Assembly: GCA_002687025.1 (NCBI GenBank)
Contig: NYZG01000444.1
Span: forward strand, 1 to 42,544
Direction: 5' to 3'
From: Candidatus Poribacteria bacterium
Lineage (GTDB): Bacteria; Poribacteria; WGA-4E; GCA-2687025
DNA: 42,544 bases
The notes under the pieces: generated by a model
Databases searched by the model: none
What the model was told of the DNA's origin: nothing
Seen by the model: the letters and a program-made list of their open reading frames with translations, nothing else
Position numbers and translations under genes: made by a program
Part shown: in pieces, positions 1 through 42,544 of the stretch
How positions within the stretch are numbered: the stretch's first letter is position 1
How the letters are laid out: the number at the start of each line of letters is the position of its first letter

Positions 1-20
1 CTCGTGACACGCGCATTCCT

Positions 21-52
21 CCTGTCGATCGCTTCCCAAACCGATCGACAGG
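21..52. repeat. Perfect inverted repeat (hairpin): 11-bp arms CCTGTCGATCG (21-31) and CGATCGACAGG (42-52) with a 10-nt loop
   Basis: Read directly; the arms are exact reverse complements. No U-tract follows, so the function is unknown. Confidence 0.9.
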
Positions 53-114
53 CTAACACCGAACGCCATTAAGCAGACAGACCCTAACACCGAACGCCAT
101 TAAGCAGACAGACC
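53..114 (+). repeat. Exact 31-bp tandem direct repeat x2 (CTAACACCGAACGCCATTAAGCAGACAGACC), with a short degenerate third start at 115-123
   Basis: 53-83 and 84-114 are identical base for base. The stretch is AT-richer than the rest of the window. TAA triplets at 70-72 and 85-87 close the reading frame of the downstream 145-2007 ORF. Confidence 0.95.
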
Positions 115-144
115 CTAGCAGACGGCGAGACTCACACGGCCTAC

Positions 145-2007
145 GTGGCACTCGTCGACGGCGCAGAAGTCCTGCTCAACGCCGCCGCCACACCCAGGGA
201 CGACGTGACGTTCTCGGTCGCGAGCGCCCCGCAGCCCAACATCAGTGTGACGCCGACCGCGCTCGCACTGCCAGACACGCAGGTGGAAGGCTCGAGCTCC
301 GACACCGTCACCATCGCGAACACGGGGACCGCGACGCTGACGGTGAGCGACATCGCCTCGGACAGCGCCGCATTCACGGTTTCCACCTCGCCCGCGCCAC
401 CATTCGACTTGCTCGCACAGGACCCGGACCTCAGTCAGACGGTGACGGTGACGTTCATGCCCGTGGCGGAGGGCGCCCAGGCGGCGAGCATCACGATCAC
501 CCACAACGCGGCGGGCAGTCCCACCGTCATCACCGCGACGGGGACGGGCACGACTGCGACCGGACCCGCGGCGGACGCGGTCACCGTCGTCGATTCCCAG
601 GGATCGGCGGGAGACGATGTTATCGTGCCGATCAGCATCTTCGATGTCGCCACGGCGCCGGAGGTCGTGGCAGGCGGCGATCCGGTCGCGGGCATCGACC
701 TGACCATGACCTATGATGCGGCGTTGCTGACGCCTGTATCAGACGCAACTGGCACGATCGCCGCCGCCCTCGGCTCCATCGTTCCGTTGGAGTGGTCGAT
801 CGAGCAGAACGTCATCACGCCGGGTGAGTTGGAGATCGTCCTCGCGGGCGCGTTCGACAAGCTGCTTGCCGGCGCCGGCACGCTCGTGAACGTGACGTTC
901 GCCGTGGACGCCGGCGCAGTCACGAACACAACGAGCCCCGTCGGTCTGTCGCGCGCACGGTTGAACGACGGCGCCGTCGCCTCGACTCCAGTCGGCGGCA
1001 CGTTTGCCGTCGTCAACTTCATGTATGGCGACGTCACAGGCAACGGGGACTGGGGCGGATTCGACGGTGCGCACGTGCTGGAACACGTTGCTCAGGCGCT
1101 CCTGGCCGGAGACCACACGTTCCCGATCGAACTCGCGGCCCCCGTCTGGGCGCCACTGCCGCTGACGGAGGCAGAAGCCGATTCAGTAGCAGACGTCGAC
1201 CAGAGCGCCGACGTCACGGCGATGGACGCTTCGCTCATACTCCAAGCGGCGGTCGGAATCCTGGCCGATCTGCCCGTGGCTCCACCGGCGTCTCCGGCCA
1301 TCTCGGCGGCGCGTGCGGCCTACGTGATCAATGGCGCGGCGACGTCCGAGCGGCCCGGCGCGCACATCACACTCACCCTCGACGCCTCCACGATGGCCGG
1401 CCTCCGCGCGGGCGAACTCGTCCTGGAGTTCGACGGCGCGCTGTTGAGACCAGTGGACGTCTCGCTGAGACACGGCGCAACCGACGACAACGCGCAGCGT
1501 CCGCTGCTGGTTCAGCGTGAGGGAGACGGGCGTCTCGCCGTAGCGTTCGCCTCGGCGCGGCCCATAGAGGCGTCTGACGCGCTCCTCGAAGTCACGTTCG
1601 AGGCGACGCGCGACATTTCACGCGCGAGGGAGAGCGCGATCCGCGCGTCTCACCTGCGACTCAACCGGTCGCTAGTGGAAACGGACTTCACGTTGCCGTT
1701 CCGCATCGAGCCGTTCCAGACTCGGCTCATGGCGAACTACCCGAACCCGTTCAACCCGGAGACGTGGATTCCGTTCGAACTGGCCGAGGCCGCGGATGTG
1801 ACGGTCCGCATTTACGGCCTCGACGGCGGCCTCATGCGGAAGCTGGAGCTGGGAGCGCGGGCAGTCGGCGAACACGTCGGGCGTGAAGACGCGGCCTACT
1901 GGGATGGCAGGAACACGGACGGCGAGGCGGCCGCCAGCGGAGTATACATCTACGAGCTCACAGCGGGCGACTGCCGCGCGCTGCGCAGGATGGTCGTGAT
2001 GAAGTGA
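145..2007 (+). CDS. Large surface/scaffold protein. Modules: Ig-like (ASH / choice-of-anchor-D-like), cohesin-like, dockerin-like, second cohesin-like, and a FlgD-Ig / T9SS-type C-terminal domain. No signal peptide; possibly 5'-truncated.
   Basis: 620-aa ORF with strong G/C third-position bias. GTG at 145 is the first possible start; the frame is open only back to nt 88 and has no ATG. Dockerin-like paired Ca-loop segments: GDVTGNGDWGGFDGAHVLEH and ADVDQSADVTAMDASLILQAAVG (about nt 1021-1263). Cohesin-like stretches lie on both sides (V.VPISIFDV...GIDLTMTYDAALL; ...ELVLEFDGALLRPV...). C-terminus: NYPNPFNPETWIPFEL...AAYWDGRN...SGVYIYEL. Domain names come from motif recognition, not a search. 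Confidence 0.8.
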   Translation: MALVDGAEVLLNAAATPRDDVTFSVASAPQPNISVTPTALALPDTQVEGSSSDTVTIANTGTATLTVSDIASDSAAFTVSTSPAPPFDLLAQDPDLSQTVTVTFMPVAEGAQAASITITHNAAGSPTVITATGTGTTATGPAADAVTVVDSQGSAGDDVIVPISIFDVATAPEVVAGGDPVAGIDLTMTYDAALLTPVSDATGTIAAALGSIVPLEWSIEQNVITPGELEIVLAGAFDKLLAGAGTLVNVTFAVDAGAVTNTTSPVGLSRARLNDGAVASTPVGGTFAVVNFMYGDVTGNGDWGGFDGAHVLEHVAQALLAGDHTFPIELAAPVWAPLPLTEAEADSVADVDQSADVTAMDASLILQAAVGILADLPVAPPASPAISAARAAYVINGAATSERPGAHITLTLDASTMAGLRAGELVLEFDGALLRPVDVSLRHGATDDNAQRPLLVQREGDGRLAVAFASARPIEASDALLEVTFEATRDISRARESAIRASHLRLNRSLVETDFTLPFRIEPFQTRLMANYPNPFNPETWIPFELAEAADVTVRIYGLDGGLMRKLELGARAVGEHVGREDAAYWDGRNTDGEAAASGVYIYELTAGDCRALRRMVVMK

Positions 2008-2015
2008 CACGCGAG

Positions 2016-2047
2016 AGGCGGGATCGCCAATGCGAGCGATCCCGCCT
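2016..2047. terminator. Bidirectional hairpin terminator between convergent genes (stem GGCGGGATCGC / GCGATCCCGCC, 8-nt loop)
   Basis: Exact 11-bp GC-rich stem at 2017-2027 / 2036-2046, extendable by an A-T pair. It lies in the 53-nt gap between the stop at 2007 (+) and the stop at 2061 (-). The T-tract is weak (TTGCAT). Confidence 0.6.
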
Positions 2048-2060
2048 TGCATCGTCGTCC

Positions 2061-2594
2061 CTACAGCATCCGCACGCGGATGTTCCGGAACTGCACCGGG
2101 CCGTGATCGCCCTGCAGCATCAGCGGGCCCGTCGGCGCGTCATCGTTGACCAGTTGCCCGCCGGTGGGGCCGTCGATGGCCACGTTGTCGTGGATCTTCA
2201 CGCCGTTGAGCAGCACGGTGAGGGTCATGCCCTGGATGGTCGCGTCGATCGTCTGCCACTCGCCGGCCGGCTTGCTGGCTTCCACGTCGGGGCGCTTCTG
2301 GTTGTACAGCGCGCCGTTCTCAGCCGGGTAGTCGTACGTGTTCCCGAGGCTGTCGAGTATCTGCAGCTCGTAGCGTCCGCGCAGGTAGATGCCGCTGTTG
2401 CTGCCCGCCGGCACGTTGTACTCGATGTGCAGTTCGTGATCGCCACACTCCGCGTCCGTGACGATATCGACGCCGTGACCCGTGTTGTCGAGGACACCGT
2501 CGTTCACTTCCCACGTGTGCTCACGGTCGGTGTTCCGCATGTGCCAACCCGTGAGATCCTCGCCGTTGAACAGTTCGATCCACTCGCCTGACAT
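2061..2594 (-). CDS. DUF1080 (3-keto-disaccharide hydrolase-like, concanavalin-type) domain protein, 177 aa, no signal peptide
   Basis: Only the C-terminal 177 aa of the 506-aa ORF look coding: MSGEWIELFNGEDLTGW...NSGIYLRGRYELQILD...GALYNQKRP...GEWQTIDA...LNGV... . The ATG at 2594 is preceded by AGAAGGAAAG. The upstream extension is Arg-rich and overlaps the opposite-strand DUF4091 gene. Confidence 0.85.
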   Translation of the reverse strand: MSGEWIELFNGEDLTGWHMRNTDREHTWEVNDGVLDNTGHGVDIVTDAECGDHELHIEYNVPAGSNSGIYLRGRYELQILDSLGNTYDYPAENGALYNQKRPDVEASKPAGEWQTIDATIQGMTLTVLLNGVKIHDNVAIDGPTGGQLVNDDAPTGPLMLQGDHGPVQFRNIRVRML

Positions 2595-2732
2595 GGCCTG
2601 CTTTCCTTCTCTCGACTGACCGGGGTTCCTGTGGCCGGGAGAGATTACACCGTATCGCCGCGTCGCGCTTGCCGCCTCGACGACTAGGCCGCATGATCCC
2701 CGCACACACGCCGAACGCAGGAAGGCCGAACC

Positions 2733-4442
2733 ATGTCGTTGACCGTGTGGACGCAGGGCTGCATGTCCCGCATCTTCCCGCATCAGGGGATACCGACCCA
2801 CGGCCCCCAGCCGACGCTCCTGCACGCCGCCCGGGGCGAGGTGGAGGCGTTTCAGATCGGCATCCACGGCGTCGCCGACGACCTGAACGATCTGGACGCC
2901 GCCGCGTCCGATCTGGTAAGCAGGTCGGGCGCCACGATCCCCTCCGACGCGATCGACATCCTGTATCCCGAGTACGTGCCGGTCCATTGGCATTCCGCGG
3001 GAAACACACCGGACGATCTGGAGGGTTCTGCCCCGGGATTCTACCCGGACCCGCTCCTGCCCGCCCCGTGGCGCGGCGTCGGTCGCGTCGAGTTCCCCCA
3101 TACGCTGAGCGTCTGGGTACGAGTGCGCGTGCCGCGAGACACGCCTCCCGGCGACTACGCGGGCGTCGTGCACGTCACGTGCCGGGCAGGCGCGCGCGAG
3201 ATCCCGTTCGGCGTGCGGGTCGCCTCGTTCACACTCCCCGAGCAGTCCGACTTTCTCATGACGAACTGGCTGCTGCCAGGGCCGATCCTGAAGTTCCACC
3301 GCATCCAGCCCATGACGGAGCAGTTCTGGAACGTCATGGCGCTCTACGCGCGGAACCTGGCGGACCATCGTCAGAACGTGGTCCTCACGCCGCTCTTCCC
3401 GATGGCGAGCACCGGCGGGATCATCGATGGTCGCTCCCAGGACCAACTCGTCGACATCACGGCGCCTGCCGACGGCGGCTATGCGTTCGACTTCACGAAC
3501 CTGGCGCGGTGGATCGAGCTCTTCTTCGATCACGGCTTCCGGCTGATTGAGGGCGGCCACCTTGCGGGCGGGTCGACACATCCCTCGGCCATCGCGATAC
3601 GCCGGGGCGACTCCGTCGAGCGCAAGGCGTTCACTTCGACCGGCGACGACGACTACCGCGTCTTCCTCGGGCAGTACTTGACGGCGTTGCGCGCCTTCCT
3701 ATCCGAGCGAGGCTGGCTCGACCGCTTCTGCCTGCACCTCTCCGACGAGCCCCACGGCGACCAATTCGACGCGTACACGGATCTCGCGGAATTCGTGAAG
3801 GAGACCGCGCCCGAGATTCCCCTCATCGACGCCATGGGCAGGGCCGAATACGCCCCGTTCATCGACCACCCCGTACCGCTCGAGAGCGTCTACGAGGAGT
3901 TCACGCAGCAGCCGGGCGTCACGAAGGACGACGTGTGGTTCTACTACTGCTGCGGCCCGACCGGCGCGTGGCCGAATCGGTTCATCGACTACCCGCTCAT
4001 CCGCACGCGCATATTCACGTGGCTGGCCTTCAAGCACGGCATCCCCGGGTTCCTTCACTGGGGTCTGAACCACTGGGCGTGGCATCGACCCAACTACCGC
4101 GCCGAGGAGTACAACCCGTACGACAACACGACGGGAGGTACGCTCCAGGCGGGCGACAGCTACGTCATCTATCCTCCTCGGATGCCCGCCGAAAGCCACG
4201 AACCCGTGGACTCCATCCGGTGGGAGATCATCCGCAAAGCGATGGAGGACTACGAGTACCTCGTGATGCTCCGCGATGTCGCCAGGGCCGGTGGCGCCCT
4301 GGGCGACCGCGCGTCGGAGATGCTGGACGAATTCGAGCAGCGCATCGTTCCGAGCTTCACGGAGCACACGCGTGACGCGGCCTACCTCGAGGTCTTCCGT
4401 CGGCGCGCGAGCCGCGTGATCGGGCAGGCCGCGCGGTCGTGA
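2733..4442 (+). CDS. DUF4091 domain protein (GH123-like putative glycoside hydrolase), cytoplasmic
   Basis: 569-aa ORF with AGGAAGG 7 nt upstream of the ATG. Characteristic stretch: VWFYYCCGPTGAWPNRFIDYPLIRTRIFTWLAFKHGIPGFLHWGLNHW. Family assignment is from memory of the motif. Confidence 0.7.
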   Translation: MSLTVWTQGCMSRIFPHQGIPTHGPQPTLLHAARGEVEAFQIGIHGVADDLNDLDAAASDLVSRSGATIPSDAIDILYPEYVPVHWHSAGNTPDDLEGSAPGFYPDPLLPAPWRGVGRVEFPHTLSVWVRVRVPRDTPPGDYAGVVHVTCRAGAREIPFGVRVASFTLPEQSDFLMTNWLLPGPILKFHRIQPMTEQFWNVMALYARNLADHRQNVVLTPLFPMASTGGIIDGRSQDQLVDITAPADGGYAFDFTNLARWIELFFDHGFRLIEGGHLAGGSTHPSAIAIRRGDSVERKAFTSTGDDDYRVFLGQYLTALRAFLSERGWLDRFCLHLSDEPHGDQFDAYTDLAEFVKETAPEIPLIDAMGRAEYAPFIDHPVPLESVYEEFTQQPGVTKDDVWFYYCCGPTGAWPNRFIDYPLIRTRIFTWLAFKHGIPGFLHWGLNHWAWHRPNYRAEEYNPYDNTTGGTLQAGDSYVIYPPRMPAESHEPVDSIRWEIIRKAMEDYEYLVMLRDVARAGGALGDRASEMLDEFEQRIVPSFTEHTRDAAYLEVFRRRASRVIGQAARS

Positions 4443-5983
4443 GCGCCGGCATCCAGCAGGAGATCGCGCCCGTGCCCGAGATGGAGCCCCGAGACGAACA
4501 CAACGTCCGTCTGCTGGACAACGTCCATCCGTCAGACTGGCAGAACCCCACGCCGGACGGCCGGTACAACCTGGTCGTCATCGGCGCCGGAACGGCCGGG
4601 CTCGTGTGCGCGGCGGGCGCGGCGGGGTTGGGCGCAAAGGTGGCCCTGATCGAGCGCCACCTGCTTGGGGGCGACTGCCTCAACACCGGCTGTGTGCCGT
4701 CCAAGGCGATCATCCGTTCGTCCCGCGCCGTAGCAGACATCCACAACGCCCGGTCTGCGGGAGTCGCCGCGGGCGGCGCGGTGGCGGTCGACTTCCCAGC
4801 CGTCATGGAGCGCATGCGCCGCCTGCGCGCGGACATCAGCGCGGACGACGCGGCCGCACGGTTTCGCGATCTCGGCGTGGACGTCTACCTGGGCGACGCG
4901 CGGTTCGCCGGCCGTGACGCGGTGCAGGTCGACGGACAGACGCTCCGCTTCAGCAAGGCCGCCATCGCGACGGGTGCGCGGGCGGCCGTGCCCGACACAC
5001 CGGGCATCGAGGCCAGCGGCTACCTGACGAACGAAACAGTGTTCTCCCTAACCGAGCTCCCGGCCCGCCTGGCGGTCATAGGCGGCGGCCCCATCGGCTG
5101 TGAGTTGGCGCAGGCGTTCGCCCGCCTGGGCAGCGACGTGACGTTGCTGCACCGCGGGCAGACTCTCCTCGCTAGAGAGGACGGCTTCGCGTCCAAGATC
5201 GTGGATCGGGCCCTGCGACGCTCCCATGTGTCGTTGGAGCTGGCAGCCACCCCGACGCGCGTACAGACAGCCGGCGCCGCTCGGATACTCACCTTTCGAG
5301 TCGGCGACGGCGAGCAGGCGATCGACGTGGATCAGATACTTGTCGCCACGGGACGGGCGCCGAATGTCGAGGGGGTGGGCCTGGACATCGCTGGCGTTGA
5401 ATACGATACGCGCCGCGGAGTGCGCGTGGACGACCGGCTACGCACGACGAATCCTGCCATATATGCCGTCGGCGATGTCTGCATGTCGGAGAAGTTCACA
5501 CACGCCGCCGACGCCGCCGCGCGCATCGTCATCCAGAACGCTCTGTTCCGCGGCCGCAAGCGTCTGAGCGACCTGCTGATCCCACGCTGCACCTACACCG
5601 ACCCGGAGGTCGCGACCGTGGGTCTGACGGTGGCACAGGCCACCGAGGCCGGCGTGGCGATAGACACGTATCAGCGGGCCTTCACGGACGTGCACCGCGC
5701 GGTCGTAGATGGGGAGACAGAGGGTATGGTGGCGGCCCACGTGCGGCGCGGCTCGGACAGGATCGTCGGGGCGACGATCGTCGCGCGCAACGCCGGGGAC
5801 ATGATCAGCGAGATCACCGTCGCGATGACGAACGGGCTCGGCCTCGGCAAGCTTGCCGGGGTCATCCACCCCTACCCAACCCAGGCCGAGGCGGTCAAGC
5901 ACATCGCCGACATGTACAGCCGCACACGCCTGACACCCACGCTACGCAAGTGGTTCACGCGCTGGATGGACTGGACAAGGTAG
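4439..5983 (+). CDS. Class I pyridine nucleotide-disulfide oxidoreductase (mercuric-reductase / dihydrolipoamide-dehydrogenase-like flavoprotein)
   Basis: FAD fold VVIGAGTAGLVCA; redox-active disulfide motif GGDCLNTGCVPSK; NAD fold VIGGGPIGCELA; C-terminal HPYPTQAE dyad. GTG 4439 overlaps the upstream stop (GTGA). Alternative in-frame starts are GTG 4472 (AGGAG 9 nt upstream) and ATG 4481. Confidence 0.85.
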   Translation: MSAGIQQEIAPVPEMEPRDEHNVRLLDNVHPSDWQNPTPDGRYNLVVIGAGTAGLVCAAGAAGLGAKVALIERHLLGGDCLNTGCVPSKAIIRSSRAVADIHNARSAGVAAGGAVAVDFPAVMERMRRLRADISADDAAARFRDLGVDVYLGDARFAGRDAVQVDGQTLRFSKAAIATGARAAVPDTPGIEASGYLTNETVFSLTELPARLAVIGGGPIGCELAQAFARLGSDVTLLHRGQTLLAREDGFASKIVDRALRRSHVSLELAATPTRVQTAGAARILTFRVGDGEQAIDVDQILVATGRAPNVEGVGLDIAGVEYDTRRGVRVDDRLRTTNPAIYAVGDVCMSEKFTHAADAAARIVIQNALFRGRKRLSDLLIPRCTYTDPEVATVGLTVAQATEAGVAIDTYQRAFTDVHRAVVDGETEGMVAAHVRRGSDRIVGATIVARNAGDMISEITVAMTNGLGLGKLAGVIHPYPTQAEAVKHIADMYSRTRLTPTLRKWFTRWMDWTR

Positions 5984-5986
5984 CGG

Positions 5987-7159
5987 CTACGTCGGCCCCA
6001 TCGTGGCCAGGCGACGCCCCGCCAGCCGCGCTCCGGCGATGTTCAGCGCCGCCGGACCCAGCTCCAGCTCGGCCAACGGCCCACACACGTACACCCCCGA
6101 CCCCCACTCCAGCCGCGCGTCCACGATGGGGTAGCCGCAGGCGGCTGTGGGCAGGCCCAACTCCTCGACGGCCGTGTCCACCCACTCTCCGCCGGGCCGG
6201 CGGCTGTCGAACCCGGTCGCGATGAGCAGGCGATCCGTCGTGATGGGCTCGCCGACCGCGAATTCCAACCGAACGCTGCCGTCCGACAGGGCCTTGGCGT
6301 CCACGACATCGCCGAATGTGTGCCGGAGCCGACCGAGCCCGACCGCGAGTTCCACGGCCGCCTCGACATCCGATGTCACGGAGCCGGGGTGGCGTCCGGA
6401 CTCGACGACCACGCGCCGTCGGTCGAAGTCCGGTTCATCCGCGAGGCGCGCCGGGCCCGTGGGACGAAGCCACTCGGCATCCGTGTCGTAATCGTGCCGC
6501 CGCAGATTCCCACGTGACAGCAGCGTGACCTCGCCGCGACCGGTCCTGGCCAGGGCCACGGCCGTCTGTGCGGCGGTCATCGCGCCGCCAATCACCACGC
6601 AGCGATCCCAGGCGCCGACCGCCGCAATGTCGAAGCCCGGCGCGCCCACGTGCTGTGCGCACCCGGCGTGCAGGCCCGCCACCCAGTCGGGGTAGCGCAG
6701 TTGCTCGGTGAGCCCCATCGCCAGCAGCACGCGCCGAGCCTCGATTCGGCCGGCATCGGTGTCCACCCCGATACCTCTGGCGACGCGCGTAAGACCTGTC
6801 GCGCGGCCCTGTACGCGCAGGTCGCGTAGGCGGCAGCGCCGTATGACTCCGTCGGCGTGGTCGTTGAAGACCGTCAGCGCCGCGCGACCTCGGTTCCGCG
6901 CGAGGTGGGTCGTCGTGTGCGTGCCGTGATCCCTCCGGTACATAAACAGACTGAGAGGGTCGTCCGCGATATGGTCCTCGAGCGGCGAGCGGAGGAACTC
7001 CATGCCGCAGTTCCGCGTGCATTCGCGCCAGCGCTGCAGAGGCTCGGCATGCGGGTCCAGCACGCGGACCTTCGCAGCGTCCACTCCCACATCCGCAGTG
7101 AGAACACGAGACAGATGCGTGCCGTGTATCCCGCCGCCGATGATGAGCCAATCGAGCAT
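5987..7159 (-). CDS. FAD/NAD(P)-binding oxidoreductase of unknown specificity (two dinucleotide-binding motifs)
   Basis: Start taken at MLDWLIIGGGIHGTH (ATG 7159). A second Rossmann-like motif is VVIGGAMTAAQTAVALA. The 35-aa upstream extension of the ORF looks non-coding. Confidence 0.7.
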   Translation of the reverse strand: MLDWLIIGGGIHGTHLSRVLTADVGVDAAKVRVLDPHAEPLQRWRECTRNCGMEFLRSPLEDHIADDPLSLFMYRRDHGTHTTTHLARNRGRAALTVFNDHADGVIRRCRLRDLRVQGRATGLTRVARGIGVDTDAGRIEARRVLLAMGLTEQLRYPDWVAGLHAGCAQHVGAPGFDIAAVGAWDRCVVIGGAMTAAQTAVALARTGRGEVTLLSRGNLRRHDYDTDAEWLRPTGPARLADEPDFDRRRVVVESGRHPGSVTSDVEAAVELAVGLGRLRHTFGDVVDAKALSDGSVRLEFAVGEPITTDRLLIATGFDSRRPGGEWVDTAVEELGLPTAACGYPIVDARLEWGSGVYVCGPLAELELGPAALNIAGARLAGRRLATMGPT

Positions 7160-7303
7160 CACGCGCCAATCGCGAAGTCCACCCTCGGCAGGCCGACGCC
7201 ATGGTCCCCGGCCAGTATACGACACGCCGCCTGGCCGCGCGCCGTACGTGGCGAGGGCCGCCACCCGGCGGCCCTCGCATCGCTGCTGTGATCGCGGGTG
7301 CTG

Positions 7304-8443
7304 CTAGGGTGCCGCGACTGTCGAGAGCGCGTCGGCGTCTTCGTCCAGAAGCGCGCGCAGCCGGCTGCCGTCGGCATCCATGACGAGGATGCGCCGTGAG
7401 CCGTACATCCCGGACGCGAACACGATGCGCGAGCCGTCCGGGGACCACGCAAACGCGTCGTCGGACACCCGTTGTGCCGCGATGCGCGTCGGCGACCCGC
7501 CCTCGGGGTCCACGACGAATAGCTCGCGCGACCCGTTCCTATCCGAGGCGAAGGCGATGCGTCCGCCATCCGGGGACCACACCGGCCGTGAGTCGCGACC
7601 GTCGCTGTGCGTGAGCCGCCGCGCGTGGCCGCCGTCGACATCCACCACGCCCACGTCCCAGTTGCCTGGGGTGGCCGTCAGCGACATGAACGCGATGCGC
7701 CGGCCGTCCGGCGACCAGGAGACGTCGGCGTGATGCCCCGGCGTGTTCGTCACGTTCCGCGCGCCCGACCCGTCGGCGGCCATGACGAAGATGTCGCCGC
7801 GCGTAAACGCGATGCTCGCGCCGTCCGGCGACCAGAGCGGGCGAAGATCGTCCTTGCCATCCTTCGTAAGCCGAGTTGCCGCCCCGCCGTCGGCGCCCAC
7901 GACGTATATGTCCGCGTTCCCCGCCCGGTTCGACTCGAACGCGATACTCTTGCCATCGGGGGACCATGCCGGCCTCATATCGCCGCGTTCGTGACGCGTC
8001 ACGTTGGTCGGCTTCCCGCCGTCGGCGTCCACCAGGTAGATTTCCCAGTCATACGAGCCGTTGCGATTCGACACGAACGCTATCGTCGTGCCGTCCGGCG
8101 ACCATGCCGGCTGGTGATCCACGCTCGCGTCGCTTGTCAGCCGCACGGGGGACGATCCCCCCACATAGGCTGTGTAGATGTCTCTGTTTCCGGGTTCCTC
8201 ACGATCCGATACATAGGCGACACGCGTCCCGTCCGGCGACCACACCGGGGCGTGATCGTCCGGCGGCCGGGCCGTGGATGCCGATGGGGTGTGGAGTGCG
8301 GTCGCGACAACAGCGGGGCGGGAGCCCGTCTCGCCTGTCGCGGGTGAGAGCGCTTGGTCTGCGTAGCCCTGGGGCGCGGCCGCGACCCAAAGGGACGCTC
8401 CGGCAATCAGGGCGAAATGCCACGATGCTCCGAGAGGTTTCAT
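7304..8443 (-). CDS. Secreted TolB-like PD40 (WD40-like) beta-propeller repeat protein
   Basis: Signal peptide MKPLGASWHFALIAGASLWVAAAPQGYA. Seven repeats of the form P.WSPDG..IAF.S.R (hand count). GGAGAT lies 5 nt upstream of the ATG. Confidence 0.9.
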   Translation of the reverse strand: MKPLGASWHFALIAGASLWVAAAPQGYADQALSPATGETGSRPAVVATALHTPSASTARPPDDHAPVWSPDGTRVAYVSDREEPGNRDIYTAYVGGSSPVRLTSDASVDHQPAWSPDGTTIAFVSNRNGSYDWEIYLVDADGGKPTNVTRHERGDMRPAWSPDGKSIAFESNRAGNADIYVVGADGGAATRLTKDGKDDLRPLWSPDGASIAFTRGDIFVMAADGSGARNVTNTPGHHADVSWSPDGRRIAFMSLTATPGNWDVGVVDVDGGHARRLTHSDGRDSRPVWSPDGGRIAFASDRNGSRELFVVDPEGGSPTRIAAQRVSDDAFAWSPDGSRIVFASGMYGSRRILVMDADGSRLRALLDEDADALSTVAAP

Positions 8444-8544
8444 GGTCGATCTCCATGGGTCTCATGGGCGGCGCCCACCGACGACGGCGGGCATTCGGGT
8501 CGAGTGGCATCTGTCCTCCGCGTCTGTCCCGCATGCTCTACACG

Positions 8545-8556
8545 CCTACGCGTAGG
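8545..8556. promoter_or_regulatory. Perfect 12-bp palindrome CCTACGCGTAGG in a divergent intergenic region (possible operator)
   Basis: Read directly. It lies about 100 nt upstream of the TolB-like gene start, inside a ~600-nt non-coding gap. The function is speculative. Confidence 0.25.
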
Positions 8557-9039
8557 AGTGCGACGGTGACGGCGACGGTCAATCGGAGAACGTGTCATCG
8601 CGAAATCGGCGTACATTACCGAGCCCGCGGATGCACGCGTTCCCTCCGAGCAACGCCGCCACTCTTACAAGATGCACGCAGAGGGCGTGTGGTTACGGTG
8701 GATTGCTCCAGGCGCCGTCGTCTGTGCGAGAGCCCCCTGTGACGATCGCGCCGCGCGGAACGCGTACTTGGACGACGCCGCGTACGCGATCTACGGGTGC
8801 CCGCAGGGCATCTGGGAACGCCCCGAGCGGCAGATCCACGATCGACGTCGCGGAGCCGGCCCGCGCCGGACGTTCCAACGTGAAGCCTGAGCGCGTGACG
8901 TGCGCTGAGGGCCATCCCGTTGCAGAATACCGGGCCGGTAGGAGCCGCCCGGATGACAGAGGGCCCGCCCGCGAAGTCGTCGCTTCCGGCTGCCTCCGGC
9001 GATGGGGACACGCCACGTAGCGCATGCGAGGAGGAATAC

Positions 9040-9789
9040 GTGCCGCAGGATAGGCGCGCGCCGAAGGTCGTGAGCGAAGCGGACGTCCAGTCCTACGAGG
9101 AGCAGGGATATCACCTGGGTCGCGGCGTGCTCGCCGCGGACGAGTGCGACGAGATCATCGGGCGGGCCGAGGAGCTACACGCGAGGAAGCACGTACCCGG
9201 CTGCTTCCGCGCCGCGGACGTGGACGAATCCGACGGCGATCCTCTCCGCGTGTACCCACGCATGATGCACCCGCATCGCGTCGACGACCGATGCCTGCAC
9301 TACCTCACGCATCCGAGCGTCGTCGCGATTCTGCGCGACCTGCTGCGCGACGGCGTGACGGCGCTCCAGAGCATGTTCTACTGGAAGCCGCCCGGCGCCC
9401 GTGGCCAGGCGTACCACCAGGACGACTTCTACCTACAGACGAAGCCCGGCGCCTGCATCGCCGCGTGGACCGCCCTGGAACGCATCGACGCGGAGAACGG
9501 CGCGCTGCGCGTGTTCCCCGGCTCGCACGCTGAGGACATCCTCGACATGCTTCCGACGAACACGGCGTTTTCGTTCACGTCCGAGGCCGTGACCCCTCCG
9601 GCGCAGTACGCGAACACGCTCGTCGAAATGGACAAGGGCGACGTCCTGTTCTTCGACGGAAGGCTGATACACGGTTCATTGCCCAACGTGTCCGACGAGC
9701 GCTTCCGCCGCGCGTACATATGCCACTACATCCCGGAATCTGCAGCTTCATACAACCACGGTTACGATCCGGCGATACCGCTGCGCTAG
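9040..9789 (+). CDS. Phytanoyl-CoA dioxygenase (PhyH) family Fe(II)/2-oxoglutarate oxygenase
   Basis: HxD motif in AYHQDDFY and a distal His in LIHGSLPN. I prefer GTG 9040 because GAGGAGGAA sits at 9028-9036 and third-position GC drops upstream. The ORF also allows ATG 8920 or 8953. Confidence 0.8.
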   Translation: MPQDRRAPKVVSEADVQSYEEQGYHLGRGVLAADECDEIIGRAEELHARKHVPGCFRAADVDESDGDPLRVYPRMMHPHRVDDRCLHYLTHPSVVAILRDLLRDGVTALQSMFYWKPPGARGQAYHQDDFYLQTKPGACIAAWTALERIDAENGALRVFPGSHAEDILDMLPTNTAFSFTSEAVTPPAQYANTLVEMDKGDVLFFDGRLIHGSLPNVSDERFRRAYICHYIPESAASYNHGYDPAIPLR

Positions 9790-9831
9790 CGGCGACGCGT
9801 TCAGCCGCCCGAGCACTTGGAAGGAACACCC

Positions 9832-10974
9832 ATGTCCGACAGCCCCGCGCGCGTAGGCATCATCGGCTGCGGCACGATCAGCGCGACGTATCTCGGTAAC
9901 GCGCCCAACTTCCCGTCCTACGACATCGTCGCGGTGTCCGACCTGCGTCTCGACGCGGCCCAGGCGCGCGCCGAGGAATTCGGCGTCGACAAGGCGTGCA
10001 CGCCGGACGAGTTGCTCGCCGACGACGACATCGACATCGTCATCAACATCACTCCGCACTCCGCACACGGGGCGGTCGGCATCGCGGCGCTGGAGGCCGG
10101 CAAGAGCGTCTATATCGAGAAGCCGATGGCCGTCGCCCTCGAAGACGCTCAACGCATGATGGACCTGTCCGCGGAGAAGGGCCTGCGAGTCGGCGCCGCT
10201 CCGGACACGTTCTTCGGCGGCACGTGGCAGACCGCGCGCGCGTTGATCGATGAGGGCGCCATCGGGGAGCCCATCGGCGGCTTCTCGTGCATCCAAATCC
10301 GCTCCGCTGGGCCGTGGCGCGAGGGCGATGCAGAGGCAGCCGCGAAGGCGAGCGAAGGCTATCGGAGCTTCTACGCCACGAACTTCTTCGAGTTTGGCGT
10401 CACGTGGCTATTCGACCGGGGGCCGTACTACCTGCACGCGCTCATCAACCTCCTCGGCCCGGTGGCACGCGTCACGGGATCGGCGCGGAACACGTGGCCG
10501 GAGCGCAGTCGGGGCGGGTCGAAGGTCCCGTGCGACACGCCGACGAACTTCTCCGGCGTCCTCGACTTCGCTAACGGCGCGCTGCTGACGTTCATCAACT
10601 CCTCCGATGTCGCGGGCATGGGGCTGCCGCACGTCGAGATATACGGCAGCGAGGGGTCGCTCCGCTGTATCGACCCGAACAACTTCGGCGGGACGCTCTA
10701 CCTGCGCAAGGCGGGCAGCCGCGAGGACGAACCCATCGAGCCGCGATTCCCGAATACCGACAACAAGCGCGGCATCGGCCTGGCGGACATGGTCGTGTCG
10801 TCGCGAGCGGGCAGGCCGCATCGGGCGAGCGGCGAGATGGGTCTCCACACCGTCGAGATATGCCACGCGCTGCACGACGCGTCCGCCGAGAACCGGCACA
10901 TCCACCTGAAGACGACGTGCGACCAACCGGCGGCCATGCCCGCCGGCCTCGCCGATTGGGAGGTCCCGGCGTAG
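9832..10974 (+). CDS. Gfo/Idh/MocA family NAD(P)-dependent oxidoreductase
   Basis: ARVGIIGCGTIS Rossmann motif; VYIEKPMA (EKP motif). ATG 9832 is preceded by GGAAGGAA. Confidence 0.9.
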   Translation: MSDSPARVGIIGCGTISATYLGNAPNFPSYDIVAVSDLRLDAAQARAEEFGVDKACTPDELLADDDIDIVINITPHSAHGAVGIAALEAGKSVYIEKPMAVALEDAQRMMDLSAEKGLRVGAAPDTFFGGTWQTARALIDEGAIGEPIGGFSCIQIRSAGPWREGDAEAAAKASEGYRSFYATNFFEFGVTWLFDRGPYYLHALINLLGPVARVTGSARNTWPERSRGGSKVPCDTPTNFSGVLDFANGALLTFINSSDVAGMGLPHVEIYGSEGSLRCIDPNNFGGTLYLRKAGSREDEPIEPRFPNTDNKRGIGLADMVVSSRAGRPHRASGEMGLHTVEICHALHDASAENRHIHLKTTCDQPAAMPAGLADWEVPA

Positions 10975-11130
10975 ACCACGTCACGTCACACCACGCCGCA
11001 GATGGGCGTGCAGGGCCGCGGCCGCGTGGTGTCCATTTGCCTCGCGGCGCTCGGGGGCGCTAGGGTTGTGTAGCTGACGCTACCGGCGCGCCTCGCGCGC
11101 CATCCGGTCACAAGTCTTGAGGAGTTCGGC

Positions 11131-11901
11131 ATGGCACTGAGATATATGGCAGTACGTGGTATGAGAAGGGCCCTGACGTTCGGGGCGATAGCGTGCCTCG
11201 CCACCGGCGCGTTTGCCCAGCAGTTCGTGACGGACGGACTCGTCACGATGTACACGCTGGACGAAGCGCACGTCGACGGCGACGTTATCACCGACATCAT
11301 CAGCGGCAACGACGGGAAGATCATGGGCGGCGGGCCGGCGTTCGTCGACGGCGTCATCAACGAGTGCGGCGAATTCGACGCCTCCGGCGGCTACATCGAG
11401 ATCCCCAACCTAGGCGACTGGACCTCCGTGACGCTCGAGTGCTGGGCTATGCAGCACGCATTCGCCGGCATCCAGGGCATCGTCTCAACGTGGGCCTGGG
11501 TCGCCGGCAAGGTCCACTTCAAGTTCCAGGACAACGAGATCCAAGTCGACAAGAACGCCGGCTCGAAGATCCGCATGACGGGGCCGGAAGAGAACGTCTG
11601 GTACCACATCATCTATACGTCGGACGAGGACTCCGCTGAACTGAAGCTGTACGTTGACGGCGAGTTCATCGCCGAAGGCGGTGGCGGGAACAACCCTGAG
11701 AACATGCAGGAGCGTCGCATCGGCAGCGAACACGACGGGCGCTTCCTGAACGGCAAGGTGGACGAGGTCCGCATCTACGACCGCGTTCTCACCGAGGACG
11801 AAATCGCCCAGAACTTCGAGGTGGACTCGAACACGCTCTCCGTCGATCCGGCGGGGAAGATCGCCATGACGTGGGGCCGCCTCAAGAACCTGGCCCGCTA
11901 G
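11131..11901 (+). CDS. Secreted LamG (concanavalin A-like lectin/glucanase) domain protein with C-terminal VDPAGK..TWG.LK tag
   Basis: GAGGAG 6 nt upstream of the ATG. Signal peptide ...ALTFGAIACLATGAFAQQ. LamG-type end: GKVDEVRIYDRVLTEDEI. Paralogous in layout to 38056-38814. Confidence 0.85.
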   Translation: MALRYMAVRGMRRALTFGAIACLATGAFAQQFVTDGLVTMYTLDEAHVDGDVITDIISGNDGKIMGGGPAFVDGVINECGEFDASGGYIEIPNLGDWTSVTLECWAMQHAFAGIQGIVSTWAWVAGKVHFKFQDNEIQVDKNAGSKIRMTGPEENVWYHIIYTSDEDSAELKLYVDGEFIAEGGGGNNPENMQERRIGSEHDGRFLNGKVDEVRIYDRVLTEDEIAQNFEVDSNTLSVDPAGKIAMTWGRLKNLAR

Positions 11902-11927
11902 ACCCGCGACCACGCAGACACGACGAT

Positions 11928-11961
11928 CGACGCGCTCCCGCCCGAAGGCGGGGGCGCGTCG
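11928..11961. terminator. Bidirectional hairpin terminator: 14-bp stem (one G-U pair) with a CGAA tetraloop
   Basis: GACGCGCTCCCGCC-CGAA-GGCGGGGGCGCGTC at 11929-11960, between the convergent stops at 11901 (+) and 12033 (-). No U-tract. Confidence 0.55.
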
Positions 11962-12032
11962 TCGCGTACGCACCCGTCGTGCGGCGCGGGCCTCCGCTGT
12001 CCCGGCCCATCGATCGCGGAGGCCGCCCGGGT

Positions 12033-12524
12033 TCAGATCCCGAGCAACTCGCACACGCGCTGTTTGACGCCGCGCCGCCCGGCATCCTCGCGGGCCGCAT
12101 GCAGCAGATCGAGAACCCGGTCGGTGGCCTCCAAGACCTTCCCTTCGGTGGATGGGGATAGCGAGGCGTGCAGGTCCGACTGCACCGCGGGTATGAGCAC
12201 GCTCCACGCCTCCGGCCGCCTTCCATGGCGCGCGCGGAACAGGGCGAGTAGCGATTCCGGCGAGTTGACGTAGTGTGTGGCGCCGGGTGATGGCACGTCC
12301 ACGACGGTCGTCACGCGCACGGGATCGTCTTCGTCGGCGTCGTAGGTTCCGACGAAGACGACGACGCCGACATCCGCCATCGCTTCCGCATGCGCCCTCG
12401 TGAGGTGTTCGACGCTGTATGTCCAAACGCCTGGGGCTTCGCGTAGCGCGACGGCATCGGCCACCGCCCGACCTGCCGCCCTGTCTCCTCGGATGTTGCT
12501 GCCGTAGCCGATGACCATTGCCAT
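12033..12524 (-). CDS. Hydrogenase maturation protease-like protein (HyaD/HybD/HycI family), orphan
   Basis: 163 aa from MAMVIGYGSNIRGDRAAGRAV... (family motif G.GN.LRGDDG.G), then an acidic DADEDDP stretch and a His in GATHYVNSPESLL. GGGAGAG lies upstream of ATG 12524. Assignment is by motif only. Confidence 0.55.
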   Translation of the reverse strand: MAMVIGYGSNIRGDRAAGRAVADAVALREAPGVWTYSVEHLTRAHAEAMADVGVVVFVGTYDADEDDPVRVTTVVDVPSPGATHYVNSPESLLALFRARHGRRPEAWSVLIPAVQSDLHASLSPSTEGKVLEATDRVLDLLHAAREDAGRRGVKQRVCELLGI

Positions 12525-12762
12525 GATTCTCTCCCGTCGGTCCCTCTGTGTAAGCAGTAGCCCGACGGCCGTCAGATCAGGCATGCCACGTTTGGGAACG
12601 TCCTCGGCGCCGTGACGGTCGGGGCGCATTCGGGAACGAAACGGGGGTCCGAGATCGTCGTGGGAGCGAAGTCCTGAGCCCGCGACCCAAGCAGCGCTCG
12701 CGTGAACCGCGCCGTCGCCGTACACTCGGCTTCGTAGAGCGACCCGGGTGGAGGAGCAAGCC

Positions 12763-13860
12763 GTGGACAGTGGCATCAAGGTGGCGGTCGTCGGTCTTGG
12801 GTTCGGGGCGTCGTGGGTTGCGACGTATCTGGATCATCCGGCGGTGGCCGAGGTGGCCATCTGCGATCCCGACGCCGACCTGCGCGCGCGCGTCGCGGAG
12901 CGCCATGGGATCGAAGCCGCGTTCGAGTCGTACGACGACCTGTTGCGCACGGGTCGCTACGACGCGGCGCACCTTCTGACGCCGATTCCTCTGCACGTCG
13001 AGCAGACGCTGGCGGCCCTGGACGCAGGGGTGCACTGCGCGTGCGCGATCCCGATGGCCATGAGCATCGCGGACCTGGAGCGGGTCGTGGCCGCGCAGGA
13101 CACATCGAGCGCGGTCTACATGCTCATGGAGACGGCCGTCTACTCGAATTCCGCTCTGTACGTGCGCGATCTGGCGGAGTCGGGCGCCTTGGGCGAGCTG
13201 CAGTTCCTGCGCTGCGCGCACTACCAGAACATGGAGGGCTGGCCGGACTATTGGAAGGACCTGCCGCCCATGTACTACTCGACGCACGCGCTCGGCCCCG
13301 TGCTCGCCGTGGCTGGGAGGCCCGCGGCGAGTGTGCAATGCCTGGGCTCGGGGCGCCTGCCGGACGACCTTCTGGGAGACTACGACAGCCCGTCGCCCGT
13401 GCAGACCGCGCTGGTGCGGCTGGAGGACTCGCCCGTGGTGTGTGAGGTGACGCGCTGCCTGTTCCAGATGACCCGCGGGTTCCAGGAGCGATTCGACGTG
13501 TACGGCGACCGGATGGCGTTCGAGTGGCCGCAGATCGACGGCGAAGACCCGGTCGTCTTCCGCGTGGAATCCGGGCCTCTGCCGCCGGGACGCAGAAGCC
13601 GCCCGACATCGGTTGAACGCGCGACGCTCCCGGACTTCGCCGACCGTGTCCCCGAGGAACTGCGAGGACATATCCGAGGCGGCACGGCCGGCAACTTCCG
13701 ACCGCACATGGTCCACGAGTTCGTATCCGCCGTCCTCGACCGGCGATTCCCCGCGATCGACGCGCGCGTCGCGGCGAACTGGACCGCGGTAGGCATCTGC
13801 GCCCACGAGTCCACCATGAATGACGGCGCCAGCGTGCCCATCCCGACGTTTGGAGCCTGA
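12763..13860 (+). CDS. Gfo/Idh/MocA family oxidoreductase (atypical; the EKP motif is replaced by AIPMA)
   Basis: IKVAVVGLGFGASW Rossmann motif. GGAGGAG lies 6 nt upstream of GTG 12763 (the ORF is open from 12748). Confidence 0.8.
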   Translation: MDSGIKVAVVGLGFGASWVATYLDHPAVAEVAICDPDADLRARVAERHGIEAAFESYDDLLRTGRYDAAHLLTPIPLHVEQTLAALDAGVHCACAIPMAMSIADLERVVAAQDTSSAVYMLMETAVYSNSALYVRDLAESGALGELQFLRCAHYQNMEGWPDYWKDLPPMYYSTHALGPVLAVAGRPAASVQCLGSGRLPDDLLGDYDSPSPVQTALVRLEDSPVVCEVTRCLFQMTRGFQERFDVYGDRMAFEWPQIDGEDPVVFRVESGPLPPGRRSRPTSVERATLPDFADRVPEELRGHIRGGTAGNFRPHMVHEFVSAVLDRRFPAIDARVAANWTAVGICAHESTMNDGASVPIPTFGA

Positions 13861-14864
13861 TGGCGACATTCCCCGTCGTGTCCTCGGTGGCCGATGAGGA
13901 TGCGTTGGCCGCCTGGGCGGAGGCCTCGTACGCGCTATCGTCGCCCGTGACGTGCCGCTACGAACGGCGCAGCATGAGCGACGCCTACCGCGTCGAATCC
14001 GGCGGCGACGCCTACTACCTCAAGGTCTACAGCCCCGGCCGTCACGATGCCGGGACCATCGACGCGGAGATTCGCTTCATACTCGATTTGCGCGGACGCG
14101 GCCTCCGCGTCGTCGAGCCGGTCGCCAAGGCCGACGGCGCCTACACAGCGGCATTGCCCATGCCCGAGGGGCCGCGGCAGGCCGCGCTGTTCCGGGCGAT
14201 CGACGGCGCAGAAGTGCACGAGGAGAACCCCGACCACTCCGCCGCGTTCGGCGAGCTGCTCGCCCGGATACATGCCGCGGGCGACGAATCCGACGACCGA
14301 TACGCGCGCTGGGAACTCGACGAACGGCGACTGGTCCACGAATCGGTCGACCTGCTCGCGGCTCACATGACCCATCGCCCCGACGACGAGGCGTTTCTCC
14401 GGGCCACCGGCGAGGAGATCGCCGACGAATTGTGCGGCCTGCTCCCGAAGACGCCCCCGTTCTACGGCATCTGTCACGGCGATGCGCACGCGGGAAACGC
14501 CCTACTCCCGGAGGACGGCCGCCCCATCCTGTTCGACTTCGACAGTTGTGGCTATGGGTGGCGCGCCCTCGACATCGGCGCGTACGCAGTGAGCTACGAT
14601 TGGATGGACCTCTCCGCGGAGATGAAGCGGAAGAAGGAGCGCGTCGTCGAGGCGTTGTTGGAGGGCTACGCTCGCGTACGCCCGATGGGTGATGCCGAAC
14701 GCGTGGCTATCGACCTGGCGGAGCCGATCCGCCACCTCGAGCTGCTGGGATTGGGCGTCCGCAACGCCTCCCGGCGAGACGGCATCGGATGGCTGGACGA
14801 CGACTTCATCGACACGCACATCGGCTGGTTGCGGCGGTGGCGGGGAGAGTACCGTGGTCTGTAG
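13860..14864 (+). CDS. Aminoglycoside/choline/homoserine-kinase-type phosphotransferase (APH family)
   Basis: Brenner motif ICHGDAHAGNAL and the Mg-binding motif LFDFDSCGYG. ATG overlaps the upstream stop (TGATG). Confidence 0.85.
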   Translation: MATFPVVSSVADEDALAAWAEASYALSSPVTCRYERRSMSDAYRVESGGDAYYLKVYSPGRHDAGTIDAEIRFILDLRGRGLRVVEPVAKADGAYTAALPMPEGPRQAALFRAIDGAEVHEENPDHSAAFGELLARIHAAGDESDDRYARWELDERRLVHESVDLLAAHMTHRPDDEAFLRATGEEIADELCGLLPKTPPFYGICHGDAHAGNALLPEDGRPILFDFDSCGYGWRALDIGAYAVSYDWMDLSAEMKRKKERVVEALLEGYARVRPMGDAERVAIDLAEPIRHLELLGLGVRNASRRDGIGWLDDDFIDTHIGWLRRWRGEYRGL

Positions 14865-14888
14865 GGTCGAGCCGACAGGAGGGAAGCC

Positions 14889-15548
14889 GTGAAGTATCCG
14901 CGTTGGGTTCTGATTCTCGCGTCGGCGGCCGCGCTCGCCAAGGGCCCGCCGCTGGTGGTGAACACCTACGACGCGGACTCAGGTGAGCTCGTCACGACGA
15001 CGACGCGCCAAACGACGCAGGTCTCCGCCACTTCCGCCGTGCTCATCACGAAGTGGCAGGACCATCGAGAGGGCAAGACCGGCACGCAGACGGTCCTGGT
15101 CGACGCGAACAGCAGCACGTTGAGCTGGAAGCTCACCGAGGACGGCGGAGATACAGACTACGTTGGCGAGCGCGACGGTGATACCGTGACGGTCCGTGGC
15201 TCGCTACGCGGGGAGGCAGTCGATAAGGAGCACGATGTCGGCGATCTGGCCTTCTACCACAGTCCCGCCGTCGGCCTGGAGGCGTTTGTCCGGTCCGGCG
15301 CCCAGAAGATCGAGTTCTACACGGTGCGCCCGGACGACCTCTCTTGCCACAAGATGAAGGCAGAGAGGAAGGATAGCGAAGAGATCACCGTCGGAGACGT
15401 CGACGTGCAGGCCGTTCGTGTGAAGTGGGGACTGACGGGCTTGCGATCGGCGTTCTACAAGCGCACGTTCTGGTTCAGAGAGGCCGACGGTGTGTTTCTG
15501 CGCTCGAACAAGTCCCGCGGCATATACTCCGAGCTCGTGCCCGGGTAA
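14889..15548 (+). CDS. Secreted hypothetical protein (219 aa)
   Basis: AGGAGGGA upstream of GTG 14889. Signal-like MKYPRWVLILASAAALAKG. Good G/C third-position bias. I recognise no family. Confidence 0.65.
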   Translation: MKYPRWVLILASAAALAKGPPLVVNTYDADSGELVTTTTRQTTQVSATSAVLITKWQDHREGKTGTQTVLVDANSSTLSWKLTEDGGDTDYVGERDGDTVTVRGSLRGEAVDKEHDVGDLAFYHSPAVGLEAFVRSGAQKIEFYTVRPDDLSCHKMKAERKDSEEITVGDVDVQAVRVKWGLTGLRSAFYKRTFWFREADGVFLRSNKSRGIYSELVPG

Positions 15549-15578
15549 TCCCGCGCGGCGCCGGGGAACCGTCGGGGG

Positions 15579-15607
15579 TTACCATGTACGTGAATACCGC
15601 ATACACT
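15579..15607 (+). promoter_or_regulatory. Candidate sigma70-type promoter: TTACCA-N17-TACACT
   Basis: AT-richer island 65-90 nt upstream of the receiver gene ATG (15672). 4/6 matches in both hexamers with a 17-nt spacer. The promoter consensus of this organism is unknown. Confidence 0.3.
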
Positions 15608-15671
15608 CGGAGGCTGCCGCCAACGCCGCGGACGCCACGCGAGCGAGAACGCGCGCAACAGGGGTCGAGGG

Positions 15672-16052
15672 ATGCCGCACACCATCCTGCTCATCGAGGA
15701 TGAGCCGGACATACAGACCGTCGTGAAGTTCGCGCTGGAGGCCACCGGCGGGCATGACGTCATCGTCGCGGACGACGGCTTGCAGGGCCTCGAGGCGGCC
15801 CGCACGGAGCGGCCGGACGTCATCCTCCTCGACGTGATGATGCCGCGCATGGACGGTCACGAACTCCTGTGGCTCCTCAAGGCCAGCGACAAGACCAGCG
15901 GCATACCCGTGATCTTCCTATCCGCCAAGGCCCAGCAGAAGGACGTGGAAGCCGGCCTCGACTTGGGGGCCGACGGCTACCTAACCAAGCCGTTCGACAG
16001 CCGAACCCTGAGCGACCAGGTAGACGCTATCGTCAAGAAGGCGCGCGGCTGA
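15672..16052 (+). CDS. Stand-alone response regulator receiver (CheY-like) protein
   Basis: ILLIEDEPD..., phospho-acceptor context ILLDVMMPRMDG, and conserved Lys in YLTKPF. 126 aa with no output domain. Confidence 0.93.
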   Translation: MPHTILLIEDEPDIQTVVKFALEATGGHDVIVADDGLQGLEAARTERPDVILLDVMMPRMDGHELLWLLKASDKTSGIPVIFLSAKAQQKDVEAGLDLGADGYLTKPFDSRTLSDQVDAIVKKARG

Positions 16053-16154
16053 CTCACGCTCCTCGACGCCAAGCGCCGCCCCGAAGCCGGCAGCTCGTCG
16101 CATGAAGCCGGTCCCGCCGGCCCCTCCGACTCGACGTCACTCGCGATCTTGCAT

Positions 16155-16928
16155 CTATGGCGCCGCCTTGCGGGTCGAGAGCATCTCGATGGTGAAGTCG
16201 GCCTCGAACCGGGCCGTTTCGCCGCGCGCTTCGGCGGCCTCGACGGCGCGTTCGATGCGCTCGACACCGCGAGCGTATTCGTCGTCGCTCAGCAGGGCCA
16301 GCTGCGAGCACGCGCCCTTCGCGAGGAACGGGTCCGTGAGCACGGCGCGCCCGAACTTGGGGTCGTGCGTGCGTTCCACGACGCTCAACTCCGGCGGGTT
16401 GAAGCCGGCGCGGGTCATCCATTCCGCCACCTGGGCCCATCGGGGAATGCGCGCGATGTCGCGCTCCCACACGCCGTCGAAGTACTCGAAGCCATACCAG
16501 CGGTCACGCCTGCCGTGGGGCGAGCCGCCCATAACGGCGAATCGCCCGCCGACTCGCAACACGCGATGCGCCTCGGCGATGGCCACGGCCGGGTCGCCGA
16601 AGTGGTGCAGCGCGTTCACACAGAACGCGAGGCCGAAGGTCTCGTCCGCGAACGGGACGGCGCACGCATCCGCGCAGACGCAGGGCGCCTCTCGGGCGCG
16701 GCCCTCGCGGAGCATGCCGGGCGACAGGTCGACGCCGTACGCCTGTACGCCGGCTTCGCGCAACACGTCCAACCAATGCCCCGTGCCGCAACCGAGTTCC
16801 ACAGCCCGGCGCACACCGGGGTCGGCGGCTAGCTGCCGTACGGCGTCGCGTCGCCCTTTGGCGCGGCCATCGTCGTAGCGGCGGCCGTACGAGGCCGCGA
16901 TCGCTTCGTAGTCGACGCGTCTGGGCAT
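16155..16928 (-). CDS. Class I SAM-dependent methyltransferase
   Basis: Motif I VELGCGTGHW, followed by AYGVDLSPGML and FCVNALHHF. Confidence 0.88.
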   Translation of the reverse strand: MPRRVDYEAIAASYGRRYDDGRAKGRRDAVRQLAADPGVRRAVELGCGTGHWLDVLREAGVQAYGVDLSPGMLREGRAREAPCVCADACAVPFADETFGLAFCVNALHHFGDPAVAIAEAHRVLRVGGRFAVMGGSPHGRRDRWYGFEYFDGVWERDIARIPRWAQVAEWMTRAGFNPPELSVVERTHDPKFGRAVLTDPFLAKGACSQLALLSDDEYARGVERIERAVEAAEARGETARFEADFTIEMLSTRKAAP

Positions 16929-16934
16929 GGCGGT

Positions 16935-17354
16935 TCAGGTCCGCGGCTGCGGCCAGTACCACCGCAGCAGTTCGAGGTGCGGTTCGAGCACGTCGGCGTT
17001 CTCGATCTCGGCCGGCGTCATCACACGCCAGTCCTGGCCCTCCATCAGCACGGCGCCGTGGAAGTCGTCGGTGACGGTGTAGGCGAAGTAGTGCCGATAT
17101 GCGCCTCCAGCCTTGCGTGTTGTCTTCAGCGGCCGTAACGCGTCGGGGCGAAGGGCGATGCCCAGCTCCTCGGCGATTTCTCGCACCGCGGCCTCCGCGG
17201 GCGTCTCGCCGGCCTCGATGCCGCCTCCGAAGAGGCCCCACTGGTTTCGGCCGAACAGCCCGGGCTTGTCGTCACGGTGCTGCATCGCGATGCTGCCGTC
17301 GGGGCGCTCAAGGACCACGATGGCCGCGCTGCGCACGTGCGGCGGGCTCGGCAC
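16935..17354 (-). CDS. NUDIX hydrolase
   Basis: Nudix box GGGIEAGETPAEAAVREIAEELGI. GTG start at 17354, 36 nt after the upstream stop. Confidence 0.9.
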   Translation of the reverse strand: MPSPPHVRSAAIVVLERPDGSIAMQHRDDKPGLFGRNQWGLFGGGIEAGETPAEAAVREIAEELGIALRPDALRPLKTTRKAGGAYRHYFAYTVTDDFHGAVLMEGQDWRVMTPAEIENADVLEPHLELLRWYWPQPRT

Positions 17355-17390
17355 GCTGTCGCTCCCGTGTTCCGCGCCACGCGTCGTCGG

Positions 17391-18221
17391 CTATCGATCG
17401 GCGCGCTCGGCCCTCAAATGACCCCACGTGACGGGCACCTTCCCGCCGGCCTCTACGGCGGCGAACGCGGATTCGCCCCCCAGCCATCCGATGACGTTGC
17501 TCGTGAGCTGCTGAAGCTGCCCGATATCCTCGTTGTTCTCGTGGTAGGTCGGCAGGCGCCAGTTCATGTTGAAGACCTTGCCCGCTCCCGCCTCCCAGTA
17601 GCCAAAAGCGGCGATCCTGTCGGTCCAGTCGTCGCCCGGTGGCCCCCACGCGCCCGCGAGGGTGATGAAGTCCGTCCATATCGTGTCGAAGTAGTCGCCG
17701 CTCTTGGGGAAGCCGGTGGAGTTCACCTGCACGCGGACGCCGGCCTTGGGCGGGTCGCCGTCTATATCGACCAGGCCGTCGACCAGGCCCAGGTCTACGG
17801 TCTCGTCCATGACGGTGATTCCGACGTTGACGCCGTCATCTGCCGTGGGCCCGAACTGTCGCGCGTCGGCGTCCTCGAGTCCCATCGGCGTGGCGTATCG
17901 GATCGCCCAGGCGGTCAGCAGGATGGACCCGCCGGCCTCGGCGTAGTTCACGAGGGCGTCGATCTCACCGTCTGACAGGGCGCCGGGGTCGGTGTCGCCG
18001 TCGTGCCACCAGACCACGCCGAAGCGCCGCAGGTCGTCGCCTTTGAGGTCGCCGCGATCTATCCGGGTGGCGTCGAGGTCCGCCATCGCGAAGTCGATTG
18101 CCGGGGCGGTGAAGGGCCCTTCGTCGCCCAGCGCCATGATGGCGATGCCCTGCGCCGCGGCGGTCGCGCCTGTCAGTATCAGTACGGCCGAGATCGCGGC
18201 CGAGATCGCTCTGTGCGCCAT
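17391..18221 (-). CDS. Secreted hypothetical protein (possibly a class I glutamine-amidotransferase-like / ThuA-like fold) with C-terminal VEAGGK..TWG.LR tag
   Basis: GGGAGGAG upstream of ATG 18221. Signal peptide MAHRAISAAISAVLILTGATAAAQG. C-terminus AVEAGGKVPVTWGHLRAERADR. The fold suggestion is weak. Confidence 0.7.
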   Translation of the reverse strand: MAHRAISAAISAVLILTGATAAAQGIAIMALGDEGPFTAPAIDFAMADLDATRIDRGDLKGDDLRRFGVVWWHDGDTDPGALSDGEIDALVNYAEAGGSILLTAWAIRYATPMGLEDADARQFGPTADDGVNVGITVMDETVDLGLVDGLVDIDGDPPKAGVRVQVNSTGFPKSGDYFDTIWTDFITLAGAWGPPGDDWTDRIAAFGYWEAGAGKVFNMNWRLPTYHENNEDIGQLQQLTSNVIGWLGGESAFAAVEAGGKVPVTWGHLRAERADR

Positions 18222-18301
18222 CGGTGTCTCCTCCCGAGTTCAGAACCTGTCCGGCTGCGATGGTCGCACGAGGAAGCCGAGATGTCGAGGGGCATCGCCC
18301 G

Positions 18302-20029
18302 TCAGCAGCTTCCCGCGCGATACGCGGCGATCAGGTCCGACACCGCGAGGGCGCGGTCGTAAAGCCTCAGCCGCTCGATCCCCGAGGTCGTGAGGATTCG
18401 GACGGACGCGGTCCGCGCAGCGGCCACGTCCATGTCGGCATTCAGTCTCCCCCAGCCGAACTGCCGATGCTCGCCGCCATCGTTCAGTTTGCCGTCGACG
18501 ACGAACAGCACCTGCCGCGGCCCGGGATCCACGATCACGCCGACGTGGTGCGCGCGACCGGTTTCGAGCAGACCCGGGTCGCATTCCCAGCGGCTCTCGG
18601 CCATGCCATCGCTCAGCATCAGCTCGACCGCGCCCGCGTCTGTGCGTTCCATCGCGATGCCGGAGCCATCCGCGGCGCGACCATCGACGAGCACGCCGCG
18701 CGTCCCGGGCGCGTCGAGCCTGAACCACAGGTCCAACGTGAGCCCAACCCCCGCGTTCACCGGCGAGAGAAGGTCCAGAGTAGACGCGTGAGCGACATCG
18801 GCGCCCGCGACGTCGAGGGTCAGCCCTTCCTGCGTCACCCCGCGACGCGTGAACTGATCCCACAGCCGGTCGAAGAACTGCGGCCGAATCTCATGAACGC
18901 GAGCGACCGTCTTCTGCGTCTCCGTCAGGAAGTAGCGGCCGTCCTGCTCCACGAGGTCGGGATAGCTCATGCGCGTCGCTGGGTCATCGTCGTACAGGGC
19001 GATCTCCGGCTGAGACCACGCGATGAGCTTCCCGTCCGGCGAGTCGATCTCGACGCCTCCGCACATCCACACGGGGTTGCGGCCGAAGTAGTCGCGGCCG
19101 CCGTGATTGTGGAACCAGTAGAGGTACTTGCCGTTCGAGCAACGCCATACGAAGTTCGCGGCCCGCGGATGCTTCATCGGTCGGCCGTCGACGTACGCCT
19201 TGTATCGCGGCTCCGTCCACGTGTGGCCACGGTCACGGCTGTACGCGTGGCACGGCTGACCGTCCACCGTTCGGTAGACGACGTAGAACGACCCATCGCT
19301 CAGGACGCAGTAGCTCTGTTCCTCCGCGATGGGCCCGCCACCGGGCGGCGTGCGCAGGCCGGCGTCGCCATCGGGCAGCGTGTCCCACGAGAGCTTCCCG
19401 ACATCGGGTTCGGTAAGAATGTTCGGGCTGCGGACGAGGACGCCTTCGGAGCGCGTGAAGAAACCGTGCCCGAACCCTCCCACCTTGTGAAGGGACATGT
19501 AGGCGTCGCCGTCGTGCGTGAACGGCCGGCCGACGTTCCAGAAGAAGCGGACGCTCCCGCCATAGGCGTTCGCCCGGTCGATATCGAACTCGCGAACCGG
19601 CATGCGGCCCCGTTCGGCCGACCACGTGCGGCCATGGTCGTCGCTGTGCTTGAAGACGTAGTAGCCGACGGAATCGACGCGCGTACACTTGCCGCCGGCG
19701 TATGGCGGGTCGTCGGCGATCACCTCGCGCCGGTTGTCCGTGTTGTGGTTGTAGAAGCAGTAGACGCGCCCGTAGGAGGTCCTGAGCAGCACGGCGTAGG
19801 ACGCCTCGGGTCCGTCTGCCGGCTCGACAACGGCGCGGTCGCCCCACGTCTTGCCCAGGTCGGTGCTGCGCATCGTGACGACGTGTTGTCCCGGTTGACC
19901 CTCGTGTCCGCCGCCGGTCGTGACGGCGCACAGCCAGGCGCCATCGTCGGTCCGCACGATGTACGGCTGATCGGCATAGGACTCGGTGGGAATCTCCGAG
20001 CCGTTCACGATGTTCCTCGGGTCGCTCAT
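18302..20029 (-). CDS. BNR/Asp-box sialidase-like (exo-alpha-sialidase family) protein fused to a C-terminal LamG domain; no signal peptide
   Basis: AAGGAG 6 nt upstream of ATG 20029 (MSDPRNIV...). Three Asp-boxes: STDLGKTW, SDDHGRTW, SRDRGHTW. C-terminal LamG-type ...HHVGVIVDPGPRQVLFVVDGKL...LRLYDRALAVSDL. The 84-aa upstream ORF extension is rejected. Confidence 0.85.
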   Translation of the reverse strand: MSDPRNIVNGSEIPTESYADQPYIVRTDDGAWLCAVTTGGGHEGQPGQHVVTMRSTDLGKTWGDRAVVEPADGPEASYAVLLRTSYGRVYCFYNHNTDNRREVIADDPPYAGGKCTRVDSVGYYVFKHSDDHGRTWSAERGRMPVREFDIDRANAYGGSVRFFWNVGRPFTHDGDAYMSLHKVGGFGHGFFTRSEGVLVRSPNILTEPDVGKLSWDTLPDGDAGLRTPPGGGPIAEEQSYCVLSDGSFYVVYRTVDGQPCHAYSRDRGHTWTEPRYKAYVDGRPMKHPRAANFVWRCSNGKYLYWFHNHGGRDYFGRNPVWMCGGVEIDSPDGKLIAWSQPEIALYDDDPATRMSYPDLVEQDGRYFLTETQKTVARVHEIRPQFFDRLWDQFTRRGVTQEGLTLDVAGADVAHASTLDLLSPVNAGVGLTLDLWFRLDAPGTRGVLVDGRAADGSGIAMERTDAGAVELMLSDGMAESRWECDPGLLETGRAHHVGVIVDPGPRQVLFVVDGKLNDGGEHRQFGWGRLNADMDVAAARTASVRILTTSGIERLRLYDRALAVSDLIAAYRAGSC

Positions 20030-20105
20030 GTTGAGCTCCTTCAGCGAAGCAGACTCGGCAGTACTCCGACTCGCGGAGTCTCGATGAGCTCGCGCCGGGC
20101 GTCCT

Positions 20106-21152
20106 TCACCGCTTGGCCTCGGGCCCGTCGATGGATCCCAGCGCGCGCAACGCCGGAGACGCCGCGCCGTGCGCGTCGAAGAGCGCGTTCCGGCCGCCGT
20201 ACCAGATATGCAAGCCGTGCGTGGGGATGGACTCCGGGTACCACCACAGGACGCCGATCCCGCGGCCGTCGGGAGTCGCACGAACCGTTGCGATCAGCTC
20301 GCTCAGGAAGTCGCGTTGGCCGTCGGGGGTCGTGGGCCAGCGCATGCGGGCCTTCCAGCCGTCGGCGGCGCGGAAATCGGTTGTCGCGTAGGGATACGCG
20401 GTCTCCACGAGCAGAATGTCCTTGCCGAAGTCCCGGGAGGCGGCTTCGAGGTTCTCCCGCACGTCGTCCATCGACCCGTGCCACCAGGGGTAGTAGCTCA
20501 GCGCGATGACGTCGTAGTCGATGTCATGCTCGGCGATGTGATCGAAGAACCACTTCGTGGCGCCGCGGCTGGCTCCCTTGTCGATGTGCAACGCTACGCG
20601 GGCCTCCGGCGCGGCAGATCGCACGCCGTCCACGCCCGCGCGGAGGAGGCGCGCGAAGTTGTCCCACTGTTCGTCGGGGTCGCCCGCGTCGTAGAGCTTC
20701 CCGTCCGGCCACAGCATGCCGGGCGTTACTTCGTTGCCCACCTGCGCGATGTCCGGCGCGGCTCCGGCTTCGGCGAGGGTTGCGATCGCCTCGACGGTGT
20801 GGTCGTGGACGGCAGCCGCGAGCGCGTCCAGATCGAGATCAGCCCACGCCTTGGGTTTGTGCTGATGCGCGGGGTCGGCCCACGTGTCCGAGTAGTGGAA
20901 GTTCAAGAGGAAACGCGCGCCTGCGTCCTTGATCCGCTTCGCGAGTTCTGCGGTGTACGGCAGGTCGTTCACGACGACGCCCTGGTGATTCGGGGCCACG
21001 AACAGACGCAGTCGGAAGCAGTTGCAGCCGTGACGGCGCATTATCGCGATGGCATCGTCGGGCTTCCCACCATCCGTGTAGCGCGCGCCCTGGCGTTCGA
21101 GGCGTCTGAGCGCGGAGATGTCACCGCCGATGAGGAAGTCGGGAGATGTCAC
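20106..21152 (-). CDS. Glycoside hydrolase family 53 (arabinogalactan endo-beta-1,4-galactosidase); no signal peptide
   Basis: GGDISALRRLE..., FRLRLFV, FHYSDTWADP, acid/base context VGNEVTPGMLWP, nucleophile context LLVETAYPY. GTG start at 21152. Confidence 0.88.
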   Translation of the reverse strand: MTSPDFLIGGDISALRRLERQGARYTDGGKPDDAIAIMRRHGCNCFRLRLFVAPNHQGVVVNDLPYTAELAKRIKDAGARFLLNFHYSDTWADPAHQHKPKAWADLDLDALAAAVHDHTVEAIATLAEAGAAPDIAQVGNEVTPGMLWPDGKLYDAGDPDEQWDNFARLLRAGVDGVRSAAPEARVALHIDKGASRGATKWFFDHIAEHDIDYDVIALSYYPWWHGSMDDVRENLEAASRDFGKDILLVETAYPYATTDFRAADGWKARMRWPTTPDGQRDFLSELIATVRATPDGRGIGVLWWYPESIPTHGLHIWYGGRNALFDAHGAASPALRALGSIDGPEAKR

Positions 21153-21291
21153 GGTCGCGCTCCGGGATGCGGGGTTTCAGGAGCATGCGGCTTGCGCCGG
21201 GCCGCCGCAAGCGGGGGCGTCTGTCTTTTGGGGTAGTCCTAGCTAGCGGCCATCCTGTCTGTGCCGGCGTCCCGCGAACATCCCAGTCGGA

Positions 21292-21321
21292 TTGTCGTTC
21301 TCGTTGATGCGGGCGTATACT
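21292..21321 (+). promoter_or_regulatory. Candidate promoter: TTGTCG-N18-TATACT
   Basis: Located 58 nt upstream of ATG 21379 in the divergent gap between GH53 and the membrane-protein gene. Followed immediately by the hairpin at 21322-21341. Confidence 0.25.
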
Positions 21322-21341
21322 CGCAACCGATGTCGGTTGCG
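21322..21341 (+). other. Perfect 8-bp stem-loop CGCAACCG-ATGT-CGGTTGCG at the predicted 5' end of the transcript
   Basis: Read directly. Role unknown (5'-UTR structure or operator). Confidence 0.5.
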
Positions 21342-21378
21342 TCTCCGGTGACCCGCACAACCACTGTTGGATCGCACT

Positions 21379-21720
21379 ATGTTCGGGCGATTCGTCGGCT
21401 CCTCGCTCATGTGCCTGATACCGGCCTTTCTGGTTGGGGGGATTGTCGGCGGCCTGGTCGGCGGCGGCACGGAGATGTTCGAGCCGGACATCACGGACGA
21501 GGAAGCGGCCGAACTGACCACGATGGAGTTCCTACAACACACCTTCAAGCCCGGCCCTCCCGCCACGCCCGAATACCGCATCGCCTTCACGGTCACTTTC
21601 CTCGCCGTGTTCTCTGCCGGGGTATTCTGGCTCATGTGGGAGACGCGACCGTACGATCGCCGTGTCGGCCCCACGGGTGACGTCGTCAGGGTCGCGCGAC
21701 GGACGCAGTTGCGAGCCTAA
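21379..21720 (+). CDS. Small membrane protein (two predicted TM segments), hypothetical
   Basis: MFGRFVGSSLMCLIPAFLVGGIVGGLVGGG..., then an acidic loop, then IAFTVTFLAVFSAGVFWLMW. The ORF is open from TTG 21367. Confidence 0.6.
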   Translation: MFGRFVGSSLMCLIPAFLVGGIVGGLVGGGTEMFEPDITDEEAAELTTMEFLQHTFKPGPPATPEYRIAFTVTFLAVFSAGVFWLMWETRPYDRRVGPTGDVVRVARRTQLRA

Positions 21721-21739
21721 GGCACGGCGCGCGGCGACG

Positions 21740-22804
21740 CTAACTCGTCTCCGTCCATGCGTCGCGGAACAGGCGAATCCAATTCCCGTGCATCACGCCT
21801 TCGACATCGGCTTCGGTGTAGCCGCGCTTGCGCAGCAGGTCGGCAATCTTCTGGAGGTCGGCGATGGTGTCCAGGTCGTGCGGCGTTTGCTCCGTGCCGT
21901 ATCCCCCGTCGAGGTCGCTTCCGATACCGGCATGGCGCGCGTTCCCGGCGAGCTGGCACACATGGTCTATGTGATCGGCCACTGCCTCCAGGCTCACGAC
22001 TTCCGGCTGTGTCCGCTCCTTGATCCAGCCCTCGTAGAGCATCCACGCGTCCAGGGCCGCGCCGATAACGCCTCCGCGCTCGATGACCGCCTTGAGCTGA
22101 TCGTCGGTGAACTGCCGCCCCCCGGACACGAGCGCGCGGCAGTTGTTGTGGCTGGCCAACACCGGGCCGTCGAACGCCTCGACCGCCTCCCAGAACGCCT
22201 GATCGGCGAGGTGCGTCAGGTCGAGGATCATCCCGACGTCCGCCATCGCGTCCAGGAGTGGCCGGCCAAGATCGGTGAGACCGCCTTCCGTGCCCGTGCC
22301 GTGCGCGTAGGCGCTGACCCCGTAGTGCGACGGCCCGACCACGCGCAGCCCGTCATCCCACCAGGAAGCGACCTGATCCGGCGACACGATGGGATCCGCG
22401 CCCTCCATGCTCAGGATCATCCCGAGCGGCGCCTCGGCAGCAGACGCACGCCAGTCGGTTAGCTGGGCGTCGAGGCCCGGGGCATCCGTCACCATGCGGA
22501 TCTTCGCCTGAGACTCCAGCACGCGGTAGTAGGCGAGTTGTCCCTGCGCGTGGGCGTACGAGATCTCCTGGCAGGCGGAGCCCGCGGCGTCGCTCTCGGG
22601 CCGCGCCGTGCGCGCGATGACCGTCACGACCGATAGGCCGACCTCGGCCTTCCGCATCTCGGGCAGCGTGGTCGTGCCACACGCTCGGCCTTTCTGCGAC
22701 ATGTCTCGTTCGTGTTCCCGAATCGCGTAGACGTCGAGATCGAGATTCCGGTCCCAATTCAGTGCGTTCATGGCGAGATCGAGGTGCGCGTCGACAAGCA
22801 GCAT
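21740..22804 (-). CDS. Membrane dipeptidase family (peptidase M19) protein
   Basis: AGGAGGAG upstream of ATG 22804. MLLVDAHLDLAMNAL... and GIGSDLDGGYG match the M19 signature regions. Confidence 0.8.
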   Translation of the reverse strand: MLLVDAHLDLAMNALNWDRNLDLDVYAIREHERDMSQKGRACGTTTLPEMRKAEVGLSVVTVIARTARPESDAAGSACQEISYAHAQGQLAYYRVLESQAKIRMVTDAPGLDAQLTDWRASAAEAPLGMILSMEGADPIVSPDQVASWWDDGLRVVGPSHYGVSAYAHGTGTEGGLTDLGRPLLDAMADVGMILDLTHLADQAFWEAVEAFDGPVLASHNNCRALVSGGRQFTDDQLKAVIERGGVIGAALDAWMLYEGWIKERTQPEVVSLEAVADHIDHVCQLAGNARHAGIGSDLDGGYGTEQTPHDLDTIADLQKIADLLRKRGYTEADVEGVMHGNWIRLFRDAWTETS

Positions 22805-23208
22805 GGCGTCTCCTCCTGTACGCGACACTATCTCATGTGCGGGCGCGTGAGACACGATCCGCTCCGGCCCGCCGTCTCACGCCGCTGTAGGCGCCACTCG
22901 CCGTTCGCCGCGGTCGAAGCATCCCACGCCTACCTGCGCCTCGTGTGCGATGCCATCCGTCCTCTCGGCGGGCGCCCGCGAGAAACGGGTGCACGGATGT
23001 GTCGCCGCGTCCCACTATACCCATGCCGTGTGCGTGCCGGAGCGTGCTGTAGAAGTGCCCGGCGCGACCGAAATCTCCCTACTACCAAGGGGGATGGGCG
23101 GCTGTTCGTGATGAGGCCCGGCGCGAAACGTGCATCCACGCGTACGTGAAATAGGGCATACTGTGCCCCGCGCGATCGCGCCCGTCCGTCAAGACCAGGG
23201 TGAGTTGC

Positions 23209-25170
23209 ATGATCTTCGTCAGACGCGCGCTTCTGCTTGCGACGTGTGTCGCGGTGGCGGGAGCCGCTCATCAAGCGCACGGCCAAGAGGTGTACAGCCT
23301 CTTCGGCAAGCTGTTTCTGTCGGGTCGTGTCGAGTACGACTTCACGCAGCGCCGCGACTTCCTCACCGACGTCGAGGACCATCACGTCCAACAGAACGAG
23401 TTCGACTTCGACCGCATCTTCCGGCGCGGCTTCCACAGCGTGATGATCATCGAGGAACAGGCGGGAGCTACGAAGAACATCCTCAGCCTCGGTGAGGTGC
23501 CCACTACCTTCACGCGTCTGAGCTTCGACCAGGTGGACATGACGGGCGTACGCTGGGATGTGCGCGGCAAACGCACCGACTGGTCCGCGATCATGGTCCC
23601 CGGCTCTCTGAACCCGGTGATTGGGCAGGAACACATCACGGGGTCCGGCGTCGGTCTGCGTCAGGTGACGAAGACGTCCCGTGCGAAGTACGGCGCGGCG
23701 TGGTACTTCCGCGAGACGCCCGTCCTGTCGGTCGACGTCGAGGCGAGCTTCACAAACATAGGCCGCAAGGCGGAGTTCGCGATCACTCCCAAGGGCTCCG
23801 TGACGAACGACCTGCGAGGACGCGCCGACGCGTCGGCCGCGGTTTACAAGGAGTTCCACACGATCGGCGACACGATCGTCCAGTTGGAGGCGTTCCGCGT
23901 CGGCCCTCACTTCGACGCCTCACGATCCGTCGGCGACAACGACGACCAGGACCGTTATACCGACAACACGCCGTTGGACCCACCGTCGAAGATCATCCCG
24001 GGAGACCTCGACAAGAACGACAACGGCGTCTTCGACTACGAGGACGATGTCCTTCTGTTCGACGTCGACGAGGACTTCCTGGACGAAGGAGACCGCAACA
24101 ACAACGGCGTCCGCGATCAGGAAGAGAACGACAAGGACCCGAACTACGAATTCGACGCGGCCAGACGCGGCCTGCGGCTGTGGCTGACGCGGCGGAAGTC
24201 CACGCGCGACACGGCCACGGACGTGGACCTCGGCGTGCGCTACGAGACCACCCTCGGCGACGAGGATGTCACGCCGCACGCGACGGCGACAAAGCTCTTC
24301 TCGAACGTCGAACACCGCCGAACCGTCGGGAAGGCGTCCGTGTTGCAGCTCGACAACGAGCTGAAGTACGTGCGAGACGCGATCCCCGACGAGACGTGGC
24401 ACTTCGCGGCGCGGCTGAGCCCCGCGGAGGCCGCGGCATATCGCGCCCTTCCCAAGACGGCCGCCCTCGAAGCGGCGGGCGAGATTGGCTTCCTCGAATT
24501 CGAGGGCGTCACCGAGGTCGAGCGCAGACGCCGCGACCCGATCTCGATGCAGAACGACATCATCAACACGACCAAGCTGACGTGGGAATACTCGGGGATA
24601 CGACAATTCGTCGCGACGGCCCGTGCGAAGCTCCAGTACGACCTGGACATCGACGGAGAAGACGAACAGTACGAGGTGGGCATCCTGAAGGCGCGCTACA
24701 CATTCCGCCCGTCGAAGAAGCTCGAAGTCAGTCCGATGCTGAAGTACACCGTCCGCGACGGCTTCCGGCGGGACGAGGCGCGCCTGGAAGATGTCGCCGT
24801 CGCGGATTTCGTGACCGGCGATGACGGAATCGAGGTACCCAGCGAGGTAGAACGCGTGCGACTGCGGCGCATCGACGAGACGGACGTGCGCGACATGGCG
24901 ACGGCTGTCATCCTCCGCGTCGAGAACCAATTCACGCCGACTATCCGGCTAACCGGCGGCGTGCAACTGCTCCTGTTCGACGATCTGCTGGAAGACGACA
25001 ACGACTTCATCCGGCAGGCGGTGCTCGCCGAGATGGAGAAGAGCTTCCAGGCATACAACCGCGACATGTTCCTCCACATCGGCGCGCGGTACATCGATCA
25101 GCGGGCGCGAGGCGACCTGAACGACGCGAACTTTATGGAGACCTTCGTCCGCGTTTTCGCGAAGTTCTGA
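23209..25170 (+). CDS. Outer-membrane beta-barrel protein (uncharacterised family) with an acidic thrombospondin-type-3-like Ca-binding insert
   Basis: Signal peptide MIFVRRALLLATCVAVAGAAHQAHG/QE. Alternating-hydrophobic strands throughout. Terminal ...ETFVRVFAKF (C-terminal Phe). Acidic insert at nt 23935-24156. The ORF is also open from GTG 23200. Confidence 0.8.
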   Translation: MIFVRRALLLATCVAVAGAAHQAHGQEVYSLFGKLFLSGRVEYDFTQRRDFLTDVEDHHVQQNEFDFDRIFRRGFHSVMIIEEQAGATKNILSLGEVPTTFTRLSFDQVDMTGVRWDVRGKRTDWSAIMVPGSLNPVIGQEHITGSGVGLRQVTKTSRAKYGAAWYFRETPVLSVDVEASFTNIGRKAEFAITPKGSVTNDLRGRADASAAVYKEFHTIGDTIVQLEAFRVGPHFDASRSVGDNDDQDRYTDNTPLDPPSKIIPGDLDKNDNGVFDYEDDVLLFDVDEDFLDEGDRNNNGVRDQEENDKDPNYEFDAARRGLRLWLTRRKSTRDTATDVDLGVRYETTLGDEDVTPHATATKLFSNVEHRRTVGKASVLQLDNELKYVRDAIPDETWHFAARLSPAEAAAYRALPKTAALEAAGEIGFLEFEGVTEVERRRRDPISMQNDIINTTKLTWEYSGIRQFVATARAKLQYDLDIDGEDEQYEVGILKARYTFRPSKKLEVSPMLKYTVRDGFRRDEARLEDVAVADFVTGDDGIEVPSEVERVRLRRIDETDVRDMATAVILRVENQFTPTIRLTGGVQLLLFDDLLEDDNDFIRQAVLAEMEKSFQAYNRDMFLHIGARYIDQRARGDLNDANFMETFVRVFAKF

Positions 25171-25180
25171 CAGGATCTGA

Positions 25181-25852
25181 ATGCGACGTATGGCCAATCT
25201 GGCGACGATAAGCAGGTCGGAATTCCTGCGCCTCCTGGGCATCTCCGGTGTGGCGTTTGCGCTCGGGGAGACTGCTGCCTCGGGTTCGCCGACGGTGGTG
25301 CGGTGTCAGCTGACGCCCAACGTGCTGCTTGTCGGCCGCCGCAACGTCTTCCGTGCGCATGTGTCCGGCCTCGGCGACGCGCCGTCGAGGGCGTCCTGCA
25401 TGGGTCTCCAGTCCGCCGGCAGGCCCGCCGTACGCGGCGAGGTGACTTTCGACTTCGACGGCGTCGTGCAGCCTACGCTTGAGGCCGCGGGGGGAATAAC
25501 GCGCGTCGCGGTGCACGGCCCGGACTTTCGCGGCAATGCCCCAGTGATGCTGGTGCGGCCGGAAGCGTGCCTTATCTACCGGACGAGCGTTAGGGGCCGG
25601 AAGGCGTGTCCGAGGTGTCGGGACCACGCGGAGAACGTCGTGTACGTGTCTCGTCAGGCCGCCGAGGAAGGGCGCTGTCATCCGCGGTGTCGCTGTCCGA
25701 TCGTGTCGGAGAAGGCGCACTGGGAGGTCTTCGCACGCGCCTTCTGGCCCACGGGGCCGGGCGCGGGAGTTCTGCATGACCGCCGCTGGGGGTGGCCGGC
25801 CCCGGCTCCGGTTGGGCTCGCGCTGCAAACAGTTTCAGGACCAAGGGGGTAA
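25181..25852 (+). CDS. Exported (Tat-like signal) hypothetical protein with an Ada-N-terminal-like Cys/His motif
   Basis: AGGA 5 nt upstream of the ATG, 10 nt after the OMP stop. N-terminus MRRMANLATISRSEFLRLLGISGVAFALG. Motif CPRCRDHAENVVYVSRQAAEEGRCHPRCRCP (nt 25607-25696). Third-position G/C bias favours this frame over the antisense ORFs. Confidence 0.65.
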   Translation: MRRMANLATISRSEFLRLLGISGVAFALGETAASGSPTVVRCQLTPNVLLVGRRNVFRAHVSGLGDAPSRASCMGLQSAGRPAVRGEVTFDFDGVVQPTLEAAGGITRVAVHGPDFRGNAPVMLVRPEACLIYRTSVRGRKACPRCRDHAENVVYVSRQAAEEGRCHPRCRCPIVSEKAHWEVFARAFWPTGPGAGVLHDRRWGWPAPAPVGLALQTVSGPRG

Positions 25853-25909
25853 TACCCGGGGCTCCTGCCAGACAGGACGCCTCGGGGGCTGAGTCGCGCT
25901 GTCGTCATC

Positions 25910-25937
25910 TGTACCTGGCGAGCATACGCCAGGTACA
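25910..25937 (+). terminator. Perfect 11-bp hairpin TGTACCTGGCG-AGCATA-CGCCAGGTACA; possible terminator or attenuator
   Basis: Located 58 nt after the stop at 25852 and 65 nt before ATG 26002. A short GGTTTTAG follows 7 nt downstream, so the U-tract is displaced and weak. Confidence 0.45.
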
Positions 25938-26001
25938 AGAGTGGTTTTAGCCCGCCTCGGCCTCCCTTTTTCGTTCGCTTCCAGGATGGAGCTAACCGAC
26001 C

Positions 26002-29000
26002 ATGCGACGCGCCGTTGTCCGAGCGCTGCTCCTGATGTTCGCCGCCGTCGTCGTGGGCTGTTCGTCGCATCCGTCGGCACGCTCCCCGAGCGGGTCTAGC
26101 GAACCCGCGTCTGCCGCGGCTGCCGCGCCCGCCGCGTCGAAGGCGGATACTCAGCGGACGCTCATCAGCAACCGCGTCCGAGCGATATCGGCCGACGCGA
26201 CGAACGTGTGGATAGCCACCGACCGAGGCGTGTCCAGGCTCGTGCGGGCCACGGGCAATTGGATGCACTACACGCAGGACGACGGCCTCGAGTCCGACGA
26301 CGTGCGTGATGTCGTCGCCGACGACCGCGCGGTGTGGTTCGGCACGCGGGCAGGCGTGAACGTGTACGACGTGCAGGCGGACACGTGGCGCACGTTCCAG
26401 GAACGAGAGGGCGTCGGAGCCAACGACATCAACAAGATCGCGCTCGACGACCAGTACGTCTGGGTCGGCACCGCCTACAACGGCGTCAGTCGCTACGACC
26501 GGCGCACGGAGAGCTGGGCGGTGCGGAACCGCGGCGACGGCCTCTCTCAAGACGGCGTGACGGCGCTTGCCGTTGGTCGGGACTCCGTGTGGGTGGGCAC
26601 GTACCGCGGGGCCAATCGCTATGACAGCACGACCGATTCGTGGAACGTGTATCAACGGCAGGACGGCCTCGTGGAGGGCGCCACGGCCGCCATCGGCATC
26701 GCGGACAACCTCGTCTGGCTGGGCTCCGAAGATAGTGGCATCAGCGTATACGACGAGGTCAACAGATCGTTCGTGCAGACCTTCACGAAGTCCGACCTGC
26801 TCAACAGCGACGACATCACCGCGATCCTGAGCGACGGGTCGAGCATTTGGATCGGCGCGGGCAACGGCGGCGCTCAGCGATACATCCGCGCCGTCGACTC
26901 GTGGATTCAGTACACCACCGACGACGGTCTTGCCAGCAACCACGTGAGCGCCATCGCCGTCCACGGCGATGAGGTGTGGCTAGGGACGCGGGACAACGGC
27001 GTCAGCGTCTACGACAAGGTCCGCAACCGGTGGACTCACTACGCCAAGGCCGACTCCCCGCCGGAGGAGGAGATCGTCGACATCGCCGAAGACGCCGACG
27101 GCGCGGTGTGGCTCGCGACCCCTCGCGGCCTGTACCGCCACGAGCCGTCGACCGACGCATGGACGCGTTTTGGCAAGAGAGACGGCCTGCCGACCGAGTA
27201 CATCACAGCCGTGGAGACACGAGGCGACGTCCTGTGGGTGGGCACGTCACGCGGGCTCTCGCGGGCCCGACTGCGCGATGGGGCTCTTGTCGTCGAGGAA
27301 GTCGCCGCGGCCGGGCGCTACATCACGGCGCTCGCCCACGCCGCCGATGGGCTGTATGTCGGCGCCGATGACGGTCTGTACCAACGGGACGCGGAAGGCA
27401 TCGACCACGCACTGCCCGACGGCGCAGGTCAGCGCGTCCTCTCCCTGACGGCTGGCGAGCGCGGCGTCTGGGTGGGCGCGGAAGACGGCGCATACCTGGC
27501 CGGCTCGGAGCCCGGCCGCCTGACCCGCATATGGACTCGGAGCCCGGTGAACGACATGGCTGAGGCGAATGGCGCGGCATGGCTCGCGACCGACGATGGT
27601 CTGGTCCGACACGACTCGGAAACTGGGGTCACGATTATCCCCGTCGGTCACCGCCGCCGGCTGACGAGCGTTGTGCGCGGGGCGGATGGCAAGACGATAT
27701 GGCTCGGGTCGCCGTCCGGCTTGGGCTCCCTGGATAGTGCGACGCTGGAGGTCACTGCGGCGCCCGTCGCGGGGTTGTCGATTCGCTCCCTCGCGTCACG
27801 CGCAGACGGCGGCTTGTGGATAGGCGCGACGAACGGCCTCGCCCATCTCGATCCGACCGATGGCGTGGTCAGTCACGACGCGTACGTCGTCCGCGACCCC
27901 CTCGTCGAGGACAGCGCCGCCCACATCACGTACGACGGCGACTACATCTGGTTCTCGAACTGGGTCAAGTCGGTCAACGGCGCGATCGTCCGTCACGACC
28001 GCCGTGACGGGACATGGCGCCGGTTCACCCGCGAGACGATCCTAGGCACGACGCGCGCGAAGGCGCCGACCGAGGTGAAGCGCATCGTGGCCGCGAACGG
28101 ACGCGTCTGGTTCGCCACCGACTACGGCGTGCTGAGGTACGACCACGCGTCAGACGGCTGGCGTCATTACACGACCGCCGACGGCCTACAGTCGAACAAC
28201 GTGCGCACGCTGGCCGTCTCGGACAACGTGGCGTGGGTCGCCTCGGAGTTCTCGACACGCCTGAGCCGGCTCGACATCGCCAGCGACGAGTGGTCGCGCT
28301 TCCGGCCGTCGCGTCTCATCCACCCGCGCAACTATGTCTACGACATGAGCGCCGACGCCGACGGCGTGTGGCTCACGCTGAGCTCGTCGGGCGTACGGCG
28401 GTTCGGCGAGGATGGCTCCGAGACTGTCCACATGAAGGATGACGGCCTCGCGCAGACGGGCGCACGCTGGATCGAGGTCGAGGGCCACCGCGTCTGGGTC
28501 GCGCACTGGAATGGACGCGGGAACGGCGCGCTGTCGATGTACGACAAGCACACGGGCGTGTGGACCGTGTACTCCGACGGCGATGTGCTCGAACAGGACT
28601 TCGTCTCCAAGGTCGTCGTCGGCGATCAGTACGTGTGGATCCTCTACGACGAGTGGCAGGAGGGCAGCGTCACGGGGTACCACCGCAAGACGGGCGAGTG
28701 GCTCACCATACGCCCGCGGGAGGAATGGGGAGCGCAGGTCGTCGAGGCGTGGGAAGCGGGAGCCTTCCTTTGGCTCGCGGCCAGGCAGGGCGGCGTCCAT
28801 CGGTACCATCTCGCCTCGGGCACGTGGGCGCGGTTCAGCCAGGAGAACCATCTCCCCATCGACGTCGTCGGCGAGCGAGGCCTGAACGGCGACGACACCT
28901 ACGCGTGGATCGCGACGCCAGCGGGCATCGGCCGATACAACATAGCCTCCTGGACATGGACGATATTCCGCAGCCGCGAGCAGATGACCGGCGCCGAGGT

Positions 29001-30177
29001 CCGGGCCGTCGCTGTCGACGAGCGTTACGTCTGGACCGGCACGAGCGAAGGCATCTCGCGCTACGACAAGATGTACGGCGGCTGGCGGCCGGTACGCTGG
29101 TTCAGGACCATCGCACACGTTCGCGCGCTGACCGTCGATCCGCGCTACCTGTGGGTCGGCACGGGTCAGGGCGCCTACCGGTACGACAAGATCACCGACC
29201 GATGGTGGAACTTCCGCGTGTGGAACGGGCTACCGAGCGACACCGTGTCCGCTATCGCCGTAGACGAGACGGACGTGTGGATGGGCACGACCCGCGGCGT
29301 GGGCAAGTTCACGCGCCTATCCGATGATCGCAACGCGTGGGTGTCGTACACGGCGGCGATGGAACTCACCGCGGACGAGCTCGACCGGGAGTACTCAGAG
29401 ACGCTGGTGTACAACGACGTGTGGTCCATCGCCGCGCAGGGAGATGAGGTGTGGATCGGCACACGGCTAGGAGCCAGCCAATACCACGACCGACGCGACC
29501 TGTGGCGCACCTTCACGACGGAGAACGGGCTGGCCGACAACGTGATCAGCGCCGTCGCCGTCGATGGCGAGGACGTCTACTTCGCGCACAACGCGGGCGT
29601 GTCCGTCTACCACACGGGCGCCGACTCGTGGGACACCTACGCCAACTCCGATGGGGGCCCGCTGGTCAGCCAGCGCATCACCTCGGCGGTGGTCGGCGCC
29701 GAAGCCATCTGGTTCGGCACGTTCGACGCGGGCGTCATGCGTCTGGACAAGACCACGCGCGAGTGGACGCGACTGAGCGCCGTCGACGGTCTGCCGCACG
29801 ACAACGTCCTGTCTCTCGCGGTGGACGGCCCCGTGCTGTGGGTTGGTACTCAGCTCGGCCTCGCGCGGTACGACACGCTTACGCGGGGCGTCGCGACGTT
29901 CACGCCGTACGGCGACTCCGAGGACCTGCGACACATGGTCGTCACGACCGCTCCGAGCGACGCTTCGGGCGACGCGTCAGCCGAAGCGTCCGAGGGATAC
30001 GGCGGCCCGGTCGTCGGCAACCGGCAGAGCCGCAAGTACCACTTCCCGGGCTCGCCGACGGCCGATCTCGTGAAGCCGTCGAACCGCGTGCAACTCGGGT
30101 CCGTCCGCGAGGCAGAGGAAGCCGGGTACGATCGCGCGGGGAACTTCGCGGAACCTGGTGTTGAGCCCTCGCGCTGA
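26002..30177 (+). CDS. 1391-aa lipoprotein with about 29 'two-component regulator propeller' (Reg_prop) repeats. No TM, kinase or cyclase output. C-terminal Cys-less Ada-like motif.
   Basis: GGATGGAG upstream of the ATG. Lipobox MRRAVVRALLLMFAAVVVG|C. Repeats have the form VW[VI]GT..G[VL].RYD, e.g. VWFGTRAGVNVYD, VWVGTAYNGVSRYD, LWVGTGQGAYRYD. The repeat count was made by hand. The tail is KYHFPGSPTADLVKPSNRVQLGSVREAEEAGYDRAGNF. Confidence 0.9.
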   Translation: MRRAVVRALLLMFAAVVVGCSSHPSARSPSGSSEPASAAAAAPAASKADTQRTLISNRVRAISADATNVWIATDRGVSRLVRATGNWMHYTQDDGLESDDVRDVVADDRAVWFGTRAGVNVYDVQADTWRTFQEREGVGANDINKIALDDQYVWVGTAYNGVSRYDRRTESWAVRNRGDGLSQDGVTALAVGRDSVWVGTYRGANRYDSTTDSWNVYQRQDGLVEGATAAIGIADNLVWLGSEDSGISVYDEVNRSFVQTFTKSDLLNSDDITAILSDGSSIWIGAGNGGAQRYIRAVDSWIQYTTDDGLASNHVSAIAVHGDEVWLGTRDNGVSVYDKVRNRWTHYAKADSPPEEEIVDIAEDADGAVWLATPRGLYRHEPSTDAWTRFGKRDGLPTEYITAVETRGDVLWVGTSRGLSRARLRDGALVVEEVAAAGRYITALAHAADGLYVGADDGLYQRDAEGIDHALPDGAGQRVLSLTAGERGVWVGAEDGAYLAGSEPGRLTRIWTRSPVNDMAEANGAAWLATDDGLVRHDSETGVTIIPVGHRRRLTSVVRGADGKTIWLGSPSGLGSLDSATLEVTAAPVAGLSIRSLASRADGGLWIGATNGLAHLDPTDGVVSHDAYVVRDPLVEDSAAHITYDGDYIWFSNWVKSVNGAIVRHDRRDGTWRRFTRETILGTTRAKAPTEVKRIVAANGRVWFATDYGVLRYDHASDGWRHYTTADGLQSNNVRTLAVSDNVAWVASEFSTRLSRLDIASDEWSRFRPSRLIHPRNYVYDMSADADGVWLTLSSSGVRRFGEDGSETVHMKDDGLAQTGARWIEVEGHRVWVAHWNGRGNGALSMYDKHTGVWTVYSDGDVLEQDFVSKVVVGDQYVWILYDEWQEGSVTGYHRKTGEWLTIRPREEWGAQVVEAWEAGAFLWLAARQGGVHRYHLASGTWARFSQENHLPIDVVGERGLNGDDTYAWIATPAGIGRYNIASWTWTIFRSREQMTGAEVRAVAVDERYVWTGTSEGISRYDKMYGGWRPVRWFRTIAHVRALTVDPRYLWVGTGQGAYRYDKITDRWWNFRVWNGLPSDTVSAIAVDETDVWMGTTRGVGKFTRLSDDRNAWVSYTAAMELTADELDREYSETLVYNDVWSIAAQGDEVWIGTRLGASQYHDRRDLWRTFTTENGLADNVISAVAVDGEDVYFAHNAGVSVYHTGADSWDTYANSDGGPLVSQRITSAVVGAEAIWFGTFDAGVMRLDKTTREWTRLSAVDGLPHDNVLSLAVDGPVLWVGTQLGLARYDTLTRGVATFTPYGDSEDLRHMVVTTAPSDASGDASAEASEGYGGPVVGNRQSRKYHFPGSPTADLVKPSNRVQLGSVREAEEAGYDRAGNFAEPGVEPSR

Positions 30178-30187
30178 CGCTTCGGGC

Positions 30188-30775
30188 TCAGCCGTGGCCG
30201 GTCGCGGAAGGCCACGTCTCCGGCGAGAACGGCCATCCGATCCGGCGACAGATGTCCTCCCATCGGCCGGACATGTCGTCCGCGTACAGCAGCGGATGGA
30301 AGCCGACGCGCAGGTACGTCTTCAGCGCGGCGAGCCTGAAGTCCTCGCTGTAGAGGTCGATCTTCTCATACCCCGCCTCGATAAAGCGCGACACCACGGC
30401 CGCCGTCAGGGCCTTCCCGATCCCACGCCCACTATGCGCCGGGTCGCACGCGAGCCAACCCAGGTTCCCCCAGAAGGGGGTGACCCGCTTGTAGTTGTGC
30501 AGGCACATCGCCGTGCCGACGGCTATGTCGGTGTCCCGAGAGGCGACCACGAACCAACCGCGCGGGATGACCTTCGAGAGTGTTGGGCGCAAGCGGCCGC
30601 CGTCCCAGCCCGGCCAGCCGGCGAGGTCCATGATCTCGTAGAACCGACGCTCGTCGTCGGCGGGCGCGTACTCGCGAAGGACGTACTCGGCAGGTAGCTC
30701 CACGGTCGGAGGACACGCGACACGGGACGCCGGCCACACCATCCTCAACTGCGCTAGCGATTCGTCCCAGCCCAT
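30188..30775 (-). CDS. GNAT family N-acetyltransferase
   Basis: Acetyl-CoA motif A context CDPAHSGRGIGKALTAAVV. ATG 30775 lies 7 nt after the M14 gene stop. The Arg-rich 29-aa ORF extension is rejected. Confidence 0.8.
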   Translation of the reverse strand: MGWDESLAQLRMVWPASRVACPPTVELPAEYVLREYAPADDERRFYEIMDLAGWPGWDGGRLRPTLSKVIPRGWFVVASRDTDIAVGTAMCLHNYKRVTPFWGNLGWLACDPAHSGRGIGKALTAAVVSRFIEAGYEKIDLYSEDFRLAALKTYLRVGFHPLLYADDMSGRWEDICRRIGWPFSPETWPSATGHG

Positions 30776-30782
30776 GCCGCGC

Positions 30783-32435
30783 CTACGCCTCGCACGCGAC
30801 GGCGACCGACTGTGCGCCGCCCTTCTCACTGTGGATCTCGACGTCGCACGTCGCCGCCTCACCGAGACGCACGATCCACTCGGCTTTCTTGCGGCCTCCG
30901 TAGCCCGCGAGATGCCCGAGCTCCTGCTTCGGCGCGCCTGAGACGATCTCGGCGTCGGCCGGCAGTGAGATGGTCGCCGTGACCTGCTTCGCGACGCCCA
31001 GGTCCACCGCGCGACGCGTAATGCTCGTCGGGAGGTACCCGCTGTTCACGACCGCGACCGAGACTCGCCACACGCCGTCGCCAAGCGACTCCGTCTCATG
31101 CACGCTCGCGGAGACACGCGGCAGCGACTTGGCGTGTGCGAACGTGAAGTCGTGGATGTTCCGGCACGTCTCTTCGAGACACTCAAAGGGCGAGTTGTTC
31201 CCCAGCAACGGACGCCATCCTCCGAGCTCCACCGGGCCCAGTTGCGGATGCTCGAACGGCGTCCATCGAATGAACCCGTCCTGCTCCAGCGTCTCATCCG
31301 TCCAGCGCAGCATGTCCAGGTGCATCTGTTCTAGGCCCGCGTGGTCGCGCTCCTTCTCCATGCGGTTGACTTCCATCGGCTCGGGGTTCCCGCGCGCGCG
31401 CATGTCCCACAGTTCGTCGCAGTAGTAGAGGAGGCCGAGGTGGTGGTACGCCCACGCCGCGTGGTCGCCGTACGCCTCGTAGATGTTCTTGTACAGCTCG
31501 TTGTAGGAAAACATCGCGTAGCCGGTGCATTCCTTGCCGTAGTTCCCGATGTCGAGCAACCGCGCGACGTCCTCACGTGGAATGTCGTCGTCGCTTTCGC
31601 TGCACGGCACGCGGATGATCGCCTCGAACCCCGTGTGGAAGCTGTGCATCCCTCCGATATTCGGATGTGCCTTCACGAACTCCGCGATCGCGCGCGTCTC
31701 GGGCTCCGAGAACGGCCAATCTCCCGCGCCGCCCTGCTGAGACCCGATGCGCCAGTTCGACGGGAAGTTGCGATTGAAGTCGAGCCCCTGCTTCGCCGGC
31801 GCGCTTCTGACCTCCACGCCGTCGAAGTTGCGGATCGATCCTTCCTGATACACGCGATAGAACGGGCCGCCCGTGTGGGGTAACGTGTCGTTGAACTCGC
31901 GAGGGATCATCAGCCGGTCGTCGTGTTCCGACACCTTCCATCCACCGGTGTCGTCCTCGATTCGCATCTGGAGGATGCGGCCGTCGCCGTCCACGTCGTC
32001 CGGGTAGAGGCCGTCCTTCTCCTCCTCGTGCGGATACAGACGTGTCCCGCTACGCACGCGCCCCGGCGTGGACAGGCAATGCTCCACGCCGTCCGGGCTG
32101 ACCATCGGGATCAGGTAAAACGCCGTGGTGTCGAGCATCGCGGCTATCTCGGCGTCGTCCGCGTGGCCGCTCAGCAGTCGCCACGCGATGTAGAGACACG
32201 ACGTGCACGCCGTCACCTCGGAGCCGTGGATGTTCGCGTCGATGTAGAGCGCGGGCTTGTTCAGCGCCGCGCCCGTGTCCGCGTTCGTGACGGTGAGCGC
32301 CGGAATGTCGCGGCCCTCGTAGCTCTGCCCGATGACCTCGACCCGCGCGAGCGTGGGGAACTCGTCCGCGAGCTGCGCGAGCAGTGCCACCATCTCGTCG
32401 TAGCGGTAGTACTTGTCGAAGCGCGGCGCTTCCAT
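30783..32435 (-). CDS. M14 family zinc carboxypeptidase, cytosolic (no signal peptide)
   Basis: YYRYDEMVALLAQLADEFP...VIGQSYEGRDI...ALYIDANIHGSEVT (HxxE zinc motif). Confidence 0.88.
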   Translation of the reverse strand: MEAPRFDKYYRYDEMVALLAQLADEFPTLARVEVIGQSYEGRDIPALTVTNADTGAALNKPALYIDANIHGSEVTACTSCLYIAWRLLSGHADDAEIAAMLDTTAFYLIPMVSPDGVEHCLSTPGRVRSGTRLYPHEEEKDGLYPDDVDGDGRILQMRIEDDTGGWKVSEHDDRLMIPREFNDTLPHTGGPFYRVYQEGSIRNFDGVEVRSAPAKQGLDFNRNFPSNWRIGSQQGGAGDWPFSEPETRAIAEFVKAHPNIGGMHSFHTGFEAIIRVPCSESDDDIPREDVARLLDIGNYGKECTGYAMFSYNELYKNIYEAYGDHAAWAYHHLGLLYYCDELWDMRARGNPEPMEVNRMEKERDHAGLEQMHLDMLRWTDETLEQDGFIRWTPFEHPQLGPVELGGWRPLLGNNSPFECLEETCRNIHDFTFAHAKSLPRVSASVHETESLGDGVWRVSVAVVNSGYLPTSITRRAVDLGVAKQVTATISLPADAEIVSGAPKQELGHLAGYGGRKKAEWIVRLGEAATCDVEIHSEKGGAQSVAVACEA

Positions 32436-32460
32436 GTCGTCCTCTCCCGACCTGTCGACG

Positions 32461-34257
32461 TCAGACTCGCCCGACTTCCTTGGCGAGCGCCTTCGCTTCC
32501 TCGACGGCGTCGCGGATGAGATCGCAGCCCGCCTGCCAGAAGTCGCGCGAGGAGATGTCGAAGCCCATCCTGCTTACGAGTTCGGCCGGAGCCGCCGACC
32601 CACCAGCGCGAAGCAGGTCGAAATAGCTCGTCACGAACTCCCCGCCAACGCGCCTGTACTGGCCGTAGAGCGACAGCACGAGCAACTCCCCGAACGCGTA
32701 GGCGTAGACGTAGAACGGCACGCGGTACACGTGCGGGATGTAGAGCCACCACGACGCGTGCCCCTCGCCCAGCCTCAGCGAGTCGCCGAACATCTCCTGC
32801 ATCGTCTCCTGCCAGACGGCGGAGTACGCCTCGGCCGTCTGCTCGCCCTCCTCGCGGCGCAGTCGGTGGGCGCGCTGCTCGAATCGGTACATCGCGATCT
32901 GCCGGAACACCGTCGCGAACGTGTCCTCGATCTTCCCGCAGAGCAGCGCCAGTCGTTCGTCCGGGGACTCCAGGGTCCCGCGCAGCTTGTCGAACACGAG
33001 CATCTCGGCAAACGTGCTCGCCGTCTCCGCGAGCGGAAGAACGGGGTGGTAGTTCAGCAGCGACTGCTCCGCCGCCAAGACATCGTGGACGCCGTGGCCA
33101 AGCTCGTGCGCCAACGTCATCACGTCCCGCGGCGTGCCCATGTAGTTCATGAAGACGTACGGGTGCAGGTCCGGCGTGACGCCCGCGCAGTAGGCGCCGC
33201 CCTGCTTGTTGTCCGCCAACGCGGCGTCGATCCACCCACGGGTGAAGAACGGGTCGGCGGCGTCCCTGAGTCGTCGGTCGAAGCCGTCGAAAGAGTCCAA
33301 TACGAGCGTCCTCGCCTCGGCGAACGGCACGTTCGACGTCTCACCCGTGATGGGAGCGTAGCGATCGTAGTCGGTGAGCTCGTCCAGACCGAGCACTCGA
33401 CGCTTCAGGTCGTAGTAGTCCGCGACGATGTCGTAGTTCGCCACGCACGTGTCGACCACGGCCTCGACCACCTCGGGGGCGACTTCGTTGTCGAGATGCC
33501 GCGACGCCTCGGGCGTGTCGAATCCGCGCAGCCGGTCCTTGGTCTGCTTCTCGTGGAGAAGCGTGTTGAAGATGTAGGTGAGGACGTGCGTATCCTCTTG
33601 CAACCCGGCCGTGAGCGATTCCGCCGTCTTGCGGCGCAGCTCGCGGTCGGGGTCGTGGAACTTCGCGAGGAGTACGCTCTGCGTCAGCTCCTCGCCGTCG
33701 AATTCGTACTTGCGGCGTGCGCTCACCTCGTCGAACAGCCGCCCGAAGGCGCGCCCTCCGGTGTTCGCGGTCTCCTCGAGGATCTTCTCCTCGGCCTCGG
33801 TGAGCCGATGCTCCGCCAGGCGGCGCTCGTGCTCGACGTAGTGACGGTACTCGGCGAGGATCGGGTCGCCGATGATTGCGTCGTAAGTGTCCCGCGGGAT
33901 CGCGCCGAGTTCCAGATCGAAGAATATCAGATGGGTAGACGCCGCGGAGCTCGCTTCCCGAGCCCGCTGCATCAGCGCGCCTCTCGCGGCGTCACCCGTG
34001 TCCGTCGAGAAGAGAAGCTGCGCATACGACCCCGGCCGGTACTGCCGCTCCAGCAGCGCCTCGTACTCCCGGAGCGCCGTGAGCAAGACATCGGCCTTCA
34101 GCTCTGATGTCGCGATGCGACCCTTGTATTGCTCCTCGAAGGACCGGGCTCGGTCGCCCATGTCCGCCAAGTCTCGGGTCAGCTCCGGGTCGTCTGCCCC
34201 GGAGTATAGGTCGGACAAGTCCCAGGTAGGTAGCTCGACGGAGTGGGCTTCGCTCAC
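32461..34257 (-). CDS. pepF: Oligoendopeptidase F (peptidase M3B)
   Basis: HEXXH in AHELGHGVHD. N-terminus ...LPTWDLSDLY is typical of the family, and the size (598 aa from GTG 34257) fits. The 60-aa extension to ATG 34437 has poor third-position GC and is rejected. Confidence 0.85.
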   Translation of the reverse strand: MSEAHSVELPTWDLSDLYSGADDPELTRDLADMGDRARSFEEQYKGRIATSELKADVLLTALREYEALLERQYRPGSYAQLLFSTDTGDAARGALMQRAREASSAASTHLIFFDLELGAIPRDTYDAIIGDPILAEYRHYVEHERRLAEHRLTEAEEKILEETANTGGRAFGRLFDEVSARRKYEFDGEELTQSVLLAKFHDPDRELRRKTAESLTAGLQEDTHVLTYIFNTLLHEKQTKDRLRGFDTPEASRHLDNEVAPEVVEAVVDTCVANYDIVADYYDLKRRVLGLDELTDYDRYAPITGETSNVPFAEARTLVLDSFDGFDRRLRDAADPFFTRGWIDAALADNKQGGAYCAGVTPDLHPYVFMNYMGTPRDVMTLAHELGHGVHDVLAAEQSLLNYHPVLPLAETASTFAEMLVFDKLRGTLESPDERLALLCGKIEDTFATVFRQIAMYRFEQRAHRLRREEGEQTAEAYSAVWQETMQEMFGDSLRLGEGHASWWLYIPHVYRVPFYVYAYAFGELLVLSLYGQYRRVGGEFVTSYFDLLRAGGSAAPAELVSRMGFDISSRDFWQAGCDLIRDAVEEAKALAKEVGRV

Positions 34258-34269
34258 GCTGATGGATTC

Positions 34270-34299
34270 CTGCTGGATGGGTGGCTGCTGGATGGGTGG
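34270..34299. repeat. Exact 15-bp tandem duplication (CTGCTGGATGGGTGG x2, partial third copy)
   Basis: 34270-34284 equals 34285-34299. It lies 13 nt upstream of the preferred pepF start on the minus strand. It would read PPIQQPPIQQ if the longer ORF were real. Confidence 0.9.
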
Positions 34300-34392
34300 C
34301 TGCTTGCTGCGCCGTGTGCGCAGGGATACTATATGCCAACCCCTGGGTATAGGCGCAACCGCGTGGGGAGAATCCCGCACCGGCCGTGAACC

Positions 34393-34420
34393 TTGATCGG
34401 CCTGGCACGTTTGATACAAT
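34393..34420 (+). promoter_or_regulatory. Near-consensus sigma70-type promoter: -35 TTGATC, 16-nt spacer, extended -10 TGATACAAT
   Basis: Read directly; this is the strongest promoter-like string I found. It is an AT-rich island in GC-rich DNA, oriented toward the adhesin gene, whose signal-peptide start is at 34610. Confidence 0.45.
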
Positions 34421-34609
34421 CGTGGGAGTGCGCTCATGCGCGCTGGAGGTTGTGCGCCGCGCTTCCGGGCCGGATGCGCGGCGATCGTGGCGCTACTCGT
34501 CCGCCAAAGGATTGCTTTTCCCGTACCGCTTCAACGACGGCAGACCGGTTCGCAGGTTACGGATGTGCGTCTTTCGGGCGGAACGCCGGCGCAGGATGGA
34601 GAGAGCTTC

Positions 34610-36133
34610 ATGCGTAGATTCCCGTTACCGGGTCGACCGTGGGTTTGGACGTTGGTTCTGGCCGCCGCTGTCGCCATGTCCGCGGACGTTGCGCGCGCGC
34701 AGGGCAGCGAAACCGAGGCGAACGACACCGCGGCGAGCGCGAACGTGATCCCGACCGATGGCTCCGTATGGTCCAACGCATTGGGAACCGGTACTGATGT
34801 CGACTTCTTCCAGTTCGTCGCGACTGCTGGTGAGACGTACACGATCACGACGAGCAATCTGGGCGTCGATGTCGATACCGGCCTGGAGCTCTTCGATATC
34901 GATCCCGATCCGGGCGGCATCGCGCCGGTAAGTGACAGCTTCGGAACCGGCGGCGCCGGCTCCCAGATCGTCTATACGGCGGTATCGGCCGTGACACACT
35001 ACGTCAGGGTCTATGGGTTCGTGCAAAACGCAGGCGTCTACGACCTCAGCGTTTCGGCGGGTGGCGCGCCGGTCGTGCCCGACCTGAACGTATTCGGCGT
35101 CTCCGTCCTCGAGGGCAACGACGAGTTCACGCCGGTGTTCGCCGCCGTGTCCGTGGAGCTGTCCGAACCGACCACCGTACCCGTGACGTTCGACGTGTCG
35201 CTGACCCCGGTCACAGCCACCGACGGGGACACAGACTACCTCGAATTGGCGACGCCATCTGTCTCAATCCCGGCCGGGGACGCTTCCTACGTCATCAACG
35301 TGACGATCGTCGCGGACGCCATCGCCGAGTCGGTTGAGACGTTCGACGTCAGTCTCCTGAATGTCGACGGCGCGAACCCCGTCACTACGACTGCGACGGT
35401 GACGATCGAAAACGACGACCTCCTGCAAGTCCTGATCGAGTCGGATGCCAACGCGGATGGGTCTCCCGACGCCGGCGGGCCGGTGTACATCGTCAACGAG
35501 TTCAACGACCCGAACTCCACGATCAGCTTCGACGTGCTCGGGGGCGTCGGACCGTCTTACACGCTTAGCATCGTGAGCACGCCATCGCTCGGGAAGCTCA
35601 TCGACCCGAACGGCAGCGTCGAGATGTTCGCGGGCGAGTCGCGCGCCATCAGCGAGGGCGGGCTGCTGTTGGAGTTCGCCGGCACGCCGCAGAGCTCCGG
35701 CAGCTTCGAGCCGTCGGACGCGTTCATCATCACCGTTACCGACGACGGCGATGCGTCGCTCACGTCGGGTTCGGTCATCGTCGAGCTGAGCATAAACGAC
35801 GTGAACCAGTCCGTGGTCGTGGACCGCGAAGGGCTCGCGTTCGTTGCATCCGGGAGCGTGGTGAACCTGCCCATCGTCGACTTGACGGACATCGACTTCG
35901 ACGAGATCCCAGATCCCAGCATCTACGATCCCGACGGCGACAGCCTCGCGTTTGCGAACCCCGTGTCCAGCCTGGGCGCGGAAGTGTGGGTAGCGGGCTC
36001 TTCGTTACGCTACGAGGCCCCGATCTACAACGATGTCGCCAGCGCCGGGGGCCCGCTGACGGACACCGTCACGCTGGAGGTCTCCGACAACAGCGGAGCC
36101 CCAGCGCCCCCGTCACGGCGAGCCTGTCCGTGA
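34610..36133 (+). CDS. Large secreted adhesin-like protein, N-terminal part (signal peptide, PPC pre-peptidase-C-terminal-like domain, Calx-beta-like domain, cadherin/VCBS-like repeats), terminated by a frameshift
   Basis: GGAGAG 6 nt upstream of ATG 34610. MRRFPLPGRPWVWTLVLAAAVAMSADVARAQG. PPC-like ETEANDTAASANVI...DVDFFQFVATAGETYTITT. Calx-beta-like VSVLEGNDEF...VTIENDD. The frame ends at TGA 36131-36133, just after a C5 run. Confidence 0.8.
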   Translation: MRRFPLPGRPWVWTLVLAAAVAMSADVARAQGSETEANDTAASANVIPTDGSVWSNALGTGTDVDFFQFVATAGETYTITTSNLGVDVDTGLELFDIDPDPGGIAPVSDSFGTGGAGSQIVYTAVSAVTHYVRVYGFVQNAGVYDLSVSAGGAPVVPDLNVFGVSVLEGNDEFTPVFAAVSVELSEPTTVPVTFDVSLTPVTATDGDTDYLELATPSVSIPAGDASYVINVTIVADAIAESVETFDVSLLNVDGANPVTTTATVTIENDDLLQVLIESDANADGSPDAGGPVYIVNEFNDPNSTISFDVLGGVGPSYTLSIVSTPSLGKLIDPNGSVEMFAGESRAISEGGLLLEFAGTPQSSGSFEPSDAFIITVTDDGDASLTSGSVIVELSINDVNQSVVVDREGLAFVASGSVVNLPIVDLTDIDFDEIPDPSIYDPDGDSLAFANPVSSLGAEVWVAGSSLRYEAPIYNDVASAGGPLTDTVTLEVSDNSGAPAPPSRRACP

Positions 36134-37875
36134 AGATCCAGCCCGTGGCGGAAGTAGCCTTCAACGTGGTGGCGTCCGACGGGAGCTTCGACCGGGACCT
36201 GCGCCTCGGCGTCGGTCCCGAGGGCTCCATTGAGACCGGCCCGTCGACCACGGGCAGCATCACGGACATGACGGCCGAGCAGTCGCCACCGGAGGCCCCC
36301 GGGACCTCTTTCCGTGCCTGGATCGCCAGCACGGGCGCCCTCCTGCGGGACATCCAGGAGATCAGCTCGTCGCCGGTCACCCGCTCGTGGCCCATTTACG
36401 TGCGCACGGGTACTACCGGCGCCGACTCGATCCTACGCTGGTATGCCCCCGACGTGAACGCGCTCGTAATGCAGCTCGACACCTCCACCGGCGTGCCGCA
36501 CTCGGCGACCATCGCCGACCTGGCCACCGGTGAAACCTGGGAACTCACGGGCGACGTGTGGGGCGAGATTTACCTGGCGGACAACCGGTCGTACAACTTC
36601 GACGTGGTGTTGACGCCGTCCGCGGGGGAGACGTTCGTCGATGGGAATCTGATCGCCGGCTGGAACCTCGTATCGGTCCCGGGCATCGGAGATCTGAGCA
36701 ACCTCGACGCGATGTCGAACTCCGCGTTCGTGTGGAACGGCCAGTATCAGGGCGTCGGGTTCCTGACGCAGGCTGAAGTGCCGGCCGTCACGGCGGGCGT
36801 CTTCATCAACTCCAACGGCGGGGCATACGGCCTCAATGTGGACGTTGACAGCTCGTCCATACGGGATGTCACGGCGTATCTCAACGCGGGATGGAACCTC
36901 ATTGGGGCGCCGTCCAACGTGGATTCGGGCTCCGGCCTTCCGGTCAGCAACGTCACGTCGCAGTTCAACAACCAGGCCGCCGTGTTCGCGTACGACCCGA
37001 GTAGCCGCAGCTACACGTTGGCGAATGAACTCGTCGCGGGCAATGGGTATTGGGTCTACAACGACACCGGCACGCAGGTAGATGTCCAGCTCACGCAGCC
37101 GCGCCACCTCGGCCCGGACGGTTCGTCTCTGTTCCACCCGGCGCAGATGGCGGCCGCGCCCGCGTTGTCGAGCCTCGACTGGAGCCTGCCCGTCACCCTC
37201 GCGGCGGAAGACGGCTCGCTGCGCACCGTGCAACTGGGGCTGAGCTCCGACGCGTCGGTCGGCTACGACCGGCTCGACGTCCCGATGCCTCCGCCGCCGC
37301 CGGTTCGGGCGTACTCGCAGCTCTACGTCGCCGTCGACGACGCGGTCGGGCGACTGACCCGAAGCGTCCAGGCGATGGAGCGCAGCGGGACCGAGTGGGT
37401 GATGAACGCGCGCATAGACGGCTCATCGGGTGTCATCGAGTGGCAGCGGCCGAGCGTGCCGGAGCACTGGCGTCTCACCATGCAAGCGGGCGGCAGGCGC
37501 GTGGACATGGCCGAGAGGCAGTCGTTGGCGCTCACCGGCGGCACGCACGATCTCCGCGTCACGCTGACGTGGATCGCCCCGACGGCCACGCGGCTCATGC
37601 CGAACTACCCGAACCCGTTCAACCCCGAGACGTGGATCCCGTTCGAGCTGACGCAGGCAGCGGATGTGACCGTTCGCGTGTATGGGCAGGACGGCGCCGT
37701 CGTCCGCACGCTGGAGCTCGGCTACCGCGCCGAGGGTTACTACACCGGCATCGGGGACGCGGCGTATTGGGATGGTCGCAACGAATCGGGCGAGCAGGTC
37801 GCCAGCGGCGTGTATCTCTACGAGCTGCAGGCCGGCGAGTACCGCGCGATACGCCGCATGGTGATCCTCAAATAG
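36109..37875 (+). CDS. Same adhesin-like protein, C-terminal part in the -1 frame (ORF open from 35986), ending in the FlgD-Ig / T9SS-type C-terminal domain
   Basis: Coding-quality sequence continues in the other frame from ...PVTASLSVKIQPVAEV. Repeated GWNL[VI] motifs. C-terminal NYPNPFNPETWIPFEL...AAYWDGRN...SGVYLYEL. No independent RBS or signal peptide. Confidence 0.75.
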   Translation, partial: PVTASLSVKIQPVAEVAFNVVASDGSFDRDLRLGVGPEGSIETGPSTTGSITDMTAEQSPPEAPGTSFRAWIASTGALLRDIQEISSSPVTRSWPIYVRTGTTGADSILRWYAPDVNALVMQLDTSTGVPHSATIADLATGETWELTGDVWGEIYLADNRSYNFDVVLTPSAGETFVDGNLIAGWNLVSVPGIGDLSNLDAMSNSAFVWNGQYQGVGFLTQAEVPAVTAGVFINSNGGAYGLNVDVDSSSIRDVTAYLNAGWNLIGAPSNVDSGSGLPVSNVTSQFNNQAAVFAYDPSSRSYTLANELVAGNGYWVYNDTGTQVDVQLTQPRHLGPDGSSLFHPAQMAAAPALSSLDWSLPVTLAAEDGSLRTVQLGLSSDASVGYDRLDVPMPPPPPVRAYSQLYVAVDDAVGRLTRSVQAMERSGTEWVMNARIDGSSGVIEWQRPSVPEHWRLTMQAGGRRVDMAERQSLALTGGTHDLRVTLTWIAPTATRLMPNYPNPFNPETWIPFELTQAADVTVRVYGQDGAVVRTLELGYRAEGYYTGIGDAAYWDGRNESGEQVASGVYLYELQAGEYRAIRRMVILK

Positions 37876-37904
37876 CCTCGCGTCACATCGGAACCGAACG
37901 CTTG

Positions 37905-37940
37905 AGCGCGCCTCGCACATGCGGGGCGCGCTTCTTCTTC
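37905..37940 (+). terminator. Intrinsic terminator: 12-bp stem AGCGCGCCTCGC-ACAT-GCGGGGCGCGCT followed by TCTTCTTC
   Basis: Starts 30 nt after the adhesin stop. One G-U pair. A pyrimidine/U-rich tail follows the stem. Confidence 0.7.
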
Positions 37941-37953
37941 AGATGTGCGCGTC

Positions 37954-37967
37954 GTCCCGCGCGGGAC
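37954..37967. promoter_or_regulatory. Perfect 14-nt palindrome GTCCCGCGCGGGAC
   Basis: Read directly. Lies between the terminator and the LamG gene start. Function unknown. Confidence 0.3.
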
Positions 37968-38010
37968 TTGTCACTTGCCGGGCGGGGCCGCAGACTCTGG
38001 AGCAACACGG

Positions 38011-38026
38011 GCGGCGGGCCCGCCGC
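38011..38026. promoter_or_regulatory. Perfect 16-nt palindrome GCGGCGGGCCCGCCGC, 30 nt upstream of ATG 38056
   Basis: Read directly. Lies just upstream of the RBS AGGAGGAAG (38044-38052). Possible 5'-UTR hairpin or operator. Confidence 0.3.
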
Positions 38027-38055
38027 AGCATCCAACTCGGACCAGGAGGAAGCAC

Positions 38056-38814
38056 ATGACTGCTCGACACGGATGCACGGGTCGGGCCATCGCGATCGGT
38101 CTAGCGCTTGCGGCGATCGGCTTTGGCGCGGAGGCCGCCAGCACGAGAGAGCAGTACGGTCTCGTCGCGCTGTGGACCTTCGACGCGGCCACCGTCGCCG
38201 GCGGGGAGGTCGGCCCGGAGTTCGGCGAGAACCCAGGCACGCTCGTCGGCAAGCCTGAAGCCGTGGCCGGATTCCGTGGTGAGGCCCTGTCCTTCGATGG
38301 CGCCGTCGACTACGTGAAGATGACCGACGACATCTTCTTCCCAAGCGTGACGATGGAGGCGATCATCCGCCCGACCCTCGGCAGCCGCAATCCCATCTAC
38401 GACAAGTACAACTACGGCATCCAGCTCAGCGACGCCAACCAGGTCGGGATATGGATACGCGACGACAAGGAGCAGTGGCCGCAGGTCTACACCCCGTGGC
38501 CGACCGACGGCGCGTGGCATCACGTGGTAGGCGTTGCGGAGGACGGCGAGAACGTGCGCATCTATCTCGACGGCAAGCTGAAGGGTACCGCGCCGGCGCC
38601 GAATTCCATCGACATACCCTATGGGGCGGGACAGAAGCCGACGGTGGCATATACGCAACATCTCGGGGGCATATGGTACGAGGGCGATGTCGACGAAGTG
38701 GCGATCTACGAGGGAGCGCTGACCGATAAGGAGGTCGGCGTCCTGTACGGCCTGTCGCTCCGCGTGGACCCAGCCGGAAAGGCCGCGTCGACGTGGGCGA
38801 CGATGAAGCGATAG
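38056..38814 (+). CDS. Secreted LamG domain protein with C-terminal VDPAGK..TW..MK tag (paralogue-like to 11131-11901)
   Basis: AGGAGGAAG upstream of ATG 38056. Signal-like MTARHGCTGRAIAIGLALAAIGFGAEA. LamG end GDVDEVAIYEGALTDKEV. C-terminus RVDPAGKAASTWATMKR. Confidence 0.85.
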   Translation: MTARHGCTGRAIAIGLALAAIGFGAEAASTREQYGLVALWTFDAATVAGGEVGPEFGENPGTLVGKPEAVAGFRGEALSFDGAVDYVKMTDDIFFPSVTMEAIIRPTLGSRNPIYDKYNYGIQLSDANQVGIWIRDDKEQWPQVYTPWPTDGAWHHVVGVAEDGENVRIYLDGKLKGTAPAPNSIDIPYGAGQKPTVAYTQHLGGIWYEGDVDEVAIYEGALTDKEVGVLYGLSLRVDPAGKAASTWATMKR

Positions 38815-38827
38815 CCGGCCGCGGGCA

Positions 38828-39610
38828 TCAGGCGGCCTGGGTCACCGTGTGGGCCAACGTGCGGTAGTGGTATCCGTACTCCGGCTGGAACCCCTCGCCT
38901 TCGTACAGCGCGCGCGCCGCGACGTTGTCCGCCATCACCTGCAAGTACATGCGCCTCGCCCCACCCGCCCGCGCGCGCTCGGCCAGGGCCCGCAACACCG
39001 CTCGGCCGGCGCCGCGACGCCGGCACGCTACCCGCGTCGTCATCCCGAAGACTCCCGCCCACGCCCGCTCGACCGCAGCCCAACCCACGGCCACAGTCTC
39101 CCCATCGATGCGCGCGAGCGCGTACGCGGCCGGCACGGGGACGCGGCGCATGATGTCCCGCCGGCGCTCGGCATCCGGGCCGCTGAACCCGTTGGCCTCG
39201 TCGTACGCCCTCGTCCAGTCGTCGGTCATCGCGGCCGAGGTGTCGACGGATAGGCCGGGCCGAAGAGTAGTTTCGGCCGTGACAACGCTCAGTTCCGCAG
39301 TGAGCACCGCGGTGGGCGCCTCGCGGGCGTATCCCCGGTTGGCTAGGCAAGCATCGAGGCCCGGCGGCGCCGTGGCGTCCGCAACCTGGAAGCGACATGG
39401 CACGCCCCGCTCCGCGTAGAAGCGCTCTGCCAACCGAGTCTTCTCGTCCAACGAATAGCGCCCGCCATCCGCTATGGGCAGAACCGAGTTCGCCCGCCGC
39501 GTCACGCCGCCGTTGAATCGCAGGCGCCAGCCGTCTACGTGCTGCACGATCGCAGCCGGCCATGCGTTCGCGGCGAGTTCCTCGAGGAGCACGACCCGCG
39601 CCTCCACCAT
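38828..39610 (-). CDS. GNAT family N-acetyltransferase (two-lobed, about 260 aa)
   Basis: Start at MVEARVVLLEE (ATG 39610). N-lobe DGWRLRFNGGVTRRANSV. C-lobe acetyl-CoA motif RRRGAGRAVLRALAERA...YEGEGF. Confidence 0.8.
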   Translation of the reverse strand: MVEARVVLLEELAANAWPAAIVQHVDGWRLRFNGGVTRRANSVLPIADGGRYSLDEKTRLAERFYAERGVPCRFQVADATAPPGLDACLANRGYAREAPTAVLTAELSVVTAETTLRPGLSVDTSAAMTDDWTRAYDEANGFSGPDAERRRDIMRRVPVPAAYALARIDGETVAVGWAAVERAWAGVFGMTTRVACRRRGAGRAVLRALAERARAGGARRMYLQVMADNVAARALYEGEGFQPEYGYHYRTLAHTVTQAA

Positions 39611-39887
39611 GCGTCTCCCGTGTTGAGGGAAGCGCGAAGCATACGGCGCCTTCGGCAAGGTCGTCAACGGGCCGCAACGTCCTCTCAGGGCCGTCCGGCG
39701 CCTGGCCCGTGTCGATGAGCTGGGACGTCTCCCGGCGCGCTTCCCCGGACTCCTCCGTGACGCGCTCCCGCTGGAGACACCGGCCTGATCGTGCGACCCG
39801 CCGCCGACGCGGCAGATGCAGTTCTGTGCTACCGTGGCGCTATGTGGGGTGGACGACCCCTGCCCCAACCCGCGCCGGAGGCCGGCA

Positions 39888-40337
39888 ATGCGTAGCGCCG
39901 ACGAACATGTCGAGCCCCGCCGGCTCGTGACCGTAGCCTGCTACAGCCAGCCGCTGGAGGCGCGGCTCGCGCTGACCAGGCTGGAAGACGCCGGGATTCA
40001 GGCGTTCCTCGCCGACGAGCACCTCGTTACCATGAACTGGACCTGGTCCAATGCGGTCGGCGGCGTGAAACTACAGGCCCGCGAGGAAGACGCGACCCAC
40101 GCCATGCGCCTCCTGGACGGCGACACCCCCGCCGTAGAGCCGGACACGGGCGAGACGGCCGAAGACATCTCCGTCGCCTGCCCGCAGTGTGGGTCAAGCG
40201 ACATCCAGAGAGAGTGGCGCCACCGCAGGCTCGTGTACGCTTCGTGGATAGTCTTGGGAGTGCCGATCCCGTTCCTGCGTCGCGGACGCCGCTGCCGGAT
40301 ATGTGGGCATCGGTGGAAGGGACGCGCCGAGAAGTGA
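39888..40337 (+). CDS. DUF2007 (putative signal-transducing) domain protein with a split CxxC...CxxC zinc ribbon and one TM segment
   Basis: VTVACYSQPLEARLALTRLEDAGIQAFLADEH..., then CPQCGSSD, WIVLGVPIPFL and CRICGHRW. GGAGG lies 8 nt upstream of ATG 39888. Confidence 0.7.
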   Translation: MRSADEHVEPRRLVTVACYSQPLEARLALTRLEDAGIQAFLADEHLVTMNWTWSNAVGGVKLQAREEDATHAMRLLDGDTPAVEPDTGETAEDISVACPQCGSSDIQREWRHRRLVYASWIVLGVPIPFLRRGRRCRICGHRWKGRAEK

Positions 40338-40360
40338 GTCGGCTCGGGCGCGTGTGGTCT

Positions 40361-40951
40361 CTACGGTGTGTTCGCGCGCTGCCAGTCTGCCAGGAGTTTC
40401 TCGGCCTGCTGCGCCAATTCCGAGGCGATGTCGTCCCGCACGTCGGATCGCGGCGAGAACACCAGCGCGGTCGTGTCCCATGTCGTCGCCCACGTCTGCA
40501 CGGTGGCGTCTTCGACGAGGCGCTCGAGGAACGCGGGCTGTCTCAGGGAGAGTTCTGCGGAGACGGCGTACCAGCCATATCGCGCGCCTTCGCCCGTGCG
40601 GAGCTCCACGCCGCTGACCCGGACGTACACGTGCTCGGTGGGGATGGTCGGGACACCCGTGACGTGCCACCCTCCGTCGCTCAGCCGCGCCTCGACGACA
40701 TCGCGCAGGGCTCCCGCGGACACCCCCGCCGCGCGTAGGTCATCGCTCAACCCCTCGACGACCACACCGTCGATGTACGCCAGGCCGCGCAGCCCGTAGA
40801 TATCCTCGACCGCTTTGGCAGGGGCGACCATCCTCTTGATGACAAGGAGAGCCTGCTTGGCGAGGTCGTAGTCGGTCGCCACAGCGGCGCCTGCGTACGC
40901 GATGGCGGCTGCCATGGCCACGCAGATGGCGGCTCCGCGTTGTACGGTCAT
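40361..40951 (-). CDS. Secreted or membrane-anchored hypothetical protein (196 aa)
   Basis: AGGATAGGAA upstream of ATG 40951. N-terminal hydrophobic AAICVAMAAAIAYAGAAVA. Good third-position bias. I recognise no family. Confidence 0.6.
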   Translation of the reverse strand: MTVQRGAAICVAMAAAIAYAGAAVATDYDLAKQALLVIKRMVAPAKAVEDIYGLRGLAYIDGVVVEGLSDDLRAAGVSAGALRDVVEARLSDGGWHVTGVPTIPTEHVYVRVSGVELRTGEGARYGWYAVSAELSLRQPAFLERLVEDATVQTWATTWDTTALVFSPRSDVRDDIASELAQQAEKLLADWQRANTP

Positions 40952-40997
40952 AGGTTGGCGGGTTCCTATCCTCGTGTAGCCGGGATCACGGTGATTC

Positions 40998-41507
40998 TCA
41001 CAGTCTGAACCGGCGGCCGTGGACCGTCTGTCCATCGCCCCACTCTCGGCCGTCCGCGGGCCGCATATCCATGAACAGCTCGACGTGGCCGAGGTTCACG
41101 AACCCGGCCTGATGGAAGAAGCGGATTGCGTCCGCATTTCGCGCGACCGGCCGCACGTTGAGGTAGCGCACGCCAAGCGTCCGGGCCTCAGCCACCACGC
41201 GCGCCACAAGCAGACCTCCCACGCCTTCCCGGCGACATTCCGGCGAGACGACGACGGGCTCGACTTCCGCCTCGTCGTCCTCCACGATCAGACCTGCGAA
41301 TCCCACGACCGACCTGGCGACTTCGGCCACCCAGACGCGCTCCGCGCCGACCCGCGCCAGATGCCCATCGAACGCGAGGCCCGGATCCTCGCCGCCGATG
41401 GTCGGGTCATCGTACAGGTCACGGTGCGCCTCCGTGAGGGCCGCCCATAGACCTCGGCAGACGCGCAGGTCCGATGGGCCATAGGGCCGTACGACGGTCT
41501 CTGTCAC
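40998..41507 (-). CDS. GNAT family N-acetyltransferase (169 aa)
   Basis: GTG 41507 (VTETVVRPYG...). Motif A VSPECRREGVGGLLVARVV, then IRFFHQAGF. Confidence 0.8.
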   Translation of the reverse strand: MTETVVRPYGPSDLRVCRGLWAALTEAHRDLYDDPTIGGEDPGLAFDGHLARVGAERVWVAEVARSVVGFAGLIVEDDEAEVEPVVVSPECRREGVGGLLVARVVAEARTLGVRYLNVRPVARNADAIRFFHQAGFVNLGHVELFMDMRPADGREWGDGQTVHGRRFRL

Positions 41508-41960
41508 TGGCTGGCGTTCCTGGCGCGTCGTGCCCGCTGAGGCTGGACTCCCTACATCCGCGTCAGATGATTGCGCGTTCCGTCGCGCGGAGCAAGCCGC
41601 CGCCAAGGGACTGTCGCAGGCGGCCCTCCCACATCGACACGCCTCGGGTCCGCACGACGGGTGGCCGACGCCTCGCATCCGTCGCGACGGCTACGGCGAA
41701 GGCGGCCCGGTGGTTTGCCCTAGCCACGCCGACTCGGGCCACGGCGCCCACGCAGCGCGCGTGCGACACCGTTGGGACACCATCCGCCGTGAGCCCCGGA
41801 CGACGGCGTACCCAGGCCCATACCGTAGGCGCAGGGCCCGTCGGCGATGCTGCGAGGGCGCTCCCGCACACAGGCTACTGATGAGAGGGCGTGCGCCTGA
41901 GGCATGACGTCTCCCGCTTCGCCGGCACTGATCTCGGCCGCGTCGACGCGTGACGCTCGG

Positions 41961-42544
41961 TCACATCACCTGCCGCAGCACGACGAAGTCCCCCGGATTC
42001 CACGCCTGCGCGACGATGTACAGCACGCCGTTGACCTCGCGGATTGCGGCGTTGTGCACGTGCTGGAACAGCTCCAGGCCAAGCTCCTCCTTCGGCCAGA
42101 TGGTCGAGACCACCGCGCCGCCCTTCAGGACATAGATAGGCGCCCCTTGCTCGTGGTCCCGCCCGAAAAGACAGCCCACGACTGCGTAGTCGCCCTCGTA
42201 GTCCACGTCGCACGGCCATGCGCCTTCGGGCAGGCGCAATGTGGACAGATGCGCGCCGTCACGTGAGAAGCGATCGATCTCGCCGTTCGGTCGGTCCGAC
42301 ACGTGTACCTCCGCGCGGCCCTTCGAGATCGTGACACCGTGCCCCGTCCCGAACTGCCCGGCGCCGTCGCCCCGACCCCCGAACGCCCTCGGCGTCCATG
42401 ACATAGCGACGCCGTCGCTCAGGTCCACCGAAGCCGTCAGGACGTAATCGAGGGGCGAGTAGCCGGTCGTGACGTAGAGCCGGCCGTCCACGTAGTCAGC
42501 GTCGGTGGGCACGAAAGCGCCGCCACCCACGAAATACGCGCTCA
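41961..42544 (-). CDS. NHL-repeat / six-bladed beta-propeller protein; C-terminal part only (the gene runs off the window edge)
   Basis: The frame is open to nt 42544. NHL-like GQFGTGHGVTISKGRAEVHVSDRPNGEIDRFSRDG. Confidence 0.7.
   Translation of the reverse strand, partial: SAYFVGGGAFVPTDADYVDGRLYVTTGYSPLDYVLTASVDLSDGVAMSWTPRAFGGRGDGAGQFGTGHGVTISKGRAEVHVSDRPNGEIDRFSRDGAHLSTLRLPEGAWPCDVDYEGDYAVVGCLFGRDHEQGAPIYVLKGGAVVSTIWPKEELGLELFQHVHNAAIREVNGVLYIVAQAWNPGDFVVLRQVM

Follow-up and report, generated by a model that had tools for sequence, protein, structure and literature searches.

In tripartite sortase-type signals (LPXTG/sortase, PEP-CTERM/exosortase and MYXO-CTERM/myxosortase), a transmembrane helix and a basic cluster come after a signature motif (PMC11980579). 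Such short motifs lie near the C-terminus of exported proteins, are found phylum-wide on paralogous as well as unrelated carriers, and amount to dozens to hundreds per genome. The type A C-terminal domain (CTD) of T9SS (TIGR04183 / PF18962 Por_Secre_tail), with its FlgD_ig-like fold, is likewise located at the extreme C-terminus of Sec-exported proteins and is carried lineage-wide by many unrelated cargo proteins. It is an Ig-like domain of 70-100 residues whose cargo is large, and known T9SS signals require this domain to be folded. Dockerin-cohesin systems attach carbohydrate-active modules to a scaffold by way of the dockerin, a C-terminal Ca-binding module of about 60-70 aa with an internal duplication. 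Finally, the encapsulin cargo-loading peptides, the microcompartment encapsulation peptides and PTS1 are receptor-binding handles of ~10-20 residues on a flexible link, and they act in the cytoplasm. Here we describe a tag of 17 residues at the C-terminus of exported proteins of Candidatus Poribacteria, which shares traits with each of these systems and probably acts in protein sorting or anchoring, as a signal of a kind not described before.

The window (the whole stretch of 42,544 nucleotides that was analysed) encodes three proteins, LamG protein 1, LamG protein 2 and a ThuA-like protein, whose translations end in LSVDPAGKIAMTWGRLKNLAR, LRVDPAGKAASTWATMKR and AAVEAGGKVPVTWGHLRAERADR, respectively, each followed by the stop codon (Table 1). 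All three begin with a basic n-region, a hydrophobic h-region and an AxA-like site; the signal peptide of LamG protein 1 spans about aa 1-29 (ending in ..GAFA, with QQ following). In the six-frame translation of the window, the pattern V-[DE]-[PA]-x-G-K-x3-T-W-[GA] has three matches, with 1-6 residues left to the stop codon, and the looser GK...TW occurs nowhere but at the same three sites, 12-17 residues before the stop. The back-translated pattern GTNGANSCNNNNGGNAARNNNNNNNNNACNTGGGS also gives three matches, as compared with 0.00 expected from 100 dinucleotide shuffles. The preliminary description, which had reported one short C-terminal motif on three proteins with signal peptides, thus agrees with the translations. 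It had also called these proteins unrelated, which is true of the ThuA-like protein; the other two are LamG paralogues. The ThuA-like protein has its best Foldseek match in 1t0b, itself a ThuA-like protein, and only a weak Pfam match, to DUF4960. The tag is retained in 117 of 120 homologues of LamG protein 1 and in 120 of 120 homologues of the ThuA-like protein. Synonymous positions vary between the three copies, which indicates conservation at the protein level and rules out a nucleotide-level element.

Table 1. Coordinates of the tags, their carriers and the T9SS-like CTDs in the window.
Feature	Position	Strand	Basis
Carrier 1 (LamG protein 1), secreted single-domain LamG/ConA-like lectin-fold protein, 256 aa	11131..11901	+	
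Tag core LSVDPAGKIAMTWGRLK, 17 aa, aa 236-252, LamG protein 1	11836..11886	+	translation; tag HMM 30.4 bits
Four-residue basic tail NLAR and stop codon, LamG protein 1	11887..11901	+	translation
Carrier 2 (LamG protein 2), secreted LamG protein with signal peptide, 252 aa	38056..38814	+	translation, Pfam
Tag core LRVDPAGKAASTWATMK, aa 235-251, LamG protein 2	38758..38808	+	translation, regex scan; tag HMM 25.7 bits
One-residue tail R after the tag, LamG protein 2	stop codon 38812-38814	+	
Carrier 3 (ThuA-like protein), secreted ThuA-like/GATase1-like alpha/beta protein, 276 aa	17391..18221	-	Pfam, AF2, Foldseek
Tag core AAVEAGGKVPVTWGHLR, aa 254-270, ThuA-like protein	17412..17462	-	translation, regex scan; tag HMM 26.1 bits
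Tail AERADR, ThuA-like protein	17394-17411; stop codon 17391-17393	-	
T9SS type-A-like CTD (…RLMANYPNPFNPETWIPF…RRMVVMK, stop), without tag	1732..2007	+	FlgD_ig 28.2 bits; TIGR04183 19.2 bits, cut-off 23
Second T9SS type-A-like CTD (…RLMPNYPNPFNPETWIPF…RRMVILK, stop), no tag before it; protein 35986-37875	37603..37875	+	

With two of the three window carriers being LamG paralogues, one could suppose that there is no separate feature at all, the resemblance being due to chance or to the last strand of the carrier domains. We give this next to no credence, as virtually nothing of the kind is expected in the shuffles and the tag lies outside the carrier folds. The Pfam domain Laminin_G_3 covers aa 84-226 of LamG protein 1, where the model is fully matched (2-151 of 151), and aa 82-227 of LamG protein 2, so that both tags fall beyond it. 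Pfam and NCBIfam scans of the carriers yielded no model covering the tag, nor did NCBIfam reveal one when scanned with just the terminal 40-43 aa of the tagged proteins. In the AF2 models of LamG protein 1 and the ThuA-like protein, the tag stands outside the folds with pLDDT of 46-73, as compared with 90-98 for the adjoining domains: it reaches 53-73 in LamG protein 1, against 94-98 for the LamG domain, and 46-58 over aa 251-276 of the ThuA-like protein. A further LamG domain of the window (18302-20281) has no tag at its end, and elsewhere the tag is borne by at least 39 similarity clusters (BLAST) of different folds. It had been considered that the motif might be simply the terminal strand of a known domain; for the Laminin_G_3/ConA-like domain this is excluded by the domain end at aa 226, by the pLDDT values and by the alpha/beta fold of the ThuA-like carrier.

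To describe the tag beyond the window, we ran an HMM of 17 columns, with a threshold of 10 bits, over 967 kb of Poribacteria DNA from loci selected for containing the tag. The consensus is [LT]-[AP]-V-[ED]-P-x-G-K-L-x-T-T-W-G-x-[LI]-K, and it is identical in the ~70 tags that lie outside the selection by DNA pattern. The Trp is invariant, and the lysines at positions 8 and 17 are nearly so (193/197 each). In this sample, a stop codon follows within 15 residues for 194 of the 197 matches, which bears out the proposed enrichment at C-termini. The tail behind these 194 tags is rich in R, K and Q and mostly basic; it measures 1-12 residues, as a rule 1-8 and most often 3. In contrast to the tripartite signals, this leaves no room for a helix with a basic cluster behind the motif, as had been noted for the window copies, and we know of no intramembrane or cysteine transpeptidase that would act as a partner. 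The β-signal of outer-membrane proteins ends the terminal β-strand of a barrel with an aromatic residue, usually Phe. Such a signal can be discarded here: the last residue is R in 58 tags, K in 28, Q in 28, Y in 20 and F in 10, and the carriers consist of soluble domains, lectin-like or alpha/beta.

The tagged proteins are small, with a median of 267 aa among 172 complete carriers, and mostly acidic and single-domain; they include LamG, CBM9, CBM4_9, NPCBM, DUF1080, DUF1349 and ThuA-like families, and on metagenome contigs the tag is also found on an S8 peptidase and on TolB-like propellers. An N-terminal hydrophobic signal is present in 169 of the 172, as compared with 161 of 454 control ORFs, which corroborates the link with signal peptides, and no real lipobox was found in the carriers. 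The tag is an autonomous C-terminal module on Sec-exported, non-lipoprotein proteins of Candidatus Poribacteria. Export of the carriers sets it apart from the cytoplasmic handles described above, and rules out an encapsulin or microcompartment targeting peptide. The net charge, about -16 for the carrier domain and about +2 for the last 12 residues, could point to a non-specific anchor, cationic and amphipathic, whose positive, Trp-containing end would hold acidic soluble domains on LPS or anionic lipids. Such an anchor would have use for the invariant Trp, but it would not require that V, P, G, K, T, W and G stay nearly invariant, with their spacing fixed, throughout the phylum and in 39 clusters, and we regard it as very improbable.

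The T9SS-like domain announced for the same window was recovered: two proteins (145-2007 and 35986-37875) end in a CTD of ~90 aa. Both score just under the TIGR04183 cut-off, and 'T9SS-like' here means no more than resemblance in sequence. The first of these proteins also contains choice-of-anchor-D/ASH and cohesin domains. None of the three tagged proteins matched Por_Secre_tail, FlgD_ig or TIGR04183, either over its whole length or with the terminal 40-43 aa taken separately; only 20-25 residues follow the carrier domain. Unlike the type A CTD, the tag is thus not covered by the CTD models, has no Ig-like fold, and is attached to small single domains. The connection between the two emerged from the three non-terminal tags among the 197, all of which are followed, after 6 aa, by NYPNPFNPETW…. 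A metagenome scan with the pattern WGx[LIVMF]K-(3-10 aa)-NYPNPF returned 119 loci, with a spacer of 6 aa in 98 and of 5 aa in 15. In the three Poribacteria proteins and in 103 distinct metagenome proteins the motif stands 3 residues ahead of the canonical CTD start LYQNYPNPFNP…, and in the 103 the positions that the scan did not force agree with the tag (V in 86, P in 68, K in 87 and T in 85). The spacer reads [RQK]-T-[EK]-L-[YFL]-Q, its final three residues being part of the canonical CTD start, which gives a long form …TWGxVK-RTE-LYQNYPNPFNPETW…. One CTD behind a tag (locus L068) reaches 24.1 with TIGR04183, above the cut-off of 23. The long form is carried by larger β-propeller proteins of the same or related lineages (median 735 aa for the tag+CTD proteins). 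Given the fixed place of the motif 3 residues before the CTD, the short tag is, by all that can be read from the sequences, the segment that precedes the CTD, standing by itself: the Ig-like body is missing, and the protein ends where the CTD would start. The idea of a truncated sorting domain was thus essentially right, except that the tag corresponds to the conserved segment directly ahead of the T9SS-like domain and not to its last strand.

Two further observations link the forms. ThuA-like homologues outside Poribacteria (Caldithrix; protein P0285) have a T9SS CTD at the position of the Poribacteria tag, and among paralogous single-pass membrane proteins with an ECF-sigma fusion, some have the tag alone at their end and others tag+CTD. 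The tag alone could be a minimal autonomous secretion signal for an outer-membrane translocon or shuttle, T9SS-like or other, which would be enough for small folded cargo; large cargo would also need the Ig-like CTD, and cleavage afterwards would be optional. The shared position in Caldithrix, the clear size split between the two cargo classes, the strict link to signal peptides and the strong conservation on both faces of the putative strand are all in line with such a role. Nevertheless, selection maintains the tag even where a complete CTD follows, which would make it redundant as a signal; it ends inner-membrane-anchored ECF-sigma fusions, which are not exportable whole; and it has no folded CTD of the sort that known T9SS signals need. 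We hold this possibility to be rather doubtful.

The location of the tag, at the exact boundary of T9SS CTD cleavage (in part from general knowledge of PorU), also raises the question of covalent processing or attachment, through a sortase-like or PorU-like cut site or through a conserved Lys cross-linked to peptidoglycan or a glycolipid, in the manner of the C-terminal Lys of Braun's lipoprotein. The two near-invariant lysines and the tightly limited tail length would suit this. The conserved Lys of the tag is not the terminal residue, however; to our knowledge, PorU cleavage sites in the studied T9SS have no consensus of such a kind, and no candidate enzyme was found among the neighbours of tagged genes. 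We judge covalent processing distinctly improbable. The recurrent neighbours are PhyH, GFO/IDH/MocA, TPR, WD40, FGE-sulfatase, aldo-keto reductase, sulfatase and DUF6785, which are abundant catabolic families of the phylum and include no obvious sorting enzyme. DUF6785 genes are found adjacent to tagged genes.

Of the ten CTDs in the Poribacteria sample, seven have no tag before them, the two of the window among these, and one of them belongs to a protein with a cohesin domain. An association tag that binds other proteins instead of a dedicated machine has to be considered here: it could mediate foldon-like self- or hetero-oligomerization, giving lectins avidity, or bind in trans to the Ig-like CTD of tag-less proteins, so that cargo would ride along with these proteins or form a cellulosome-like assembly on the surface. 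Single lectin or CBM modules, which prevail among the carriers, would profit from multivalency; the tag is disordered in the monomer models and is directly contiguous with the CTD in the long form. On the other hand, a pure oligomerization tag would be expected on cytoplasmic proteins too, at odds with the export signals of nearly all carriers, and the tag is also found on the ThuA-like protein, the S8 peptidase and the TolB-like propellers. Association of this kind seems unlikely to us. We consider quite unlikely the more particular case of a split sorting signal, in which the tag of small cargo would bind in trans to the CTD of tag-less proteins such as the cohesin/CTD protein 145-2007. If it were true, a T9SS-like system would carry many small lectin, CBM and enzyme modules along with its own cargo, or display them, and a cellulosome-like surface assembly would rest on a peptide-CTD interaction in place of dockerin-cohesin pairing. 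The presence of a cohesin+CTD protein in the window recalls dockerin-cohesin systems, but the tag has no repeat like that of dockerins, no dockerin (PF00404) was matched in any carrier scanned, and the sample holds only the window's own cohesin, which gives no support to cohesin as a receptor.

We favour the reading that the tag is a C-terminal docking handle for a putative envelope apparatus that handles CTD proteins, with a probability of about 0.45. After Sec export, the tag would be exposed on the periplasmic side as a short β-hairpin-like peptide (strand, P-x-G-K turn, and a strand with the invariant Trp). Specific binding by a component of the apparatus that also handles CTD proteins would then dock the cargo at the outer membrane or cell surface, or sort it there. 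Tag+CTD proteins, once their CTD had been removed, would end just as tag-only proteins do from the start. A periplasm-side handle is what the tag-alone and tag+CTD ends of the ECF-sigma-fused single-pass membrane proteins point to. The distinct recognition tag proposed in the preliminary description is supported by C-terminal enrichment, by the link to signal peptides and by independence from the carrier fold, and it may well serve sorting or anchoring. A PDB profile search with the tag returned only local matches and no homologue: NPTGKLPMTW of GH3 proteins and AINPNGKL of designed repeat proteins, which we take to be β-hairpin elements. This resemblance suggests a strand-turn-strand shape; the AF2 models show no hairpin there and make part of the tag helical, at low confidence. 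The GH3 'NPSGKLPxTW' segment and the 'NPNGKL' hairpins of β-propellers show the local pattern V/N-P-x-G-K-L-x-x-T-W of the tag, but they are internal parts of large folds, and the likeness is local, with no homology. It also counts against the docking handle that, if the tag were a pure anchor acting after T9SS export, the tag-only proteins would have no obvious route across the outer membrane.

A search of one genome per species with the strict DNA pattern gave at least 120 matches, and among the matches listed about 112 are named Poribacteria; the same pattern had no match in viral contigs. Named members of the tagged clusters all come from Poribacteria or sponge assemblies. A lone 'Deltaproteobacteria' match (L063), on a 3.7-kb contig where the tag ends a broken ORF, is probably mis-binned. 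The tag is thus nearly restricted to Poribacteria among the matches listed, and it may occur in other phyla; most metagenome contigs with the tag+CTD form carry no taxonomic label. In the sampled DNA there is about one tagged gene per 13-14 kb. At this density, a genome of 5-6 Mb would by extrapolation encode a few hundred tagged proteins, a figure that is biased upward because the sampled loci were chosen for containing the tag. We found no description of the tag in the literature on Poribacteria LamG proteins, secretion and sorting signals.

If the sorting role is true, the tag would be a new, very short and easily searchable member of the small set of bacterial C-terminal sorting signals. 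The T9SS-like CTD has a conserved, separable front segment that is able to stand alone, and it thus becomes testable which part of the signal the envelope machinery reads. A simple HMM of the tag could relabel thousands of proteins now called 'hypothetical' or 'LamG domain-containing'. Poribacteria are a major uncultured phylum of sponge symbionts; the tag defines their repertoire of secreted lectins and CBM proteins, and the tagged proteins are candidates for the recognition of host glycans and sulfated polysaccharides.

Translation of the window bore out the three ORFs with a common ending that the preliminary description had given, and all three open with a typical signal peptide, as it had also claimed. 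The tag that closes them is a 17-residue motif (general consensus [LT]-[AP]-V-[ED]-P-x-G-K-L-x-T-T-W-G-x-[LI]-K) followed by a short tail and the stop. A six-frame regular-expression scan of the window found GK...TW at three sites only, each 12-17 residues ahead of a stop, and the back-translated pattern V-[DE]-[PA]-x-G-K-x3-T-W-[GA] gave 3 matches where shuffling (100 rounds, dinucleotides preserved) predicts 0.00 (window G+C, 67%). Synonymous positions vary among the three DNA copies, which indicates that selection acts on the tag peptide. Two carriers match the complete Pfam model Laminin_G_3 up to residue 226 or 227, and their tag starts about 10 residues further on. The sole Pfam or NCBIfam match of the third is a weak one to DUF4960, and AlphaFold2 predicts for it an alpha/beta domain of the ThuA-like/GATase1-like type. 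No model of Pfam or NCBIfam (June 2026) lies over the tag.

The tag appears on many folds. Without it, the carriers (median 267 aa; 5th-95th percentile, 215-317 aa) fall into 39 BLAST clusters, the largest of which is LamG with 83 members; other representatives are CBM9, CBM_4_9, NPCBM, 3-keto-disaccharide hydrolase/DUF1080, DUF1349/GH43_C2-like and the ThuA-like family, and many have no Pfam match. In AlphaFold2 monomer models built from 71- and 77-sequence alignments, the domains of the ThuA-like and LamG carriers reach a pLDDT of 90-98, and the tag regions lie outside both folds at 46-58 (ThuA-like) and 53-73 (LamG). Moreover, a BNR/sialidase-like protein of the window (18302-20281, minus strand) has a C-terminal LamG domain and ends …AAYRAGSC without a tag; LamG domains in this genome therefore do not need it. 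The diversity of carrier folds, the low pLDDT of the tag and this untagged LamG settle a doubt raised beforehand: the tag is a module of its own and does not form the final strand of any known domain.

Both of the checks proposed, for enrichment at C-termini and for association with signal peptides, gave the anticipated result. We scanned all stop-to-stop segments in six frames of 120 loci and the window (967 kb) with a 17-column HMM made from 18 tags, and 194 of 197 matches (>=10 bits) end at most 15 residues from a stop. A hydropathy heuristic, used in place of SignalP, assigns an N-terminal hydrophobic segment to 169 of the 172 complete carriers; among control ORFs of these loci the proportion is 161 of 454. 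About 70 tags lie outside the selecting DNA pattern and leave the consensus unchanged (W 71/71, V 70, K 67, K 67). These unselected tags occur about once per 13 kb, comparable to three in 42.5 kb in the window. A rough extrapolation gives a few hundred per 5-6 Mb genome, a figure biased upward because it comes from loci chosen for having a tag and tagged genes often stand in tandem. In nearly all tags the tail behind the final Lys counts 1-8 residues (mode 3), among which R, K, Q and Y are frequent. Strong acidity marks the mature domains (mean net charge -16), and the last 12 residues are net positive, as would suit a non-specific cationic anchor; we consider such an anchor highly improbable, since a sequence kept so strictly throughout a phylum and in dozens of families speaks for a specific protein partner and against a physicochemical anchor.

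All named homologues of the ThuA-like and LamG proteins belong to Candidatus Poribacteria, and among the matches listed the tag is present in 120/120 and 117/120, respectively, with 0-11 residues behind it in the ThuA-like ones. A profile search with the ThuA-like family in 1.84 billion representative proteins recovered divergent tagged members (e.g. …VEPQGKIAAVWGELRAIP), whose named relatives are all from Poribacteria or sponge assemblies. A strict DNA pattern (V-x-P-x-G-K-[LIVMF]-x-x-T-W-G-x-[LIVMF]-K, about 40 bits) had no match in 2.9 million viral contigs and at least 120 in a collection of one genome per bacterial or archaeal species. Among the matches listed, about 112 are titled Poribacteria, about seven 'uncultured bacterium' and one 'Deltaproteobacteria', a very strong enrichment in one small phylum. 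The 'Deltaproteobacteria' match (L063:2639-2683, minus strand) closes a short broken ORF behind many stops on a 3.7-kb contig; it is probably a Poribacteria-like fragment that was mis-binned or frameshifted.

Only three non-terminal tags were found in the Poribacteria loci sampled (L068, L080 and L108), all in FG-GAP/ASPIC proteins. Six residues after the tag begins NYPNPFNPETW…, a Por_Secre_tail/FlgD_ig domain, that is, a T9SS type-A-like C-terminal domain (CTD). The seven other CTD proteins of the sample, both window ones included, have no tag. A metagenome scan for W-G-x-[LIVMF]-K, 3-10 residues and N-Y-P-N-P-F yielded 119 loci, with a spacer of six residues in 98 and five in 15. In 103 non-redundant proteins of this long form, the positions that the pattern did not force match the tag (V 86, P 68, K 87, T 85); their cargo consists of NHL, WD40 and FG-GAP propellers (median 735 aa). 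The spacer reads [RQK]-T-[EK]-L-[YFL]-Q and, as CTDs of this class usually begin L-[YF]-Q-N-Y-P-N-P-F, the actual gap is three residues, the modal tail length of tag-only proteins. Judged by sequence, the tag-only form is thus the long form minus the CTD body, cut at the domain boundary. Contigs with the long form also carry 31 tag-only proteins, including DUF1080, S8 peptidase and TolB-like propellers; eight of these are in the protein collection, one cluster being named Candidatus Poribacteria and two 'bacterium'. ThuA-like homologues in Caldithrix (1279 aa) and a 360-aa protein have a T9SS CTD at the place of the tag, so that tag and CTD are interchangeable by position; several further distant homologues have neither. 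The tag could also be an association tag, including one that binds in trans to tag-less CTDs, of which the sample has seven; we think this quite unlikely.

In a paralogous family of single-pass ECF-sigma fusions (Sigma70_r2/r4, then a single hydrophobic helix near residues 220-275 and an NHL or FG-GAP propeller in the periplasm), members from the same contigs end in the tag alone or in tag plus CTD. Such a sorting-type C-terminus is unusual on an inner-membrane-anchored regulator. Their C-terminus is predicted to lie in the periplasm, held at the inner membrane by the helix, so the tag must be accessible to a reader in the periplasm. A minimal export signal would fit the place that the tag shares with the CTD, yet on tethered carriers it cannot serve solely to export the whole protein; we regard this reading as unlikely, if worth keeping in view.

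Tag carriers of the window, ECF-sigma fusions and DUF6785 proteins of the sampled loci (L numbers)
Feature	Location	Strand	Description
LamG carrier	window 11131-11901	+	tag-only
LamG carrier	window 38056-38814	+	tag-only
ThuA-like carrier	window 17391-18221	-	tag-only
ECF-sigma fusion	L158:2213-5233	+	Sigma70_r2/r4, one predicted membrane helix, propeller
ECF-sigma fusion	L173:1888-4332	-	Sigma70_r2/r4, one predicted membrane helix, propeller
ECF-sigma fusion paralogues	L158, L223		tag-only
DUF6785 + DUF6784 protein	L043:5767-7878	-	
DUF6785 + DUF6784 protein, nine further loci	L036, L065, L070, L075, L083, L086, L093, L094, L103		

In the window, a tagged LamG gene is flanked by a PhyH dioxygenase and two GFO/IDH/MocA oxidoreductases (8920-13860). 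These two families also lead the neighbours of tagged genes in other Poribacteria (PhyH in 31 loci, GFO/IDH/MocA in 18), with FGE-sulfatase, sulfatase and aldo-keto reductase as further recurrent ones. A polytopic DUF6785 + DUF6784 protein (about 10 helices) stands beside or near tagged genes, mostly of the LamG cluster, in 8 of the 10 loci that have it, and could be a transporter or partner. The window protein 145-2007 (plus strand) combines a choice-of-anchor-D/ASH Ig-like domain, a cohesin (PF00963, 6e-14) and a T9SS-like CTD; neither the window nor the sampled loci showed a dockerin. ORFs 34436-36133 (PPC and Calx-beta domains) and 35986-37875 (an arginine-rich, non-protein-like start and a CTD at the end), both on the plus strand, overlap by 148 nt in different frames and look like a single long CTD protein that a frameshift, real or from assembly, has cut in two. 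A 656-aa signal-peptide protein without Pfam or NCBIfam match (23200-25170, plus strand) ends …RVFAKF, with a terminal Phe as outer-membrane barrels have. After it come a 223-aa protein whose signal is Tat-like and a 1391-aa lipoprotein containing Reg_prop repeats.

The nearest known system is the T9SS type A CTD, with which the tag shares position, cargo logic and physical neighbourhood but not the defining feature, an Ig-like domain of 70-100 aa that the family models recognise. Unlike LPXTG, PEP-CTERM and MYXO-CTERM signals (PMC11980579), the tag includes no transmembrane helix. Its size sets it apart from dockerins, whose duplicated Ca-binding repeat it lacks, and the export of its carriers sets it apart from cytoplasmic targeting peptides. 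A covalent attachment or processing site seems very unlikely. No convincing lipobox was found among the carriers. Neither our literature search nor the family libraries (Pfam, NCBIfam) yielded a description of the tag, and we classify it as a C-terminal signal of the sorting or anchoring type, not previously described as far as we found.

The conserved residues K8, L9, T11, T12, W13, G14, [LI]16 and K17 would occupy both faces of a putative strand, and further conserved residues would make up a P-x-G-K turn. Sequence matches in the PDB are local only (NPTGKLPMTW in GH3, AINPNGKL in designed repeat proteins); we take both segments to be strand-turn-strand elements. We infer that the tag may be a docking handle, a reading preferred because its carriers are exported only, because it has a fixed place before the CTD and because some carriers are membrane-tethered. 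The envelope apparatus that handles CTD proteins may also read the tag, and removal of the CTD from long-form proteins would leave them with the same C-terminus as the tag-only proteins.

Follow-up and report, generated by a model that had tools for sequence, protein, structure and literature searches.

What do an outer-membrane barrel, a small exported protein and a propeller lipoprotein do when they are encoded side by side, and which of them belong together? The question arises from three plus-strand ORFs in a Candidatus Poribacteria MAG (contig NYZG01000444.1; positions refer to the window, the whole stretch of 42,544 nucleotides that was analysed). A first-pass annotation had read their products as an outer-membrane-associated binding or scaffold complex, or else as a sensor that signals through partner proteins.

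Gene content of the block

Each of the three ORFs proves to be a real gene, with the coordinates given in Table 1. GC3 is 0.85 in the barrel gene, 0.78 in the small gene and 0.86 in the propeller gene, in the correct frame in each, and the intergenic gaps measure 10 nt (barrel to small gene) and 149 nt (small gene to propeller gene). ORF calls and GC3 bear out the positions, gaps and common strand that were first annotated, and the opposite-strand genes noted on both flanks are an M19 dipeptidase and a GNAT acetyltransferase. Elsewhere the window holds a stand-alone response regulator (15672-16052) and abundant glycan and peptide degradation genes (GH123, GH53, BNR, LamG, peptidases). Two proteins with a C-terminal sorting domain (CTD) of the type used in type IX secretion (T9SS) are also encoded within it.

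Table 1. Features of the block and its flanks, in window coordinates.
Feature	Position	Strand	Basis
M19 dipeptidase gene, flanking	21740-22855	minus	
Outer-membrane beta-barrel gene, 653 aa	23209..25170	+	ORF, GC3 0.85, homologues, AlphaFold2 model
Acidic insert, aa 232-318, between two barrel strands	23902..24162	+	alignments, AlphaFold model
Small exported Cys/His-rich protein gene, 223 aa	25181..25852	+	ORF, GC3 0.78, 8 homologues
Cys/His motif of the small protein, C143-x2-C146-x2-H149 ... H167-x2-C170-x-C172	25607..25696	+	
Conserved structured RNA element	25850..25978	+	folding, covariation, clade comparison
Reg_prop propeller lipoprotein gene, 1391 aa	26002..30177	+	ORF, Pfam, NCBI match
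Lipoprotein signal peptide, lipobox VVG|C (Cys20)	26002..26061	+	read from sequence
29 tandem blades, ~42 aa each, aa 57-1303	26170..29910	+	self-derived repeat HMM
Cys-less sunset domain, aa 1339-1379, propeller C-terminus	30016..30138	+	NCBIfam NF051437
GNAT acetyltransferase gene, flanking	30188-30862	minus	

The propeller lipoprotein

The propeller protein is 100% identical to NCBI CMK11_21850 (hypothetical protein, Candidatus Poribacteria) and matches Pfam Reg_prop (E 1.6e-32) and also DUF5074. A repeat HMM built from the protein itself finds 29 non-overlapping blade matches, in agreement with the earlier hand count of about 29 and enough for about four seven-bladed propellers. The lipobox, likewise first noted by eye, is followed by a low-complexity Ser/Ala/Pro tether, and its cysteine is kept in nearly all full-length homologues. 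Among solved structures, the sensor domain of BT4663 is its nearest relative (PDB 4A2L, E 3e-33). A partial match to PorZ (E 1.5e-18) scores 66.7 bits against an equivalog cutoff of 260, and partial PorZ matches are given by any Reg_prop protein.

Pfam and NCBIfam searches of the propeller found no TM helix, kinase, GGDEF, HTH or receiver domain, as the first-pass annotation had it. Among the matches listed, 120 homologues of 1350-1550 aa (34-86% identity) have a common architecture, and none carries a signalling domain. Because this output-less architecture is the family norm, the propeller is not a truncation or an assembly artefact, and a truncated sensor is ruled out.

Most homologues stop after the last blade and one clade has a lamin-tail domain instead; the tail found in the window's protein is an accessory present in just two clades of the family. 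It had been described as a degenerate Ada-like motif common to the propeller and the small protein. The Cys-less tail is there, and it belongs to NCBIfam NF051437, the sunset domain, a C-terminal module that resembles the Ada Zn finger; all 11 propeller tails tested match it (best E 8.3e-10). For the window's copy the E-value is 0.0018 when the whole protein is searched and 2.5e-05 for the tail by itself, and at 24.2 bits it falls just under the 27-bit cutoff. Judged by eye against the Ada motif of E. coli, the Ada-type cysteine positions of the propeller tails are presumably occupied by H, S, A and F. The supposed sharing is not supported by profile methods: hhalign found nothing between the tail and the small protein (probability 0.3%), and the latter matches neither the sunset model nor Ada_Zn_binding.

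The barrel and its acidic insert

The barrel protein starts with a signal peptide (about aa 1-25) and ends in the beta-signal FVRVFAKF, in which F646, V647, R648, V649 and F653 are invariant among 36 homologues; the export signal and C-terminal Phe signature first read in it are both upheld. More than 200 homologues occur in Poribacteria at 58-98% identity, with one ortholog of 653 aa per listed genome. Orthologs from genomes of 45% and 67% GC are still 58-62% identical, and their sequences suggest a housekeeping character. Neither the barrel nor the small protein has a match in Pfam, NCBIfam or PDB sequences, and neither can be placed in a characterised family. NCBIfam profiles show no similarity of the barrel to the PorV/PorQ and PorP/SprF families, and searches of Pfam, NCBIfam and PDB do not relate its sequence to the LptD, Wza, AlgE or SLH families. 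Neither Pfam nor the AlphaFold model reveals a TonB box or a plug domain.

The AlphaFold2 model, built on a deep alignment, is confident (pLDDT 85.3, pTM 0.81) and all-beta, and predicts a large barrel of roughly 26-30 strands. Foldseek retrieves outer-membrane barrels only, at TM-scores (<=0.34) that are weak, generic and too low for a claim of shared family; the best matches are very large partner-carrying barrels, namely Deinococcus SlpA, MtrB and LptD.

The acidic insert, a non-strand segment in the model, holds two EF-hand-like 12-residue loops, DKNDNGVFDYED and DRNNNGVRDQEE. It is nearly invariant in 36 Poribacteria sequences, and D276, D295, N297, N299 and D303 are invariant in 70 sequences, distant phyla included. 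The insert is the signature of the barrel superfamily, and its motif suggests a calcium binder. The acidic loop of the first-pass annotation is present; the TSP type 3 family that was also considered gave no Pfam match.

A conserved pair with a clade-specific insertion

Of 76 informative GTDB Poribacteria species loci, 73 have the barrel and propeller genes as neighbours: the propeller gene directly precedes the barrel gene in 67, is found no more than 3.2 kb away in another 5, and lies downstream of it in 1. The two genes are therefore linked in two different gene orders, and in one locus (L004) the called genes overlap by 4 nt. The conserved unit is this barrel and propeller pair, present in almost every Poribacteria species. 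What relatives keep is the linkage of the pair; the trio is not the conserved unit, and the small protein does not occur outside the window's clade. Only there, in a high-GC clade, is the order barrel, small protein, propeller found, the gene order having been inverted and the small gene and a structured RNA inserted between the pair. In the annotated loci we found no conserved signalling gene near the pair and no conserved degradation genes near the Poribacteria barrel ortholog.

The small protein has only 8 homologues (63-91% identity) and its gene is seen beside the barrel gene, among the fetched loci, solely in the window's own clade (L001-L003, L011), of which it is a specific addition. 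Its signal, ISRSEFLRLLG..., follows the Tat consensus with R-S for R-R. The Tat-like reading needs qualification: the stretch reads S-R-S-E-F-L-R, and the second Arg position is Ser in 9 of 9 family members, so that the twin arginine which defines a Tat signal is missing. C143, C146, H149 and A150 are invariant in the nine sequences, and the Cys/His motif is a candidate metal-binding site.

The RNA element begins at the small gene's stop codon, and a U-rich tract comes after it. Its MFE z-score is -4.67, and its nucleotide identity to L001 and L011 is 90-91%, against 69-82% (L001) and 78-90% (L011) in the flanking coding sequence. The fold has 42 pairs, 98% of them paired and 7 with compensatory changes, which 0 of 500 shuffles reached. 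It has no match in Rfam, and covariance-model matches come from the window's clade only. The element precedes the propeller gene and may act as a terminator, an attenuator or a 3'-UTR RNA. Probably the small protein serves as an accessory subunit peculiar to this lineage, and the RNA as a regulatory element or a terminator.

A probable link to type IX secretion

The barrel belongs to a wider unannotated superfamily that keeps company with T9SS components, an association missed in the first-pass annotation. Seven loci of distant relatives were examined, from Spirochaetota, Gemmatimonadota and unclassified bacteria (L007, L008, L010, L094, L096, L097, L098). Each of the seven encodes a T9SS-type CTD protein at a distance of one to four genes from the barrel relative, and some of this adjacency may be due to chance if CTD proteins are common in such genomes. 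A PorV/PorQ-family gene adjoins or overlaps the barrel relative in four of the seven: with NF033709 (cutoff 90) it scores 181 bits in L094, 151 in L007 and 40.2, under the cutoff, in L008, and in L097 it was called by a local HMM (138 bits). Poribacteria themselves encode PorU (Peptidase_C25 290 bits, T9SS_sortase 408 bits) and PorV (101-107 bits against the cutoff of 90). In 12 of 80 species loci, homologues of the two are encoded 1-5 kb downstream from the barrel gene; in a thirteenth (L026) PorV alone is seen, at the locus edge. This adjacency is limited to one related clade, in convergent orientation, and may represent a single historical event.

PorZ comprises two Reg_prop-type propellers and binds A-LPS in the attachment complex PorU/PorV/PorQ/PorZ (PMC8545088). 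We tentatively suggest, at rather less than an even chance, that the barrel and propeller pair is a PorZ/PorQ-like glycan-binding surface module serving T9SS-style sorting. The barrel would dock the propeller lipoprotein at the outer membrane, and the propellers would bind a glycan polymer, as do the homologous propellers of BT4663 and PorZ. The module would then serve the surface-protein sorting machinery of Poribacteria (PorU sortase, PorV shuttle, CTD cargo) in the role of Porphyromonas PorZ held by the PorQ barrel, presenting an anionic glycolipid for cargo ligation. The likeness to the PorZ-PorQ arm of P. gingivalis lies in a Reg_prop-type multi-propeller of glycan-binding type, held, in Poribacteria presumably so, by a barrel at the outer membrane (PMC8545088), in the PorU, PorV and CTD cargo encoded in the lineage, and in barrel relatives encoded beside PorV/PorQ-family genes and CTD cargo. 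The differences are that the window's propeller has 29 blades (about 4 propellers) to the 14 of PorZ, and that it lacks the CTD whose retention anchors PorZ, an N-terminal lipid being its anchor instead; PorQ is roughly half as large as the barrel, which has no sequence relation to the PorV/PorQ or PorP/SprF families. We also take porZ and porQ to be unlinked in P. gingivalis, whereas the Poribacteria genes are adjacent.

Alternative explanations

The main rival, which we hold to be unlikely, is nutrient-glycan capture and import, with the propeller as a surface lid or binder of host or algal polysaccharide and the barrel as its channel, a non-TonB analogue of SusCD and BtuBG. In those systems too a large outer-membrane barrel gene adjoins one for a surface-binding lipoprotein, which in BtuBG is the seven-bladed propeller BtuG. 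The BT4663 domain, to which the Poribacteria propeller is homologous, senses glycans, and three distant barrel loci are sugar-utilisation loci (LacI, GH144-like, GH3, GH42 and beta-helix lyase genes, the last with fucose/rhamnose aldolase, isomerase and an SSF symporter) in which no TonB-dependent transporter is seen, so that an uptake role fits them equally well. The window's many degradation genes and an ExbB-ExbD-ExbD set directly upstream of the barrel relative in L096 point the same way. However, the pair lacks a TonB box, plug and any Pfam TonB_dep_Rec, SusD or BtuG match; Poribacteria have one highly conserved ortholog (~60% identity phylum-wide) rather than many substrate-specific paralogs, without conserved degradation genes as neighbours; and L094 is set among cell-wall amidases, not in a sugar locus.

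Less probable again is another biogenesis or structural role outside T9SS, in which the pair would export or anchor the cell's own polysaccharide or surface layer, or tether the outer membrane, the acidic calcium loop stabilising the envelope. Core-like, phylum-wide conservation, a Poly_export gene near the L096 relative and fold matches to partner-carrying barrels (MtrB, LptD and SlpA) favour it. But those matches are generic and weak, the LptD, Wza, AlgE and SLH families are unrelated in sequence, and the recurring CTD-cargo and PorV neighbours of relatives are left unexplained. In size the barrel resembles those of the MtrCAB porin-cytochrome complex and of LptDE, which enclose or dock a partner protein (MtrB TMq 0.34, LptD 0.30), and in the window's clade the products of the three genes repeat the MtrB/MtrA/MtrC layout; CXXCH haem motifs and any sequence relation are absent. 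An output-less sensor, which would report a bound ligand by way of partners encoded in genes of their own, is very improbable. Reg_prop propellers are best known from hybrid two-component sensors such as the periplasmic sensor of Bacteroides, BT4663 (PDB 4A2L/4A2M), which has the same repeat and binds glycan, and the window does hold a response regulator. That regulator is 10 kb off and not syntenic, however, and in the annotated loci the pair has neither a kinase nor a regulator as a conserved neighbour; what the propeller is consistently partnered with is an outer-membrane barrel. The propeller also lacks the Y_Y_Y, TM helix, kinase, receiver and AraC output of BT4663 and has twice as many blades, and a lipoprotein signal marks nearly all its full-length homologues. 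The sensor half of the first-pass proposal thus has no support. We see almost no chance that the propeller is a misassembled sensor kinase or the small ORF not a gene: the small ORF's GC3 is below that of its neighbours, but it recurs in 8 other assemblies with its length and sequence preserved and many residues invariant, and the propeller agrees with an independent NCBI record and with the architecture of 120 of 120 listed homologues.

An outer-membrane-associated binding or scaffold complex thus stands as the best reading, carried by a pair that stays linked across Poribacteria. The PorV/PorQ-family barrels, CTD cargo and PorU found near the barrel superfamily tie the block to a known kind of system, and the pair is probably linked to type-IX-style surface-protein sorting.

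The conserved unit is a barrel-propeller pair

Our synteny analysis defines the conserved unit of this locus as a pair of genes, one encoding an outer-membrane barrel and the other a propeller lipoprotein. We compared loci from 80 GTDB species by tblastn and counted gene orders on the 76 with enough flanking DNA; all 80 loci recovered with the barrel protein belong to Poribacteria MAGs. The propeller gene lies immediately upstream of the barrel gene on the same strand at 67 of the 76 loci, within 3.2 kb upstream at five more, and downstream, with the small gene between, at a single locus (L011, from the window's sister); it is missing near the barrel gene at three of the 76. In one comparison locus, L004, the called propeller and barrel genes overlap by 4 nt. 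Because the propeller stays near the barrel gene across Poribacteria species loci, it is the pair that is conserved, and its persistence through a change in gene order is good evidence of a functional, probably physical, partnership. The core is a two-gene outer-membrane module that joins a giant barrel to a lipidated four-propeller protein of glycan-binding type.

Close relatives have the same order as the window: an M19 dipeptidase gene on the opposite strand, then barrel, small and propeller genes. The envelope trio proposed in the first-pass annotation is therefore kept among close relatives, but it elaborates, in one clade, on a pair that spans the phylum. The outer-membrane binding or scaffold complex that the annotation envisaged is supported in part, for the pair rather than for the trio. 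The positions of the three plus-strand ORFs, with gaps of 10 nt (barrel/small) and 149 nt (small/propeller), were borne out exactly. The window is 67% GC. About the same value holds for its clade, versus 43-50% in eight other Poribacteria loci measured, and roughly 60% identity of the barrel protein is kept despite this shift. A promoter/terminator scan gave no sigma-70-like promoter, and terminator-like sites at background level. Outside the block, the longest ORF of a BNR/LamG gene overlaps a GH53 galactanase ORF by 176 nt; the BNR gene probably begins further downstream than this ORF suggests.

Positions of features in the window (forward strand) and in fetched comparison loci (L numbers)
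Feature	Sequence	Position	Strand	Basis or remark
CTD protein	window	145-2007		poribacterial CTD
BNR/LamG gene	window	18302-20281	-	longest ORF
GH53 galactanase	window	20106-21152	-	ORF
M19 dipeptidase, flanking	window	21740-22855	-	annotation
Barrel gene, 653 aa	window	23209-25170	+	ORF, GC3 0.85 in correct frame
Small gene, 223 aa	window	25181-25852	+	ORF, GC3 0.78 in correct frame
RNA element, 129 nt	window	25850-25978	+	runs from small-gene stop codon
Propeller gene, 1391 aa	window	26002-30177	+	ORF, GC3 0.86 in correct frame
GNAT acetyltransferase, flanking	window	30188-30862	-	then M14 and M3 peptidases
CTD protein	window	35986-37875		poribacterial CTD
RNA element copy	L001	10679-10807		
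RNA element copies	L011	9643-9770, 9941-10069		
Three tandem barrel-superfamily paralogs	L010	5279-15785		905, 908 and 965 aa
Tandem propeller paralogs	L015	2-6880		
PorU-like sortase (1555 aa) and PorV/PorQ-family barrel	L025	10085-15873	-	sortase has Peptidase_C25 and a type A CTD
ExbB-ExbD-ExbD and barrel-superfamily member	L096	7200-11568		

The barrel protein defines a superfamily

The 653-aa protein has the signal peptide, aromatic beta-signal and all-beta fold of an outer-membrane beta-barrel, and ends in FVRVFAKF, with F653 invariant in the homologue alignment. Across Poribacteria, more than 200 homologues share 58-62% identity over their full length. An exhaustive search placed the full-length family in one 50%-identity cluster and also recovered distant relatives, about 100 in number and 650-1150 aa long, that are colinear with the barrel and have in common with it the N-terminal strands, acidic insert, central strands and C-terminus. 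Those that could be named come from Spirochaetota, Gemmatimonadota and unclassified bacteria, along with one 1117-aa Poribacteria paralog (P0290/P0411). The barrel matched no family in Pfam or NCBIfam at E up to 1 and no PDB sequence at E up to 10. Nine distant relatives had nothing above threshold in Pfam, NCBIfam or the PDB, with one sub-threshold match to Pfam DUF2490.

A first AlphaFold model, built on 36 close homologues, was discarded (pLDDT 55, generic Foldseek matches). The final model, for which distant relatives were added to give an alignment of 70 sequences, reached pLDDT 85.3 and pTM 0.81 and predicts an all-beta fold of roughly 26-30 strands that lacks a separate periplasmic domain. 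All 50 matches listed by Foldseek against the PDB are outer-membrane barrels (probability 0.99-1.0), headed by the largest barrels, Deinococcus SlpA, MtrB and LptD; since their TM-scores are at most 0.34, none is a close solved relative. With TM-scores in this range and no family-profile match, we rejected assignment to LptD, TonB-dependent transporters, PorV-PorQ or PorP-SprF. An identity as LptD, TonB-dependent transporter or porin-cytochrome was likewise set aside for want of a defining domain or motif, which for the transporter includes a plug domain and for LptD the OstA N-domain.

The acidic loop (aa 232-318) is the signature of the barrel family, and D276, D295, N297, N299 and D303 are invariant in 70/70 aligned sequences. 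Two 12-residue segments of the form D-x-N-x-N-G-x-x-D-x-x-[DE] appear, from their sequence, to fit the EF-hand calcium-loop consensus. Pfam gave neither an EF-hand match nor any other family for the loop at E up to 1; the TSP type 3 repeat that the first-pass annotation had listed for checking (TSP_3) was also not found.

The propeller protein is a putative lipoprotein with no output domain

Pfam identifies Reg_prop (E 1.6e-32) and DUF5074 in the propeller protein, and a self-derived repeat HMM resolves 29 consecutive blades of about 42 residues each (aa 57-1303), in agreement with the earlier hand count. Its N-terminus carries the lipobox VVG|C, with Cys20 followed by a Ser/Ala/Pro tether. 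By pattern match alone ([LVI][ASTVI][GAS]C after a signal peptide) it is a predicted bacterial lipoprotein, and a lipobox-like Cys is kept in nearly all full-length homologues. The protein is 100% identical to NCBI CMK11_21850, a 'hypothetical protein' of Candidatus Poribacteria bacterium. Among solved structures its best relative is the periplasmic, glycan-sensing domain of Bacteroides BT4663 (PDB 4A2L, E 3e-33).

A hybrid two-component sensor combines Reg_prop, Y_Y_Y, a TM helix, HisKA/HATPase, REC and HTH_AraC. The propeller protein has the Reg_prop repeats of such a sensor, but Pfam and NCBIfam searches gave no Y_Y_Y, TM helix, kinase, GGDEF, receiver or HTH, and hence nothing of its DNA-binding output. 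The same is the norm for the family: 0/120 of the homologues listed (34-100% identity, 1350-1550 aa when complete) carry a signalling domain. The missing output domain is thus real, and a truncated sensor does not account for it. With this homologue architecture and the conservation of the small protein, an artefact of truncation, misassembly or false ORF calling can be given practically no weight. A sensor signalling through partner proteins, as the first-pass annotation had suggested, is highly improbable, as no signalling neighbour is conserved and the family members are lipoproteins.

The C-terminus of the propeller homologues varies with clade. Most have nothing beyond the final blade, a lamin-tail domain is added in one clade, and two clades, the window's among them, end in a Cys-less, sunset-like domain (NF051437). 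This model matches each of the 11 tails tested (best E 8.3e-10); the window's own tail, which lacks the Cys ligands, reaches 24.2 bits, below the cutoff of 27, and has no Pfam match to Ada_Zn_binding (PF02805). In one poribacterial clade, two tandem propeller paralogs with 35% mutual identity, neither with a C-terminal sorting domain (CTD), precede the barrel gene (L014, L015 and about 20 further loci).

A clade-specific small protein and structured RNA

The small protein is an insertion specific to the window's clade, with only eight homologues (63-91% identity). The Tat consensus, S/T-R-R-x-F-L-K, places two consecutive arginines before a mildly hydrophobic h-region. An h-region is present in the small protein, and the signal ISRSEFLRLLG occurs in 9/9 sequences, but in its S-R-S-E-F-L-R motif the second Tat arginine is a serine, and R-S is invariant in all nine. 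The signal described earlier as Tat-like therefore lacks the twin arginine, which leaves Tat export unproven rather than excluded. The small protein has an invariant C-x2-C-x2-H...H-x2-C-x-C motif. The Ada-like element that the first-pass annotation saw in both the small protein and the propeller tail did not hold up: hhalign gives the small protein and the sunset tail a probability of 0.3%, and the resemblance is one by eye over about 20 residues. The small protein matched nothing in Pfam or NCBIfam at E up to 1, sunset and Ada included, and has no solved relative in the PDB, where the matches are chance ones to antibody framework.

A conserved structured RNA (MFE z-score -4.67) occupies 129 nt from the stop codon of the small gene onward. 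The element has 42 predicted pairs (98% of cells paired), seven of them with compensatory changes, a result reached in 0/500 shuffles. It is 90-91% identical to its copies in L001 and L011, against 69-82% (L001) and 78-90% (L011) for the flanking coding DNA, and a U-rich tract lies directly 3'. It belongs to no Rfam family, and among Poribacteria a covariance model picked it up in the window's clade alone, where further copies occur in L091, L092 and L093. In L011 and L091 a tandem duplication takes in both the element and the 3' end of the small gene, and L093 has a second, cut-off copy of the element. The element may act on the propeller gene as a terminator or attenuator under unusual constraint, or may instead be a 3'-UTR RNA.

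Association with type IX sorting genes

The barrel superfamily is recurrently associated with genes of type IX secretion (T9SS) sorting. We inspected the neighborhoods of seven distant barrel relatives, and in 7/7 a secreted CTD protein is encoded no more than one to four genes away from the barrel gene. This cargo includes CBM/lectin proteins, glycoside hydrolases or lyases, an FG-GAP protein and cell-wall amidases. At four of the seven loci a PorV/PorQ-family gene adjoins or overlaps the barrel gene. These neighbors score 181 bits (L094) and 151 bits (L007) against NF033709 (cutoff 90) and 138 bits against a local HMM (L097); that of L008, at 40.2 bits, is under the NF033709 cutoff. The overlap of the two genes in L008 and L097 is 26-29 nt. 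On a Gemmatimonadota-type contig (L010), a gene for a CTD-bearing discoidin-type lectin lies upstream of the first two, adjacent, members of a tandem trio of barrel paralogs and another precedes the third, an arrangement that suggests cargo-specific barrel partners. A barrel-superfamily gene in L096, a locus of an unclassified bacterial MAG, directly follows ExbB-ExbD-ExbD genes, a hint that some members of the superfamily may be energised.

Poribacteria themselves encode a PorU-type sortase (Peptidase_C25 290 bits, T9SS_sortase 408 bits) with its own type A CTD, and a PorV-family protein (101-107 bits, cutoff 90). In 12/80 species loci, all of one related clade, PorU and PorV are encoded as a pair 1-5 kb downstream of the barrel gene; a thirteenth, L026, has PorV only, at the locus edge. 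The presence of the sortase and the PorV-family barrel indicates that T9SS-type sorting exists in the phylum. In L025 the sortase adjoins a PorV/PorQ-family barrel, and L019, L020, L023, L024, L028, L033, L035, L041, L044, L046 and L051 have the same arrangement. The CTD of the two window proteins is type-A-like (NYPNPFNPETWIP...RRMV[IV][LM]K, on secreted proteins) and 53-70% identical between copies and to L004; one of the two has cohesin and choice-of-anchor D domains, the other only an FlgD_ig-type tail. Searches of a literature library gave no report of type IX sorting in Poribacteria, and nothing relevant on the sunset domain, on Poribacteria with regulator propellers or on Reg_prop lipoproteins. 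The type-IX-style link of this block is previously unnoticed.

A possible role in surface attachment

The PorZ protein of Porphyromonas has two Reg_prop-type propellers that resemble BT4663 in structure, and it binds anionic LPS. In P. gingivalis it interacts with PorU and PorQ, and the barrels PorV and PorQ carry PorZ and PorU in the attachment complex (PMC8545088; PMC5562754). A T9SS PorZ has two seven-bladed propellers, then a retained T9SS C-terminal beta-sandwich, and scores above the NCBIfam equivalog cutoff. The propeller protein differs from it in having 29 blades and an N-terminal lipobox. Its match to the PorZ model NF052228 is partial (66.7 bits, cutoff 260), and a local HMM built from 10 CTDs found no CTD in it among the matches listed. 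With these results and an unrelated barrel, we rejected membership of the PorZ/PorQ family itself; the lineage does have the expected surroundings of a T9SS PorZ, namely PorU, PorV above cutoff and CTD proteins.

Tentatively, and with somewhat less than even confidence, we propose that the pair is a PorZ/PorQ analogue serving T9SS-style attachment. The lipoprotein would be docked at the outer membrane by the barrel, its propellers may hold a polysaccharide or glycolipid, and the module would serve PorU/PorV-based attachment of CTD cargo. It is possible instead that the pair captures and imports nutrient glycans as a SusCD- or BtuBG-like lid-and-channel system: three distant loci are devoted to sugar utilization without a TonB-dependent transporter, and one barrel relative follows ExbBD genes. 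We consider uptake rather unlikely, however, as Poribacteria hold one highly conserved ortholog whose neighbors are not conserved. Some other envelope role is a slim prospect.

A broader version of the attachment proposal is more speculative, and we regard it as unlikely as it stands. The barrel superfamily (650-1150 aa) might be an unrecognized outer-membrane part of type-IX-like sorting outside Bacteroidota, either a compact cargo conduit with PorV or an anchor for surface-attached proteins, with the single Poribacteria ortholog coupled to a lipidated four-propeller PorZ analogue. The conduit reading comes from the overlap of barrel and PorV-family genes in L008 and L097. If true, the block in the window would show for the first time a divergent T9SS attachment or translocation module in an uncultured phylum. 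These proposals are checkable by phylogenetic profiling of public genomes and, in the laboratory, by multimer modeling and glycan-binding assays.

Poribacteria are abundant, uncultured bacteria of sponges and the ocean, and their cell-surface biology is inferred from genomes alone. Nearly all of them carry the core envelope module identified here, and half of this module is a large barrel whose superfamily has no annotation in Pfam, NCBIfam or the PDB. The usual annotation of Reg_prop propellers is 'sensor' domain, but they occur as stand-alone lipoproteins too. Moreover, the barrel superfamily is associated with PorV-family genes and with CTD cargo in MAGs of Spirochaetota, Gemmatimonadota and others. 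For type-IX-like secretion and attachment outside Bacteroidota, this makes it a concrete candidate for a missing outer-membrane part, or for an alternative one.

Follow-up and report, generated by a model that had tools for sequence, protein, structure and literature searches.

The window, the whole 42,544-nucleotide stretch of Candidatus Poribacteria DNA analysed here, carries on its forward strand a large repeat-protein gene, P0001, preceded by genes for a small cysteine-rich protein and an outer-membrane-type protein. The features to which we refer are as follows.

23200 to 25170, + strand: partner gene for a 656-aa outer-membrane-type protein (GC3 0.85), with a signal peptide and the C-terminal end ...FVRVFAKF
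25181 to 25852, + strand: gene separating the barrel and propeller genes; its 223-aa product is rich in Cys, has a Tat-like signal and matches no family
26002 to 30177, + strand: propeller lipoprotein gene P0001, a single open reading frame of 1391 aa (GC3 0.86), with GGAG 10 nt 5' of the ATG
26002 to 26061, + strand: signal peptide and lipobox, residues 1-20, VVG-C20, read from the sequence
26173 to 27057, + strand: propeller 1, repeats 1-7, residues 58-352 (repeat HMM; four-strand units in the AF2 model, pLDDT ~95)
27070 to 27903, + strand: propeller 2, repeats 8-14, residues 357-634 (repeat HMM; AF2 pLDDT 67-93)
27919 to 28854, + strand: propeller 3, repeats 15-21, residues 640-951 (repeat HMM and AF2 C-half model; putative border with propeller 4)
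28888 to 29913, + strand: propeller 4, repeats 22-29, residues 963-1304 (repeat HMM and AF2 C-half model)
30010 to 30150, + strand: sunset-like (Ada-like, Cys-less) C-terminal mini-domain, residues ~1337-1383 (weak NF051437 match; AF2)

The product of P0001 is predicted to be a lipid-anchored envelope protein, which bears out an earlier note on this DNA that had called it a lipoprotein. Its signal peptide, the sole strongly hydrophobic segment of the protein (KD19 = 2.12), ends in the lipobox MRRAVVRALLLMFAAVVVG followed by C, with the h-region closing as LLLMFAAVVVG-C20, and so fits the pattern [LVI][ASTVI][GAS]C that we used to define a lipobox at this position. The lipobox cysteine is conserved at a level of at least 90% among 54 propeller homologues; homologues are 1300-1570 aa long and cover 90-100% of P0001. 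A promoter and terminator scan of positions 22700-30500 returned nothing informative.

Twenty-nine blades and the search for an output

An iterated repeat HMM built from the P0001 protein itself delimits 29 repeats between residues 58 and 1304 (window positions 26173-29913), close to the earlier estimate of about 29 repeats from residue ~70 to ~1300, and a regular expression for the core motif proposed at that time matches 27 sites in the protein. The repeat period is 42-44 aa, about 43 aa, shorter than the 45-50 aa first given. Assignment to the Reg_prop propeller family holds, with Pfam Reg_prop (PF07494) scoring 107.8 bits against a cut-off of 20.4 and the best Foldseek matches being Reg_prop-type sensors and PorZ. 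The repeats were also said to be too diverged at the DNA level for a recent amplification, and we reach the same view because P0001 contains no tandem array of ~130 nt, the sole repeats at the DNA level being short, 60-80% identical matches around the VWxGT core.

AlphaFold (AF2) models of the N-terminal and C-terminal halves of P0001 (pLDDT 89.8 and 84.8) contain 14 and 15 four-strand units, respectively. Together with the 29 HMM repeats, these models agree with the earlier proposal of about four stacked propellers, and P0001 most likely consists of four consecutive Reg_prop-type beta-propellers in a 7+7+7+8 partition. Across 54 homologues, propeller 1 is the best conserved module (mean identity 0.50), with a sharp fall past repeat 7, propeller 2 is the variable module (0.27) and holds the length-changing inserts of homologues, and propeller 3 recovers to 0.44; these steps in conservation at repeats 7/8 and 14/15 indicate module borders there. 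Profile-profile scores from 50 homologues give no period-7 signal across the 29 repeat positions, so for the C-terminal half we place the borders between propellers by inference; in the same scores repeats 1-3 resemble repeats 26-28, and tight clusters lie within repeats 9-14 and 17-20. If the other propellers have seven blades, eight of the 15 units modelled for the C half belong to propeller 4. This propeller also carries a conserved non-blade insert (residues 1119-1138) after a near-invariant SDDxNAW motif, modelled by AF2 as helical at low confidence.

Neither Pfam nor NCBIfam, at E values up to 1, gave a HisKA/HATPase, receiver or DNA-binding match in P0001; Pfam found no Y_Y_Y (Ig-like) domain, and we found no second transmembrane helix, the maximum over 19-residue Kyte-Doolittle windows beyond the signal peptide being 1.34. 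Having no Y_Y_Y domain, transmembrane helix, kinase or receiver, P0001 was rejected as a sensor kinase. The claim that the protein has no signalling output thus stands, but a folded C-terminal domain at residues ~1337-1383 had been missed. Past blade 29, the AF2 model holds only a disordered linker and this 45-residue mini-domain, which has a beta-beta-beta-alpha pattern at pLDDT 80-88. The last 45 residues match NF051437, the sunset domain, which bears a distant likeness to the zinc domain at the N terminus of Ada (PF02805), at 18-23 bits: 18.3 bits with the whole protein, 23.2 with the tail alone and 22.2 in a genome scan, where the P0001 tail is the sole match, against a cut-off of 27. In a 47%-identical homologue, P0009, the tail reaches 38 bits to NF051437 and 18.4 bits to Pfam Ada_Zn_binding, while the P0001 tail differs from Ada in having no cysteine at the zinc positions. 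Most family members stop directly after the last blade (81% gaps in the tail columns of 54 homologues). A literature search on the sunset domain and on Reg_prop lipoproteins found nothing relevant.

A folded tail invites the reading that P0001 is a stand-alone periplasmic sensor, relaying by contact, for example via the sunset-like domain, to a separately encoded signalling protein. The closest characterised structural relatives of P0001 are indeed sensor domains, and a PAS-domain signalling protein follows one propeller homologue. We nonetheless consider such a relay very unlikely, given that no signalling gene is a conserved neighbour of the propeller gene, that most homologues are tail-less, and that the conserved partner is an outer-membrane protein rather than an inner-membrane transducer. 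The sunset-like domain, present in this sub-lineage only, would instead serve as an accessory module for binding rather than as an output for signalling.

The probable outer-membrane partner and its distribution

The signal peptide, C-terminal Phe, amphipathic beta segments and weak SlpA_C matches of the 656-aa partner suggest an outer-membrane barrel of ~650 aa; a crude count of amphipathic strands gives at least 15 segments, a figure too rough to serve as a strand number. By sequence, the partner finds no match in Pfam, NCBIfam or the PDB; a search of these with eight to ten remote relatives added, using a sequence profile for the PDB, also yielded nothing above threshold, and neither Plug nor TonB_dep_Rec matched the partner or 21 homologues. 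Its mean column identity is 78%, and it is a single-copy protein that is 58-63% identical across the phylum, compared with 37-41% for the propeller protein. Two EF-hand-like acidic loops, DKN[DN]NGxFDYED and D[RE]NNNGxRDxEE, are invariant. Both this conserved upstream neighbour and the C-terminal sunset-like domain had gone unused in the earlier note.

Among the best 80 GTDB loci of the propeller family, all of which are Poribacteria or unnamed MAGs, 54 carry the barrel gene directly beside the propeller gene in the same orientation. In 52 loci the barrel gene is the downstream one; in this window and in loci L006 and L007 it is upstream, giving two gene orders. The propeller family of ~1400 aa is so far restricted to Candidatus Poribacteria, where it is present in 125 of 151 genomes (about 83%); the barrel has exactly this distribution, present in those 125 and absent from the other 26, and losses of the pair split within four genera. 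The two genes are not adjacent in some lineages, and propeller paralogues exist without a barrel neighbour or stand in tandem, up to three ahead of one barrel. The joint retention of the two genes across the phylum argues that propeller lipoprotein and barrel probably form an undescribed envelope complex.

The 223-aa Cys-rich protein is a doubtful member of this module. It is confined to the closest relatives (L006, L007 and the P0002 locus), with a 34%-identical relative of 144 aa lying 3.3 kb upstream of P0013. A candidate shared motif between its Cys-rich region and the P0001 tail proved unsupported, as BLASTP gave no alignment.

Could the pair be a structural element of the envelope, in which a very large SlpA/OmpM-related barrel and a rigid four-propeller array form or tether a layer at the surface or in the periplasm? 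The weak matches to SlpA_C (PF21620), at E 0.05 in 5 of 22 barrel homologues and also precomputed on two remote relatives, point in this direction, as does the extreme conservation of the barrel, and the tandem propeller paralogues would fit a building block. The SlpA similarity is, however, far under threshold, no SLH or coiled-coil tether domain is present, and absence of the pair from 26 of the 151 genomes, some of them in genera that otherwise have it, would be unusual for a core wall element. We therefore judge a purely structural role unlikely.

The gene neighbourhood says less about the ligand than had been supposed. A glycosidase-rich neighbourhood had been offered as an argument for glycan capture, an argument that we find weak: the GH53 and BNR/LamG genes near P0001 lie on the opposite strand, peptidases are equally close, and none of these neighbours is conserved at other propeller loci, nor did the Poribacteria loci reveal any conserved glycan-gene neighbours of the pair. 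Remote members of the barrel family are also encoded, beside other large binding proteins, by MAGs that carry the labels Elusimicrobiota, Spirochaetes, Latescibacterota and Omnitrophota. The Elusimicrobiota homologue sits in a sugar-utilisation locus, among CBM30 and discoidin proteins, an ABC sugar transporter and a glycoamylase.

A putative capture module and known systems

A ligand-binding or structural role is still the best reading for P0001. Within it we favour, and hold to be reasonably probable, the view that P0001 is a non-signalling ligand-binding accessory lipoprotein with four propellers, belonging to a Poribacteria-specific two-gene barrel-lipoprotein envelope module. Lipoprotein and barrel would be complexed at the outer membrane. 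Contacts to the barrel, and those internal to the lipoprotein, would fall to the conserved propellers 1, 3 and 4, leaving the fast-evolving propeller 2 to point towards the ligand or the environment. Such an array might capture a polymer, most plausibly a glycan, and pass it to or take it from the barrel. A glycan ligand is plausible by analogy, with indirect support from the known relatives of the fold and from the Elusimicrobiota barrel homologue in its sugar-utilisation locus. As a tentative extension, which we regard as possible rather than probable, the pair may represent, in Poribacteria, a so far undescribed outer-membrane machine that works independently of TonB to capture and move polymers; its parts would be a very large barrel with the invariant calcium-loop motif NGxxDYxEDxLLF and, as the arm that binds the substrate, the four-propeller lipoprotein.

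The uncultured Poribacteria are dominant symbionts of sponges and are noted for their use of complex carbohydrates, and a pair carried by about 83% of their genomes marks a gap in our understanding of the poribacterial envelope. In P0001 the Reg_prop module is doubled to four propellers, has no output, is lipid-anchored and appears coupled to a highly conserved outer-membrane protein of an undescribed family; confirmation of such a complex would illustrate the re-use of a sensor domain as a non-signalling binding scaffold. As the barrel family extends to several other poorly studied phyla, one solved pair could annotate many genomes.

To our knowledge, the Reg_prop propellers described so far are nearly all either sensing heads of glycan-responsive kinases or PorZ, and every characterised one that we know of has a glycan ligand. 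The best PDB matches found by Foldseek for both halves of P0001 fall in these two groups (BT4663, BT3049, BT4673 and PorZ; E 1e-24 to 1e-19). The Bacteroides thetaiotaomicron hybrid two-component sensors BT4663 (4a2l/4a2m), BT3049 (3v9f) and BT4673 (3ott/3va6), whose sensor domains match at E 1e-24 to 1e-20, share with P0001 the Reg_prop repeat and tandem seven-bladed propellers, and the ligand of BT4663 is an oligosaccharide. They have two propellers, whereas P0001 has four with 29 blades, about twice the usual number, as the earlier note had recognised; P0001 is moreover lipid-anchored, has an outer-membrane partner and is without the Y_Y_Y domain, transmembrane helix, kinase, receiver and AraC output of these sensors.

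PorZ (5m11), of the Porphyromonas gingivalis type IX secretion attachment complex, is likewise output-less, has A-LPS, a glycan, as its ligand and is kept in place by an outer-membrane barrel (PMC5121618; PMC8545088), and we count this precedent in favour of a lipoprotein-barrel complex. It shares the output-less propeller fold with P0001 (Foldseek E 1e-19), and its TM-score of 0.44-0.51 is the highest among the Reg_prop-fold matches. This likeness raises an alternative, a poribacterial type-IX-like system for secretion and attachment in which the pair would play a PorZ/PorQ-like part: the lipoprotein, sitting on the barrel, would bind a surface glycolipid and help to anchor or process Por_Secre_tail cargo. 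Such cargo is abundant: TIGR04183 C-terminal domains number at least 50 in this genome, where the only one on this contig (37606-37866) lies outside the propeller gene, and they are present in all 151 Poribacteria searched; Kamke et al. (2014; PMC3909097) noted that it was not known by which route such poribacterial proteins are secreted. Yet the 26 genomes without the pair still hold many cargo-type domains, and a SprA-like open reading frame of ~2200 aa occurs in three genomes without the pair and in two with it. Because cargo domains and SprA-like reading frames are thus present regardless of the pair, we rejected the pair as a core part of the type IX system. PorZ further differs in having two propellers and a type IX C-terminal domain and in not being a lipoprotein, whereas P0001 has four propellers, a lipobox and no sorting domain; the NCBIfam PorZ equivalog NF052228 scores P0001 at 66.7 bits, short of its cut-off of 260, and the ~650-aa barrel matches no PorQ/PorP-type family. 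A type-IX-like role for the pair accordingly seems quite unlikely to us.

For the capture module that we favour, the SusD-SusC systems of Bacteroidota offer a working analogy: there too, a lipoprotein that binds the substrate is paired at the gene level with an outer-membrane barrel, and additional lipoprotein paralogues are sometimes present. The two systems show no homology, since the barrel here is without a Plug or TonB-dependent receptor domain and the lipoprotein consists of all-beta propellers rather than the TPR-like SusD fold. We thus envisage a poribacterial pair that would follow the logic of SusD-SusC or PorZ-PorQ while building it around a non-homologous barrel.

Twenty-nine Reg_prop blades behind a predicted lipid anchor

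The propeller lipoprotein is encoded by one open reading frame, whose third-position GC content is typical of real genes in a window of 67% GC.

26002..30177, + strand: propeller lipoprotein ORF, 1391 aa, third-position GC 0.86

A regular expression for the core motif proposed in the earlier note found 27 copies in this protein, and a repeat HMM, seeded with these copies and then iterated on the protein, found exactly 29 repeats between residues 58 and 1304, in agreement with the earlier count of about 29 but with a period of 42-44 residues, slightly shorter than the 45-50 aa claimed. The repeats score 107.8 bits in Pfam Reg_prop (PF07494), whose threshold is 20.4. Tandem Repeats Finder reported no array with the blade-repeat period in the DNA, and all that a direct-repeat search returned were short stretches, 60-80% identical, around the VWxGT codons, which argues that the blades are old and bears out the earlier claim that no recent amplification occurred. 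The N-terminal signal peptide, with its terminal lipobox LLLMFAAVVVG|C20, is the sole hydrophobic segment of the protein (the runner-up among 19-residue windows reaches 1.34), and the lipobox cysteine shows at least 90% conservation across 54 homologues of the family. Searches of Pfam and NCBIfam detected no Y_Y_Y, kinase, receiver or DNA-binding domain; the protein had been described as a lipoprotein without output, and to call it a "sensor without output" is correct.

We modelled the protein with AF2 as two pieces, residues 46-700 (mean pLDDT 89.8, pTM 0.79) and 640-1391 (mean pLDDT 84.8, pTM 0.62), using 54 aligned full-length homologues for each. Predicted secondary structure contains 14 complete four-strand units in repeats 1-14 and 15 in the remainder, and therefore 29 blades. 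For both halves, the best Foldseek matches in the PDB were BT4663, BT3049 and BT4673 (E 1e-24 to 1e-20), periplasmic tandem seven-bladed propellers of Bacteroides hybrid two-component systems, followed in second place by PorZ (E about 1e-19) and only then by eukaryotic tandem WD40 proteins; because of this ranking, we assign the repeats to the Reg_prop-type propeller family originally named. A partner-dependent sensor, which would share its fold with these Bacteroides proteins and, having no output domain of its own, rely on another protein, ranks well below the binding role proposed below.

Across the 54 homologues, mean identity was 0.50, 0.27, 0.44 and 0.45 for repeats 1-7, 8-14, 15-21 and 22-29, falling sharply past repeat 7 and recovering past repeat 14, and these steps support propeller borders at both positions. 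A search for period-7 similarity among the blades found none; the simplest division of the last 15 blades would be 7+8. Propeller 2 (window 27070-27903) is the fast-evolving module, with 27% mean identity versus 44-50% elsewhere, and carries long low-complexity Ser/Gln/Thr-rich inserts in several longer homologues, P0075, P0084, P0093 and P0097.

Past the blades, a low-complexity linker leads to a small domain (residues about 1337-1383, AF2 pLDDT 80-88), a feature of the gene absent from the earlier note. It scores 18-23 bits against the NCBIfam "sunset" domain, slightly short of the 27-bit cut-off; in a homologue of 47% identity, the equivalent tail reaches 38 bits to "sunset" and 18 bits to Pfam Ada_Zn_binding. 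The window's tail lacks cysteines where Ada has its zinc positions. A genome scan found no other sunset-like match in the window's own genome. About 81% of homologues end directly past blade 29 without a tail, and a few carry a lamin-tail domain in its place. The sunset-like tail is an optional add-on rather than a recognised signalling output.

A Poribacteria family and its putative barrel partner

A database search returned at least 120 related proteins of 844-1572 aa (nearly all 1200-1570), 30-86% identical over most of their length, and every relative named to an organism belongs to Candidatus Poribacteria. GTDB species genomes contain 224 stretches encoding a relative; among the best 80 of these, all with an assigned organism are from Poribacteria and the others are metagenome-assembled genomes (MAGs) without a name. 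The searches, which were not designed to exclude occurrence elsewhere, found no four-propeller form outside this phylum. Within it, a match at E 1e-50 or better occurs in 125 of 151 sampled genomes, including 109 of the 131 of high quality, and the family keeps a blade number of 29-30. The window's own genome encodes a second member, and other genomes carry up to three tandem copies.

G000:C390:2242-6267 (locus L005), - strand: second family member in the window's own genome, 62% identical, on an 8-kb contig, without sunset-like tail

Most neighbours of the propeller gene differ between loci. Clustering of the ORFs flanking 80 propeller loci identified a homologue of about 650 aa, corresponding to one window gene, that adjoins the propeller gene on the same strand at 54 of the 80.

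23200-25170, + strand: putative barrel partner, a 656-aa outer-membrane-type protein
between barrel gene and propeller gene: lineage-specific gene for a 223-aa Cys-rich Tat-type protein

The barrel gene lies directly downstream of the propeller gene in 52 distant loci, and upstream of it, with the 223-aa gene intervening, in the window and the two loci most closely related to it. Across the 151 genomes, among which related genomes are not independent, the barrel is present in the same 125 as the propeller and not found in the same 26, a tally that matches genus by genus and includes partial absences inside four genera. That two genes occur together, are lost together and adjoin each other in two gene orders is a classical signature of a functional pair. 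The inverted, barrel-first gene order, the 223-aa gene and the sunset-like tail are particular to the window.

Apart from one distant relative of 144 aa, which lies close to a further family member with a sunset tail, the 223-aa protein occurs only in close relatives; a candidate motif common to it and the tail had no BLASTP support. A perfect 10-bp inverted repeat, GTACCTGGCG-AGCATA-CGCCAGGTAC (window 25911-25937), followed by GGTTTTAG, lies in the 150 nt that separate the propeller gene from the 223-aa gene; it could be a terminator or attenuator that sets the propeller gene apart from the two genes upstream. On one Poribacteria chromosome (locus L002, 3641-18569), three paralogues of about 1400 aa stand in tandem, all of them with a lipobox, and are followed by a 699-aa ORF in the barrel's usual position, a likeness by position only. 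Elsewhere in the window, the ORFs listed for a GNAT protein (30188-30862, - strand) and an M14 carboxypeptidase (30783-32435, - strand) overlap by 80 nt (30783-30862); the true GNAT start is probably further downstream.

The barrel partner is single-copy, 58-63% identical across the phylum versus 37-41% for the propeller, and has a mean column identity of 78%. It has a signal peptide, many amphipathic beta segments, a C-terminus (FVRVF[AG]KF) typical of outer-membrane proteins and, in an acidic insert that hardly varies, two EF-hand-like loops. Searches of Pfam, NCBIfam and PDB sequences gave no match save sub-threshold SlpA_C. Against 1.8 billion representatives, its profile retrieved only remote relatives of 700-1100 aa, which have the acidic motif and a portion of the barrel in common with it and to which the searches assigned no family; the few with an organism label come from MAGs labelled Elusimicrobiota, Spirochaetes, Latescibacterota and Omnitrophota.

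L086 8001-10412: remote barrel relative (Elusimicrobiota MAG), 803 aa, acidic NGxPDYxEDFLxF motif, no Pfam family
L087 8001-10625: remote barrel relative, 874 aa, acidic NGxPDYxEDFLxF motif, no Pfam family

Judged by sequence, the barrel partner and these proteins may form a wider unnamed outer-membrane protein family. The Elusimicrobiota relative neighbours CBM30 and discoidin-domain proteins, an ABC sugar transporter, a LacI regulator and a glycoamylase; another is flanked by a discoidin protein on one side and a TPR protein on the other, with a Reg_prop sigma-54 activator nearby.

A putative ligand-binding envelope complex

The most economical explanation is that the propeller protein would form a complex with the barrel, in which it would be the lipid-anchored subunit that binds the ligand. 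Fixed contacts would be made through propellers 1, 3 and 4, which are conserved, and propeller 2, which evolves fast and is prone to insertions, would be turned towards a variable ligand or the environment. Our best guess for the ligand, by analogy, is a glycan, since to our knowledge every Reg_prop-fold protein characterised to date is a glycan binder and the genes around the remote barrel relative point the same way. The glycosidase-rich neighbourhood, on which the glycan argument formerly drew, is not conserved in other Poribacteria loci. That the pair instead builds a structural layer we consider well below the binding-subunit reading.

Comparison with PorZ and type-IX-like secretion

PorZ has the same propeller fold as the Poribacteria protein and is held on a barrel (PMC8545088), and we therefore examined a possible membership of the pair in a type-IX-like system. 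In the window's genome, at least 50 ORFs have a T9SS-type Por_Secre_tail domain at their C-terminus (TIGR04183; for example, window 37606-37866), and many such domains occur in each of the 151 Poribacteria genomes searched, in line with Kamke et al. 2014, where cargo domains but no structural genes were reported (PMC3909097). All five complete genomes tested contain ORFs of about 2200 aa that resemble SprA (TIGR04189), matching it in several segments at scores below the family cut-off; a GldM search gave no match, and its control search was likewise silent. Three of the five genomes lack the pair, which is therefore not a core part of such a system but may be accessory to it. An attachment role like that of PorZ, a propeller of the same fold likewise associated with a barrel, stands well below the reading of the propeller protein as a binding subunit.

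What the first reader, a model, noticed from the sequence alone, without database searches (positions are those of the whole stretch)
36095..36135. 1-nt frameshift in a C5 homopolymer splits a ~1090-aa adhesin gene
Seen: the 34610-36133 frame reads ...VSDNSGAPAPPSRRACP* and stops at 36131. The frame one position back reads ...PSAPVTASLSVKIQPVAEV and continues with coding-quality sequence to the sorting-type C-terminal domain at 37875. The two frames overlap at GCG-CCCCC-GTC (C run 36107-36111; a C4 run lies at 36099-36102).

Adding one C would give the continuous sequence ...SGAPAPPVTASLSVK... . The downstream part has no RBS or signal peptide of its own, and both halves keep strong third-position G/C bias.

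Inference, three possibilities:
1. a homopolymer sequencing or assembly error;
2. a very recent pseudogene;
3. slipped-strand on/off switching or ribosomal -1 slippage of a surface protein.

I cannot distinguish these from one sequence.
Basis: partly seen in the sequence, partly recalled or inferred. Interest (0 to 1): 0.6.

Follow-up and report, generated by a model that had tools for sequence, protein, structure and literature searches.

The report
Real frameshift breaks a surface-protein gene
A large secreted surface-protein gene of an uncultured marine Poribacteria bacterium is split by a one-base frameshift that is really in the DNA, since eight other metagenome assemblies carry it; it is most likely an ordinary, recently made pseudogene and not a switch or a sequencing mistake.

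Summary
The frame from 34610 ends at TGA 36131-36133. The -1 frame is open across that stop and runs to 37875, ending in a type-IX-style sorting domain.

Same-genus relatives carry one uninterrupted gene of 1105 or 1212 aa, the closer one in the same gene neighbourhood. Four paralogues are also continuous here. The window has 14 nt where the closest orthologue has 15, within 36095-36108, next to or inside the C4 and C5 runs.

However, exact-protein look-ups found the same 507-aa plus 581-aa split in eight other assemblies. These come from at least two Tara Oceans biosamples, two named runs and several assemblers. The junction DNA is identical in all nine loci, on two haplotypes. No intact near-identical allele was found; the best full-length relative is 71% identical.

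An assembly error is therefore unlikely. A switch or programmed slippage is also unlikely:
- C5 is short, and there are about 5,500 C5/G5 runs in this genome.
- Orthologues have no run at the site.
- There is no slippery heptamer and no stimulatory RNA fold.

The break falls inside a predicted beta-sandwich domain and separates the signal peptide from the sorting domain.

Verdict: a recent pseudogene, apparently fixed in the assemblies found. Low interest.

The parts
34610..36133 (+). Upstream fragment of the broken gene (507 aa plus stop). It carries a signal-peptide-like N-terminus, a PPC domain, a Calx-beta-like domain and further beta-rich modules. It ends in 6 out-of-frame residues (SRRACP) and TGA.
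   Evidence: Gene callers in eight public assemblies call exactly this 507-aa product.
34610..34699 (+). Predicted Sec signal peptide (MRRFPLPGRPWVWTLVLAAAVAMSADVARA|Q).
   Evidence: Read from the translation: basic n-region, hydrophobic core and an A-x-A site. No predictor was run.
34796..35017 (+). PPC (bacterial pre-peptidase C-terminal) domain, residues 63-136.
   Evidence: Pfam PF04151, 33.9-35.1 bits against a cut-off of 25.9.
35144..35419 (+). Calx-beta-like domain, residues 179-270.
   Evidence: Pfam PF03160, 23.8-24.9 bits, just below the cut-off of 27. The homologues P0003-P0007 carry PF03160.
36095..36111 (+). Zone of the frameshift. Between the conserved Ser codon (36092-36094) and the conserved CCC GTC (Pro-Val, 36109-36114) the window has 14 nt where the closest orthologue has 15. 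The zone contains the C4 run (36099-36102) and the C5 run (36107-36111).
   Evidence: Codon-level comparison with G001 and G002. The sequence is identical in nine loci from other assemblies.
36131..36133 (+). Premature TGA of frame A. It overlaps GTG 36130-36132 of frame B (GTGA).
36112..37875 (+). Downstream remainder of the gene in the -1 frame (587 codons plus stop). Gene callers start it at GTG 36130 (581 aa). It has no signal peptide of its own.
   Evidence: It is 78% identical to the G001 orthologue over this part.
37642..37872 (+). C-terminal sorting-type domain (FlgD_ig / T9SS type A CTD-like; NYPNPFNPET motif just upstream).
   Evidence: Pfam PF13860, 38.8 bits against a cut-off of 27. 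TIGR04183, 20.6 bits, below its cut-off of 23.
36296..36300 (+). Second C5 run inside the downstream part. One other assembly (TARA_SAMEA2620113 scaffold_7732) has C4 here, 55 nt from its contig end.

Best explanation
This is a genuine, evolutionarily recent frameshift pseudogene. The ancestral gene encoded a ~1088-aa secreted surface protein of a marine Candidatus Poribacteria bacterium, built as signal peptide, PPC, Calx-beta-like domain, beta-sandwich modules, a ~400-aa family module, and a type-IX-style C-terminal sorting domain.

A net loss of one base occurred in a 17-nt stretch containing a C4 and a C5 run. The most probable cause is ordinary replication slippage at a short homopolymer (inferred). 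The loss moved the reading frame by -1.

Translation now ends 6 codons later. The product is a 507-aa fragment that has the signal peptide but lacks both the last beta-strand of one domain and the sorting domain. The remaining 587 codons hold the sorting domain but have no export signal. Neither piece can follow the normal route of Sec export followed by recognition of the C-terminal domain at the outer membrane (inferred from established knowledge of T9SS cargo).

The broken allele is the only one found in the public assemblies that contain this population. The genome keeps many paralogues, so the loss is probably tolerated.
For: Shown:
1. The break is at the stated place, and both halves have coding composition.
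2. The syntenic G001 orthologue, the G002 homologue and four paralogues are continuous through the site. The linker has the same length in all three species once the window's frames are joined.
3. The same 507-aa plus 581-aa split occurs in ERZ908359 (run ERR868353), ERZ17293991, ERZ28654154 (TARA_SAMEA2620043), ERZ28653842 (TARA_SAMEA2620113), ERZ17294083, ERZ976232, the Logan assembly of ERR868468, and ERZ27286803.
4. The junction DNA is identical in all nine loci, on two haplotypes that differ at 36074, 30 nt upstream.
5. No intact allele closer than 71% identity was found among 5.8 billion protein clusters.
6. The downstream half is not more diverged from the orthologue than the upstream half (78% against 64%), so the event is recent.
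7. Variants among the assemblies are 4 synonymous and 1 non-synonymous in the neighbouring M3 peptidase gene. In the broken gene they are 2 non-synonymous, one of them W to G at a Trp kept in both orthologues, plus one further 1-nt indel. This fits relaxed constraint, but the numbers are tiny.
8. An AlphaFold model of the orthologous segment puts the site in the hairpin loop between the last two strands of a beta-sandwich. Local pLDDT is about 80; overall it is 51.
9. G000 has at least 45 ORFs with this C-terminal domain and several paralogues sharing the 400-500-aa C-terminal module.
10. Broken genes are not rare in this genome. Three of 243 orthologues checked against 400 kb of G001 show verified frame breaks.
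Against:
- The assemblies all come from one marine sampling programme. It is not known how the runs and unnamed ENA assemblies map onto the two named biosamples.
- Both ORFs are still open, and a GTGA stop/start overlap exists, so expression of two separate polypeptides is possible.
- The polymorphism evidence for relaxed selection is not significant on its own.
- Loss of function is inferred, not measured.
Confidence: 0.78

Rival explanations
1. Functional gene fission. The two ORFs are both expressed, the second by termination-reinitiation at the GTGA overlap, and both are retained as separate proteins.
For: - The split is the only allele seen in nine assemblies and on two haplotypes.
- Both ORFs are intact with coding GC3.
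- GTG 36130 overlaps TGA 36131.
Against: - The GTG is simply the conserved Val codon of the orthologues.
- Only a weak SD-like GGCGAG lies upstream of it.
- The downstream product would carry a sorting domain but no signal peptide, and the upstream product a signal peptide but no sorting domain.
- The cut lies inside a predicted beta-sandwich, before its last strand.
- All relatives keep one gene.
- A W to G change at a conserved Trp and a second indel segregate in the downstream part.
- The assemblies are 99.9% or more identical to the window over the 2.5-7.7 kb compared, so seeing only one allele says little about selection.
Confidence: 0.08
2. Reversible ON/OFF switching by slipped-strand mispairing at the C run, or a low level of -1 ribosomal or transcriptional slippage that still yields some full-length protein.
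For: - The break coincides with C4 and C5 runs.
- Any -1 shift between 35986 and 36131 would restore the long frame.
- The first out-of-frame codon after CCC CCG is a rare TCA, at 2.7 per 1000 codons, and Pro-Pro can stall ribosomes (general knowledge).
- One assembly shows a length variant at another C5 run 190 nt downstream.
Against: - Known contingency loci use homopolymers of about 7-8 nt or more (general knowledge). This one is C5, one of 5,503 C5/G5 runs in the genome.
- Orthologues have ACG CCC GTT and GAC CCC GTC at the site, so no tract is conserved.
- Nine of nine loci have the same length, and no ON allele is in the protein collection.
- There is no X XXY YYZ heptamer in frame A, by reading the sequence.
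- The 100 nt downstream fold no better than shuffles (z = +0.83), and there is no Rfam match above chance.
- The rare TCA is expected in any out-of-frame reading.
- The second variant sits 55 nt from a contig end.
Confidence: 0.05
3. A sequencing or assembly error, with the real gene intact.
For: - The genome is a fragmented, low-coverage metagenome bin with 457 contigs, N50 of 12 kb and 79% completeness. SPAdes contigs of the same population report coverage of about 7.
- Homopolymers are the classic place for indel errors.
Against: - The identical junction appears in eight other assemblies made with MEGAHIT-style, SPAdes-style, TARA_*_METAG-scaffold and Logan pipelines, from at least two biosamples and two named runs.
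- It sits on two haplotypes that differ 30 nt away.
- Of the three other verified frame breaks in this genome, only one lies at a run of 5 or more, so there is no sign of a homopolymer-specific error mode.
- Majority-wrong indels at a run of 5-6 are not expected from short-read data (general knowledge).
Confidence: 0.04

Closest known systems
Frameshift pseudogenes arising by single-base indels at short homopolymers in bacterial genomes
   Same: - One-base net loss in or next to C4/C5 runs.
- Orthologues are intact and collinear.
- Both halves are still recognisable, with coding composition.
- The gene belongs to a multi-copy surface-protein family.
   Different: Nothing essential. The only particular point is that the broken allele is the sole one seen across several ocean metagenome assemblies of an uncultured Poribacteria population.
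Phase-variable contingency loci with poly-G/C tracts (e.g. Neisseria, Haemophilus and Campylobacter surface-protein and modification genes)
   Same: A surface-protein gene interrupted at a C homopolymer, where a one-base length change toggles the frame.
   Different: - The tract is only 5 nt.
- It is not conserved in orthologues.
- It shows no length variation among nine loci.
- It lies mid-gene inside a domain, not near the 5' end.
Programmed -1 ribosomal frameshifting (dnaX, IS3-family transposases)
   Same: The downstream frame is -1 and overlaps the upstream frame, so a -1 slip would give a fusion product.
   Different: - No X XXY YYZ slippery heptamer.
- No stimulatory downstream structure or internal SD.
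- The arrangement is absent from all relatives, which encode the fusion directly.
Type IX secretion system cargo proteins with a type A C-terminal domain (e.g. Porphyromonas gingivalis gingipains, Flavobacterium johnsoniae SprB/RemA)
   Same: An N-terminal signal peptide, a large multi-domain beta-rich passenger, and a ~80-aa C-terminal Ig-like sorting domain (FlgD_ig / Por_Secre_tail-like) shared by dozens of proteins in the genome.
   Different: - The organism is a Poribacteria bacterium.
- The TIGR04183 score is below its cut-off.
- PorU-like and SprA-like proteins match only below the curated cut-offs.
- The gene here is broken, so signal peptide and sorting domain are on different ORFs.

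Membership tests
Frameshift pseudogene | Orthologues encode one continuous protein collinear with both fragments | tested here: met
   G001 (1105 aa, syntenic) and G002 (1212 aa) are single ORFs. Four paralogues are continuous at the site.
Frameshift pseudogene | The frame break is present in the organism's DNA and is not an artefact | tested here: met
   The junction is identical in nine loci from eight other assemblies, covering at least two biosamples, two named runs and two haplotypes. Read-level confirmation was not possible.
Frameshift pseudogene | No functional full-length product is made | not testable with these tools
   This needs transcript or protein data. The only indirect evidence is that the cut lies inside a predicted domain and separates the signal peptide from the sorting domain.
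Phase-variable simple-sequence contingency locus | Long homopolymer or repeat tract (about 7-8 nt or more for mononucleotide runs) | tested here: not met
   C5 and C4 only. There are 5,503 C5/G5 runs and 572 C6/G6 runs genome-wide.
Phase-variable simple-sequence contingency locus | Tract length varies among cells, isolates or samples | tested here: not met
   All nine loci have the same length at 36099-36111. Within-sample read heterogeneity is untested.
Phase-variable simple-sequence contingency locus | Tract conserved at the same place in orthologues | tested here: not met
   Orthologues read ACG CCC GTT and GAC CCC GTC.
Programmed -1 ribosomal frameshift | Slippery heptamer X XXY YYZ in the zero frame | tested here: not met
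   Frame A reads GGA GCC CCA GCG CCC CCG TCA. No heptamer allows both tRNAs to re-pair.
Programmed -1 ribosomal frameshift | Downstream stimulatory RNA structure | tested here: not met
   For 36113-36212 the MFE is -37.4 against a shuffle mean of -40.3 (z = +0.83). There is no Rfam match; the best is E = 0.13 for an unrelated riboswitch.
Programmed -1 ribosomal frameshift | The two-frame arrangement is conserved in relatives | tested here: not met
   All relatives are single-frame.
T9SS type A cargo protein (ancestral intact gene) | C-terminal sorting domain | tested here: inconclusive
   PF13860 FlgD_ig scores 38.8 bits, above its cut-off of 27. TIGR04183 scores 20.6 (cut-off 23) and PF18962 scores 16.2 (cut-off 27).
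T9SS type A cargo protein (ancestral intact gene) | N-terminal Sec signal peptide | not tested
   Seen by eye in the translation. No predictor is available.
T9SS type A cargo protein (ancestral intact gene) | T9SS machinery encoded in the genome | tested here: inconclusive
   PorU-like match of 229 bits in G000 (cut-off 420). SprA matches of 31-76 bits (cut-off 200). PorV and the PorK/L/M/N proteins were not searched.

The most novel reading that the evidence does not exclude
The C4/C5 runs act as a low-rate reversible switch, or allow a few percent of -1 slippage at CCC-CCG before a rare TCA codon. Under this reading the Poribacteria population keeps this surface protein mostly OFF but recoverable. 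The second C-run length variant seen in one assembly would then be part of the same behaviour.
Probability: 0.04. Interest if true: 0.4.

Novelty: new member of a known kind. Interest (0 to 1): 0.1.

Why it matters
It matters little beyond annotation. The two adjacent 'hypothetical proteins' in the public records (565 and 535 aa in the NCBI record; 507 and 581 aa in the ENA and Logan gene calls) are better described as one disrupted gene for a T9SS-style surface protein.

The case also shows that exact-protein look-ups across independent public assemblies can stand in for read pileups when separating real frameshifts from assembly errors in metagenome bins.

For Poribacteria biology, it adds one example of turnover in a very large family of surface proteins that carry the sorting domain.

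Tried and rejected
- **Metagenome contig scans.** Two exact-pattern scans of JGI metagenome contigs, with a variable gap across the C runs, found nothing. This population seems absent from that collection.
- **Search for an intact allele.** A search with the read-through protein found nothing closer than 71% identity.
- **Genome-wide frameshift control.** I compared 400 kb of G001 with G000 by tblastn. The raw list of 18 pairs was dominated by artefacts of stop-to-stop ORF extensions, and the reverse direction gave similar counts. After filtering on GC3 and reading the junctions, three breaks in G000 were verified and one was rejected as an alternative-frame artefact. I did not check whether those three are real in other assemblies.
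- **RNA elements.** The downstream fold is no better than shuffles. The only Rfam match is a chance-level c-di-GMP-II hit at E = 0.13.
- **Function of the passenger.** PDB sequence search gave only FlgD-like matches to the C-terminal domain. Pfam at E up to 1 added nothing reliable. 'Adhesin' therefore stays unproven.
- **Structure.** The structure model is confident only for residues ~50-165 of the segment. Because the overall confidence was low, I did not run a fold search.
- **Literature.** A search on Pelagiporibacteria gave nothing bearing on this gene.
Full report
**Observation**

The window is a whole 42,544-bp contig (C444) of a fragmented metagenome-assembled genome: 457 contigs, N50 12 kb, 67% GC, 79% complete.

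Frame A starts at ATG 34610 with a signal-peptide-like MRRFPLPGRPWVWTLVLAAAVAMSADVARAQ. It reads ...TLEVSDNSGAPAPPSRRACP and stops at TGA 36131-36133. Frame B lies one base back. It is open from 35986, reads ...SAPVTASLSVKIQPVAEV, and continues to 37875.

Third-position GC is 0.84 upstream in frame A and 0.88 downstream in frame B. Frame A has 19 stops after the junction.

Public gene calls therefore start a 581-aa ORF there.

**What the gene is**

Pfam and NCBIfam results:
- PPC domain, residues 63-136.
- Calx-beta-like domain, residues 179-270, just under the cut-off.
- A C-terminal FlgD_ig domain above its cut-off.
- Sub-threshold Por_Secre_tail / TIGR04183 matches, with the NYPNPFNPET motif just upstream.

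PDB sequence search recognises only the FlgD-like tail.

The nearest homologues and genomes are named Candidatus Poribacteria. The tail domain recurs in KSB1, Calditrichia, Cloacimonadota, Latescibacteria, Bacteroidota and Fibrobacterota records. This fits a type-IX-style sorting domain.

G000 has at least 45 ORFs with this tail. It also has a PorU-like protein (229 bits, below the curated 420) and only weak SprA-like matches. Membership in a canonical T9SS is therefore plausible but not established. 'Adhesin' is a guess.

**Relatives**

A six-frame search of 41 related genomes with the read-through protein found the following:
- One ORF of 1105 aa in G001, 73% identical over residues 155-1088.
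- One ORF of 1212 aa in G002, 63% identical.

Neither has an internal stop.

The G001 gene is the positional orthologue. The PepF-like M3 peptidase gene lies immediately upstream on the opposite strand and is 86% identical.

At codon level the orthologues read AGT GGG GTG GCC GGG ACG CCC GTT ACG GCG (G001) and AGC TGG CTC GGG TCT GAC CCC GTC AGC GCG (G002). The window has AGC, then 14 nt (GGAGCCCCAGCGCC), then CCC GTC ACG GCG.

The window therefore has one base fewer than the 15 nt of its relatives. The loss lies somewhere in 36095-36111, and the linker length is otherwise conserved. The orthologues have no C run longer than 3-4 at the site.

Four further paralogues in G001 and G002 are also continuous here. 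Six full-length database homologues of 1065-1292 aa, 59-71% identical, match across this region.

**Error or real?**

Exact-sequence look-ups gave an equivalent test.

The 507-aa upstream product, or its L489V variant, and the 581-aa downstream product are called side by side with the same 4-nt overlap on contigs of eight other assemblies:
- ERZ908359 (run ERR868353, k127 contig, 43 kb)
- ERZ17293991 (NODE contig, 41 kb, coverage about 7)
- ERZ28654154 (TARA_SAMEA2620043)
- ERZ28653842 (TARA_SAMEA2620113)
- ERZ17294083
- ERZ976232 (run ERR868468)
- the Logan assembly of ERR868468
- ERZ27286803

All nine loci have exactly the window's sequence from 36055 to 36144, apart from a C/G polymorphism at 36074 that defines two haplotypes. 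They differ from the window at a few other positions, so they are not copies of one contig.

No intact allele closer than 71% identity exists among proteins of 600-1900 aa in the 5.8-billion-cluster collection.

Several assemblers, at least two biosamples, two named runs and two haplotypes all agree. An assembler artefact is therefore very unlikely, and a majority-wrong short-read indel at a run of 5-6 is not expected.

Two scans of JGI metagenome contigs found nothing.

**Background rate of broken genes**

I compared 377 ORFs from 400 kb of G001 with G000, of which 243 have a best match of at least 60% identity. After filtering and reading the junctions, three orthologues showed frame breaks in G000: C34 near 7681, C160 near 2983 and C153 near 3760. 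Only one of these is at a run of 5.

Broken genes thus occur at roughly 1% in this bin, and they show no homopolymer-specific error signature. The reverse comparison gave similar raw numbers for G001. This finding is one of probably dozens of such breaks in the genome.

**Switch or recoding?**

- C5 is far shorter than the tracts of known contingency loci. It is one of 5,503 C5/G5 runs in the genome.
- The tract is not conserved in orthologues and shows no length variation in nine loci.
- Frame A (GCC CCA GCG CCC CCG TCA) contains no X XXY YYZ heptamer.
- The 100 nt downstream fold no better than shuffles (z = +0.83), and Rfam finds nothing.
- The rare TCA codon after CCC CCG (2.7 per 1000 codons) is what any out-of-frame reading produces.

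These readings are not excluded at the level of rare events, but nothing supports them.

**Consequence of the break**

An AlphaFold model of the orthologous segment was built from a 6-sequence alignment. Overall pLDDT is 51, but it is 70-88 over residues ~50-165. The model shows a beta-sandwich whose last two strands are LTDTVTVDVSD and VTADLSVKIQ. The frameshift zone is the loop between them.

The 507-aa fragment therefore loses the last strand of a domain and the whole C-terminal sorting domain. The downstream ORF has the sorting domain but no signal peptide. Under the established two-step route of T9SS cargo, neither piece should reach the surface (inference).

Variants among the assemblies fit relaxed constraint, but they are few:
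- The neighbouring peptidase gene has 4 synonymous changes and 1 non-synonymous change.
- The broken gene has 2 non-synonymous changes (L489V, and W to G at a Trp conserved in both orthologues).
- One assembly has a further one-base-shorter C run at 36296-36300, close to a contig end.

The downstream half is not more diverged from the orthologue than the upstream half (78% against 64%). The break is therefore recent relative to the split between species.

**Verdict**

This is a real, recent frameshift pseudogene of a T9SS-style surface-protein gene, and the only allele found in the available assemblies of this population (about 0.78). The rivals are:
- functional fission, about 0.08
- switching or slippage, about 0.05
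- sequencing or assembly error, about 0.04

It is an ordinary phenomenon and of low interest. An earlier follow-up on this same window had independently placed the genome in Poribacteria and pointed to type-IX-style sorting. My family searches are compatible with that but remain below the curated cut-offs.

Noticed in passing
window 36296-36300 (L035 ~4187): TARA_SAMEA2620113 scaffold_7732 has C4 where the window and seven other loci have C5. This would be a second frameshift in the downstream part. It lies 55 nt from that contig's end, so it may be an end artefact or a segregating second lesion.
   Followed up: partly
G000 C34 ~7681; C160 ~2983; C153 ~3760: Three other genes of this genome are frame-broken relative to intact G001 orthologues: a beta-lactamase-like gene and two others. 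Only the C153 case sits at a 5-nt G/C run. I did not check whether they are real in other assemblies.
   Followed up: partly
window 34610-35150 vs L001 979-1500 and L003 (minus strand): The N-terminal module differs between orthologues. The window has a PPC domain. G001 has a Calx-beta-like module in its place. G002 has PPC plus an extra Calx-beta-like module (1212 aa). This points to domain shuffling at the N-terminus of the family.
   Followed up: no
window 33256-33278 and 36350-36412: Several independent low-coverage assemblies of the 36074-G haplotype (L035-L038) break at nearly the same places on both sides. This suggests strain-level variation or coverage drops there.
   Followed up: no
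window 37633: The ERZ17293991 contig carries T to G, changing TGG (Trp) to GGG (Gly). The Trp is conserved in both orthologues (LTWIAP / LSWVAP) and lies just before the sorting domain.
   Followed up: partly
G000 C454:14089-18150 (minus strand): A PorU-like (C25 peptidase / T9SS sortase-like) match of 229 + 75 bits lies in a 1707-aa open frame. At least 45 ORFs with the FlgD_ig-type tail are spread over the genome, including another at window 1684-2004.
   Followed up: partly
window 34436-36133 and 36130-37875: Cluster members of the NCBI record's contig length are 565 aa (start at ATG 34436, with an Arg-rich extension) and 535 aa, so that record appears to annotate two separate proteins. The ENA and Logan gene calls use 507 aa and 581 aa. 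None marks a pseudogene.
   Followed up: partly
window 36173-36250: Weak c-di-GMP-II-GAG riboswitch match (21.8 bits against a gathering score of 40, E = 0.13), inside coding sequence. Judged to be chance.
   Followed up: yes
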